This document shows positions 1-42,789 of a stretch of 42,789 nt of DNA, one piece after another (the first letter of the stretch is position 1; each line of letters begins with the position of its first letter). The stretch is taken from NCBI GenBank assembly GCA_001772625.1, contig MEVA01000003.1, forward strand, positions 1 to 42,789. The letters are read 5' to 3'. Source of the DNA: a candidate division WWE3 bacterium RIFCSPHIGHO2_01_FULL_42_13. GTDB lineage: Bacteria > Patescibacteriota > WWE3 > UBA101185 > UBA10185. A program made the translations under genes and the position numbers. The notes under the pieces are model-generated. The model was given only the letters and a program-made list of their open reading frames with translations. It had not been told where the DNA came from and did not search any database.

Positions 1-479
1 GTATCTATTGCTGAAAGCCATTTTTCCAAAATAATATCCACTTCCCCATACCTATCAAGCTGGTCTCGGGAAAGGTTCAACAAAACTAAAACGTTTGGTG
101 AAAAATACTCTAAAACCACTGGCAGGTTATTTTCATCAACCTCAAAAACTGCAATATCCGAATCATGCCCACCTCTCCAATCCATATCAAGTAAAACGGC
201 TGAAACAATCCCATTTAGGAGGTTGGCCCCTGTTCCATTATGCGTAACTTTTAACCCACTTGTTTCAAGAATATGTGTGAGAAGTTTGGAAGTTGTTGTT
301 TTTCCATTAGTTCCTGTAACTAGCGCCACGCCCATTGGGAATTTGAAATGTTTATCTTTTGCAATGTGTGGATTTAGGTTTAAGGCAACGTGCCCTGGCC
401 AGGTGTATCCGGCACCGAGGCGTAGGAAATTAATAATAAAGTTTAATGTTTTTGATAACCAGAGAATTAAATAGAACAT
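1..479 (-). CDS. murT: MurT-like Mur-ligase family protein (lipid II isoglutaminyl synthase subunit), N-terminal part only; the gene runs off the left edge
   Basis: Absent from the ORF track because it is truncated. Reverse-strand translation from the ATG at 479-477 gives MFYLILWLSKTLNFIINFLRLGAGYTWPGHVALNLNPHIAKDKHFKFPMGVALVTGTNGKTTTSKLLTHILETSG... It has the GTNGKTT Mur-ligase P-loop and a PGxxAL N-terminal motif typical of MurT. Confidence 0.7.
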   Translation of the reverse strand, partial: MFYLILWLSKTLNFIINFLRLGAGYTWPGHVALNLNPHIAKDKHFKFPMGVALVTGTNGKTTTSKLLTHILETSGLKVTHNGTGANLLNGIVSAVLLDMDWRGGHDSDIAVFEVDENNLPVVLEYFSPNVLVLLNLSRDQLDRYGEVDIILEKWLSAID

Positions 480-494
480 ATCCCCAACCCTCTT

Positions 495-784
495 CAATAA
501 TTTAACTATATATTAAATACGTAGTATTAGTAATAGAAGGTGTTGATAAGTGTATAAAACGAAGTTTTGTTGCATCGGCGGCCTAAACAAGCACTTGTTT
601 TTGTCTATAACTTAGGTTGTTGATATTTCGTTGCAGCCTTGGGTTTCCAGGAAGAGCTCATAAGGGTTTGCCTGTTGTTACAGCTTTTTCTAATGTTGAA
701 AACCCTCAAAATCTTGTGAATAACCTTGTGGATAACTAGGCCGGTTTATCCCCATACCCTATAAAATAGAAATACTTATCCCCT
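495..784. promoter_or_regulatory. Candidate oriC element: AT-rich stretch plus a cluster of DnaA boxes
   Basis: One perfect TGTGGATAA at 727-735. One-mismatch boxes are TGTTGATAA 541-549, TGTGAATAA 715-723 and TTATCCCCA 746-754. Two-mismatch boxes are 617-625 and 776-784. A very AT-rich run lies at about 495-540 (caataatttaactatatattaaatacgtagtattagtaata). Confidence 0.55.
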
Positions 785-2156
785 AATCCTCCAACACCTT
801 TTTAATATTCTCAATGTCCCTTCTGGTTTTTACTTCCTGAAGCATCTCGCCCCCTACTTTCTGAACCCCGTGCATTATAGTTGTGTGGTCCCGCCCGCCC
901 ATTAGCTCCCCAATACTCATATATGGCGTTTCGGTCATTTCGTACATTAAGTACATTGCAATTTGTCTTGGGACAACAATTTCTTTGGTTCTTCTGCTTC
1001 CCTTCAAATCCGTCACACGAACCGAGTAATAATTTGCGACGGTTTTTATAATGTCGTTTGTGTTAACCGTTCGTTTAACCTTTTCCCTTATTGAACCTTC
1101 GAGCGCTGTTTTTGCAAGTTCTAACGACGGTGATACTTTGTCTGCCTGAGCGCGGGTTAAAACTTGTAAGTAGGCCCCCTCAAGCTCTCTGATGTTTGTA
1201 TCAATTTTCTCAGCGATAAAGTCTATTACCTCGTTTGGAACGCTGTGCCCTGCCTGGTCGCGCTTGGTTCTAAGAATAGCAATTCTTGTGTCTATATCAG
1301 GCTTTGAGATATCCGAAATAATCCCGCTGCTAAGCCTTGAAGTCACCCTTTCCTCCAAATCCGTAAAGTCTTTGGGTGGGCGATCCGAGGCAATCACAAT
1401 TTGTTTTTGAGCCATGTGCAAAGTGTTAAAGGTATGAAAGAACTCTTCCTGGGTCGCCTCTTTTCCGGCAATAAACTGAATGTCATCCAGCAAAAACACG
1501 TCCACCGTTCTATATTTATTTCTAAACCAACTTGTGCCCCCAGCCCCTCCCCGCGCACCGCTTCGAATCGCGTCAATTATTTCATTCCCAAAAGTTTCGC
1601 CGGTTGTATAAATAACTTTTAAATTTGGGTGTTTTTGAACGATTTCATTTCCTATTGCATGCATCAAGTGAGTTTTGCCTAGTCCCACGCCGGAGTATAT
1701 AAAAAACGGGTTGTACAATTTCCCTGGTTTTTCGGCAACGGCTGAAGCAATAGCGTGAGCGAGCTGATTGTTTGAGCCCATGATATAGCTGTCAAAAGTC
1801 ATGTGGGGAGAAAGCCCGGCCTTTATTGATCTTGAAGCTGCCGCCTCACTCATTGCTTTTGCTTGGGGTTCAAAAAGAGGCCCAAGTTCCTGCGAGCCAT
1901 TTTTCGAAATAACATCACCTACCTTAAAAGTAAGTTTGTAGTGACCCTTCCCTATTTTATTTACACTATCTTGAACAAGTGAGCGAAGCCTTCCTTCAAG
2001 CTGTCTTTTGGCGAAGGGGTTTTCGCATACAATTTCCAAAGAATCTTTCGTTAAAGCCTGGGCGCGGGTTTTTTGAACCCAGGTTTTAAACTGGGTTTCC
2101 GAGAGGTTTACTTGCAGTTCAGCAAGAACTGCTTTCCATAAATCTTTTACATCCAT
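783..2156 (-). CDS. dnaA: Chromosomal replication initiator DnaA
   Basis: Walker A GVGLGKTHLMHAIG, AAA+ core and a C-terminal DnaA-box-binding domain (PRQIAMYLMYEMT...DHTTIMHGVQKV). I chose the start at ATG 2156 (MDVKDLWKAVLAELQ), a typical DnaA N-terminus. The longer ORF to 2222 would run through a perfect DnaA box. Confidence 0.93.
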   Translation of the reverse strand: MDVKDLWKAVLAELQVNLSETQFKTWVQKTRAQALTKDSLEIVCENPFAKRQLEGRLRSLVQDSVNKIGKGHYKLTFKVGDVISKNGSQELGPLFEPQAKAMSEAAASRSIKAGLSPHMTFDSYIMGSNNQLAHAIASAVAEKPGKLYNPFFIYSGVGLGKTHLMHAIGNEIVQKHPNLKVIYTTGETFGNEIIDAIRSGARGGAGGTSWFRNKYRTVDVFLLDDIQFIAGKEATQEEFFHTFNTLHMAQKQIVIASDRPPKDFTDLEERVTSRLSSGIISDISKPDIDTRIAILRTKRDQAGHSVPNEVIDFIAEKIDTNIRELEGAYLQVLTRAQADKVSPSLELAKTALEGSIREKVKRTVNTNDIIKTVANYYSVRVTDLKGSRRTKEIVVPRQIAMYLMYEMTETPYMSIGELMGGRDHTTIMHGVQKVGGEMLQEVKTRRDIENIKKVLED

Positions 2157-2194
2157 AAAAGTTGAGAAATAGAGGGCAAGCCTAAATACTCTGT

Positions 2195-2223
2195 TGTGCA
2201 TAACTCTATACAAGTTATCCACA
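2195..2223. promoter_or_regulatory. Inverted pair of DnaA boxes upstream of dnaA (autoregulation and/or second origin half)
   Basis: TGTGCATAA at 2195-2203 (1 mismatch) and a perfect TTATCCACA at 2215-2223, lying 40-67 nt upstream of the dnaA ATG. Confidence 0.5.
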
Positions 2224-2281
2224 ATAAATCAAGCAATGTGGGTTGTTGTATGTCTGCGTGGTCTTTGCCTATTAACTTTCC

Positions 2282-2287
2282 TATAAT
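2282..2287 (+). promoter_or_regulatory. -10 box (TATAAT) 7 nt upstream of ATG 2295; leaderless-type promoter
   Basis: ctTATAATgttaacaATG with no SD in between. Confidence 0.4.
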
Positions 2288-2294
2288 GTTAACA

Positions 2295-2951
2295 ATGTTT
2301 ATGAGGTCCACATTCTATTTAAAGTACCGCATAGGAGTTGTGGTGTTTTTCATTATATTCATGACCAACTATTTCTGGGTTGACTTTGGCCCTAGTATTA
2401 TTAATCTAAATAACTGGAGGCCTCTCTATCTTGGTATGACAGTACTTAACGTTTTATGGATGGTACCTTTATTAACCTTAACTCTATTTGGCCTTCTGAA
2501 GAAAGCTAGAGCAAGTGTGGGGAAAATAGGCAATAAAAACACTACCCCAATAAAAACAAAACAAATGCTAGCTATGCTATTTACCTTAATTGTGTTCATC
2601 TGGGGCATAGCCCTCTTTCCTTATATGTCTCCCGTTTTCTTATATAAGGATTTGCGGGATGGGGTTAGAACCTACACTGGAGTTTGTGAACTTGGGACCT
2701 ATCCGCGTTACGGACCCACTTGGCATTTTATTAAATTTACTGATGAGGGTAGGTCACTAAGTCTGCGGATAAGTCGAGATCGCCTTTACTACTTGGCAGG
2801 CGGCAACCGCTTTAAGTTACGGGGCACGCTATTGCTGCCACAATACTATGATGGCCCGTGCGAGAACATAGCGAGTGTGCAGTATTTAGCAGGCTCGGAG
2901 TTTGTAGTTGCGGCTGAGATCCAGCTTGACCTTATCAACCAGACCCTCTAG
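2295..2951 (+). CDS. Hypothetical polytopic membrane protein
   Basis: ORF 2196-2951. It has several hydrophobic helices (IGVVVFFIIFMTNYFWV, VLNVLWMVPLLTLTLFGLL, MLAMLFTLIVFIWGIALFPYM) and a soluble C-terminal part. I picked ATG 2295 from the -10/ATG spacing rule; alternative starts are 2250, 2286 and 2301. Confidence 0.55.
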   Translation: MFMRSTFYLKYRIGVVVFFIIFMTNYFWVDFGPSIINLNNWRPLYLGMTVLNVLWMVPLLTLTLFGLLKKARASVGKIGNKNTTPIKTKQMLAMLFTLIVFIWGIALFPYMSPVFLYKDLRDGVRTYTGVCELGTYPRYGPTWHFIKFTDEGRSLSLRISRDRLYYLAGGNRFKLRGTLLLPQYYDGPCENIASVQYLAGSEFVVAAEIQLDLINQTL

Positions 2952-2963
2952 AATGGCCCAGCT

Positions 2964-3116
2964 ATGCCTAAGAGAACCTGGCAACCTAAAAAAAGAAAAA
3001 GAGTCAAAAAGCACGGATTTCTAAAAAGAATGTCCTCAAAAGGCGGGCGTCGTGTTTTGAAAAGACGCGCCAGCAAAGGCCGAAAACTCCTGGTGAGATC
3101 CCTTAAAGGAAAATAA
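2964..3116 (+). CDS. rpmH: 50S ribosomal protein L34
   Basis: 50-aa ORF below the track cutoff: [50 protein letters not shown]. It has the classic L34 sequence and sits directly before rnpA. Confidence 0.93.
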
Positions 3117-3127
3117 GTTCAGTAAGC

Positions 3128-3133
3128 TATACT
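3128..3133 (+). promoter_or_regulatory. -10 box (TATACT) 6 nt upstream of the rnpA ATG
   Basis: gcTATACTtcctacATG with no SD. Confidence 0.35.
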
Positions 3134-3139
3134 TCCTAC

Positions 3140-3487
3140 ATGCTTCCAAAATCCAACCGCCTTTCCTCAACCTACGAATTTAATAAAACCCGCAGGCTTG
3201 GTAAAAGAGTCAGCTCCCCCTTGTTTGATATCTTCTACCTTGATATATACAACTACGACGGTCCCTCCCGTATTGGGGTTGTGGTGACAAACAGATACAG
3301 TAAAATTGCTCCTGTACGAAATAGAGTAAAAAGAGTATTTCGAGAAGTTTTAAGGCACGCAGTAAAAAAAATTAAACCTGGGTATTGGATAGTAGTTCAC
3401 CCAAGAAAATCTGCTGAAAATAAAGGATATGAAGAAATTAGTATTGAAATTAATAAAGCTTTACCAAAAACACCTTTCTTCGGTTAA
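3140..3487 (+). CDS. rnpA: Ribonuclease P protein component
   Basis: 115 aa and basic, with the RNR motif ([11 protein letters not shown]). Conserved position after rpmH. Confidence 0.88.
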
Positions 3488-3644
3488 CTTTGGTGTGCAC
3501 GCCTGTAGGTTTACGCCCAGTTGTTCAGAGTATGCCTATCAAGCAATAGATAAGTACGGGGTATTGAGAGGCTCTTTAATGGGAACCTGGCGCGTGTTAA
3601 GATGTAACCCGTTATCAAAAGGCGGAAAGGACCCTGTTAAATAA
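3429..3644 (+). CDS. yidD: Membrane protein insertion efficiency factor YidD
   Basis: LYQKHLS...[45 protein letters not shown] matches the YidD signature. It overlaps the rnpA 3' end by 59 nt. Confidence 0.9.
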
Positions 3645-4444
3645 TGCTTGGCACAATCTGGAACACAATACTTGTTAACCCAATATTAAATCTACTTGTA
3701 GCTTTATATACATTTCTTGGTGGGAATATGGGTTTGGCGATAATTGTTTTGACAATTATCATCCGCGCACTTTTAATCCCCGTAATTCTCCCTTCAATGA
3801 AAACAATGCAAAAGCAAAGAGACCTGCAGCCTGAGATCGAAAAGCTTAAAGGCAAGTACAAACACGATAAGCAAAAACTTGCGAAGGAACAAATGGAGCT
3901 TTTCAAGAGGCACGGTTTAAATCCTGCCTCGGGTTGTTTAACTCAGATTTCCATGATCGTGGTTTTAATAGCTCTGTACAATGTTATTAACCGCTTCTCA
4001 ATAAACGTTGATATAAATGCCCTAAACAACCTACTCTACTTCCCAGCTTTGAGGTTTGCCGAAGGAGCGTCTATAAACACAACCTTTTGGTATATGAATC
4101 TGGCCAAAGCCGACCCGTTTTTCGTGCTTCCAGTTTTAGCTGGTATTTTCCAGCTTTTCGCTTCAAAAATGATGTATCCATATGTTGAGGTGGGAGAAAA
4201 AGCCGCGAAAAGAACTCCTGACAAGAAAGATGACCTGGCTTATAATATGCAAGAACAGATGCTGTACCTAATGCCCGTGATGACCGTATTCATTGGTGCA
4301 AGTTTGCCCTCGGGTGCAGCTTTGTACATTTTGGTAACAACAGTGTTTTCACTGGTTCAGCAATATTTTGTTTCAGGTTGGGGCGGCTTAACGCCATGGC
4401 TTAGAAAGCTCAACATCAATGTCGGAACAACTATTAAAAAATAA
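3644..4444 (+). CDS. yidC: YidC/Oxa1-family membrane protein insertase (short form)
   Basis: 266 aa with multiple TM helices and an amphipathic KQRDLQPEIEKLKGKYKHDKQKLAKEQMELFKRHGLNP hairpin typical of YidC. Its ATG overlaps the yidD stop (TAATG). Confidence 0.88.
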   Translation: MLGTIWNTILVNPILNLLVALYTFLGGNMGLAIIVLTIIIRALLIPVILPSMKTMQKQRDLQPEIEKLKGKYKHDKQKLAKEQMELFKRHGLNPASGCLTQISMIVVLIALYNVINRFSINVDINALNNLLYFPALRFAEGASINTTFWYMNLAKADPFFVLPVLAGIFQLFASKMMYPYVEVGEKAAKRTPDKKDDLAYNMQEQMLYLMPVMTVFIGASLPSGAALYILVTTVFSLVQQYFVSGWGGLTPWLRKLNINVGTTIKK

Positions 4445-4871
4445 ACTTAATGAAATTCTAAACTTTATCGGAGTTACTCCAAAAGTTTCTATTGTGGAAG
4501 AAGACGGCACGTACAAAATCTCAATTGAAGGCGATGATTTAAGTTTTCTAATTGGATACCGCGGCGAATCGTTAAACGCTTTACAAACACTTCTTGCGAC
4601 AATGCTTTTCAATGAACTTAATGAATGGGTTCACGTTTTGGTTGATATAAATGCCTACCGGGAGAGCAGAAACAGCAAGATTGAAGAAATGACCAAAAAC
4701 TTTATAGACAGAGTCCGTTTTCACAAGTCGGAAGCCGAGCTTCCTCCAATGAACGCTTTTGAGCGAAGGCAAGTTCACGTTTTTGTTGCCGAGTATCCGG
4801 ATATTATTTCTGAAAGTGCTGGTGAGGGTCGTGATAGAAGAGTTGTTCTTAAGTTAAAGGAAGATGCTTAA
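4419..4871 (+). CDS. jag: Jag/EloR-like RNA-binding protein (KH + R3H domains)
   Basis: KH GxxG motif (IGYRGESLNALQ) and R3H motif (FERRQVHVFVAEY). Conserved position after yidC, overlapping it by 26 nt. Confidence 0.82.
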   Translation: MSEQLLKNKLNEILNFIGVTPKVSIVEEDGTYKISIEGDDLSFLIGYRGESLNALQTLLATMLFNELNEWVHVLVDINAYRESRNSKIEEMTKNFIDRVRFHKSEAELPPMNAFERRQVHVFVAEYPDIISESAGEGRDRRVVLKLKEDA

Positions 4872-5984
4872 GTGAAATTTACGTGCTTGCAGGAAAACTT
4901 AGCTAAGGGGCTATCAATTGTAGGCAAAGCCATTTCAGTACGAGCCCCACTACCAATTCTTTCAAACGTTTTAATAAATGCTGAAGATGGAAGACTTAAA
5001 CTTTCCGCGTTTAATATGGAAACTGGAATTTCTACGTACGTGGGAGCTTCCGTCGAAACAGAAGGTTCAATTACTATCCCCGCAAGAATTCTAAGTGAAT
5101 TTGTTTCACTCCTTTCCCCTGGAACTGTAACGGGCGAACTGAAAGATTCTGTTTTGCACCTTTCCTCCGGTGGAACAAAATCAAAGTTTGTAGGTATGGC
5201 AGCTTCTGATTACCCAGAGCTTCCCCAAATGTCCAAAAAACTTCAAGTACTAGAGCTTGCGCCGCAAAAATTTTCGTCAGCAATAACTGCAGTGGGATTT
5301 TCCGCAGCTTTAGATGACAGCAGGCCAATTTTAGGTGGAATTTTGCTTAATTATGACAAGGGTGTTTTAACCGCCGTTTCAGCTGATGGATTTAGACTTT
5401 CCGAAAAAACACTGAAAGTTGGCAAGAAAGAAGCAGCCTTTAATGTTGTTGTGCCAGCAAAAACCCTCATTGAGGTTGTAAGACTTTTAGGAGGCTCTGA
5501 TGGACCAATTAAATTTGCACTGGACGCCAACGATAACCTTGCGTTATTTGAAGCCGACGGAATTTTAATTTCCACACGAATAATTGATGGGGCTTTTCCA
5601 GATTACAAAAAACTAATTCCAGGAGAAACTTCTCTAAGCGCGGAGTTTTCTGTAAGTGAACTTTTAGAGGCGGTAAAACTCACAAATGTTTTTGCAAAAG
5701 AAATGAACAGCGCAATAAGTTTAACCTTCGATCCAGAAGGAATGATTTACCTGTCGTCTACCGCTCAAGAGTCGGGTGAGAATAATAGCCAAGTTGCTGC
5801 AAAAATAACCGGAGAAAAACTGGAAATGGCTTTTAATGCTAAATTTCTACTAGATTTCTTAAATAACGCTAATGGCGAGCGAGTTAGCTTTTCTACAAAT
5901 GGAAACATGCTGCCAGGTTTATTAAAAGTGGTAGGAGACGAGGACTATCTGCACATTATAATGCCCCTAAGAGTTCAGAATTAG
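4872..5984 (+). CDS. dnaN: DNA polymerase III beta sliding clamp
   Basis: 370 aa with an N-terminus typical of DnaN (MKFTCLQENLAKGLSIVGKAISVRAPLPILSNVLI) and the three-domain length. GTG start directly after the jag stop, with an AAGGAAG SD about 8 nt upstream. Confidence 0.92.
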   Translation: MKFTCLQENLAKGLSIVGKAISVRAPLPILSNVLINAEDGRLKLSAFNMETGISTYVGASVETEGSITIPARILSEFVSLLSPGTVTGELKDSVLHLSSGGTKSKFVGMAASDYPELPQMSKKLQVLELAPQKFSSAITAVGFSAALDDSRPILGGILLNYDKGVLTAVSADGFRLSEKTLKVGKKEAAFNVVVPAKTLIEVVRLLGGSDGPIKFALDANDNLALFEADGILISTRIIDGAFPDYKKLIPGETSLSAEFSVSELLEAVKLTNVFAKEMNSAISLTFDPEGMIYLSSTAQESGENNSQVAAKITGEKLEMAFNAKFLLDFLNNANGERVSFSTNGNMLPGLLKVVGDEDYLHIIMPLRVQN

Positions 5985-8243
5985 TTAGTTTAACTGCGTT
6001 ACCCGAGTTTTTCCATCTTCACCTAAGCTTATTAATCCTTGATTTGAATCCTTTGTAGTATTTGGTCCAATGTCTTGTGCTGGAGTTGGAGTTGGGATTG
6101 GGGATTTGGGCTGCTGAACCTGCGGCTGTGCTTGCTGCGGCTGAGCGGCCGGAGCCTGTGGCGTTGGTGGCGGGCTTACAACCCTAACGTTTGAAGTTAG
6201 CGGAGCTTTAGGAGGTGTTGGTGTTGTGGCCATTGGTCTCGGAACCGTATTTTGCACGCCAACATCCTGCGCCGCATTAATAGGATCATATTTGCCTAGA
6301 TCCACGCTTTGCACAGGTTTATATATTTGTTTCGTAGGCCTCTGGGGAAGTTGTGGTTTTCGAGCCCATCGACTTGGTTGCGAGGTAGGTATAATTCTAG
6401 ACTGTAGTCCACTCGCAGCCTCGGACCGCATCTTCAAAATTTCCTCCGGATTAGTTGTTACCAATCTATGTTCCTCTGGGGAGGCAACTACTTTAATTGC
6501 CACGTGGTTTGCTCCAGCAAAGAATAACCCCTCCCCCTTATCTGCTGCCAAAAGTAAACGTTTTTCGCCCTCGGAAAGATAAAATACTTCCGCGACCCTA
6601 TCTATTGCTGCCGGGTGCTGTTTTAACAGAATTTGAATTGATGAGTTGCTAACAACAGCGTGCCCATACTCTGACTTTAGGAAATCATCAACATCCTGGG
6701 TAATTGTAGTAAGTCCCAAATAGTATTTACGGGCGCGTTTTGCAATTCCATACAAAAATTGTGCGCTATCCTTATTTTGCATCAAATACCACGCCTCTTC
6801 GATTATCAGTAACCTTTTCCGCAGGTCTTTTCTGGTTCGTGTCCAGATAAAGTCCAAAATCATGTAGAAAGCGATTGGTCGTAAAGTGTCCTCAAAATTT
6901 TTCGTTGAAAACACATTCATTTTTGAACCAAAATTAATATTAGATTGCTGATCGAAAATTCCAGCCATAGATCCTTTAATAAACTTTTCAAGTCTGTCGG
7001 CCATGCTTCTGGCTTCGGGTTCGGAGGCTCCGAGCAGCACTTTGTACAAGTCTTCCATAACCGGCGGCTCGATACTTTGCTGTGTGTCGGGATCTGGTGT
7101 AATACCCTTCAAACGATAAGTTTCAATTAAGGCCCTATCCAAAATAGCATCTTCAGTCGGACTCAAATCCCCCAACATCAGCCTCAACAGTGTGTGAAGA
7201 GAAAGAAGCTTTTGTCCAAGTTCGTTTTCCCCTTCAACTGCGATTCCGGATAAATCAAACGGGTTTATTTTCGAGGGTGAGTTGGCCGAGAAGTCTATGT
7301 AATTTCCACCCAATGCCTCACAAATAGGTTTATACTCCTCTTCAGGGTCGACAATCAGAATTTCAGAACCAAAAATTATTGATCTAATAACCTCAAGTTT
7401 TACCATGTAAGATTTTCCAGCCCCCGATTTTGCAAAAACAACCGTGTTAGCATTTTCCAACGAAAAGCGGTCAAAAATTATTAATGATCCGTTATGTTTA
7501 TTTAACCCATACATAATCCCGCTGTCAGAAGTTAGGTCAGAGGAGGTAAACGGAAAGGTTGTGGCTAGGCTTGTGGTGTCCATGTTTCTTGTTACAAGAA
7601 GCTTATCCACGGCGGCGGGGATTGAGGATTGTAACCCCTGCTCCATTTGTAAAGTTGCGTTCTTTGAAATTAAAAGTAGCGACCCCAAAGTTCCTTCCAA
7701 TTGTTTGGTTATATTTTCGAGTTCCTCCAAACTTTCAGCGGGAATCGTTATATAAAATGAGAATTGAAAGAACTTTTCGACACCTTTTACCAGCTGTTCT
7801 TGTAGTGAGTTAGCGTCTTCCAAAGCGGCAGTTACCACAGGGTCAGCAATCTTTCCCCTCTCTGCATCAGAATGGACGGTTGCTTCCAGCTCTGTTATTT
7901 TTCTTTTTAAATCATCCAATACCCCCTGTGATTTAACCGGATAATAAAACATAGAGATATCCAGAGAGTGGTCAAAGTTGATTATAGGTGAAAGCCAGTT
8001 TGCTCCAACAAATCTTGGATAACCGGAAACAAATAAAGTTCTATAGTAAATATTTCCAACTTTAACGTGGTTAAAGTCCACTTCTATTGCTGAGGGGGCA
8101 ATTATGTCTTTTATGTCTACCATTCCCCTTCCCAACACCTCCCCAGCTGAAGTACCAGGTTTTGGTTGGGCCTGCTCTTGGTCACCGATTAGTTTCTTTG
8201 GTCCCTTCTTTCCTATTGTTAGTTTAGGTAGGTTTATTTTCAT
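5985..8243 (-). CDS. VirB4/TraE-type type IV secretion ATPase with a C-terminal Pro/Gln-rich extension
   Basis: Walker A AKSGAGKS (7410-7433) and Walker B LLIIEEAW (6789-6812). The N-terminal VirB4-type domain and overall organisation resemble Gram-positive VirB4 homologs. The last ~145 aa are low-complexity P/Q/T-rich. Confidence 0.85.
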   Translation of the reverse strand: MKINLPKLTIGKKGPKKLIGDQEQAQPKPGTSAGEVLGRGMVDIKDIIAPSAIEVDFNHVKVGNIYYRTLFVSGYPRFVGANWLSPIINFDHSLDISMFYYPVKSQGVLDDLKRKITELEATVHSDAERGKIADPVVTAALEDANSLQEQLVKGVEKFFQFSFYITIPAESLEELENITKQLEGTLGSLLLISKNATLQMEQGLQSSIPAAVDKLLVTRNMDTTSLATTFPFTSSDLTSDSGIMYGLNKHNGSLIIFDRFSLENANTVVFAKSGAGKSYMVKLEVIRSIIFGSEILIVDPEEEYKPICEALGGNYIDFSANSPSKINPFDLSGIAVEGENELGQKLLSLHTLLRLMLGDLSPTEDAILDRALIETYRLKGITPDPDTQQSIEPPVMEDLYKVLLGASEPEARSMADRLEKFIKGSMAGIFDQQSNINFGSKMNVFSTKNFEDTLRPIAFYMILDFIWTRTRKDLRKRLLIIEEAWYLMQNKDSAQFLYGIAKRARKYYLGLTTITQDVDDFLKSEYGHAVVSNSSIQILLKQHPAAIDRVAEVFYLSEGEKRLLLAADKGEGLFFAGANHVAIKVVASPEEHRLVTTNPEEILKMRSEAASGLQSRIIPTSQPSRWARKPQLPQRPTKQIYKPVQSVDLGKYDPINAAQDVGVQNTVPRPMATTPTPPKAPLTSNVRVVSPPPTPQAPAAQPQQAQPQVQQPKSPIPTPTPAQDIGPNTTKDSNQGLISLGEDGKTRVTQLN

Positions 8244-8948
8244 CTATTCCTCTAAGATTGCTGGTTCGACCAGCGCTGTTTTATAATCTCCAATGCTTGT
8301 TCTAACCCTTTGACTTTGCGCTGTTGCGGGGTTGTAGAAGTCAAAGTAAAGTTCGACTATCTCTTGTGTGTTTAGTTGCCTAGCCTTTATCCCAAGCCTG
8401 TTAAACTCCCCGATTAAATGCTCAACTTTTGGAAGAAGATCCGGCTTAGCCCTCAATAGCGCCTGTTCAACATTCACCTTCACCCTTTTTGTGTGCATTC
8501 CAAGCAACCTTCCAATCCAATCAAACGGCGAGGAGCCAAGTTCCTGATATTTTGCACTCCCAGAGGGCACTACAACGTAGAATTTTTTATCTAAAACATC
8601 ATTTACTTTTATTATCTCCTGAATATACTTTCTGTAGGATTGCGCCTGCTGTTTCAAAAGAGGATCAGTAAGAGAGCGTTCAGTCTGAACAACTTTTGTT
8701 AAATAATTCGAAATATCCACCCTTTTTGATCTTATTACAACTTGCATCGGAAAAGTGATTGAGTTTAAAAGCATTGAAAATGCTGCGATGAGGGCATCCT
8801 GTTCTATTTCAGAAAGTAGTGCAAAGTTCACAGCTGTTGTTGTTATGACAGCAGCCACGTCCCCACTTTTCAGCACTACCAAGTCGTCCTTTATGTCCTC
8901 CATATCCAAGTGCTCTTGTGTAGTTGATTTAATTTCTGGAATAGTCAT
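8244..8948 (-). CDS. Hypothetical soluble protein resembling a standalone VirB4 N-terminal domain
   Basis: 234 aa with no TM. The N-terminus TTQEHLDMEDIKDDLVVLKSGDVAAVITTTAVNFALLSEIEQDALIAAFSMLLNSITFPMQVVIRSKRVD follows the same pattern as the VirB4 N-domain next door (VDIKDIIAPSAIEVDFNHVKVGNIYYRTLFVSGYPRFV...SLDISMFYYPV). Its stop abuts the virB4-like start. Confidence 0.45.
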   Translation of the reverse strand: MTIPEIKSTTQEHLDMEDIKDDLVVLKSGDVAAVITTTAVNFALLSEIEQDALIAAFSMLLNSITFPMQVVIRSKRVDISNYLTKVVQTERSLTDPLLKQQAQSYRKYIQEIIKVNDVLDKKFYVVVPSGSAKYQELGSSPFDWIGRLLGMHTKRVKVNVEQALLRAKPDLLPKVEHLIGEFNRLGIKARQLNTQEIVELYFDFYNPATAQSQRVRTSIGDYKTALVEPAILEE

Positions 8949-8951
8949 GCG

Positions 8952-10268
8952 TTATACTACCTTTCCGTCGAGAGTCAAAGGCGAAATAATCTGGCCTCTT
9001 GCCTCAACGTCAATTATATCAAAAGAATACCCACTTTCGTTGTTTACATCAGCAATAATTTTGTAATGCCCGTTTGGTAGCGGGTTTGTAATAGAAAACT
9101 GTCCCAAGGCATTTGTTTTTATAGCGCGTATAGGATCGTTGTGGGCGTTTTTAATTATAAGAAGGATATTTTGCAAACCTTTGTTTTTAACATCTCTCAC
9201 AACTCCAGCTACTACGTTTGGAATTGTGGTTTCTGGGGGTTTTGCCTCTACCGCTCTCTCGGCCAAAGTTTTGTTTGTGTCTTCTTTTACGGTTAAGTCT
9301 GACTGCGCATCTTTGGTTGCGGCGACTTGTTTCAAGAACTCTTTAAGTTGTTGGGCTTTTTCCTCGGCGCTTTGTTCTGCCTCAATTTCCTCAACAGGTC
9401 TAATTATTCTTTCTCCCCGAATAGGTAGAACTATGCTCCCATCGCTCGAAAGAAGGTTGGTAAATTTTCTTCCCGTGTGCCTATCTGGTGTTATTAGTGA
9501 AAGCGGCACAGACGGTGTTTGTGAAGGTGGAAATCTCAAACCCTGCTTTTGTCTTTTTATCTTTCGCGGCTGCTTGCTCGGAATTGCTTTTTGAATTTTT
9601 GGGGCCTCCTGGACTGCCGGCTTTTCGGTCGTTGGCTTGGTCTGTTGCTCCTGAAGCTGCTCGTTCTTGTATTCAGGTTCTGGCGTAGGTAGTGATTCAA
9701 ACTCAAACTGCTCCCCTTCGGTTATAGGCTCATCGAGAGCAACTGTAGTCTGCGCGGCACGCGCAGTTACAAAAGCTGCGTGAACCTTTTCTATATATGC
9801 CTGCTCGGGGATGTCTAAAGGGTCAACAATTTGGGTCTCCTGTTGGTATTGAAGATATTGCTCCAGCTTTCGTCTGCTGGCCGTGGGCGCGAGAGTTATT
9901 AACTCCTGTTTTACCAAGGCAATGTTTTCATGAAGAAACACTGCTGGAGGTGTGGGTTCCTTCCGCCAAACCTTTTGACTTTCTGTGTAAACTGCGGTAA
10001 AAAAATTAACCAACCACTCATCCAAGCCCCTATCTTCTACAGGTATAAAAGCAAATCCCAGCCCAAGGAGAAGCGAACCTACTATTGCGGGCCAGCGAAG
10101 AACAGCGGGAAGGTTAACGTAATAGGCCCCATACGCAATCGCACAAAAAATAAGCAGATAAAAGAACTGACGCATGGTCAGGTCTCCTATGAGTTTAAAC
10201 TCAACCTGCATTATGTTCTGTGGAACAGCGTGTTGCTGATTTATTTTGGGTCCGTCTCGTGGGGGCAT
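8952..10268 (-). CDS. PrgI/VirB3-like membrane protein fused to a low-complexity linker and a C-terminal carboxypeptidase-regulatory-like beta-sandwich
   Basis: The N-terminus AVPQNIMQVEFKLIGDLTMRQFFYLLIFCAIAYGAYYV plus a second TM matches the PrgI-family pattern. An E/Q/K/P-rich middle follows. The C-terminus is GVVRDVKNKGLQNILLIIKNAHNDPIRAIKTNALGQFSITNPLPNGHYKIIADV (CarboxypepD_reg-like). I chose ATG 10268; an alternative GTG lies at 10274. Confidence 0.6.
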   Translation of the reverse strand: MPPRDGPKINQQHAVPQNIMQVEFKLIGDLTMRQFFYLLIFCAIAYGAYYVNLPAVLRWPAIVGSLLLGLGFAFIPVEDRGLDEWLVNFFTAVYTESQKVWRKEPTPPAVFLHENIALVKQELITLAPTASRRKLEQYLQYQQETQIVDPLDIPEQAYIEKVHAAFVTARAAQTTVALDEPITEGEQFEFESLPTPEPEYKNEQLQEQQTKPTTEKPAVQEAPKIQKAIPSKQPRKIKRQKQGLRFPPSQTPSVPLSLITPDRHTGRKFTNLLSSDGSIVLPIRGERIIRPVEEIEAEQSAEEKAQQLKEFLKQVAATKDAQSDLTVKEDTNKTLAERAVEAKPPETTIPNVVAGVVRDVKNKGLQNILLIIKNAHNDPIRAIKTNALGQFSITNPLPNGHYKIIADVNNESGYSFDIIDVEARGQIISPLTLDGKVV

Positions 10269-10276
10269 GTGCACCT

Positions 10277-10282
10277 ATTATA
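10277..10282 (-). promoter_or_regulatory. -10 box (TATAAT) 8 nt upstream of ATG 10268
   Basis: Minus strand reads cttATAAT... precisely TATAATaggtgcacATG. Confidence 0.4.
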
Positions 10283-10326
10283 AGCGAAGATGGGATTTTT
10301 TGAAGGGGAGACTCTAAAAGCGAGAA

Positions 10327-11649
10327 TTATTTTCTTCTTGTCGGTTTTTTAGGTTCCAAGAAAGCTTCTTCAAGACGGCCCGGTATTTTGGTGGATTCAA
10401 TCAAAATCCACAGACCCAAGAGCGGGGCGGAAAAGGCCACGAAGGTAGCAGTGCCGAGTTGGCTAAGTATGTAGCCTATATCCCAGCTAAGATTTATGTT
10501 GAAAAAAGAAGACCACGCGGATCTCATTATAAAGAAGGCAAAATGGAGTCCAAAATACATTGCAGGTATAGACACAACTCGCACAGCTAACAGTTTAAAC
10601 CAATTTACGGTAAGAGCTTCGTTTCCAGGTATGGCCCCAAACGCAAATGTCAAAGGCGCGCTCACAATAGATATTATTATTTTTAGCGTTATTATGAGTC
10701 CTTTTATTGCAATAATAAACCACAAAATAAGCCAAATAATGCCAAAACCAATGAATACAAATGCGGCAACGCCCCCTGTGGCTATGGTGATCCCTATAAG
10801 CATTAAAATAACAACAACATCCGAAACCAAACCAACCCAGCCAAGGCTTGCATTTAGGTCATTAAAAATTGCCCCAGGTACCACGTTAAGAGGGCCTGTA
10901 AGTGAGGCAGCCAGCGCGCCGATTGGGTAACTGAACGTAATCAGTATTAAGGCGAGCACTACCCTCGGTAGGGCGTTTTGTACGGTTACGTTTACTCGTG
11001 GGCTAAGCTCCTTCCTCGTCATAATCATTATGCCGATTACAAGCATAGCTACAGCCAGAGCTCCGTATGCTAAGTTTCTGGTTACCACCCATACCTTAAG
11101 TATATGGTCGAGTAGAGGTTGGTTTTTATAGAGTGTTTTGTCTTGCGCAAACGCCGTATTTTTTAGAAGAGGTATCCTTTGTGCCGTGTAGTTTATATAG
11201 TAGGCCAAGCTAACCGGAGCGGGAGTTTTAAATGCGGCCTCATTGGTCAAAGTTGTAACTCCCATAAGCGTGCCTGAAGTTCTTGTGTACCTCGACGGGT
11301 CGCCGAGACCTTGACACTCCGGTGAAAACCCCCCAAGTCCAAATCTGCTTACGAAGTCTGATATGCATGCGTGTAACTGTCCAAGAGAGTACCCAGTTGC
11401 TAATGTGACTGGATAAAGCATGGACGATAAGAAAAGATTGGAGGATGTGCTGCTAATGTCAATATTAGGGTGGGCCTTCCGGTTGTTGTAATATATGCAC
11501 TCCTCTGGATTGTTGTTTGGTGTGTCACATGGGTCTCCAGCACCTTGAGCAAAAACTGGCAACGGAGTGCTGATTACCAGCACAGAAGTTATAAGGAAAA
11601 CGGACAGTATCTTTTTAAACCTCAGTTTCATACGCTCTAATTTTTTCAC
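10327..11649 (-). CDS. Polytopic membrane protein with signal peptide; VirB6/TrbL/ConG-like candidate
   Basis: 440 aa with signal peptide ...LVISTPLPVFAQGAG, a ~170-aa ectodomain containing Cys residues, then at least 6 TM helices. It lies in an operon-like array with PrgI-like and VirB4-like genes. The GTG start at 11649 is uncertain; ATG 11631 is an alternative. Confidence 0.45.
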   Translation of the reverse strand: MKKLERMKLRFKKILSVFLITSVLVISTPLPVFAQGAGDPCDTPNNNPEECIYYNNRKAHPNIDISSTSSNLFLSSMLYPVTLATGYSLGQLHACISDFVSRFGLGGFSPECQGLGDPSRYTRTSGTLMGVTTLTNEAAFKTPAPVSLAYYINYTAQRIPLLKNTAFAQDKTLYKNQPLLDHILKVWVVTRNLAYGALAVAMLVIGIMIMTRKELSPRVNVTVQNALPRVVLALILITFSYPIGALAASLTGPLNVVPGAIFNDLNASLGWVGLVSDVVVILMLIGITIATGGVAAFVFIGFGIIWLILWFIIAIKGLIITLKIIISIVSAPLTFAFGAIPGNEALTVNWFKLLAVRVVSIPAMYFGLHFAFFIMRSAWSSFFNINLSWDIGYILSQLGTATFVAFSAPLLGLWILIESTKIPGRLEEAFLEPKKPTRRK

Positions 11650-11700
11650 ATAATCTCACTTTATTCAACATAGATCTTTGCTATTTATGCTCAGTACCGT

Positions 11701-11706
11701 TAAAAT
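11701..11706 (+). promoter_or_regulatory. -10 box (TAAAAT) 6 nt upstream of ATG 11713
   Basis: cgtTAAAATtttttcATG with no SD. Confidence 0.4.
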
Positions 11707-11712
11707 TTTTTC

Positions 11713-14700
11713 ATGGCTTCAGGAAACCCACTCTACCCCGGCTATTATCCCGGCACACCTCAAATAAGAAGACCTCAAGGCGGAGGCCCCCCCAAACCAT
11801 ATTACGATCCAACCGCCCTACAGAAAATTTTGGAGTTGGAAATTGATACGGCAATCGAACCTATTGTCGGGGTGCCCAGGTGGTTTAAGGAAAGGCTTGT
11901 TGAGGATCTCAAATCCAGCTTGAAAAAATTTGTGTCCCCGGCCGGCGAAGATTATTCCGGTGCGGAAGCGCAACAGTTAGCAGCAATGTACAGCGCTGGG
12001 GAGTTGGAAGAAATGCCCGGCGTTTCTGGCATAGAGTTTAATTTCAATCCTGTGGATTGGATCACGAGCCCTTCCAAACAAATTACTAATTTCGCTAGAG
12101 ATGCTGCGAAAAACGTTTTTAATTGGGATGACTTTCAGCAACGAAGAGAAAATGAGTTTTGGGAAAACTTGTTACACGGCAAACCCGCACAAAGTAGGAT
12201 CGACTCTTGGTTTAGAGGGATGGCAGTAGGAGAGGCTCCCACACTAAGTCTCAGAGGTTATGGCGTTGTTACAAAAAGGCAGAAGGACGATTTTTTTGGA
12301 AACAAATATATTCAGACTGCCGATGTTTACGAGGAGGCAGCTCAGGGATTTATTGATGCGATGGCCGGTGCCAAATCTGTTATATCAAGGGGAAAAACTT
12401 ACGGGAAATGGCAAGGTAAGGTACTTACCGCAGTCAGGGAAGACATTGGTAGATATTTAGATCCTAAAAACACAGACCCTGCGATACGTGCGGTTGCGAA
12501 CACCCTTAGTGCTACGGAAAAAGGAGCCTTGGAGGCCCTTACCCTCCAAGCTGACCTTACTAACAAATCAGCGGAAGTTATGTCCAAACTTACAAAGGTT
12601 ACTGAGTCTGTGGACAAAGTTATCACTTCTGGAGCTTCCGTCGCAGACATCCAAAGCAAGCTCGGCTCCTTGTCGAGAAATGTTTCTGATGCCGAGGAAA
12701 TTATTAATAAGATAAATCAAGGAGGAAGCACCGGTCAAATGGTGATTTCCGTAGAGGTAGAAAAAAGAATCAAAGATATAGAGGACAACATTAACTACAT
12801 CAAAGGAAATATCTTGAATGTAGATCCAACCACCCCCAACTTTTCACCAAAAGTTTTTAGATCCGTCGTGGAGGGTCAGAGATCATCTATGATCACCGGC
12901 AACCTTTTCGTAAACAAAGGCGGGGTTCTTAGGGCTGGTACGGTGAGTAATTTGGCAACAGAAGTAATAGAAAAGGAACTGCTTAACGAAAATTCCGCAG
13001 CAAGCAGAGCTATGAGAAAGCTGGGTATGCGGGGACCGGAGGCTACAAGAAGACTAGCTGTTATAGCAAACACAAGAAGAGACCAAGAAGTACTAATTGA
13101 TTTTCTTGACTCTGTTTCTAAAGGTACCGTCTTAAAAACACACCTTTGGACGTTATTTATAAAGCCTCGAGTTATGGCGTGGACACCTGCTTACACGGCA
13201 GAAAAGTTTTTAGAGAAAACATTTTTCTTTGGGGCCTCTATACCTAACGATGCCAAGACATTTGATGAGGGGTATGGGTTTTTCAAGAACATGGTTAAGG
13301 GAAAGGGTGCGTTTAAGAACATGGTTGAAATTAATGGGCTTGATTCAGGGTTAAACCCATTGTTCAAAATTAAGTTCCAAGGCGACGAAATGTTTCACGT
13401 GCCCAAGGCGTTTTTGGGTTTTGCAGATAAGGCGAACGAAATAAGATTTATTGATGCAATAAGAGATTCCAAAAGCAAAACGGACCTTTTACATTTTTTT
13501 AATGGGAGGTTTGCTGCTTCGGGAGTTCAACCAGGAGTGACGGCGACCTTTCCAAATCTTCCTGAAGGTATGCCTAAAGCTTTGGTGCTAAAGTTCAGAA
13601 AGTTTTTATATGAGCACAGAGCTGAATTTGGCAATCTTACACAAGAAGGCCTCCTTTTCGATGCGAAGGGATTACTTATTACAACAGGGGCGGATGGCGA
13701 GCATAACTTTGCTATAATTCACGCTTTTATTAATGGAATTGGGGAAAGAGAGCGTAAAGGTTATTTCGTAAGCATCACAAGTAAATATTCCGGTTGGTTG
13801 GAAAAGATTACACAAAAGCTCAACCACGTACAAAATAAAGTTTATAGTCGTCTAAGTCCAATCATAGGACGAATAACCTACCCAATTACTGTTATAACAC
13901 AGCGAGTTGTCGATGTGCTTACTACGGCAATCATGGGTGCTTTGGAAGCCGTTTCCGCCGGAGCAGCTGTAGTGCTCGCACCCATTGTTAAATTAATCGT
14001 GAAGTTTGTGGTTGCGGCGGTAGCCAGATCAATTGCGCGTTTTGGTAGCTCCATTGGAAAGGCCATTCTCAAATTTGATTTCTCCGAAATATTTGAACAA
14101 GCGGCAGAGGCCCGTGAGAGGTCTTTAAAAACAACAGTTATACTTTTATCTATACCACTCCTTCTTGTTGGTTTAATATTTTTCATCGTTTTTGGAGGCA
14201 TGTCAGCTATTCTCTCTACAATTTCTCCAACAGACCCAACTAGAGGCGCTGTTGCAATAGACATTGATGGAGGCGTAATAAGTGATTACGAGGGAGGTTC
14301 TGCAGTAGACATAGACTGCTTTACGTTTGTGGATTCTACCAGCACAATTACGATTGGCGGAAGCACCTATCACTTAAAAGCTTGGGATCAAAATCAAGTG
14401 AGTGGTGTTTTTGCCTCTGCTATAGCCGCACTGCAATCAAGAAGCGGAGCTTATTTAGGTAAGCTGTGTGCCGCAGGCTCAATCACTTTATTAAGGGCTT
14501 CGGATACGCCAGGCAACTGCGCTCACGTAAGTGCCTCAGATGAGATAGTTTATACAGACCAGTGTAGCTATTCCACACAAACCTATGTTGATTACTTGTT
14601 TGCCCACGAAACAGGACACGTTTACGATGGGAGAAATGCTGACATTTACGGACTTTTTGAGAGCTATGTTTATGGGGAGCCTAAGATACCTACCTACTCT

Positions 14701-14856
14701 TTATCCTGCGGGGGTGGGCAATCCGTCAGTGAAGACTTTGCTGAAACAATAGGAGTAACCATTGGTGTTAATAACGACTGTGCGCCAGCGTACACTTTAA
14801 ATTGGGCAAACCATCCAAAGCATCTAGAGTTTGCCAGAAACTATTTGTTTAATTAG
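11713..14856 (+). CDS. Giant membrane protein: ~720-aa cytoplasmic N-region, TM cluster, C-terminal extracytoplasmic zincin-like (HExxH) module
   Basis: 1047 aa with no signal peptide and a Pro/Gly-rich N-terminus. A hydrophobic cluster lies at about 13876-14203. HETGH at 14605-14619 sits in the context LFAHETGHVYDG, followed by SEDFAETIG. The C-terminal module contains several Cys. Confidence 0.6.
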   Translation: MASGNPLYPGYYPGTPQIRRPQGGGPPKPYYDPTALQKILELEIDTAIEPIVGVPRWFKERLVEDLKSSLKKFVSPAGEDYSGAEAQQLAAMYSAGELEEMPGVSGIEFNFNPVDWITSPSKQITNFARDAAKNVFNWDDFQQRRENEFWENLLHGKPAQSRIDSWFRGMAVGEAPTLSLRGYGVVTKRQKDDFFGNKYIQTADVYEEAAQGFIDAMAGAKSVISRGKTYGKWQGKVLTAVREDIGRYLDPKNTDPAIRAVANTLSATEKGALEALTLQADLTNKSAEVMSKLTKVTESVDKVITSGASVADIQSKLGSLSRNVSDAEEIINKINQGGSTGQMVISVEVEKRIKDIEDNINYIKGNILNVDPTTPNFSPKVFRSVVEGQRSSMITGNLFVNKGGVLRAGTVSNLATEVIEKELLNENSAASRAMRKLGMRGPEATRRLAVIANTRRDQEVLIDFLDSVSKGTVLKTHLWTLFIKPRVMAWTPAYTAEKFLEKTFFFGASIPNDAKTFDEGYGFFKNMVKGKGAFKNMVEINGLDSGLNPLFKIKFQGDEMFHVPKAFLGFADKANEIRFIDAIRDSKSKTDLLHFFNGRFAASGVQPGVTATFPNLPEGMPKALVLKFRKFLYEHRAEFGNLTQEGLLFDAKGLLITTGADGEHNFAIIHAFINGIGERERKGYFVSITSKYSGWLEKITQKLNHVQNKVYSRLSPIIGRITYPITVITQRVVDVLTTAIMGALEAVSAGAAVVLAPIVKLIVKFVVAAVARSIARFGSSIGKAILKFDFSEIFEQAAEARERSLKTTVILLSIPLLLVGLIFFIVFGGMSAILSTISPTDPTRGAVAIDIDGGVISDYEGGSAVDIDCFTFVDSTSTITIGGSTYHLKAWDQNQVSGVFASAIAALQSRSGAYLGKLCAAGSITLLRASDTPGNCAHVSASDEIVYTDQCSYSTQTYVDYLFAHETGHVYDGRNADIYGLFESYVYGEPKIPTYSLSCGGGQSVSEDFAETIGVTIGVNNDCAPAYTLNWANHPKHLEFARNYLFN

Positions 14857-14870
14857 TGTGAGAATAATAT

Positions 14871-15491
14871 ATGTTAAGAAACCTACTAAATAAATATAAA
14901 AGCGCCATAATATTACTTTTCCTTATAACGCTTTTGTTCTTTTCCGCAATCTTTTTAAGTGGAGAAGATCCGTCCCAACAGCCCATCCCGGTCCCATTTG
15001 TTAAAGAAAGTCGTTCCGAGGAGAAGAATGTGTGGAACGATTTGCTTCCAGGAACATCGGCTGTTATTGAGGGCGAAGATGTTGGATCGGCAGAATTTTT
15101 AAATCAGGAAAGTTACAATGATTTGTACTCGGTCTCGATGTACAAGTTAGAGGGTCCCGAAGCATCCAATGTTCCGACAGAGGTTTACTCGAAGAAAGAT
15201 ACCGGAGTTGTGGATTATATTATCGTTCCAGTTCTTAATACAAGTCAGGGTCATTTGGAGAGAGTAATAGAGGAAAACAATCTAGGAGAACCAGACCTTG
15301 AGTTGTATGTTGTAGATGAGTTTGCACAAAAAATGTATGTGTTTTTGGGTGAGGGTTTGGCATTTAGAGCCAATGAAATTTCTGGGGGCATTATAAGGCG
15401 CATTTACTTTACGCCAACAACCGCCGAAAGGTTTTTGGAGTTTTGGGGTGGTGCAGCCTCCGTAGAAGAGCCGCTATTCCAGCACCCTTGA
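14871..15491 (+). CDS. Bitopic membrane protein (N-terminal TM anchor + ~170-aa ectodomain), function unknown
   Basis: 206 aa with SAIILLFLITLLFFSAIFL as the single TM. It starts 14 nt after the 1047-aa gene, so it is probably co-transcribed. Confidence 0.55.
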   Translation: MLRNLLNKYKSAIILLFLITLLFFSAIFLSGEDPSQQPIPVPFVKESRSEEKNVWNDLLPGTSAVIEGEDVGSAEFLNQESYNDLYSVSMYKLEGPEASNVPTEVYSKKDTGVVDYIIVPVLNTSQGHLERVIEENNLGEPDLELYVVDEFAQKMYVFLGEGLAFRANEISGGIIRRIYFTPTTAERFLEFWGGAASVEEPLFQHP

Positions 15492-15501
15492 TTGCGGCTG
15501 A

Positions 15502-15969
15502 CTACTTATAGTTCTCAATGCCTGCTATCCTGAAGAGGTTCTCAAGCCCCTGTTGCAACCTTTGGAAAGGTGCCAGAACGACCACTTCTTTTAAGCCAAA
15601 AATTCTTTGGATAAAACTTAGTATTAGATACATTCCTATGATAACCGCAAATCCCAATAAAGCGTGAGTTAGGGTGCTCTTTGCTCCATCCAGGCCTTTT
15701 GGATCTCCTTGCGACAGTGCATATTTGTAAGCGCCCATAAAAATCATAAGTACAAACCCAGCCCCAGCGAGCAGAGTCAGAACGTTTAAAATTCCAACAA
15801 TCGGACATATAATCTGTAACGGAGAGGGCGCATAATTGTTTTTTTCCACCAGATTTCTCTCGGATATATTACAGAAAGACGTATCAGGGTCTGTTATCTG
15901 CGCATGGGCCGTATTAGTAGATAGTATCAAAATCAAAATTATTGCTGTTAGTACTTTTATTTTGCTCAT
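15502..15969 (-). CDS. VirB2/TrbC-like T4SS pilin paralog (155 aa)
   Basis: Signal peptide MSKIKVLTAIILILILSTNTAHAQ followed by two TM helices. They flank the shared loop motif GAYKYALSQGDPKGLDGAKSTLTHALLG. Confidence 0.6.
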   Translation of the reverse strand: MSKIKVLTAIILILILSTNTAHAQITDPDTSFCNISERNLVEKNNYAPSPLQIICPIVGILNVLTLLAGAGFVLMIFMGAYKYALSQGDPKGLDGAKSTLTHALLGFAVIIGMYLILSFIQRIFGLKEVVVLAPFQRLQQGLENLFRIAGIENYK

Positions 15970-15993
15970 ATTAATTATTAATTACAGGAGTTT

Positions 15994-16308
15994 CTAAATC
16001 CCCACGGGCAGTATTGGTATTTCCTGTTCCGTAAAAACACCCGACACTATCCCAACTATTGTGTACGCAGTGATAGTTAATATCATAGCAATAATACTGT
16101 AAGTTAATGCATTTTTTGCTGACGTCGCGGCTTTTATGTCCCCGCGGCTTGTAATATATTTTATACCTGAAAGTATTACGGCGATTAAAGAAATGGCAGC
16201 CCCGATACCAAACGCAACATTTAAGGCCACGGCTACATAGTCCCCAAGCGTAGTAAATTCCCCTATATTTGCAATCGGATTAAGGTAATTATCAAACATA
16301 AATTTCAA
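15994..16308 (-). CDS. VirB2/TrbC-like T4SS pilin paralog (104 aa)
   Basis: Two TM helices flank SGIKYITSRGDIKAATSAKNALTYSII, the same motif as the neighbouring paralogs. Confidence 0.6.
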   Translation of the reverse strand: MKFMFDNYLNPIANIGEFTTLGDYVAVALNVAFGIGAAISLIAVILSGIKYITSRGDIKAATSAKNALTYSIIAMILTITAYTIVGIVSGVFTEQEIPILPVGI

Positions 16309-16311
16309 AGC

Positions 16312-16346
16312 CTACAAAACACCGCGGCCTCGGCAAGCGAGGCCGC
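16312..16346 (-). terminator. Intrinsic-terminator-like hairpin between pilin genes
   Basis: Perfect 9-bp GC-rich stem GCGGCCTCG/CGAGGCCGC (16324-16346) with a 5-nt loop. On the minus strand GGUGUUUUGUAGG follows it. It begins 19 nt after the stop of the 112-aa pilin gene. Confidence 0.6.
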
Positions 16347-16364
16347 ATACCTCTCCACTAAAGC

Positions 16365-16703
16365 TTAGAGACCGATATTGGGAACTGGCTCCTCAACTCC
16401 GCCGCCCGAGGCCCCAAGTATCGAGACCATCACTGTTTTAATAGTAAAGGCTCCAATAACAACGATGAATCCAATTACCGCGTTGGTCAAAGAAGTGCGT
16501 GCTTCTTGTGCCGCCTTTTGATCGCCTTTAGAGGTGATGTACTGAATACCTCCAAGAATTAGGAAAATTATCGTTAAGGAAATACCAATTCCAAGCACAA
16601 CGTTCACCGCCAATGTAAATACATCAGTAAGAGAAGTTATGTTTGTTATTGTTACTTGTTTAAGAGTGACTGCGTATACCGGTTGCAATAGATTCGCTAG
16701 CAT
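16365..16703 (-). CDS. VirB2/TrbC-like T4SS pilin paralog (112 aa); candidate major pilin
   Basis: Two TM helices flank GGIQYITSKGDQKAAQEARTSLTNAVIG. It has the strongest SD in the locus (AAGGGGGTG about 10 nt upstream of the ATG) and the only clear terminator hairpin downstream. Confidence 0.62.
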   Translation of the reverse strand: MLANLLQPVYAVTLKQVTITNITSLTDVFTLAVNVVLGIGISLTIIFLILGGIQYITSKGDQKAAQEARTSLTNAVIGFIVVIGAFTIKTVMVSILGASGGGVEEPVPNIGL

Positions 16704-16725
16704 TAAGAATACACCCCCTTTTAAA

Positions 16726-17334
16726 TTAATTTACAATCAATGTCTTAACTATTGTTTGCAGAATTCCAATAGCTAGTAATACAAATAATAAGCCCATTAT
16801 AGCAGAAGTTAAATGTTCCTTGCCTTCCTGTGTTCTCGCGGGATCTCCCTGACTGGTCATTAACATGTATCCGGCCCTTCCTATTAAGAGCACCCCTATT
16901 ATTATTGATATGGGTAGGAGTATGTCAAAGATAATGTTTATAAACGTTTCAAATGCGTCTGGGTCCCCGGGGGTAGGAGGTTGTGGCCCCGTGCACCGAC
17001 AGTTACCAGAGGCATCACATTGCCCGCCGATATATCCACCTGCAATACATGCGGCGCTGCACGCCTGGTTGCAGGCTGGGGTACCGCCCGTTCCCCCACA
17101 GTTAATGGGCGGGTCGCCACTGCACTGGCATTCGAAATGCCCGCTGTTAGTCATACAGCAAGCAACAAAACTCTGATTCAAGGTGTCACACGTTTGCCTG
17201 CAGGTGGCTTCTGTCTGAGCGTTACAGGATGCACCCAGGGCAAACTCCTTGGTGCTTAACGAAAAAAACACTATCAGCAATATGCTAACAAATAAAAATA
17301 CTCTGACTGATTTGCTTTGATATAATGCGTTCAT
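16726..17334 (-). CDS. Secreted fusion protein: two tandem 7-Cys defensin-like (CS-alpha/beta-pattern) modules + Pro-rich linker + C-terminal VirB2-like pilin domain
   Basis: Signal peptide MNALYQSKSVRVFLFVSILLIVFFSLSTKEFALGA. The Cys-rich region (16993-17226) holds 14 Cys. The C-terminal pilin motif is RAGYMLMTSQGDPARTQEGKEHLTSAIMG between two TM helices. I chose ATG 17334; a GTG at 17340 is an alternative. Confidence 0.7.
   Translation of the reverse strand: MNALYQSKSVRVFLFVSILLIVFFSLSTKEFALGASCNAQTEATCRQTCDTLNQSFVACCMTNSGHFECQCSGDPPINCGGTGGTPACNQACSAACIAGGYIGGQCDASGNCRCTGPQPPTPGDPDAFETFINIIFDILLPISIIIGVLLIGRAGYMLMTSQGDPARTQEGKEHLTSAIMGLLFVLLAIGILQTIVKTLIVN
17318..17326 (+). promoter_or_regulatory. 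Extended -10 promoter (TGaTATAAT) 6 nt upstream of ATG 17333
   Basis: ttTGaTATAATgcgttcATG. It lies inside the first codons of the divergent pilin-fusion gene. Confidence 0.45.
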
Positions 17335-19156
17335 GCCCACTGTCAGGAATTATCGAGGTTATGATACTACGAGTCAAGTATCCCTACTTTTCATAGCATT
17401 TTTTGTTATAACGTTTGCGTTGTTTGTACCTGTAGTTTTCGCAACTCATGAGTGTAAAGACAAGGAGGGGACCGAATTAGATGAATGCCTTGCCAATGCA
17501 AAATCAGCTGCCAGCGAAGACCTGTCGTCTGCAAGAAGCAGCCTAAACCGAGTTGTAGATGATATTAACAAGTACCTTAGCGAACTTTCCGTGACACAAA
17601 GCCAGATAGATCAGTTGCAGATAGACATAAACGGTGTTTATGCCGAGCTTTATAAAATAAATAATAATTTGGAAGTTAGAAGGGTTAGGTTGCAAGATAG
17701 CGTTTCGTTAAGAGATTCTGTTATTCGAGCCTACTATCAATCGGGAAAGCTTTCAGCTCTTGAGTTCTTTGTTTTACAAACCCCAAGTTTAAATGGCTTT
17801 AGACTTTCCTCCTTGGTTTACGCTTACGACAAATCAGTCACGGAGGAGGCCTTAAATATTATTAAGCGACTACATTTCGAAATAACAATTTTTGAAAAAG
17901 ATAAGGCGGAGGCCGAAGGTTTAAAAACTGAATTAGAAACAGCACAACAGAGGCTAATTTCGCTAAAGACTGATATTGATGCGAAACGTGCTCAGGCCGA
18001 AGCGGAAAAGGCTGAGTTGGGTGAGGAAATAGCTTCGCTGGAGCAAAAAATTGCGGATCTTTCGGCAAAGCAGCAGGCAATTTTGGCGGCCAAGGGTGGC
18101 GAAGGTGTTGTTAGTGGATATGAAGCAGGAGAATATGAGCTACCAGACCCTCCTTTTAGCCCGGCATTTGCGGCAATGAGTTACGGAGCTTACACACACT
18201 ACAACGGCATGAGCCAATACGGTGCAAGAGGTCGTGCGGAAGATGGGCAGAGTTACGAAAAGATTTTAAATCATTATTATGAAACCGATGTGAAAGATGA
18301 GTGGGACGACGATGGAGATGAAGAGATAGACGTTGAGGGTTATGGAGAAATGAGTTTTCAGGAATATCTTTATGGAATTGCTGAAATGCCAAGTAGTTGG
18401 CACGAAGAGGCGCTCAAAGCACAAGCAGTTGCCGCAAGAACATACGCATACCGCGCCGGTAAGCCGATTTGTACGAGTGATAGTTGCCAAGTTTTTAGTA
18501 TTTGTAAAGCGACTGGGGAATATCAGGATGGCACTACTGATGAGAACTGCGAGCAAAAGTATAATTCATCTGGTGCTTGGAGAGATGCAGTTGATGATAC
18601 GAATGGGAAAATTTTAGACGACCCTGAAACTTCGCAATATTCCTCAACAACCGGAGGGTATCTTAATCAATCTGGTTGGGATGCTGATGGAGATTGGCCA
18701 GGAGATGCATATGAGAAAAAAGGCAAATCGCCGTGGTTTTATAAAGCCTGGTATACCCAAACCTACAATGACAATTCCGACAAATGTGGCCGCTCAACCC
18801 CTTGGTTAGACGAAGAAGAAATGGCGGATATCTTGAATTCCTGGGTTGTGTGGTCAAAAGGCTCAGGCGATGAAAGGGATCATATCTCCCCTGTTACCAC
18901 AAGCTGTTGGGGAGGCGATCCATACTCTAACGATGAGATGAAGGACAAGGCTGACGATCACGGAGATTCTTACAGCAGTGTAAACAGCGTGTCCGTCGAT
19001 ATAGGCAATAACGGCCGTACCGCAACTGTTCACTTTGGAACAGATAACGGATCGGTAAACATTAGCGGAGAGGACTTTAAAACAGTTTTCAACTTAAGAG
19101 CGCCAGGTTACGTTTCTCTAAGAAGCAGGCTTTTTGATATTGAGATGGAAAATTAA
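17333..19156 (+). CDS. Secreted/anchored coiled-coil protein with a C-terminal SpoIID/LytB-type domain (peptidoglycan glycan-strand hydrolase)
   Basis: N-terminal hydrophobic segment, then a ~200-aa heptad-rich region (about 17495-18083) that resembles CwlO/PcsB N-domains. SpoIID signatures are MSQYGARGRAEDGQSYEKILNHYY and YLYGIAEMPSSWHEEALKAQAVAARTYAY. Confidence 0.78.
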   Translation: MPTVRNYRGYDTTSQVSLLFIAFFVITFALFVPVVFATHECKDKEGTELDECLANAKSAASEDLSSARSSLNRVVDDINKYLSELSVTQSQIDQLQIDINGVYAELYKINNNLEVRRVRLQDSVSLRDSVIRAYYQSGKLSALEFFVLQTPSLNGFRLSSLVYAYDKSVTEEALNIIKRLHFEITIFEKDKAEAEGLKTELETAQQRLISLKTDIDAKRAQAEAEKAELGEEIASLEQKIADLSAKQQAILAAKGGEGVVSGYEAGEYELPDPPFSPAFAAMSYGAYTHYNGMSQYGARGRAEDGQSYEKILNHYYETDVKDEWDDDGDEEIDVEGYGEMSFQEYLYGIAEMPSSWHEEALKAQAVAARTYAYRAGKPICTSDSCQVFSICKATGEYQDGTTDENCEQKYNSSGAWRDAVDDTNGKILDDPETSQYSSTTGGYLNQSGWDADGDWPGDAYEKKGKSPWFYKAWYTQTYNDNSDKCGRSTPWLDEEEMADILNSWVVWSKGSGDERDHISPVTTSCWGGDPYSNDEMKDKADDHGDSYSSVNSVSVDIGNNGRTATVHFGTDNGSVNISGEDFKTVFNLRAPGYVSLRSRLFDIEMEN

Positions 19157-19186
19157 AGAGACTAACCTGTAGGAAGCGCCGCCAGG

Positions 19187-19195
19187 TGTTATAAT
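19187..19195 (+). promoter_or_regulatory. Extended -10 promoter (TGtTATAAT) 7 nt upstream of ATG 19203
   Basis: ggTGtTATAATcccgttaATG with no SD. Confidence 0.45.
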
Positions 19196-19202
19196 CCCGT
19201 TA

Positions 19203-19784
19203 ATGATGAAGATACTTTATAGCTCGTTTTTGCGCGATCCGGAAAATGTTTGTTTTGAAGGTGAAGATAAGGATGAAAAAATTATTCTTGTTTTACGTCA
19301 GCATCTCATCACAAATACGCCATGGATTCTTTTTTCTGTTTTTCTTCTTTTCGCCCCGATTTTCTTGCCAATACTTTTAAGACTCAATCAAATAACCTTC
19401 TTTTCGTCGCTCCCTCTTTCGTATCGATTTATAATCGGAACTTTCTGGTACGTTTTCTTTTTTGGTTATCTCTTCACTTCATTTTTAGGTTGGTACTTTA
19501 CTGTGTATCTTGTAACAAATAAACGTCTTGTGGATATTGATTTTGAAGGGCTAATTCACAGAAGATTTTCAGACGCGCTTCTTTCAAATGTCGAAGATTT
19601 AACACACCAAATTAGCGGGGCGCTTCAAGTGATTTTTAATTATGGAACTTTACATATTCAAACGGCTGGAGAACATAGAGAGTTGGACTTTGAGGACATT
19701 CCGACCCCAACCAAGGTCCATGATATAGTATCTGATTTGTCGGCGGAGGCTCACAGAAAGCTTGGCCCGCGCCACGACGACTAA
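19203..19784 (+). CDS. Membrane protein with a bacterial PH (bPH/YdbT-like) domain
   Basis: Two TM helices, then VYLVTNKRLVDIDFEGLIHRRFSDALLSNVEDLTHQISGALQVIFNYGTLHIQTAG, which fits the bPH pattern. Confidence 0.5.
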   Translation: MMKILYSSFLRDPENVCFEGEDKDEKIILVLRQHLITNTPWILFSVFLLFAPIFLPILLRLNQITFFSSLPLSYRFIIGTFWYVFFFGYLFTSFLGWYFTVYLVTNKRLVDIDFEGLIHRRFSDALLSNVEDLTHQISGALQVIFNYGTLHIQTAGEHRELDFEDIPTPTKVHDIVSDLSAEAHRKLGPRHDD

Positions 19785-19791
19785 AAAAACA

Positions 19792-20013
19792 ATGATTAAT
19801 CTAATAAACCCCTCAGAATTATTGCCGCTAGTGAAAGTAACGATTTTAATCGCAGAGGGCCTTTACGCAATTTTTGCTTTTATAGTTGTTAGGCAGACTT
19901 CTTTAATGAATAAAACTTTTCAAACTGGCGCAGGGCTTCTGCTCAATCTTTTTTCAAGAACGCACTTTTTTGCCGTACTTGGGCTATTTGTACTGACCTT
20001 AATTATTTTATGA
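19792..20013 (+). CDS. Small two-TM membrane protein
   Basis: 73 aa from ATG 19792 (MINLINPSELLPLVKVTILIAEGLYAIFAFIVVRQ...). The earlier ORF start at 19762 would overlap the upstream gene. Its stop overlaps the next ATG (ATGA). Confidence 0.5.
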   Translation: MINLINPSELLPLVKVTILIAEGLYAIFAFIVVRQTSLMNKTFQTGAGLLLNLFSRTHFFAVLGLFVLTLIIL

Positions 20014-21665
20014 ACCTTACAACACGAATTCAAAAACTTTCAAAACCTCTACCCGAGCTTGCGAAGCAGTTTTCTTCTACGCTTACAATTGAGGCTGACG
20101 ATGTGGCGGGTTCAGAAAAGAAAGGAACTCTTTACGCGGCTTTTGATGTTTCAAGCAATACTTCCCTAGATCCGCTTCTTGTTACCAAAATTGTTCACGA
20201 TGTTTTACATGATTCCTACTACACTTCCGAAATAGTTTCGCCAATTCAATCTTTAGAAAAATCAATAGTTGCAGTTAAAGATAAAGTTACTGAACTTAGC
20301 ACCTTGGACTTTAATATTATAGCCGCAGCTCTTTGGGGAAATGTTTTATACATGGTTCAGTTTGGAAAAGGCGGAAGCTTTTTGGTTCGGGAGGGGGTTG
20401 TTAAATCCGTGAACTCCGCGACCGAAGGAAACTTTTCGGAAGCGTCGGGTGTTGTTAGAAGCGATGACGTAGTTATTATTGGCACCCAATCTTTTATCGA
20501 AAAGTACAACCCCAACGATTTAGTTACCGGTAGCGTTTCCTTTTCGGTGAGCGACTTGCCGGAAAGAGCCTCGGCTTTGTTAATTAAGTTTGATGAGGCC
20601 ACGAGCTCTATCTCAGAGGAGAAAACTTCACCGCCAAGTTCGCGGCCCGAACCAACCTTGAGTATCGCCAGAAAAGTTCCCGCCGAACTTCCAAAAATCA
20701 TATTGCGCTCCACCCGTTCGTTTAAAGTTAAACCCGCGTACCTGGCTGTTATCGCTATCTTAGTTTTGCTGGGAGGCTCAATTATTTGGACGGTTCAAAG
20801 CAGAAACAAGGCGGCCAAGGAAACAGCGGTTTCGGAAAGTACGGAAACCACAGAAAGCGTTTTGGGAGTTACGGAGCCCGATGTTTCAAAAGATGAAGAA
20901 TTTAAGATTTCACGAATTGACCCCGAAGCCTTTTACGATATAAAGATTGTTGATGCGGCGGCTTCCCCCACCGACATTACCGTCTTAGATAGCTCAGTTG
21001 TTGTAGTTGATCAAAGTTCCGGAAAGGTTTTTACCTCAAGCACCACAACACCAAAGTTTGTTGAAGAAGGGTTGGCGTTTCCGGGAATCAAGTCGGTCAC
21101 TTACTGGGGTGGCGATTTAGCATTTGTGGACAACGAAGGTTATAAAGTTTATTCAGAAGATGAACCGGCAGAAGTATTGGAAAGCTACGCGCAGACTGAT
21201 CTTGGGCCCTCGCACCCATACTTGGCATTTGTATATGCAGTTGTGGGTGACACTTTGAATAAATATGAAAAATCAACGGATGTTTTGGATGAAAGTGTGT
21301 GGGCGCAATCGTCTGTTTTGCAGGGTGCGATTTCTTTAGCGATTGATGGAAATATTTATGTTTTGAAGTCAGATGGCTCGCTTTTAAAGTTTTATACGGG
21401 AGAGCAAGTTTCGTTTGAAGTAACAGGTTTGGACAAAGGCTTTTTAAACCCAACCAAAGTTGTGAAAGATGTGGATTTGGTAAACATTTACGTTGCCGAT
21501 AGCGGAAACAACAGAGTTGTGGTTTTAGATGAGGCAGGAAATCTTGTTAAACAGTTTGTTGCTAATGGAGACACTTGGAATAACATTCGAAGTATTGGAG
21601 TTTCAAGAGACGAAACCACCCTTTTTGTTCTAAGTGGAAGCAAAGTTTACGAAGTTGCCTTGTAA
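20010..21665 (+). CDS. Single-pass membrane protein: cytoplasmic PP2C-like(?) N-domain, TM, extracytoplasmic NHL/beta-propeller-like repeats
   Basis: 551 aa with TM YLAVIAILVLLGGSIIW. The C-terminus carries repeats such as NIYVADSGNNRVVVLDEAGNLVKQF (NHL-like). The N-domain assignment is weak (GTLYAAFDVSS...AAALWGNVLYMVQFGKGGSFLVREG...VIIGTQSF). Confidence 0.4.
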   Translation: MNLTTRIQKLSKPLPELAKQFSSTLTIEADDVAGSEKKGTLYAAFDVSSNTSLDPLLVTKIVHDVLHDSYYTSEIVSPIQSLEKSIVAVKDKVTELSTLDFNIIAAALWGNVLYMVQFGKGGSFLVREGVVKSVNSATEGNFSEASGVVRSDDVVIIGTQSFIEKYNPNDLVTGSVSFSVSDLPERASALLIKFDEATSSISEEKTSPPSSRPEPTLSIARKVPAELPKIILRSTRSFKVKPAYLAVIAILVLLGGSIIWTVQSRNKAAKETAVSESTETTESVLGVTEPDVSKDEEFKISRIDPEAFYDIKIVDAAASPTDITVLDSSVVVVDQSSGKVFTSSTTTPKFVEEGLAFPGIKSVTYWGGDLAFVDNEGYKVYSEDEPAEVLESYAQTDLGPSHPYLAFVYAVVGDTLNKYEKSTDVLDESVWAQSSVLQGAISLAIDGNIYVLKSDGSLLKFYTGEQVSFEVTGLDKGFLNPTKVVKDVDLVNIYVADSGNNRVVVLDEAGNLVKQFVANGDTWNNIRSIGVSRDETTLFVLSGSKVYEVAL

Positions 21666-21677
21666 ACTTCTTTCGCC

Positions 21678-21683
21678 GATAAT
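21678..21683 (+). promoter_or_regulatory. -10 box (GATAAT) 6 nt upstream of the smpB ATG
   Basis: ccGATAATccccacATG with no SD. Confidence 0.4.
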
Positions 21684-21689
21684 CCCCAC

Positions 21690-22145
21690 ATGTTATTAGC
21701 TAGAAACCGTCGTGCTTATTACGACTACGAAATAATTGAAAAATTTATCGCAGGAATCGTTTTAAAGGGCTACGAAGTAAAAGCTTTGCGCGAGAAAAAA
21801 GCCAATTTTGATGGTTCGTACATTACCATTCGCCAAACAAATGTTTTTGTCGAAAACCTGCATATTGGAGCTTATTCGCGGCAAAGTCAGGAAATTGGTG
21901 AACAAGACACGCGTAAACCCCGTAAGCTTTTATTAAATAAGCGTGAAATTCAAAAGCTTAGGAAAGAGCTTGAGGAGAAGGGGAAAACGGCCGTCCCGCT
22001 TGCCTTGATCCTAAAGAATAACATGGTAAAATTGGAGCTTGCCGTGGTAAAAGGTAAAAAGCAGTTTGGCAAAAAGCAAACTGAGAAAGAACGGCAAATG
22101 AAAAAAGACATGGAACTTGAAGCAAAAGAGTTCAAACGTTTTTAA
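21690..22145 (+). CDS. smpB: SsrA-binding protein SmpB
   Basis: NRRAYYDYEIIEKFIAGIVLKGYEVKALR...KLLLNKREIQKL is the SmpB signature. It lies directly upstream of the tmRNA. Confidence 0.92.
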   Translation: MLLARNRRAYYDYEIIEKFIAGIVLKGYEVKALREKKANFDGSYITIRQTNVFVENLHIGAYSRQSQEIGEQDTRKPRKLLLNKREIQKLRKELEEKGKTAVPLALILKNNMVKLELAVVKGKKQFGKKQTEKERQMKKDMELEAKEFKRF

Positions 22146-22148
22146 CGT

Positions 22149-22542
22149 GGGGATGTCCTGGATTTGATTGGGGATTTAGGATATGGGAGCAAGCCGAGAT
22201 TGCCGGATTCTCGTAAAACGCCAGCAAAAACATAAATGCTGATTCAAACGAATTAGTAGGTGTGCCAGCAATGGCCACTGTCGCAGCCTAAGCTTATACT
22301 TGGTCTGCGGGACTTTTGATCTTCCGCCCGGAGAAGATTAAAAAGTCTTATACAACCGGGATGAGGAGTTTTGGAGCTGGTTCGACCAAGATTTCCGAGG
22401 GACAACAAAACCAAATAAAGAATCTATGAGGGGTTTAGGGTTTGTTAACTACCTTACCTTCTGAAGTAAAGTTAGCTAAAGCTTGTACACTTCTGTATTT
22501 CTGGTCTTCAAGACGCGGGTTCGATTCCCGCCATCTCCACCA
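22149..22542 (+). ncRNA. ssrA: Transfer-messenger RNA (tmRNA, ssrA)
   Basis: The 5' GGGGATG pairs with the 3' CATCTCC-A-CCA. T-arm is GCGGG-TTCGATT-CCCGC. The internal tag ORF from resume codon GCT 22238 to TAA 22289-22291 encodes ADSNELVGVPAMATVAA. Located 3 nt after smpB. Confidence 0.88.
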
Positions 22543-22574
22543 ACGGAAACTTTCCAGTGAGATATACTTGAAAA

Positions 22575-24305
22575 GTGAAGATAACTCGACAGCAGTTAAA
22601 GGCATGTGTTTTGGGATTTGTGATATTAGGTTTCTCATTTTTGTTCTGGTCGTTTAGATTTGATTTTATGGTATTTGCCGTCGCTATCGCCACAGCTCTG
22701 TCTCTTCCGGCGATCTGCCTTCGACTACCCAGTGTTTTTAAATCAAAACATTTAGCCGGCTTGGTATTTGTTCCAGTCGCGTTGGTTATTTTGTCCTTTT
22801 GTTATCTGTATAGCAGACATGGTTCTTATGATGGAGATTATTTCCATCTTAAGGTTGTGTATTCGGTTATGGAGACCGGATCTTTTAATCCGATATATGA
22901 GGAGGTTAAGCCCTACGCAGTTGAGTTTGTGCTCGGGAGTGCTGGAAGAATTTTGGGAGGCTCTGTTATAAACTTGGCCTTCGGAACCGCAGCAGTTCTG
23001 TCGTTGGTTCTATGCTACCAGCTCTATAGACTACTTCAGCTAAGTGAACGGAAGTCTCTTTTTTTAATAAGTTGTTTGGTTGCGTCCCCAATATTTATTG
23101 GCCTGTCTCTTCTTGAATTTAAAACTGATATATTTCTTTTCATTTTCATTCTTCTTACATATATCATTTTTTATAAACTTGTTGTTAGCAAGAAACCATC
23201 TCTGTATCTAATCGTTTCGATACTACTTGGAGTTTGCATCTTGATCAAACTTTCAATTGCGCCTTTTTCACTAATACTATTTTTTTGTTCCGGGTTGGTA
23301 TTCTTCTCAGAGTTTAAGAGAAAATATTTATATCTACACGCCATAGCTCTACTGCTAGTGGTTGGCCCTTACTTTCTGTGGGCTTTTTATAATGGCTCAA
23401 CCATCCCCATGTACCAGAAAGCAATAGGTGACAAAACAATAACGCTGCTGGAAGTAAATAAGGATATTACCCGTCAGTGTCAGGAGAAAGTGACGCAGTA
23501 TGATTACGACTCTTATATTTACGGTAGAAAGTTCCCGTTGGTGTTGGCACAGCCGTTTTTTTATCTTTCCGGATATAAAATGCACCCCAATGGGTCGCAG
23601 TACATGGCCACCCTGGGCCCTACCCTTTACTTGTTTGTGTTGCTTTCAACACTGTGGCCACTTTTTAGGAGGGTGAAAAAGACCGATCCCGAAAAGTATT
23701 TATACACAGCGATGCTATTCCAAATAGTAATTTATTACATAATGGTCAGAAACATTTTTTGGTATTTGTTTCCCATACTTCCACTCTGCATGTACTTTTC
23801 ATACAAAATTCTTGAGGACATCTTTAATACAAAACTTTCCATGTATGTATATTCATTTATTTTGGCTAATTCCCTTTTCCTCCTTGCGGTATTTTTCCCA
23901 TCAAACATTGAGGCTGTGCTGTCAGTAGATAGGTACATGGAGAAAGCAAATAGAAGCTTAAGCCACTTCTTAGAAACACAAACTGGAGAAGGACTCATAC
24001 TTGATACATCTTTCCAGCAATGGGGAGTAACTTACCCGTATTTTGTGGAAAGCTCGAAGAGAGTGGTAAAAGCAGACTTTCTGTTTTCTGATCCGGAGTA
24101 TTCTAACGAGCGGGGTGGTTACGAGAAGATAAGGCGGGCGGGCATACAGTACCTTGTAGTGAGAAAGTATGTTTCAGACTGGCCCTCTCTTTATACAACT
24201 CAATGTGCCGAGGATTATGTGAAGTCTCTTAACGACTTTATTGTGGTACATACCGAAGAAGTCTACTCAGACGAACGAGGTCTTGCTGTTTATAAAATTA
24301 TTTAA
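22575..24305 (+). CDS. Polytopic GT-C-fold membrane glycosyltransferase-like protein (ArnT/PMT-like)
   Basis: 576 aa with about 12 TM helices and a soluble C-terminal domain. The start is uncertain. GTG 22575 has TATACT 6 nt upstream, and ATG 22668 has TAGATT 7 nt upstream. Confidence 0.5.
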   Translation: MKITRQQLKACVLGFVILGFSFLFWSFRFDFMVFAVAIATALSLPAICLRLPSVFKSKHLAGLVFVPVALVILSFCYLYSRHGSYDGDYFHLKVVYSVMETGSFNPIYEEVKPYAVEFVLGSAGRILGGSVINLAFGTAAVLSLVLCYQLYRLLQLSERKSLFLISCLVASPIFIGLSLLEFKTDIFLFIFILLTYIIFYKLVVSKKPSLYLIVSILLGVCILIKLSIAPFSLILFFCSGLVFFSEFKRKYLYLHAIALLLVVGPYFLWAFYNGSTIPMYQKAIGDKTITLLEVNKDITRQCQEKVTQYDYDSYIYGRKFPLVLAQPFFYLSGYKMHPNGSQYMATLGPTLYLFVLLSTLWPLFRRVKKTDPEKYLYTAMLFQIVIYYIMVRNIFWYLFPILPLCMYFSYKILEDIFNTKLSMYVYSFILANSLFLLAVFFPSNIEAVLSVDRYMEKANRSLSHFLETQTGEGLILDTSFQQWGVTYPYFVESSKRVVKADFLFSDPEYSNERGGYEKIRRAGIQYLVVRKYVSDWPSLYTTQCAEDYVKSLNDFIVVHTEEVYSDERGLAVYKII

Positions 24306-25491
24306 CAGACGCTGGTTTTTGGATGCTATATAGCCAGAAAATACCGCATACTGCTAGTAGCAGGATAACCGCCCCTGCGCGGAGGATCCCAAAAAAGCCC
24401 AACACAGGTGCCAAAAGCATTACCAGATAAAACAGTCTTGCTATCTTATTTCCGCTAACCACAAACATTTTATATGTTATTGCCATGGGTATTAGCATGA
24501 TAACCAAATCAGCCGGCATTGTATGTACATTTAGAAGTAGTCCGTAAGTTATACCTATCGCTATGATGGTGTCACTAGGAAGTTTCTGCCTGTGCAAAAT
24601 CGCAAGAATGACTAAGTATGTGCCAAGACCAAGAAGGGCTAAGTATGTGCCATAAATGTTAGGCTCTACGCTATTTGTTAGATAGGCATATATAGTTTGG
24701 ATATTATAATTTTCCTTGATGTTAGTGCCAGCTGTAAACCTTTCGCTGTCCAGCAAGAAATGTGCGTAGTCCGGAACAAAGTTAAAACCATATAGCATTG
24801 AACTTACGAGAATCAAAGAAGCGAGAGAGGTAAGTAGCCCCGAAAGATATAACTTTCTTTTGCTTGTAACAAGAGCGGGTATCAACGAAAGTATTAGGAA
24901 CTGGGGCTTTATAAACAGTAGTCCCGCCAGCAGACCGGCTCCAAAGGGCTTCTTGGACAGGCTTCCGAACGTAAATGCAAGCGAAACGAGTATTATCGGG
25001 GAAAGTTGTCCGTAAATTACGGAAATAAATATCGGTATGTAGAACACAAACCAGACAGGTATCGCATTTTCATTTTTTGCAAATTTCCACGCGTAGTTAA
25101 TAGATAGAAAGACGGCTAATACATTTATAAACATAAAAGCCAAGTAGGCGTGTCTTAGTGATAGCATCGTTAGGGGTAAAAGCGCCGCGGCTACTATTGG
25201 CGGATTACGGTATGAGAGCACACCTTCGTTGAGGTTGTCATCCCCATCGTAAAGGCCCGCAGCGACCTTTCTTGTGTAGGTCTTTTGAACCTCTAGATCA
25301 TAAAGTTCGCTAGCCCTTTGGTCTTTTATAATAGTTGCCCCAACCATAAAAGCGCGGAAGTCACTATTCACAACGTACTCGCTATATTTGGGTAGGAGTA
25401 CGGAGGCAAAGATAATAGGAAGAAAAAGTGCAAAAAGAGCTAGTGCAAACATATTCCTATTTATTTTTGAAATAAGGCTTTTAGTGCTCAT
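24298..25491 (-). CDS. Polytopic membrane protein, DUF2029/GT87-like glycosyltransferase candidate
   Basis: 397 aa with at least 9 TM helices. The N-terminal loop DFRAFMVGATIIKDQRASELYD resembles the DUF2029 family. TGgTACAAT (25502-25510, minus) lies 10 nt upstream of the ATG. Confidence 0.45.
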   Translation of the reverse strand: MSTKSLISKINRNMFALALFALFLPIIFASVLLPKYSEYVVNSDFRAFMVGATIIKDQRASELYDLEVQKTYTRKVAAGLYDGDDNLNEGVLSYRNPPIVAAALLPLTMLSLRHAYLAFMFINVLAVFLSINYAWKFAKNENAIPVWFVFYIPIFISVIYGQLSPIILVSLAFTFGSLSKKPFGAGLLAGLLFIKPQFLILSLIPALVTSKRKLYLSGLLTSLASLILVSSMLYGFNFVPDYAHFLLDSERFTAGTNIKENYNIQTIYAYLTNSVEPNIYGTYLALLGLGTYLVILAILHRQKLPSDTIIAIGITYGLLLNVHTMPADLVIMLIPMAITYKMFVVSGNKIARLFYLVMLLAPVLGFFGILRAGAVILLLAVCGIFWLYSIQKPASVK

Positions 25492-25653
25492 TACTTTAGC
25501 AATTGTACCAATTTTCTCTTTTAACTAGAGTTTTCTGTATTTAAATTTCCCAAAGGCCAGCTATTATAACTACAGGGCGTGCAAAAGAATAACTATGGGT
25601 ACTGAGGTTCCCGGAGGCTGCAGCAACAATACAGGCGCAGTTGTGGATAACCT

Positions 25654-26361
25654 ATGGAGAACTTAATAAAGACAGTTTTTCCCTCGTTTTGCATTTTTTG
25701 TGGCCGTACTGGAGACATGGTTTGCTACAAATGTGCCTATGAATGCAAGGCGATAAACGAGCCAGTTTGTGTAGTGTGCCAGAAACCTGCCGTTAGTGGT
25801 AAGACCCATGCTCAGTGTCTGGGTTCAGGCAATCAGCAGGCTACTCCGACCGAGCTTTTTTCTTGCTTCGAATACGGTGAGAAAGTTCGCAAGTGCATCA
25901 TGAAGTCAAAATACCCTCCCCTCGAATACGGTTCGCTCAAAGATCTAAGTTTTTACGCTGTTAAGTATGCCCTAGATGTCGGCTACTATCTTTCGGACTT
26001 TATTCTCGTTCCCATTCCCCTAGGCCGTGAAAAGCTTAAAAAGCGCGGGTTTAATCAGGCAAGATTTATTTGCGATGAAATTTCTAGAAATTTGGGCTTG
26101 AAGGTAGTAGGTTCTATTTTAATTAGAAAGAAGGATACAGTTGCTCAAGCGGAGTTTGGTCGAAAAGAAAGGCTGGCAAACATGAAAGGGGCCTTTGCTG
26201 TTAACCCGCTTGCGATAAGCGTCGGTGCGGTGAGGGGCCGCAACTTCTTGTTGGTTGACGATATTTGTACGACAGGCTCAACACTACTTGAAGCCTCGGG
26301 TGTGCTATACGGGGCGGGAGCAAGGGAGGTGAGGTGCTTTACGCTTTCGCGTGTGCTGTAG
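25654..26361 (+). CDS. comF: ComF-family phosphoribosyltransferase-domain protein
   Basis: N-terminal 4-Cys finger (CIFCG...CYKC...CVVC) and a PRPP-binding motif FLLVDDICTTGSTLLEA. Confidence 0.82.
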   Translation: MENLIKTVFPSFCIFCGRTGDMVCYKCAYECKAINEPVCVVCQKPAVSGKTHAQCLGSGNQQATPTELFSCFEYGEKVRKCIMKSKYPPLEYGSLKDLSFYAVKYALDVGYYLSDFILVPIPLGREKLKKRGFNQARFICDEISRNLGLKVVGSILIRKKDTVAQAEFGRKERLANMKGAFAVNPLAISVGAVRGRNFLLVDDICTTGSTLLEASGVLYGAGAREVRCFTLSRVL

Positions 26362-26380
26362 GTTTATTTTGCCATTATGG

Positions 26381-26389
26381 TGATATAAT
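26381..26389 (+). promoter_or_regulatory. Extended -10 promoter (TGaTATAAT) for tRNA-Ser(GCU)
   Basis: Ends 11 nt before the mature tRNA 5' end. Confidence 0.5.
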
Positions 26390-26400
26390 TCGGTGGATCT

Positions 26401-26488
26401 GGAGGGTTGGCCGAGTGGTTTAAGGCAGCAGGTTGCTAACCTGTGCTGCGCAAGCGGCGCGTGGGTTCGAATCCCACACCCTCCGCCA
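26401..26488 (+). tRNA. tRNA-Ser (anticodon GCU), CCA encoded
   Basis: Acceptor GGAGGGT/ACCCTCC, anticodon loop TTGCTAA, long variable arm, T-arm GTGGG-TTCGAAT-CCCAC, discriminator G, CCA. Confidence 0.9.
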
Positions 26489-26497
26489 TAAAAATTG

Positions 26498-26506
26498 TGC
26501 TATCAT
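26498..26506 (+). promoter_or_regulatory. Extended -10 (TGcTATCAT) 7 nt upstream of ATG 26514
   Basis: tTGcTATCATttttacaATG. Confidence 0.4.
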
Positions 26507-26513
26507 TTTTACA

Positions 26514-27110
26514 ATGGCCACAAGGTTCACTGATATAACAGATTTTCTAGGAGTAACAAATACCAAAGAGAAAGAGCCTATTCTTCCGGTCAAGCCCTCA
26601 GCCACACCGGAAAGTGAGGGCGAGCGTAGGATTTTATTTTCATGGGACACAGTCAGCCGAGTTGGTTATTCAGATCGTGGCAACCCAAAGCTTAGCCGCA
26701 CACTTTTAATAATTGGTGTTGTTGTAGCATTTCTGCTTGTTGCGATGGGAGAGTTTTTACTTATAGCTGTAGTTGCAAGTATCATTTTTCTTAGACAAGT
26801 GCTCTCGGCGACTCCGGCGGAGGCTGTTCATCACGATCTCACAAACCATGGGGTCAGCTATTCTGGAGAGTTTTATAGTTGGGGCGAGTTTTCAAACTTT
26901 TACTTAGCTGAGGACAAGGGTGTTGATGTACTTTGTCTCAACCTGACCAACAGAGTTCCCGGAAGGCTTTATCTACTGCTAAGTTCTGGCGACAGAGAGA
27001 AAGTCAAAGATATTGTGGGTCAGTATGTTTCAATGCTTCCCGAGGAGCCAAAGACTTTTTTTGACAAAGTCTACGATTTTGCGGCTAGCAGGATTTCTAT
27101 AGATAAGTAG
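26514..27110 (+). CDS. Hypothetical two-TM membrane protein
   Basis: 198 aa from MATRFTDITDFLGV. The upstream part of ORF 26433-27110 is tRNA sequence. TM pair: LLIIGVVVAFLLVAMGEFLLIAVVASIIFL. Confidence 0.55.
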   Translation: MATRFTDITDFLGVTNTKEKEPILPVKPSATPESEGERRILFSWDTVSRVGYSDRGNPKLSRTLLIIGVVVAFLLVAMGEFLLIAVVASIIFLRQVLSATPAEAVHHDLTNHGVSYSGEFYSWGEFSNFYLAEDKGVDVLCLNLTNRVPGRLYLLLSSGDREKVKDIVGQYVSMLPEEPKTFFDKVYDFAASRISIDK

Positions 27111-27114
27111 TTTC

Positions 27115-27399
27115 ATGGCTTATTTTCTTTTTAGTTTTTTTGTTGGCGGTTTTCTAACCTTAATTCCAGGTTTCCACAATCTTTTAAGTCTCTTGCCAAG
27201 AGTTTTTTATAAGGAAGAGCTGGTAGCCTGGCAGTTGTTTGTGGTTTGGGGTTTTGTTTTCTCGCTCATTTTTTTCGCAAGCAGAGACTTTATCGCGAAA
27301 AATGGTTATATTGCTTTTTGGAAAATTGTTGTAGTTTTGGCCATCTTTGTAATTACCCTGGCTGCCTTTATTTTAGATTTTCCGGCAGTACAGTTTTAA
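27115..27399 (+). CDS. Small hydrophobic membrane protein
   Basis: 94 aa with three predicted TM helices. It starts 4 nt after the upstream stop. Confidence 0.45.
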   Translation: MAYFLFSFFVGGFLTLIPGFHNLLSLLPRVFYKEELVAWQLFVVWGFVFSLIFFASRDFIAKNGYIAFWKIVVVLAIFVITLAAFILDFPAVQF

Positions 27400-27421
27400 A
27401 ACTAATTCGGTGTCTCCAAAC

Positions 27422-27450
27422 TTGCAAAAGGTATATCCAGTCGCCATAAT
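27422..27450 (+). promoter_or_regulatory. Sigma-70-type promoter for tRNA-Arg (TTGCAA-17 nt-CATAAT)
   Basis: -35 at 27422-27427 and -10 at 27445-27450, with an exact 17-nt spacer. The tRNA starts 16 nt downstream. Confidence 0.5.
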
Positions 27451-27466
27451 CGGCATGGTTTAGCGT

Positions 27467-27542
27467 GTGCCTGTAGCTCAGTGGATAGAGTACCACGTTG
27501 CGGACGTGGGGGTCGGGGGTTCGAGTCCCTTCAGGCACGCCA
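27467..27542 (+). tRNA. tRNA-Arg (anticodon GCG), CCA encoded
   Basis: Acceptor GTGCCTG/CAGGCAC, D-arm GCTC-AGTGGATA-GAGT, anticodon stem CCACG/CGTGG with loop TTGCGGA, T-loop TTCGAGT. Confidence 0.85.
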
Positions 27543-27553
27543 CCCCACTCCCC

Positions 27554-29329
27554 TCATTTTACAGTTACGCTTTTGGCTATGTTTCTAGGCCTGTCTACAT
27601 TATTTCCTAGTTTTACAGCAGTGTAATAAGCCAAAAGTTGAAACGGGACTATATTTATAATTGAGTTAACTTCTCCACAATCTGGAACCGGCAGGAAGTG
27701 ATCGAAACCTTCATAGGATTGTGTGGACACCCCTACTGTACAGGCTCCCCTTGCCCTCACTTCGTCAACAGCATTAAGAACGTCAGATTTGAGGGAGTCT
27801 TGCGGAACTATAGCTATCACAAGCATCCCTTTCTCCATTAAGGTAATGGCATAGTGTTTAAGATCTCCAGATGGGATCGCATGCGCATGAATGTATGAGC
27901 CCTCAATGATCTTTACCATTGCCTCTTTAGCTATCTGAAAATTGTCGGCTTTTCCAAGCAGGAAGATATCGGCCTTCTTGGAAACCACCTTTGCTAGGGA
28001 TCTTATTGTAGCGGAGATTTTTTTGTTGGAAAGGTACTTTCCAGATACTTGGGAAAGTGTATTTAAATTTTTCATGCCCTCGGAATACTTTCCAGATACA
28101 GTTTTTGCAACTAGGTATCCCCAAGAAATCTGGGACACAAAAACTTTTGTGGACATTACGCAGATTTCCGGTCCAGCATCGTTCATAAATTTAAAATCGG
28201 AAAGTCTAGTTATCATTGAACCGGGCATGTTTACAAGGGAAGCTATTTTTACTTTACTTTTTTTAACTTTCTCTAAGAACTCTAAGACATCGGCTGTCTC
28301 TCCGCTTTGGGACGGTACAATAACTAAGTCTTTTTGAGTAATTAAGGGAAGATATTCGTTTGCGTCGGCACCAACTAAGCTAATGGCATTTATGTTTGCA
28401 AAAGCTCTTAGGTAAAATGCTATTTGTGCAGCCGCGATCCCCGTCGTTCCGGATCCGACAGTGTAAACAGTCTGGGCCTTTTTTATCTGCTTAGCAAGGT
28501 AAAGATAATCCTTTTTATTGATTTTTGTAATTTGTTTAACCACAAAAGGTATTTCTTTTATTTCCTTAATCATGTAGTGTGGGAATCCTTCAAGTCCAAC
28601 GTCGGCACCTGCAAAATTTAAAGGCAACCACTCGAGAGAGGCTTCTCTTCCGGTAAGTATATTAAAGGCCACTATCTTGCTACCGTTTTGATAGCTTAGA
28701 ATTTCTCCATTTTGTACAACAGCGCAAAGCTCTACCTTGTCTGCAAACGAAAGAGTATCGGATGAGAAGAACACCTCGTTGCTTGATTTATTTATTCCTA
28801 CAACAAGAGGAGAGCCGTTTCTGATTGCAATAACATCACCGTTTTTAGCTAAAAGAATTATAGTGTTTCTACCAGACAATTTTAAAAAAGCCTTTTTTGC
28901 TGCGTCCAACAAAGCGTTGGAATTTCTACGATAGCTTTCCACAAGCCTAACTATAACTTCTGTGTCAGTTTCTGATACAAATTTAAAACCTTTATTTATA
29001 AGAGACTTCTTAAGCGGGAGGTAGTTTTCTACAATACCGTTATGAACCACGACAAAGCTTTTGTCTGTCGAGAAGTGAGGATGGGCATTAATATTGGAGA
29101 CCTTTCCGTGAGTCGCCCACCTTGTATGCCCGACAGCTGTATTGCAGGCGGGGAGAAATAATTTTGCATCACTGATTTTTCCTGCTCTCTTTTGAACAAA
29201 TATTTTGTTGTTTGCTTGTCCGGCAATCCCCCAACTATCGTATCCCCGGTATTCAAGTCTTTTTAATCCAGACAGAACAAGATTAGGAGCGTTACTATTA
29301 GATCCTATATAGGCAAATATTCCACACAT
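27554..29329 (-). CDS. glmS: Glutamine--fructose-6-phosphate aminotransferase (isomerizing)
   Basis: MCGIFAYIG N-terminal nucleophile Cys, a class-II GATase domain, two SIS domains, and a C-terminal NVDRPRNIAKSVTVK. Confidence 0.93.
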   Translation of the reverse strand: MCGIFAYIGSNSNAPNLVLSGLKRLEYRGYDSWGIAGQANNKIFVQKRAGKISDAKLFLPACNTAVGHTRWATHGKVSNINAHPHFSTDKSFVVVHNGIVENYLPLKKSLINKGFKFVSETDTEVIVRLVESYRRNSNALLDAAKKAFLKLSGRNTIILLAKNGDVIAIRNGSPLVVGINKSSNEVFFSSDTLSFADKVELCAVVQNGEILSYQNGSKIVAFNILTGREASLEWLPLNFAGADVGLEGFPHYMIKEIKEIPFVVKQITKINKKDYLYLAKQIKKAQTVYTVGSGTTGIAAAQIAFYLRAFANINAISLVGADANEYLPLITQKDLVIVPSQSGETADVLEFLEKVKKSKVKIASLVNMPGSMITRLSDFKFMNDAGPEICVMSTKVFVSQISWGYLVAKTVSGKYSEGMKNLNTLSQVSGKYLSNKKISATIRSLAKVVSKKADIFLLGKADNFQIAKEAMVKIIEGSYIHAHAIPSGDLKHYAITLMEKGMLVIAIVPQDSLKSDVLNAVDEVRARGACTVGVSTQSYEGFDHFLPVPDCGEVNSIINIVPFQLLAYYTAVKLGNNVDRPRNIAKSVTVK

Positions 29330-29379
29330 ATTTATTTTTTACACGGGGTTATAAATAGGATTGGCTGTGTAGATTAATC

Positions 29380-29550
29380 TTTAGTCTTTTGATTACTCAA
29401 AGGTTTTAAAAGAATCTTTTAGGTTGACAGTTACAACCTGAAGGTTTCCGCTGATACTTTTTAGCAAGTGCTAAAAGTCCGATTTCCCTAAAATTAGGGA
29501 CCTTCCTCCTCGTTTCCCTTTAAACTAGCTTAAAGGGCCAAGCGCTCGTT
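29380..29550 (-). promoter_or_regulatory. glmS ribozyme (GlcN6P-dependent self-cleaving riboswitch) in the glmS 5' leader
   Basis: The minus-strand RNA reads A|GCGCU-UGG-[CCCUUUAA GCUAGU UUAAAGGG]-AAACGAGGAGGAAGG-[UCCCUAA UU UUAGGGA]-AAUCGGA[CUUUUAGCA CU UGCUAAAAG]...CAGCGGAAACCUUC-[AGGUUG...CAACCU]. This recapitulates the conserved AGCGCC / ACGAGGA / GGAGG...CGGCGGA..CCUCC core and the P1, P2 (GAAGG/CCUUC), P2.2 (CGCU/AGCG) and P4 helices. The predicted cleavage lies between A29546 and G29545. Confidence 0.7.
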
Positions 29551-29586
29551 TGGAGAAATAAACCCTACCCACCCCATCGCGTGGGC

Positions 29587-29595
29587 ATTATACCA
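29587..29595 (-). promoter_or_regulatory. Extended -10 promoter (TGgTATAAT) driving the glmS leader
   Basis: Minus strand reads caTGgTATAATgcccac, about 40 nt upstream of the ribozyme cleavage site. Confidence 0.5.
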
Positions 29596-29637
29596 TGTTT
29601 GTTATGTAGTTCAGTTGCATCCACTCCCCCACAGGCA

Positions 29638-29643
29638 TATACT
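29638..29643 (+). promoter_or_regulatory. -10 box (TATACT) 7 nt upstream of ATG 29651
   Basis: gcaTATACTtcattcaATG. Confidence 0.4.
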
Positions 29644-29650
29644 TCATTCA

Positions 29651-30040
29651 ATGGCCGATCAAATTATTGAAAAAGAAGTAATAACCACCAGTACGGACAG
29701 TACAGGATCAGGAGAGTCAAGTCCCACCACCAAAAAGACCGCAGAATACGCTGCGCACTTTCAAATCGTTTATTTGATATTTGGAATAATTGAAGGTTTA
29801 ATCGCAATTAGATTCGCGTTTAGGTTATTTGGTGCAAATCCGGCAAGTCCCATCGTAAACTTCATCTATGCCTTCACAGATATGCTTATGGCGCCCTTTA
29901 GGTTCATATTTCCAACAGGTCAGGCTGCAGGAGCGGTTTTTGACTGGACGGCACTTGTTGCAATTCTATTTTATGTTTTCTTTTCGTGGATAATAGTTAA
30001 AGTAGTTAGCATCTTCTACACAAAAGACTTGGCTCAATAA
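29651..30040 (+). CDS. YggT-family membrane protein
   Basis: 129 aa from MADQIIEKEV. IVYLIFGIIEGLIAIRFAFRLFGANPASPIVNFIYAFTDMLMAPFRFIFP matches the YggT repeat pattern. The longer TTG-initiated ORF from 29615 is unlikely. Confidence 0.6.
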   Translation: MADQIIEKEVITTSTDSTGSGESSPTTKKTAEYAAHFQIVYLIFGIIEGLIAIRFAFRLFGANPASPIVNFIYAFTDMLMAPFRFIFPTGQAAGAVFDWTALVAILFYVFFSWIIVKVVSIFYTKDLAQ

Positions 30041-30091
30041 GACTAAGTAACCCCACCACTACTATTCCTGCTAAAATCAACACATCTGCCT

Positions 30092-31804
30092 ATGGAAAGT
30101 TTATTTGTTGAAATTAGTGTAATACTTCTTATTGCGACGGCCCTTTCCGTTTTAATGCGGATTCTCAAACAGCCCCTCATTCTTGGCTACATTATTACCG
30201 GAATTCTTGTTGGCCCTACTGTTTTTAATCTTCTTCGATCATTTGAAACTGTTGAGGCTTTTTCTAAGCTTGGTATTGCCATATTATTATTTATTGTAGG
30301 TCTTGGGCTTAGCCCTAAAATTATTCGTGATGTAGGTAAAGTATCTTTAATTACAGGGCTTGGGCAAATAACCCTTACAACAACTTTTGGTTTTCTGATC
30401 GCTACACTCTTTGGTTACGAAATAGTACCTGCTTTATACATTGCCGTTGCCTTAACTTTTAGTAGCACCATAATTATTCTTAAACTTCTTACCGACAGGG
30501 GCGACACGGAAAAACTTTACGGAAGAATTTCTATTGGCTTTTTGCTGGTTCAGGATTTGGTAGCCACGATAATCTTTTTGGCAATTTCCACTTTTGCGAA
30601 GTCTCCGGGCGCTTTTGATTCGTTGGGGTTCGTTTTTCTTAAGGGTTTGCTTTTGCTCGCGGTTCTCATTTTTGTAAGCGCCAAACTTCTTCCAAAATTA
30701 GGCAACTTTCTCGCAACTTCCGGAGAACTTTTATTTTTGTTTTCTATTGGTTGGGGGTTGGGACTTGCGATCTTGTTTAACTACATTGGCTTTTCACTTG
30801 AAATCGGAGCGCTGCTGGCTGGAATTGCCCTTTCGGCAAGCCCATACAGCCGGGAAATTGGTTCAAAACTTAGGTCTTTGCGGGATTTCTTTTTGATCAT
30901 GTTTTTTGTTTTACTGGGGGCAAGGCTTATGGTTTCCGATATTTTGTCCCTGCTTCCGCAAGTTTTAACATTTTCGCTGTTTGTGTTGGTAGGAAATCCA
31001 TTGATTGTCTTAATCCTCATGGAACTTTTGGGATATAACAAACGGACAAGTTTTATGGCCGGCCTTACGGTTGCGCAAATTAGTGAGTTTTCTCTAATTT
31101 TAATTTTGCTGGGTCTGGAAATAGGACACGTAGACAACGTTATTTTGTCTCTAGTAACTCTAGTTAGCCTTTTAACAATTGCGGGGGCCTCCTACATGAT
31201 AATTTATGCTGACAGGATTTATTCAGGTATAAAAGATTTTATTGGACTATTCGAAAGAAAAAGTACAAGAAAAGAATTTGATATTTTGGGTTCATACGAT
31301 GTAATTTTGTTTGGCTGTAGCAGAGTTGGGTATGATTTTGTGGAGGCGTTTAAAAACTTGGGTCAGGGGTTTTTGTGTGTGGACTATGACCCCAAACTTA
31401 TAAAGCAGTTAACCGATGAGGGTTTGAATTGCAGATATGGAGATGTTGAAGATATTGAATTTCTGGAAGAAGCAAATGTTGTTGAAGCAAAACTTATTAT
31501 TTCGACAATTCCTGATTTTGAAGCAAGTATGTTTCTTTTGGGCGTTATAAAACACAATCCGGACGTAATTGTTGTTATGGTTTCGTACAGTATCGACGAT
31601 GCTCTAAAGCTTTATGAAGCAGGAGCGGATTATGTAATTTTGCCCCATTTTATTGGTGGGCGGGTTATTTCCGAAATGGTAGAAGAGTTTGGGTTTAATG
31701 TGGAGCATTTTGATAAAGAAAAGAAAAAGCACGTTAAGTATCTGCAAAAGCGAAAAGAGCTTGGCCACACCCACCCGGGCAAGATGAATTATTTTGGTTT
31801 ATAA
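30092..31804 (+). CDS. CPA2-family cation:proton antiporter (Kef-type) with a C-terminal RCK/TrkA-N domain
   Basis: 570 aa with about 12 TM helices (QPLILGYIITGILVGP signature), then a Rossmann-like VILFGCSRVGYDF...DYD domain. TGcTAAAAT lies at 30069-30077. Confidence 0.8.
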   Translation: MESLFVEISVILLIATALSVLMRILKQPLILGYIITGILVGPTVFNLLRSFETVEAFSKLGIAILLFIVGLGLSPKIIRDVGKVSLITGLGQITLTTTFGFLIATLFGYEIVPALYIAVALTFSSTIIILKLLTDRGDTEKLYGRISIGFLLVQDLVATIIFLAISTFAKSPGAFDSLGFVFLKGLLLLAVLIFVSAKLLPKLGNFLATSGELLFLFSIGWGLGLAILFNYIGFSLEIGALLAGIALSASPYSREIGSKLRSLRDFFLIMFFVLLGARLMVSDILSLLPQVLTFSLFVLVGNPLIVLILMELLGYNKRTSFMAGLTVAQISEFSLILILLGLEIGHVDNVILSLVTLVSLLTIAGASYMIIYADRIYSGIKDFIGLFERKSTRKEFDILGSYDVILFGCSRVGYDFVEAFKNLGQGFLCVDYDPKLIKQLTDEGLNCRYGDVEDIEFLEEANVVEAKLIISTIPDFEASMFLLGVIKHNPDVIVVMVSYSIDDALKLYEAGADYVILPHFIGGRVISEMVEEFGFNVEHFDKEKKKHVKYLQKRKELGHTHPGKMNYFGL

Positions 31805-31826
31805 TCAGGCGCGTAAGAACGTATAG

Positions 31827-31902
31827 GGGCCGTTAGCTCAGTTGGTAGAGCGCTACATTCGCATTGTAGAGGTCGTGGGTTCGATTCCCACACGGTCCAC
31901 CA
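31827..31902 (+). tRNA. tRNA-Ala (anticodon CGC), CCA encoded
   Basis: Acceptor GGGCCGT/ACGGTCC with the G3:U70 alanine identity pair, anticodon loop TTCGCAT, T-arm GTGGG-TTCGATT-CCCAC. Confidence 0.88.
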
Positions 31903-31951
31903 TAAACTGCTTGCATCGTGTGCCAATGTGGTAGAATTTACTTATTAGATT

Positions 31952-32299
31952 ATGAAACTACACTTCAAAAACACTACTCTCATTCTTGTGTTTGTGCTTG
32001 TCGCCAGCTTTTTGTCTGTCATGCTTGTTTCTTCCGATTTAAACCGAACTAATGGTACGTCTAACGGTACACCAACTGCAGGTGGTTGCGTTCCTGGTGG
32101 CTGTAGCGGTCAGTTATGTGTAGATGAGAACGAAGCTTCCAATATTGTTACAACCTGTGAATATAGCGAGTCATATGCCTGCTACAAATCCGCCTCTTGT
32201 GAAAGACAGACGGGTGGTGAGTGCGGTTGGACAATGACAGAGGAGCTGCAGTCTTGTTTGGATAGCTCAGATGATAGCGAAGAAGTCCTTTTTTTCTAA
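31952..32299 (+). CDS. Small secreted eight-cysteine protein
   Basis: 115 aa with an N-terminal signal/anchor LILVFVLVASFLSVMLVSS. The domain GGCVPGGCSGQLCVDENEASNIVTTCEYSESYACYKSASCERQTGGECGWTMTEELQSCL holds exactly 8 Cys. The tail is acidic. Confidence 0.6.
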   Translation: MKLHFKNTTLILVFVLVASFLSVMLVSSDLNRTNGTSNGTPTAGGCVPGGCSGQLCVDENEASNIVTTCEYSESYACYKSASCERQTGGECGWTMTEELQSCLDSSDDSEEVLFF

Positions 32300-32303
32300 A
32301 ACC

Positions 32304-32681
32304 TTAAGATAAGCTAAACTTTTCCTGAATTTCGAAAACATATTGGTCGTCTAGGGCAAGTTTGCCCAAAATTTCGTGCGAAGGTCTCCAGCGATAATTT
32401 TCTATATCAATGTTAAGCCTTTTCGTAACCTGCACCCCTTCTTTTTCCAGAAATTCTTTTTGCATGTTCGCGTCGTGCTCCAAACATTTTGTGCTAATTC
32501 TTCCCGCGTTATTTATTACCCGCCACCAAGGAGTTTCATCACCAAATTGATGCAAGATCCAACCTACTTGCCTTGCGCCCCGTGGAACTCCCGCCATTAA
32601 GGCAACTTGGCCGTAACTTACGACTTTTCCTTTTGGAATTAGGTTTGTTATTTCAATAACTTTGTCTGTAAAGGCCGACAT
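32304..32681 (-). CDS. Alkyltransferase-like (ATL) protein: MGMT DNA-binding domain without the catalytic Cys
   Basis: VVSYGQVALMAGVPRGARQVGWIL...PWWRVINNAGRIS. Trp replaces Cys of the PCHRV active-site motif (PWWRV at 32517-32531). Overall it resembles E. coli YbaZ-type ATLs. Confidence 0.75.
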   Translation of the reverse strand: MSAFTDKVIEITNLIPKGKVVSYGQVALMAGVPRGARQVGWILHQFGDETPWWRVINNAGRISTKCLEHDANMQKEFLEKEGVQVTKRLNIDIENYRWRPSHEILGKLALDDQYVFEIQEKFSLS

Positions 32682-32736
32682 GCTAGGCTATAATACCAAA
32701 CTTGTGCCGATAATAGGTTGATGTTATCGTAATGTT

Positions 32737-33543
32737 ATGACTGTCGCAAATTCTTCAGAATCTTTAGTAGAAAAACCAGGAGAAGGTGTTGCCGAGGTTT
32801 CCGGTGAGATAAAAGTAGAGCGCTCAGACTCAACAGAGTCCAAATTAGCAGAGGTTCAGCCCGAAAAGGTACGAGGTGCAGTTTTTGAGGTGCTCGATAG
32901 ATTTGAGGGTGTTTTAGGTAAAGAGCTTCTTGCGGATCTCTCCGAAAACTTGAATGACAGAGAAGGTTATTCTGAAACGGATCCATATATCTCTGAGAGT
33001 AGTGGAGACAAGAGAAAGTCCGTTACAACATATGAGCAACACACTTGGGGTAAAAGAGTAGTTACGGCTTATGCCGACGGTAGCACCGAGGTAATTTTTG
33101 AGCAGGCAAACCCCATGGATAATCCTATGCGTAGAATCGAGCTTACTTACGATGCTCGTGCGGATTTGTTGAGACAGCGGGCTAGTGGGGTAGCTGGTTT
33201 TATACACGATTTTCGGTTACCATCACACCCTGAATTATTTGATTTGGTAGATAAAATGCCTAGAAGTGCACACTTTTCGTCAGAGATGATCATGACCCAT
33301 GCAAGCGATCCAGAAAATAGAGATGTGCGGGGAAACTGCACAGCCTCATACGAGCGCTATGTAAGAGATGATGGTACTAGAGAGGGGTATGATACAGCTG
33401 TAGTTCAGCTCACTGAGGATGGGAAAGTACTATCCGGCAGAGAAGTTTTGCGTGGAGTTGCTTTGGGGCGATTGCCTGAGATGCAGGAAGTTAAGCCGGG
33501 TCAGGAAGAGCCGGCCCCTCGATTTACCGCAGTTGGTCTTTAA
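32737..33543 (+). CDS. Hypothetical acidic soluble protein
   Basis: 268-aa ORF with no TM and no motif I recognise. Confidence 0.4.
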   Translation: MTVANSSESLVEKPGEGVAEVSGEIKVERSDSTESKLAEVQPEKVRGAVFEVLDRFEGVLGKELLADLSENLNDREGYSETDPYISESSGDKRKSVTTYEQHTWGKRVVTAYADGSTEVIFEQANPMDNPMRRIELTYDARADLLRQRASGVAGFIHDFRLPSHPELFDLVDKMPRSAHFSSEMIMTHASDPENRDVRGNCTASYERYVRDDGTREGYDTAVVQLTEDGKVLSGREVLRGVALGRLPEMQEVKPGQEEPAPRFTAVGL

Positions 33544-33607
33544 ACTAACCTTTAGTTACCAAAAGATAATTTCTATATTTATACATATATTATAATTAGG
33601 TAGTTTT

Positions 33608-33695
33608 GGAGGGGTGCAGGAGTGGTCTATCTGGCTAGTCTCGAAAACTATGCGCTCGCAAGGGTACGTGGGTTCGAATCCCACCCCCTCCGCCA
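33608..33695 (+). tRNA. tRNA-Ser (anticodon CGA), CCA encoded
   Basis: Acceptor GGAGGGG/CCCCTCC, anticodon loop CTCGAAA, long variable arm, T-arm GTGGG-TTCGAAT-CCCAC. A TATAAT lies about 11 nt upstream. Confidence 0.85.
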
Positions 33696-33722
33696 ACAGA
33701 TTTTGTTACAATAGAAAGTAAT

Positions 33723-34067
33723 ATGGCAGTTCCATTTTCAAGATTTAGAGAAGCTGACGGTTTGGTTTTTGCTGCAGGGCAAATTCATATAAATGAAAAA
33801 TTAGAGTTAGTTGGAGAAACAACTGAAGAGAAAGTTCATCAGTGTATGAAGAACGTTGAGAAAATTCTGTCTGAAGCTGGGCTAGAGCTATCCGATGTGG
33901 TAAACACCACAATTTACCTTACAGATATGTCTGACTACCCTGCTCTAAATGAAGTTTATGGAACTTATTTCTCAGCACCCTACCCAGCTCGAACAGCCGT
34001 TTGTGTTAAGGAGCTCCCCCTTGGAGCAAGTATTGAGATAGCTGTTGTCGCGGCTAAAAAGTCATAA
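33723..34067 (+). CDS. ridA: RidA/YjgF-family reactive-intermediate deaminase
   Basis: 114 aa. GLVFAAGQI...TTIYLTDMSDYPALNEVYGTYF...PARTAVCVKELPLGASIEI is the RidA signature. TGtTACAAT (33704-33712) lies 10 nt upstream. Confidence 0.82.
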   Translation: MAVPFSRFREADGLVFAAGQIHINEKLELVGETTEEKVHQCMKNVEKILSEAGLELSDVVNTTIYLTDMSDYPALNEVYGTYFSAPYPARTAVCVKELPLGASIEIAVVAAKKS

Positions 34068-34068
34068 A

Positions 34069-35049
34069 ATGAAGGTCAAAATCCCCGATTTAAAAAAATT
34101 GCTGGCCACCAAGTTTGTATCTTCCTATTACACTGTTGAACAGGCAGAGCAGATGGCCGAAGTTCTAATGTACGCGGAGCTCTCGGGCAAAAATACCCAA
34201 GGAGTAATGAAACTCATTGGTAGCGAGCCAATGCAAAATGTTAAGCCAAAACATGCGCCGAAAATAGTAAAAGAAACTAAATTATCAGCTCTAATTGATG
34301 GTGGTGGAAATGCAGCACCTCTGGTATGCCAGATGGCGACAGAGATAGTTATAAAGAAATGTAAGGAAAATGGTTTAGCAATTGTTGGCACAAACAATAC
34401 CTTTGCATCTTCTGGAGCGATTGGTTTTTACGCAAACAAAATGGCAATGAATGACCAAATTGGTTTAGTGTTTGCTGGATCACCGGGCGGCGTTTCGCCA
34501 TATGGAGGGATAGAGCCTTTGTTTGGCACCAACCCAATAGCTTTTGGCTTTCCTACAATGGACGAGCCTTTAATCTTTGATTTCGCCACATCGGCAATCA
34601 CTTGGTACGGATTAGTGAGAGCCAAGTCTTTAGGCGAAAAACTACCTGAAGGACTTGCGATTGATAGTGATGGGAATCTAACAACTGATCCAGAAAAGGC
34701 GATGAAGGGAGGCGCCATACTACCTTTTGCGAAAGACTATAAAAGCTCGGGCTTGTCTTTCATGGTCGAAATACTAACAGGGCCTTTGGTTGGTGGAACA
34801 TTTGCAACTCCAGACGGTAGTGGTGACTGGAGCAACCTTTTTATCGCTATTGATCCAAACCAATTGGTTGGTACGGAGGAGTTTAAAAAGAAATGCTCGG
34901 AATTAATAAACATCGTTAAAAACTCAAGAAAGCAAAAAGGTTTTGATGAGATTTTGGTTCCGGGAGAAAAATCTTTTAGGATTAGGAAAGAAAATGAACA
35001 AAAAGGAGAGATTGAGATAGACGACAAGATAATGGGCGAATTGAATTAA
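34069..35049 (+). CDS. Ldh_2-family (malate/L-lactate/sulfolactate-type) dehydrogenase
   Basis: 326 aa from MKVKIPDLKKLL. GVMKLIG..., GTNNTFASSGAIGFYA, and GIEPLFGTNPIAFGFP are typical Ldh_2 motifs. It starts 1 nt after the ridA stop. Confidence 0.72.
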   Translation: MKVKIPDLKKLLATKFVSSYYTVEQAEQMAEVLMYAELSGKNTQGVMKLIGSEPMQNVKPKHAPKIVKETKLSALIDGGGNAAPLVCQMATEIVIKKCKENGLAIVGTNNTFASSGAIGFYANKMAMNDQIGLVFAGSPGGVSPYGGIEPLFGTNPIAFGFPTMDEPLIFDFATSAITWYGLVRAKSLGEKLPEGLAIDSDGNLTTDPEKAMKGGAILPFAKDYKSSGLSFMVEILTGPLVGGTFATPDGSGDWSNLFIAIDPNQLVGTEEFKKKCSELINIVKNSRKQKGFDEILVPGEKSFRIRKENEQKGEIEIDDKIMGELN

Positions 35050-35059
35050 GTAATACTAT

Positions 35060-35638
35060 ATGCCGGCACGTACAAATCAAAAGAAAGATGTTTCAATCGA
35101 ATACGCCCACATTTATACAAATAATAAAATCGGAGACGAAGAAAAGCTTTCGCTTGAGATTTTAGGGAATTTACAAAAAGAATTGGATAGCAAGAATTTA
35201 TCGGCCACTTTGTTAATACTCATTGACGATTATTCTTTCCCAGACCCCACCTTCGACTATGGCGCTCTAATCGCTTGGTGGACTGGAAAAGGGTTTAAGC
35301 CGGATTTAGTACTTAGAGAATCGCAACTCATACCTCTATGCGACGAAGTAATCAGCAAACTTCGAGACAACAAGATAAAAGAACAGTTAGTGGATTATAT
35401 AAAGTCTAAGAAATATCCGTGTTCCTTATTTATCGCGGCTTGGTATTTACTTCGACTTGGCCACTTAAAGCATGATTCGTTCAGTGAAGATTTATATGCA
35501 AAAAGGCTGATAAACATATTACCCGAAAGTTTCAAGCCCTTCGAAGACAAGGCCTTGGAAATAATGGCTGCCTCTGAGTTTTCCGGAGCTGAGAAGCTAG
35601 TTGAATACTCGTTTATTCACGGAAGATTAGTTGCTTAG
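35060..35638 (+). CDS. Hypothetical soluble protein
   Basis: 192-aa ORF with no recognisable motif. Confidence 0.4.
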   Translation: MPARTNQKKDVSIEYAHIYTNNKIGDEEKLSLEILGNLQKELDSKNLSATLLILIDDYSFPDPTFDYGALIAWWTGKGFKPDLVLRESQLIPLCDEVISKLRDNKIKEQLVDYIKSKKYPCSLFIAAWYLLRLGHLKHDSFSEDLYAKRLINILPESFKPFEDKALEIMAASEFSGAEKLVEYSFIHGRLVA

Positions 35639-35696
35639 GCAGTAAAATAGCAGTATGGAATTTAAGCCAAGATTTACATCTATTCGCAATTCCCAC

Positions 35697-35702
35697 TATA
35701 AT
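35697..35702 (+). promoter_or_regulatory. -10 box (TATAAT) 6 nt upstream of ATG 35709
   Basis: cacTATAATcaacacATG. This argues for the 35709 start rather than 35655. Confidence 0.45.
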
Positions 35703-35708
35703 CAACAC

Positions 35709-36431
35709 ATGAATACAAAAGGGTTTGCCAACGTAATAATCATTGCTTTGGTTGTTCTTTTTATTGGCGCGGTCGGCACGGTTGGGTATCTTCTAACTCT
35801 GAAGGAGGACCCTCTCGGACCCCCTATAAATTTTAACTCTATAACAGTTCCCCTAGGATCTAACTTTACCCTTGAAAAAGGCCAGACCGCCAAGATAGGA
35901 AATACTGGTTTGGAAGTTACGATTGTTGGGTTTGCAAATTCCGGCTGTCCCTCTGGAGCCGAGTGTTTCTGGTCCGGCCAAGGCATTGAGTTTGAATATC
36001 GCTTTAACGGGGAGGTTGAGAGGGGCATGGATCTTGTTCAGGCCTTTGGGTTTGAGGTTACGGTGGTAGAAAGTGATTACGAAACTTACGCCAGCCTTGT
36101 TGTTGAGAGGACGCTTTGGAATGAAGAAGCAGACAATTGCGGTCTCGACAACGTTTCAAGCTTCACCTCAGTTGGTTTACAGGAACTTGGAGAGGGTCCG
36201 GGTGGCAATGTAAACATGGGATTTTGGAGTTTAACTTTTGAGAACGGAACCTTTAGCTGGATACATTCCGATTATGGTGAAAACGGGACTTATACCTGCG
36301 ATAACGGTGTTATACAAGCTCAAATTAGTTATGGCGGCGAAATGACTCCAATCCGTTCTATAACAGCTAGTTACAATGAAACTAGTGGAATTTTAACGTG
36401 GGAAGGTGTTGACTACGCGAATATTAAATAG
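35709..36431 (+). CDS. Membrane-anchored/secreted hypothetical protein
   Basis: 240 aa from MNTKGFANVIIIALVVLFIGAVGTVGYLL (signal anchor). The ectodomain contains Cys pairs. Confidence 0.5.
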   Translation: MNTKGFANVIIIALVVLFIGAVGTVGYLLTLKEDPLGPPINFNSITVPLGSNFTLEKGQTAKIGNTGLEVTIVGFANSGCPSGAECFWSGQGIEFEYRFNGEVERGMDLVQAFGFEVTVVESDYETYASLVVERTLWNEEADNCGLDNVSSFTSVGLQELGEGPGGNVNMGFWSLTFENGTFSWIHSDYGENGTYTCDNGVIQAQISYGGEMTPIRSITASYNETSGILTWEGVDYANIK

Positions 36432-36442
36432 GGGTTTATAAG

Positions 36443-36727
36443 ATGCGGTTTCCCAAGCTTCACAAGAAACACGAACAGTTTTTAGCCCCAACACGTTCTA
36501 AACTTCTTTTGGCAACGGCGCTTTTTGTTTTTACCGCAGTTATCTCACCATTAATTTATAGATACTTAATATTAAACGCGCATTTAACAGGCCTTCCGCT
36601 CCCATTCTTTTTTCGAGGAACTAATTTCGCTACGTTTTTTTGGATTTATCTAGCCGTTGATTTAGTTTTTTGGTATTTGATGGCCTGCGTTTTGACCCAT
36701 TTGGGCAAGGTTATTAAAAAGGGTTAA
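36443..36727 (+). CDS. Small membrane protein
   Basis: 94 aa with 2-3 TM helices. Confidence 0.4.
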   Translation: MRFPKLHKKHEQFLAPTRSKLLLATALFVFTAVISPLIYRYLILNAHLTGLPLPFFFRGTNFATFFWIYLAVDLVFWYLMACVLTHLGKVIKKG

Positions 36728-36736
36728 TCTAAACGG

Positions 36737-37813
36737 TTAAACGAACTTTTTTAGTTCATCGTCCTCTTCAAGTTTTTTAATAAGATCGCTTATTTCAAGT
36801 ACATTGTCTTTGTGAACAACAATAAGCGCGTCTTCCGTGTTCACCACAACCATATTTTTCAGTCCAATTGTTGCCAAAACTTTATTCTTCTCTTCGTTTA
36901 TTAGGAGCGAATCTGTTGTATTTAAATCGTAGACCATGCCGCTATTAAAATTTTTCCCTCCGTTGCCGACCAACGCTTCTTTTAACGCGTACAGGCTTCC
37001 GGGGTCGGACCAGCCCATGTTTGCAACCAAGACAACAGCCTGCTCGGCCGGAACTTTTTCTACAATGGCGTTATCAAAATGAATTGGCTCAAGTGTTGGA
37101 TAAATTTTTCTTAAGACATGGGCTTCTTCTGTGGTCCCAACCGCTTTTTGTATTTGCATAAGTTTCTTATACATTCCAGGCATATGTTTTTTGTAAAGTC
37201 CCACAACAAAGTCCAAATCAACAATCCAGTAACCAGGATTCCAAACCCACTCACCCGACTTAAACATCTTTTTACACTTTTCGAGAGGTGGTTTGTAATA
37301 CCACTCCACATATTTATATAGATCTTGGGAAATTTGTTTACCTATATGAATCCACCCCAGGTTATTTTCTGCATATCTTGGTTTTTCACCTACAAACACT
37401 AACTGTTTTGGGTTTTCTTTAATTAACTTTTCGCCGCTTTTTAAGACAGAGACGAAGTTTTTAGGATTTTTCATTAAATGGTCTGACCAAAGTATTGCAA
37501 CAGAACCAGAGTACCCAAGTTTTTGCAGGCGAATTAGGTTATAGCCAATTGCTGCGGCTACATCGCGCCTTTCAGGTTCGCCAACAATGTTTGCGGTGGG
37601 AATTTGCGGAATCTGATCTTTAACAAGCGAAGTGTACTTTTCGTTGGTGCTGATGTAAATATTTTCTATACCAAAGGTTTTTTCGACTCTTTCTACGGCA
37701 AGTTGAAGCGTGGACTTTCCATCAAAGATTCTTTTGAATTGCTTCGGAATGATTTTTCGTGAAAGGGGCCAAAATCGAGTACCAGAACCGCCGGCAAATA
37801 TTACGATTTTCAT
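36737..37813 (-). CDS. Sugar-phosphate nucleotidyltransferase (mannose-1-phosphate guanylyltransferase-like)
   Basis: 358 aa from MKIVIFAGGSGTRFWPLSRKIIPKQF (the GGxGTRxxPLS signature). The 82-codon upstream extension of the ORF is antisense to a tRNA and is rejected. Confidence 0.8.
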   Translation of the reverse strand: MKIVIFAGGSGTRFWPLSRKIIPKQFKRIFDGKSTLQLAVERVEKTFGIENIYISTNEKYTSLVKDQIPQIPTANIVGEPERRDVAAAIGYNLIRLQKLGYSGSVAILWSDHLMKNPKNFVSVLKSGEKLIKENPKQLVFVGEKPRYAENNLGWIHIGKQISQDLYKYVEWYYKPPLEKCKKMFKSGEWVWNPGYWIVDLDFVVGLYKKHMPGMYKKLMQIQKAVGTTEEAHVLRKIYPTLEPIHFDNAIVEKVPAEQAVVLVANMGWSDPGSLYALKEALVGNGGKNFNSGMVYDLNTTDSLLINEEKNKVLATIGLKNMVVVNTEDALIVVHKDNVLEISDLIKKLEEDDELKKFV

Positions 37814-37819
37814 GCGGTT

Positions 37820-37828
37820 ATGATACCA
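37820..37828 (-). promoter_or_regulatory. Extended -10 (TGgTATCAT) 6 nt upstream of ATG 37813
   Basis: Minus strand reads agTGgTATCATaaccgcATG. Confidence 0.45.
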
Positions 37829-37833
37829 CTTTG

Positions 37834-37842
37834 TGTTAGAAT
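37834..37842 (+). promoter_or_regulatory. Extended -10 (TGtTAGAAT) for tRNA-Ser(GGA)
   Basis: Ends 23 nt before the tRNA 5' end. It sits back-to-back with the minus-strand promoter, 5 nt away. Confidence 0.4.
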
Positions 37843-37865
37843 TTGCCTGTCTTGACGCGTATCTT

Positions 37866-37955
37866 GGAGGGATGCGAAAGTGGTCTAATCGGCTCGCTTG
37901 GAAAGCGATGCGCTCCGCAAGGGGCACGGGGGTTCGAATCCCCCTCCCTCCGCCA
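37866..37955 (+). tRNA. tRNA-Ser (anticodon GGA), CCA encoded
   Basis: Acceptor GGAGGGA/TCCCTCC, anticodon loop TTGGAAA, long variable arm, T-arm GGGGG-TTCGAAT-CCCCC. Confidence 0.85.
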
Positions 37956-37956
37956 A

Positions 37957-39093
37957 TTACGTGTTTAGTGCTTTTACCAAAAGACCCGAAGACCAAGCAA
38001 AGGGTTTTTCGGCTGTGTATAGAGCTCCTTGCATAGGCCTGCCGTCCCTTTCGTAACATTCATGTATAATCCCGTCCTCAACTACCTTTTGTGCTATCCG
38101 GCTTGCAAAGATATCAAACTCATCGCTATTACCAACAGCCTTTAACGCCTCAAGATAAGCTGTAGCTGGCTGTAGCCATAAAAGGCTCATGTTCTGATAC
38201 CCCGACATTCCCGTTAAGTGAGCGAGCATGCCGATTCGCCACCATGGGTACTTTGGTGCGTTTGTTTCGATCGTAAACAGCATTCTATATTTTTTAACCT
38301 CGTTGATGATTGAATTGCTCTCGCTATTAGTGGTCAGTCCCCAAGCAATTGCGAACAAGTTACCAAACGGATACATATAATCTTGTCTTTTGTAATCGTG
38401 CCAGTCTGAAAAGAATTTACCATTCCATAAACGTTTTCTTAATGCCACGGCAATGTCCGACTGTTTCTTTTCAAACTCTTTCCACCTGACGTTTTTGATA
38501 CTTCTATAGTAATTCGTAAGTTCCACATACATTTTCCAGTAGATGACATTTGAATATAGAAGATTTCCCAACTTGTAGGCCACGTCGTTCCACTCGCACA
38601 TAAAACCATCCCAAAGTAGGCCATGTTTCTCCTTCAGGGTTAGGTAATTTAAAGCCTTTTCAACTTGTGTCAGGTGATTTTTTGCTTTTTCCCACCCGCT
38701 TTGGCCAAGGAGGGCTAAAAATAGGAGAGTTAGAGTTGTTCCGTCTAGCACTTCGGGGCCGAAGTCTCGTAATCGGTAGGTTGGCTTTGGAGTTTTGTAG
38801 AATTTTGGGTGGCCAAAGTATTTCCCGAGTGTTACGGGCCCACGCATGATTCGGTAGGGTATGAGACCGCTGTTTTTTTGGAAATTTAGAAACATACCAA
38901 CCATTTTTTGTGCTATTTCCTTGTCCCCTAGTGCCAAAGAGCCAAAGGCAGCAAAGTATCCGTCTCGTGCCCAATAGTCTGTAAAGTGGTGATTTCCTGC
39001 CACGATACCATTTTCTTTATAACATGAGCGAAGATCCTTCTGTGCTATTAAGCGGGCCTCTTCCATAATTTCAGTTTCGAAATGCCCCATCAA
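37957..39093 (-). CDS. Glycogen-debranching-enzyme-like (amylo-alpha-1,6-glucosidase, six-hairpin glycosidase) protein
   Basis: 378 aa. HHFTDYWARDGYFAAFGSLALGD and downstream W/Y-rich (alpha/alpha)6-type motifs resemble GDE C-terminal domains. Confidence 0.6.
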   Translation of the reverse strand: MMGHFETEIMEEARLIAQKDLRSCYKENGIVAGNHHFTDYWARDGYFAAFGSLALGDKEIAQKMVGMFLNFQKNSGLIPYRIMRGPVTLGKYFGHPKFYKTPKPTYRLRDFGPEVLDGTTLTLLFLALLGQSGWEKAKNHLTQVEKALNYLTLKEKHGLLWDGFMCEWNDVAYKLGNLLYSNVIYWKMYVELTNYYRSIKNVRWKEFEKKQSDIAVALRKRLWNGKFFSDWHDYKRQDYMYPFGNLFAIAWGLTTNSESNSIINEVKKYRMLFTIETNAPKYPWWRIGMLAHLTGMSGYQNMSLLWLQPATAYLEALKAVGNSDEFDIFASRIAQKVVEDGIIHECYERDGRPMQGALYTAEKPFAWSSGLLVKALNT

Positions 39094-39146
39094 ATTATAT
39101 TAACATAGCTTTGCTTTTGGTATTTCTTCGTGCTATACAGTCATAA

Positions 39147-40931
39147 ATGACTCCTATAGATGAAATCAAGCAAAAAATAGATGTTGTGGATTTGGTTGGT
39201 GAGTATGTTGATCTTAAGAAAGCTGGTAGGAATTACAGAGGTTTGTGCCCGTTTCATAGCGAAAAAACCCCCTCTTTTATGGTTTCCCCCGAGTTGCAGA
39301 TTTTTAAGTGCTTTGGATGTGGTGAAGGTGGCGATGTTTTTAGCTTTTATCAAAAAATTGAAGGCTTGGAATTTCCTCAGGCTTTAGAAAACCTTGCCGA
39401 GAAAACCGGTGTGAAATTACCCAAGAAATCATACGACCCCGACAAAAGCCAGAAAAAGAAAATTTATACTTTGAACGATTTATCAGGTCGCTTTTATAAC
39501 TATTTACTAACCAAGCATAAAGTTGGCAAGCAGGCTTTGAAGTATTTGAAGGACAAACGCAAGCTAAGTGACGAAACAATAAAGGATTTTAATCTTGGTT
39601 ACGCTCCCGATTCATGGGATAGCTTGTCGAACTTCTTGAAAGGCAAGAAACACACAGCAGAAGATGTTTTAGCTGCGGGTCTTATTGTTCAGGGCAGGTC
39701 CGGAGGCTTTATTGATAAATTTAGAAAAAGAATTACGTTTCCCTTAACGGATATTGGAGGTAATGTTGTTGGTTTCACCGCGAGGGTTTTAGATGACGGG
39801 GAGCCAAAGTACCTAAACACACCTGAAACTTTAGTTTTTCATAAAAGCTCATATTTATTTGGATTAGACAGGGCTAAAGTTGCGCTTAAAAAAGAAGGGG
39901 CAGTTTTTGTGGAAGGACAAATGGATGTAATTAGCGCCCATCAAGCTGGAATTGAAAATGTTATAGCAACTTCTGGAACCTCCCTTACGGTTGGGCAGCT
40001 TAAACTTCTTTCCCGTTACACTACCGACATTACCTTTGCCTTTGATTCAGATACAGCGGGACTTAACGCACTGCATCGCGCAATAGAACTTGCCGAAAAG
40101 CAAGGGTTTAACATTAAGATCGCAATGATTCCGGAAGAATATAAAGATTTGGATGAGTTTATTCAAAGCGCGCCCAAAAAAGTGAAGTCATTTTTAGAGG
40201 AAGGAATTCCTGCTTTTGATTTCTTTTTAGTTTCGGCTTTAAGGCGCCATAATGTGCAAAGCCCTATCGGCAAAAAGAAAGCTATGGCCGAACTTGTCCC
40301 CATCTTTAGCCAGATTTCAGACCCGGTTTTGCGGGATCACTACATTAAACAGATTTCGGATAAACTGGATATTACCGAGACTGTCGTGGCAAGCTTGCTG
40401 ACCGGTACGGCTTCAGAGGAGGCACGGGAATACGTCTCAATTAGGGAAAAGAGCGAAAAGGATAATAAGGGGGTGGAGCAAAAGCTTGGGCTTTCAAAAA
40501 AGTCTCCGGAGGAGTATATTTTGGCATTGCTTCTTAAAGCGCCAATTGAAAGTTCGCAGACTGTGCTGTATAAACTTGGGCAGAAAGATTTTGTTGACGT
40601 TAAGCTTCAAGAAATTTTTACACAGCTTAAAGCTTATCTTACGGGTAGAAAGCGCAAGTTTGATATTCAGTCTTTTACCAAAAAGTTTGATGAAGAGCTA
40701 AATGGATTGGTAAATGAACTATACCTTTGGGATCTTGGCGAACTTAACGAAAACGAAGTTCATTTTAACCGGGAACTTGAGGGTATATATAACTCGGTTA
40801 AGAAAAGAACGGCAAGGCGTGAGCTTAAAGGCCTTGGTGAGCAGATAAAGCAAGCCGAGCTTGCGAAAGACAAGGCGCTTTTGAAGGATTTATCTGAGCA
40901 ATTTGGGGAACTTTCAGGGAAATTAATTTGA
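39147..40931 (+). CDS. dnaG: DNA primase
   Basis: Zn-ribbon CPFHSEKTPSFMVSPELQIFKCFGCGEGGD, a TOPRIM domain (AVFVEGQMDVIS...FDSDTAG) and a C-terminal helical domain. Confidence 0.92.
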   Translation: MTPIDEIKQKIDVVDLVGEYVDLKKAGRNYRGLCPFHSEKTPSFMVSPELQIFKCFGCGEGGDVFSFYQKIEGLEFPQALENLAEKTGVKLPKKSYDPDKSQKKKIYTLNDLSGRFYNYLLTKHKVGKQALKYLKDKRKLSDETIKDFNLGYAPDSWDSLSNFLKGKKHTAEDVLAAGLIVQGRSGGFIDKFRKRITFPLTDIGGNVVGFTARVLDDGEPKYLNTPETLVFHKSSYLFGLDRAKVALKKEGAVFVEGQMDVISAHQAGIENVIATSGTSLTVGQLKLLSRYTTDITFAFDSDTAGLNALHRAIELAEKQGFNIKIAMIPEEYKDLDEFIQSAPKKVKSFLEEGIPAFDFFLVSALRRHNVQSPIGKKKAMAELVPIFSQISDPVLRDHYIKQISDKLDITETVVASLLTGTASEEAREYVSIREKSEKDNKGVEQKLGLSKKSPEEYILALLLKAPIESSQTVLYKLGQKDFVDVKLQEIFTQLKAYLTGRKRKFDIQSFTKKFDEELNGLVNELYLWDLGELNENEVHFNRELEGIYNSVKKRTARRELKGLGEQIKQAELAKDKALLKDLSEQFGELSGKLI

Positions 40932-40963
40932 TACAATTGACAGGCAAGTAAAGTAAGGAGCAT

Positions 40964-42289
40964 ATGGCAAAGAAAAGCAAAAAAAAATCACAAAAACCAG
41001 TTAAAAAAGCAAAGAAAGTCGCAAAAGTTGTAAAAACCGTAAAAGCACCAAGATTGCCGCGGATAAAAAAGAATACTCAAGAAAAAATAGACCCAAAACT
41101 AAAGAAACTAATAACTAAGGGTAAAAGAAGAGGCTATCTTACCCAAAAAGAAATCTTAGAATTTTATCCGGACGCTGAAAATAATCTTGAAGAACTCGAT
41201 TCCCTTTACGAGAAGTTGTTGGAAGTTGGTGTAGATGTTTACGACGTCGAATCAGAAAAAGAAGCTGAAAAGATAAAAACTGAATCTGATTTAGACTTAT
41301 CCAAAGTAAAACTTGATAAAAGCCTTTCCGCGGATCCTGTAAGAATGTATCTGCGGGAAATTGGAAAAGTTGATCTTCTGACAAAGGAAGAAGAAGTAAT
41401 GCTTGCCAAAAGAGTTGAAGTTTTAAGAATCAAAGAGTTTCGGGATGAGCAGAGAAAAGAGCTTGGTAGAAAGCCAACGGTCAGGGATTTGAAAAAAGTA
41501 AGTGATTGGAACACCGCGATGATCAGAGAAATTGATAAGTTTTCCAAGGAAGTAACTTTGAAGGAATGTGAGTTGGCTACACAGCGCCTTACGCAGGCGA
41601 ACCTAAGATTAGTTGTATCTATCGCGAAAAAGTATATGGGTAGGGGCTTGTCGTTTTTGGATTTAATCCAAGAAGGAAACATAGGTTTAATGAGGGCAGT
41701 TGAAAAGTTTGACTGGAGACGGGGTTTTAAATTCTCAACTTATGCAACCTGGTGGATCAGGCAGGCTATAACCCGTGCTATTGCCGATCAAGCAAGAGTA
41801 ATACGAATTCCGGTTCACATGATCGAAACAATTAATAAGTATAAAAAGATTGCTCGAGACTTGGAGCAAAAGTTGGAGCGCCCGGCAAAGCCAAAAGAAG
41901 TCGCTAAAGTTATGGAAATTGAAGTGGAAAAGGCACAGGAAATTGTAAAAATTATGCAGGATACAACTTCGATTGAGACGCCGGTTGGAAAAGAAGAGGA
42001 TAGTAGGTTGAAAGACTTTATTGAAGACAGAACTACCATGTCCCCCTTTGATATGGCAAGCCATGAACTTCTACGGGGGCAGCTTGAAGGGGTTTTAGAT
42101 ACTTTGAATGATAGAGAACGTAGGGTTTTGGAGCTAAGATTTGGTTTGCGCGACGGGAGAAGCAGAACTTTAGAAGAGGTTGGCCGGGAGTTTGGTGTTA
42201 CAAGAGAAAGAATTAGACAAATTGAGGCAAAAGCCCTGAGGAAGTTAAGACATCCATCGAGAAGCAAAAGACTTAGAGATTACCTGTAG
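40964..42289 (+). CDS. rpoD: Primary RNA polymerase sigma factor (sigma-70 family)
   Basis: Lys-rich N-terminus, region 1.2 [11 protein letters not shown], region 2 [12 protein letters not shown]...[17 protein letters not shown]...[13 protein letters not shown], and region 4 [35 protein letters not shown] at 40955-40960. Confidence 0.92.
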
Positions 42290-42292
42290 TTC

Positions 42293-42789
42293 TTACTTTG
42301 TAACATTTTCATAGATAAAAACATCGGAAAGCGGAATGAGGTTAGGTTTTGGCAGAGTAAAAGATTTTATCAGTTTAAAATTTTCTGGATCAAGAAGCAT
42401 GTTTTCGAAGTTCTCCAATTTCTCAACATAGAACGGAAATTCTTTTTTAACTTCCGGTCTTTTGAAGTTTTCCATTGGTCGTGAAGAAATTACCACGTAA
42501 TCAAAAAGTTTCGGATCGGGTGGGGCAAAAAACTGTGCACCTTCAGAAGTGTACACAGGGTACTGAATGAGAGTAACGGCCCCTAATTTATTCATGGCAT
42601 CAAGCCCCTCCTCGGTTATAACCAGTTTTGTTGAAAGAGGATCAATGTTTTCCTGCATCCAGTAGTAAGTTTCTGATTTTGGAACCTCACGTCTAAACTG
42701 ACCCAGAAGAGTAGCCGGGAAGTAGACTACGACGGCAATTGCGATGGTAGTGAGCAATACGGCCAGAGGCCTGCTTAACTTTTGGTTGA
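42293..42789 (-). CDS. Hypothetical membrane-anchored protein; the 5' end probably lies beyond the right edge
   Basis: The reading frame stays open to the window edge upstream of the TTG at 42757 (..KLSRPLAVLLTTIAIAVVVYFPA = N-terminal TM). The soluble C-terminal domain has no recognisable motif. Confidence 0.4.
   Translation of the reverse strand, partial: NQKLSRPLAVLLTTIAIAVVVYFPATLLGQFRREVPKSETYYWMQENIDPLSTKLVITEEGLDAMNKLGAVTLIQYPVYTSEGAQFFAPPDPKLFDYVVISSRPMENFKRPEVKKEFPFYVEKLENFENMLLDPENFKLIKSFTLPKPNLIPLSDVFIYENVTK

Follow-up and report, generated by a model that had tools for sequence, protein, structure and literature searches.

Positions 5985-19156 of the DNA analysed here (the window, a 42.8-kb stretch from a WWE3 (Katanobacteria) patescibacterium) are a real pilus-encoding T4SS gene cluster, which we place with high confidence in the patescibacterial T4SS family. 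Loci of this kind were already described between 2023 and 2025, and the present one is an ordinary member; what is new here is a putative wall-cutting enzyme with an apparently swappable head, and evidence for exchange of the whole locus. As a whole, the cluster is probably best explained as a contact device for an epibiotic lifestyle and not as a conjugation machine.

Gene content of the T4SS locus

All 11 ORFs that a sequence-only reading had placed between 5985 and 19156 are present at those positions. The locus lies between dnaN (4872-5984) on the left and smpB (21690-22145) and the tmRNA gene ssrA (22149-22542) on the right, and adjoins the replication origin, with DnaA boxes grouped at 541-754 and 2195-2223. 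Pfam scans of the large ORFs of the 42.8-kb window found no coupling protein (T4CP), relaxase or integrase, the remaining large ORFs matching housekeeping families only, and the short repeats around the locus do not exceed chance expectation, none of them being att-like; within the window, this agrees with the earlier statement that no DNA-transfer genes are visible. Gene calls with Pfam likewise gave no T4CP, relaxase or integrase in loci L001-L003, L049 and L050. The two divergent blocks of the locus are separated by 63 bp (11650..11712, from gene coordinates) between the virB6-like operon and the gene for a 1047-aa protein, where both divergent promoters presumably sit; weak promoter-like matches were found at 11627-11654 and 11678-11706.

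From left to right, the minus-strand block opens with virB4 (5985..8243), whose product matches NCBIfam NF045971 conju_CD1110 (E 7e-112; 375 bits, cutoff 325) and PF19044 (E 7e-27), with Walker A (AKSGAGKS) and Walker B (LLIIEEAW at aa 478) motifs and a tail rich in P/Q (residues ~600-752). Since the match spans only positions 185-735 of the conju_CD1110 profile, this VirB4-type ATPase lacks the N-domain, and a stand-alone 234-aa protein resembling that domain is encoded by trsD (8244..8948, minus strand), the stop codon of which directly abuts the start codon of virB4. TrsD matches the N-part of VirB4_plasma (6e-11) and TrsD/TraD (1.3e-7), its precomputed Pfam family is PF26593 (TraC-like), and a separate trsD ORF of 230-235 aa was found in the related loci examined. 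The prgI/virB3-like gene (8952..10274, minus strand; 440 aa) encodes a PrgI domain with two TM helices (PF12666, aa 17-93; 35.4 bits, gathering score 27), followed, after a low-complexity linker, by a beta-sandwich domain (aa 355-411) that resembles CarboxypepD_reg (PF13620; 25.1 bits, sub-threshold), and its L050 orthologue carries the same PF12666 and PF13620-type pair. The VirB4, split N-domain and PrgI/VirB3 assignments of the sequence-only reading are thus borne out by profile HMMs.

The last gene of this block (10327..11649, minus strand) encodes a 440-aa polytopic membrane protein comprising a signal peptide, a helical ectodomain with four Cys and a helical membrane bundle; it has no Pfam, NCBIfam or PDB sequence match, and none of its 179 homologues carries a Pfam domain. 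When its AlphaFold (AF2) model (pLDDT 85.7, pTM 0.80) was searched against the PDB with Foldseek, the five best matches were all TrwI/VirB6 of R388 (E 0.025-0.18, probability 0.87-1.0, TM 0.35-0.44). The VirB6 identity proposed earlier is consistent with these matches by fold only, and at weak scores (best E 0.025, TM 0.44), hence the designation virB6-like.

Four pilins are encoded on the minus strand further right, of 155 aa (15502..15969), 104 aa (15994..16308), 112 aa (16365..16703) and 204 aa (16726..17340). The latter three exceed the PF18895 gathering score of 26.6 (30.6, 33.2 and 33.6 bits, respectively), and the 155-aa pilin, which has a signal peptide and a VirB2-like hairpin, falls below it (20.4 bits). 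The two-helix hairpin is common to all four and the 155-aa protein aligns with the other three, the paralogues having diverged to 24-31% identity to it; with this sub-threshold member included, the four predicted VirB2/TrbC-like pilins hold by profile HMM. The 204-aa pilin combines a signal peptide, an insert with 14 Cys (aa 39-116) and a C-terminal pilin domain, and also matches TrbC at 23 bits, under the gathering score. Best conserved across WWE3 is the 112-aa pilin (48-74% identity), whose gene has a strong Shine-Dalgarno sequence and, 17 nt past its stop codon, an intrinsic-terminator-like hairpin (16323..16347, minus strand; 10-bp stem with eight GC pairs, then a T-run; fold z-score only -1.75) that we provisionally take for its own terminator. 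This protein is probably the major pilin, and the other three may be variants or minor subunits.

On the plus strand, the membrane-anchored 1047-aa protein (11713..14856) consists of a helical N-terminal part (aa 1-730), probably cytoplasmic, a membrane block (aa 735-840; nt 13915-14232) and a Cys-rich, zincin-like head (aa 868-1047; nt 14314-14853) that is extracellular by predicted topology. An HETGH motif (aa 965-969; nt 14605-14619) lies C-terminal of the membrane block, as expected for the HExxH membrane protein that had been proposed at this position. In its family of at least 209 representatives, a constant body is joined to interchangeable C-terminal heads of three classes, namely M23, CHAP-like and HExxH, where HExxH occurs in 36 of 36 class-B members and HExxH plus E are invariant in the alignment. 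At one syntenic slot of the WWE3 loci, the head is M23 (n=6), CHAP-like (n=1), HExxH (here) or of other types (n=5), and L025 has none. Searches of the HExxH head gave no significant Pfam or PDB relative, and its positional equivalence with the M23 and CHAP-like heads suggests a wall peptidase. Head swapping could also mirror a changing wall of the organism itself.

The neighbouring 206-aa bitopic protein (14871..15491, plus strand) has the single N-terminal TM helix of a VirB8-like topology, as had been noted, but we rejected the VirB8 identity because the protein is an orphan (no homologue was found under 92% identity) and TM plus Big_5 Ig-like proteins occupy its position in other WWE3 loci. 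The locus edge is formed by a SpoIID-domain wall hydrolase (17333..19156, plus strand; PF08486, 3.6e-17), whose N-terminal TM helix and coiled coil ahead of the SpoIID domain match its earlier description as a coiled-coil SpoIID hydrolase; in L025, L049 and L050, too, its gene adjoins the pilin array in divergent orientation.

Conservation and probable exchange of the locus in WWE3

The order dnaA-rpmH-rnpA-yidC-jag-dnaN / virB4-trsD-prgI-virB6-like / big protein / bitopic protein / pilins is conserved in ~13 WWE3 genomes, which answers the synteny check that the sequence-only reading had suggested and supports its view of the locus as core chromosome. Yet inheritance does not appear to have been simply vertical, as the history of the locus relative to the closest genome (L025) seems much deeper than that of its flanks. 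Compared with L025, dS is 0.50-0.67 in the flanks, whereas VirB4, TrsD, PrgI and the probable major pilin are saturated (pS 0.70-0.78), VirB4 has a dN/dS of 0.034, and the jumps in divergence coincide exactly with the dnaN/virB4 junction and the start of spoIID. Between species, VirB4 is usually better conserved than dnaN. Flank dS of ~0.5 beside saturated T4SS genes points to replacement by recombination, and this one genome pair, of metagenome-assembled contigs and with a right-hand boundary of only 109 nt, indicates that the whole T4SS locus has been exchanged.

Function of the locus

The sequence-only reading held that no such locus had been functionally characterised, a statement that is outdated. 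Using Tn-seq, Wang et al. 2023 showed that Southlakia epibionticum needs its homologous cluster SEML1_0006-0019, along with the pilin array in it, to grow as an epibiont (PMC10633639), and Quinonero-Coronel et al. 2025, surveying 3,035 patescibacterial genomes, reported T4SSs often beside dnaA/dnaN, the same architecture without relaxase near the origin in 18 of 20 patescibacterial classes, and a patescibacterial VirB4 that forms its own clade inside MPF-FATA (PMC12102498). A role other than conjugation, as the sequence-only reading suggested, is also what the literature concludes.

The machine appears to descend from a monoderm (MPF-FATA) conjugation apparatus that became separated from its relaxase and coupling protein and acquired a VirB2-like pilin array. 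By analogy with homologous T4SSs, the split ATPase TrsD plus VirB4 would dock at the membrane via PrgI/VirB3, the VirB6-like protein would serve as membrane platform, and pilins would be pulled from the membrane by VirB4 and polymerise there, while SpoIID (a glycan-strand hydrolase) and the outside peptidase head of the 1047-aa protein would open the wall. That pilus and swappable head together open the host envelope and deliver or exchange macromolecules is a proposal to which we give about even credence. If they do act on the host envelope, the envelope-exposed parts would be host-specificity determinants, replaced by recombination. A host-directed role is supported by the variety of heads at one slot, the DD-peptidase head of SEML1_0007, the saturation of T4SS genes relative to their flanks with sharp steps in divergence at both ends, and the usually better conservation of VirB4 than of dnaN between species.

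Import is possible, though we think it rather unlikely: DNA or macromolecules would be taken from the host, as by H. pylori ComB and archaeal Ced, supplying nucleotides that the cell cannot make. The literature favours it because comEC is dispensable in Southlakia and the T4SS cluster essential (PMC10633639, PMC12857230); moreover, VirB4 here lacks an adjacent coupling protein, like ComB and Ced, and pili and wall-breaching enzymes suit import as well as export. However, the locus holds nothing DNA-specific (no DNA-binding protein, nuclease, ComEA or ComEC partner), the weak match of VirB4 to CedB (2e-10, far under cutoff) reflects generic VirB4 similarity, and transport direction is not readable from sequence. 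A VirB2-like pilus that is only an adhesin, holding the cell on its host with nothing passing through, is improbable. Divergent pilin paralogues and cassette exchange do resemble antigenic or receptor variation, and the Cys-rich insert of one pilin could bind a ligand, but type IV pili already serve Patescibacteria for adhesion and motility, and a dedicated wall peptidase and SpoIID hydrolase are kept with the machine, the hydrolase and peptidase genes of the Southlakia cluster being essential (PMC10633639).

For ordinary conjugation, the locus would be a mating-pair-formation module with relaxase, coupling protein and oriT elsewhere in the genome; VirB4 does exceed the cutoff of a conjugal-transfer ATPase family, and T4CP homologues, which are common in Patescibacteria and seldom adjoin virB4 (PMC12102498), may be encoded elsewhere here. 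We consider this very improbable given the fixed position beside dnaN, a window without integrase, att-like repeat or relaxase, the rarity of relaxases in Patescibacteria (103 of 3,035 genomes) and a T4CP that is not essential in Southlakia (PMC12102498). Hardly credible is a self-directed wall-remodelling or division apparatus with vestigial T4SS resemblance, in which hydrolases and complex serve growth of the cell's own envelope: SpoIID and M23-type enzymes are classical wall remodellers and housekeeping genes surround the locus, but VirB4 is under strong purifying selection, pilin arrays are kept complete, and head-domain turnover among close relatives fits poorly with a conserved self substrate.

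Comparison with known systems

H. pylori ComB, Bordetella Ptl and archaeal Ced are, like the contact device that we favour, VirB4-driven, without adjacent VirD4 and non-conjugative (import or Sec-dependent export), but ComB and Ptl, as diderm systems, have VirB7-10 core complexes, Ced is without VirB2-type pilins, and none of the three has accessory genes in common with the present locus. In the mycoplasma ICE module, the Mbov_0395 pilin-like family matches three of the four pilins (E 7e-9 to 1e-6; 6e-8 for the 104-aa pilin) and the Mbov_0397 VirB4 matches both TrsD and VirB4, all scores being below family cutoffs; these matches imply that related small two-helix proteins occur in at least one monoderm MPF-FATA lineage, albeit on mobile elements with DNA-processing genes.

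The monoderm MPF-FATA systems (pCF10 Prg/Pcf, the CTn2 CD1110 family, pGO1 Trs and ICEBs1) share with the locus a CD1110-family VirB4, TrsD, PrgI, a VirB6-type polytopic protein, the absence of an outer-membrane core complex and a dedicated multidomain wall hydrolase (PrgK, TraG of pIP501, CwlT), although PrgK and CwlT are without the ~730-aa N-terminal part of the putative 1047-aa hydrolase. They sit on a plasmid or ICE and are reported without VirB2-like pilins, whereas the present locus is part of the core chromosome, has four such pilins and shows neither relaxase nor coupling protein, oriT or adhesin.

Southlakia belongs to Saccharimonadia and not WWE3, and its cluster is one long block plus pilins where ours is two divergent blocks. 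Its VirB6-like protein has 1,088 aa (440 aa here), the SEML1_0007 head has a DD-peptidase fold where the present one is an unclassified HExxH zincin, the lysozyme/CHAP protein SEML1_0006 stands in the place of SpoIID, and no NTF2-like (VirB8-like) protein was found in the present locus. Nevertheless, SEML1_0004-0019 and the WWE3 locus have in common VirB4, a separate TrsD-like protein, PrgI, a VirB6-like protein and a PF18895 pilin array; SEML1_0007 (~1,100 aa, with a C-terminal wall-peptidase head) is likened to the 1047-aa protein by size and head, and both clusters contain wall glycosidases, are without relaxase or T4CP and lie a few kilobases from dnaA/dnaN.

Genomic setting and conserved gene order

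The window covers the part of a small bacterial chromosome around its origin, where dnaA (783-2222, minus strand), rpmH (ribosomal protein L34, 50 aa, 2964-3116, below the default ORF-list length and just upstream of rnpA), rnpA, yidC, jag and dnaN (4872-5984) lead up to the T4SS locus (5985-19156). Beyond the locus lie the genes for a bPH_2 protein and a 551-aa unknown protein, smpB and the tmRNA (22149-22542), and further on glycosyltransferase genes, glmS, tRNA genes, dnaG and rpoD. DnaA-box clusters, called with one mismatch allowed, flank dnaA at 541-754 (four boxes) and 2195-2223 (two boxes), and the cumulative GC skew climbs from these clusters onward; oriC probably sits there, about 3.8 kb from the locus. 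Every ORF listed in the sequence-only reading is present where that reading had placed it.

The virB4 gene abuts dnaN and lies 3.8 kb from dnaA, and the same is true in about 13 WWE3 genomes, which share a single gene order: three to five pilin genes, with a bitopic and a large protein on the opposite strand, followed by the VirB6-like protein, PrgI (439-890 aa), TrsD and VirB4, up to dnaN. The SpoIID gene is divergently placed beside the pilin array in the four genomes with that side visible, and the context beyond it varies. This common order shows the locus to be a fixed component of the WWE3 chromosome, with SpoIID as its edge, and the constant position beside dnaN across species argues against variable insertion. 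Searches with VirB4 returned 45 distinct genome loci, all from MAGs (50-86% identity) and carrying, for the most part, the labels WWE3, Saccharibacteria or Patescibacteria group; the same VirB4 protein occurs in three independent assemblies, in which the surrounding locus is 99-100% identical.

A Pfam scan of the larger ORFs in the 42.8-kb window found no coupling protein (T4CP), relaxase, VirB11 or integrase, as the sequence-only reading had proposed for DNA-transfer genes, and neither a relaxase nor a coupling protein was found in the Pfam-annotated gene calls of five related T4SS loci in other genomes or assemblies (L001-L003, L049 and L050). Around the locus, the search for att-like direct repeats and an oriT-like inverted repeat gave short, chance-level matches only. 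The proposal that this is core chromosome rather than an ICE is thus upheld by the lack of an integrase and of att repeats in the window and by the position beside dnaN that is kept in about 13 genomes.

Several further features of the window were recorded. A 251-aa polytopic ORF without a Pfam match (2196-2951), between dnaA and rpmH, accounts for the one large insertion or deletion that separates the housekeeping flank from that of the closest other genome, L025, which shows no similarity over 2245-2946. A second protein without a Pfam match is the 551-aa bitopic protein (20010-21665) between the bPH_2 gene and smpB, which is not found beside the T4SS in L049 or L050 and whose transmembrane (TM) helix lies mid-protein, near aa 240-265. 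Some 6.5 kb past the locus, at 25654-26361, lies a ComFC-like gene encoding a double zinc ribbon and a phosphoribosyltransferase domain; comF near T4SS genes has been recorded in another class, ABY1, in a 2025 survey (PMC12102498). Two mechanically called ORFs (26433-27110 and 36737-38059) overlap tRNA-Ser genes (26401-26488 and 37866-37955, respectively), so that their true starts probably lie further downstream, or 26433-27110 is spurious.

ATPase, pilins and associated proteins

The predicted VirB4 ATPase was recognized by profile HMMs NF045971 (conju_CD1110, 375 bits against a curated cutoff of 325) and PF19044 (7e-27), and its sequence points to an MPF-FATA affinity. Since the match to conju_CD1110 is limited to profile positions 185-735, the protein is without the N-domain, and the missing domain is supplied by the abutting 234-aa TrsD-like ORF (8244-8948, minus strand), which matches TrsD/TraD (1.3e-7), the N-part of the Mycoplasma VirB4_plasma model (6e-11) and PF26593, with all scores under the NCBIfam cutoffs. 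The PrgI-family ORF reaches 35.4 bits with PF12666 (gathering score 27) and carries a long C-terminal extension. Profile scores are hence in agreement with the VirB4, split N-domain and PrgI/VirB3 calls of the sequence-only reading.

Two peculiarities of VirB4 were also observed. Its aa ~600-752 (5985-6440) form a proline/glutamine-rich low-complexity tail of ~150 aa, where the gene has diverged furthest from its L025 counterpart (nucleotide identity 65% over 6301-6600), and its Walker B motif (aa 478-485, ~6790-6813) reads EEAW where DEAW is the usual form, a variant shared by 25 of the 53 matches in related loci, most of them WWE3.

For the 440-aa polytopic protein 179 relatives were detectable, all of them lacking a Pfam domain; the protein gave no HMM match, and a search of its family profile against PDB sequences was empty. 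Its AlphaFold model, built from 61 sequences, is confident (pLDDT 85.7, pTM 0.80), and R388 TrwI/VirB6 chains (7o3v, 8rt9, 8rtd) take the first five places in a fold search of the whole PDB, at modest scores (E 0.025-0.18, TM 0.35-0.44). The earlier VirB6 call is accordingly favoured at the level of the predicted fold, though not by HMM or PDB sequence matches, and homology to VirB6 is supported by fold, not proven.

Four tandem small genes (15502-17340, minus strand) all encode a two-helix hairpin, and three of them exceed the gathering score of PF18895 (T4SS pilin), the 155-aa protein falling just under it at 20.4 bits; the VirB2-like call holds on both counts. A search of the pilin profile against PDB sequences found nothing. 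The 112-aa pilin gene has a strong Shine-Dalgarno sequence and a GC-rich hairpin with a T-run 17 nt downstream, and it is the best conserved of the four, which suggests, provisionally, that it encodes the major subunit. Below cutoff, at 7e-9 to 1e-6, three of the four pilins are also recognized by the Mycoplasma ICE pilin-like family Mbov_0395, and TrsD by Mbov_0397 of the same kind of element. Related small proteins are therefore present in at least one monoderm MPF-FATA lineage, a sequence likeness which hints that VirB2-like proteins are not wholly missing from such systems. In the 204-aa pilin (16726-17340) the signal peptide and the pilin domain are separated by a 14-cysteine insert (aa 39-116) that weakly matches Defensin_2 and might act in ligand binding or as a tip module.

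The coiled-coil SpoIID hydrolase also proved to be as described, since the 607-aa protein combines a TM helix, a coiled coil and the SpoIID domain (PF08486). By contrast with these calls, the VirB8-like reading (NTF2 fold; PrgL, TraM, TcpC) of the 206-aa protein, which has a single N-terminal TM helix, is unsupported and was rejected: no Pfam, NCBIfam or homologue match supports a VirB8 identity, and among 5.8 billion proteins searched its detectable relatives are all at least 92% identical. Bitopic proteins fill the same slot in other WWE3 loci, and six of them consist of a TM helix and a Big_5 Ig-like domain; the profile of this Big_5-type positional family aligns to the 206-aa protein at the TM helix only (hhalign). 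L025 is without a bitopic partner gene.

A large protein with interchangeable heads

An exhaustive HMMER search placed the 1047-aa protein (plus strand) in a family of 209 representatives, mostly 1,000-1,500 aa long, against 3 matches from a word-index search. Residues 1-845 form the conserved body, whose mostly helical region of ~700 aa found no relative in Pfam or the PDB. The last helix of the membrane block (aa 808-835) is preceded by basic and followed by acidic residues. Two motifs are shared by all three head classes, namely a nearly invariant N-terminal NP-x-Y-PGYYPG-x-P (11713-11790) and a juxtamembrane P-x-DPTR just past the last TM helix (~14215-14240), which could serve as a docking signal and a processing site. 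The full-length model had no counterpart in a fold search of the PDB (best E 0.12, probability 0.1). In a viral library the first matches were tape-measure and minor-tail proteins, at TM ≤0.12 and probability ≤0.5, and this likeness was not counted as evidence.

The C-terminal head of ~200 aa that follows the last helix falls into discrete classes. Class A (n = 48 representatives) carries a peptidase M23 domain, and its profile best matches the M23 peptidase 9gy1 in the PDB (3e-5), with ShyA and further M23 enzymes next in rank. Class C (n = 21) has conserved Cys, His and Asn columns, which we read from the consensus as a CHAP/NlpC-P60-like arrangement, with weak matches to CHAP, NlpC/P60 and cell-wall hydrolase families. 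Class B (n = 36, including the 1047-aa protein) has HE-x-x-H in all 36 members within a near-constant F-A-H-E-x-G-H context, an invariant glutamate in EDFAE ~40 residues downstream and nearly invariant cysteines; its profile gives only weak, scattered matches to zincin families (Reprolysin_5, M78, DUF5700). In the same syntenic slot, other WWE3 loci encode an M23 head (six loci), a CHAP-like head (one) or other types (five), whilst the L025 counterpart (L025 1951-3984; 677 aa) stops ~30 residues past the membrane block and has no peptidase head. In Southlakia epibionticum, SEML1_0007, an essential 1,113-aa protein adjoining virB4, ends in a DD-peptidase fold (Table S2, PMC10633639).

The HExxH motif is thus real and conserved throughout class B, and we take the head that bears it to be one wall-peptidase module among several that can replace each other on a shared body linked to the T4SS. 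By positional equivalence with the M23 and CHAP-like heads it would cut peptidoglycan. Candidates for the dedicated wall-hydrolase (VirB1) role are SpoIID (PF08486) and the 1047-aa protein, whose relatives carry M23 or CHAP-like heads and whose own HExxH head is unclassified.

Divergence of the locus from its flanks

The locus was compared with contig CAZGUN010000001 (L025), as a single pair of metagenomic contigs. The flanking proteins (dnaA, rnpA, yidC, jag, dnaN) are 94-99% identical, whereas within the locus identity drops to 86% for VirB4, 85% for TrsD, 64% for PrgI, 39-68% for the pilins, 32% for the VirB6-like protein and 36%, over parts only, for the large protein. The dnaN/virB4 junction is the exact point at which nucleotide identity falls from ~89% to 65-83%; similarity is gone from the start of prgI to the pilins, and 96% identity is regained at the start of spoIID, a short right boundary as the L025 contig ends 109 nt further on. 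Flank dS is 0.50-0.67, while pS for VirB4, TrsD, PrgI and the major pilin (0.70-0.78) is saturated, with a VirB4 dN/dS of 0.034. In comparisons across species, VirB4 is as a rule better conserved than dnaN (e.g., 65-78% vs. 45-56%), which together with the saturated pS and low dN/dS indicates that the excess divergence reflects deeper coalescence and not faster protein evolution. From this one pair, with its short right boundary, we infer that, in one lineage or the other, recombination with a more distant WWE3 allele replaced the locus as a whole. A search for further close strain pairs by a DnaN metagenome scan gave a best match of 68% identity and none that was usable, and an all-against-all check of the fetched loci did not find a second informative pair.

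Discussion

The locus is real, and the sequence-only reading was right to see in it a pilus-encoding T4SS with a non-conjugative role, in a bacterium of the candidate phyla radiation. By homology with related systems, TrsD and VirB4 would form a membrane-docked ATPase with PrgI, the VirB6-like protein would act as the pilus assembly platform, the pilins would polymerize into a VirB2-type filament, and SpoIID and the peptidase head would open the peptidoglycan. Our preferred reading, about as likely as not, is that the envelope-exposed parts act on the envelope of the host cell and define host specificity; such a role would account for both head swapping and cassette exchange. The alternatives are, in falling likelihood, the import of host macromolecules, a pilus that is adhesive only, and conjugation, for which the partner genes would have to lie at a distance.

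Action on the host envelope can be extended to a host-range cassette in WWE3, which we consider unlikely when taken as a whole. The VirB6-like protein, the pilins and the peptidase head of the 1047-aa protein may pass together from one lineage to another when homologous recombination takes place in the conserved flanking genes, dnaN at one end and spoIID at the other, and the head class (M23, CHAP-like, HExxH or DD-peptidase) would be matched to host peptidoglycan chemistry. Taken furthest, this idea would have the long helical protein, together with its membrane helices and terminal peptidase, itself threaded from the machine into the host envelope, by analogy with a phage tape-measure protein. 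Should head type and cassette type follow the identity of the host, host range in these uncultivated epibionts would be determined by the T4SS. The head family and a locus with a deeper history, the latter from one close pair, offer testable handles on what this T4SS moves and in which direction; a 2024 perspective calls the role of the system "completely unknown", transported substrate and direction included (PMC11665869).

The novelty claimed in the sequence-only reading does not stand, since prior papers match its description and reasoning closely (PMC10633639, PMC12102498). In Southlakia epibionticum, SEML1_0006-0019 were annotated as a T4SS of Gram-positive-like type that has a pilin array and no coupling protein or relaxase (Wang et al. 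2023, PMC10633639). This cluster is essential for epibiotic growth by Tn-seq, a requirement known for that species only (PMC10633639), and the view that no such locus had been functionally characterized is therefore superseded. VirB4 has been found in 2,417 of 3,035 patescibacterial genomes and 18 of 20 classes (Quinonero-Coronel et al. 2025, PMC12102498), where it forms its own clade within MPF-FATA, is accompanied by TrsD, PrgI/VirB3, VirB6 and arrays of 2-11 VirB2-like pilins, and is often near dnaA/dnaN, relaxases being almost absent; a repurposed, non-conjugative function was proposed (PMC12102498), and a 2025 review gives the same picture (PMC12857230).

Compared with MPF-FATA conjugative T4SSs on plasmids or ICEs, the locus has no relaxase or T4CP in the 42.8-kb window and no integrase, only chance repeats, and a fixed chromosomal site. 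It resembles the Patescibacteria-clade T4SS in its VirB4 of MPF-FATA affinity, separate TrsD, PrgI, PF18895 pilin array and site near dnaA/dnaN, and likewise in forming a cluster without a relaxase or coupling protein. As this pilus-bearing, relaxase-less, origin-proximal kind is already published, the locus leaves that picture unchanged; the modest additions to the known kind are the replacement signal, from one close genome pair, and a large, previously unnamed protein family with interchangeable wall-peptidase heads.
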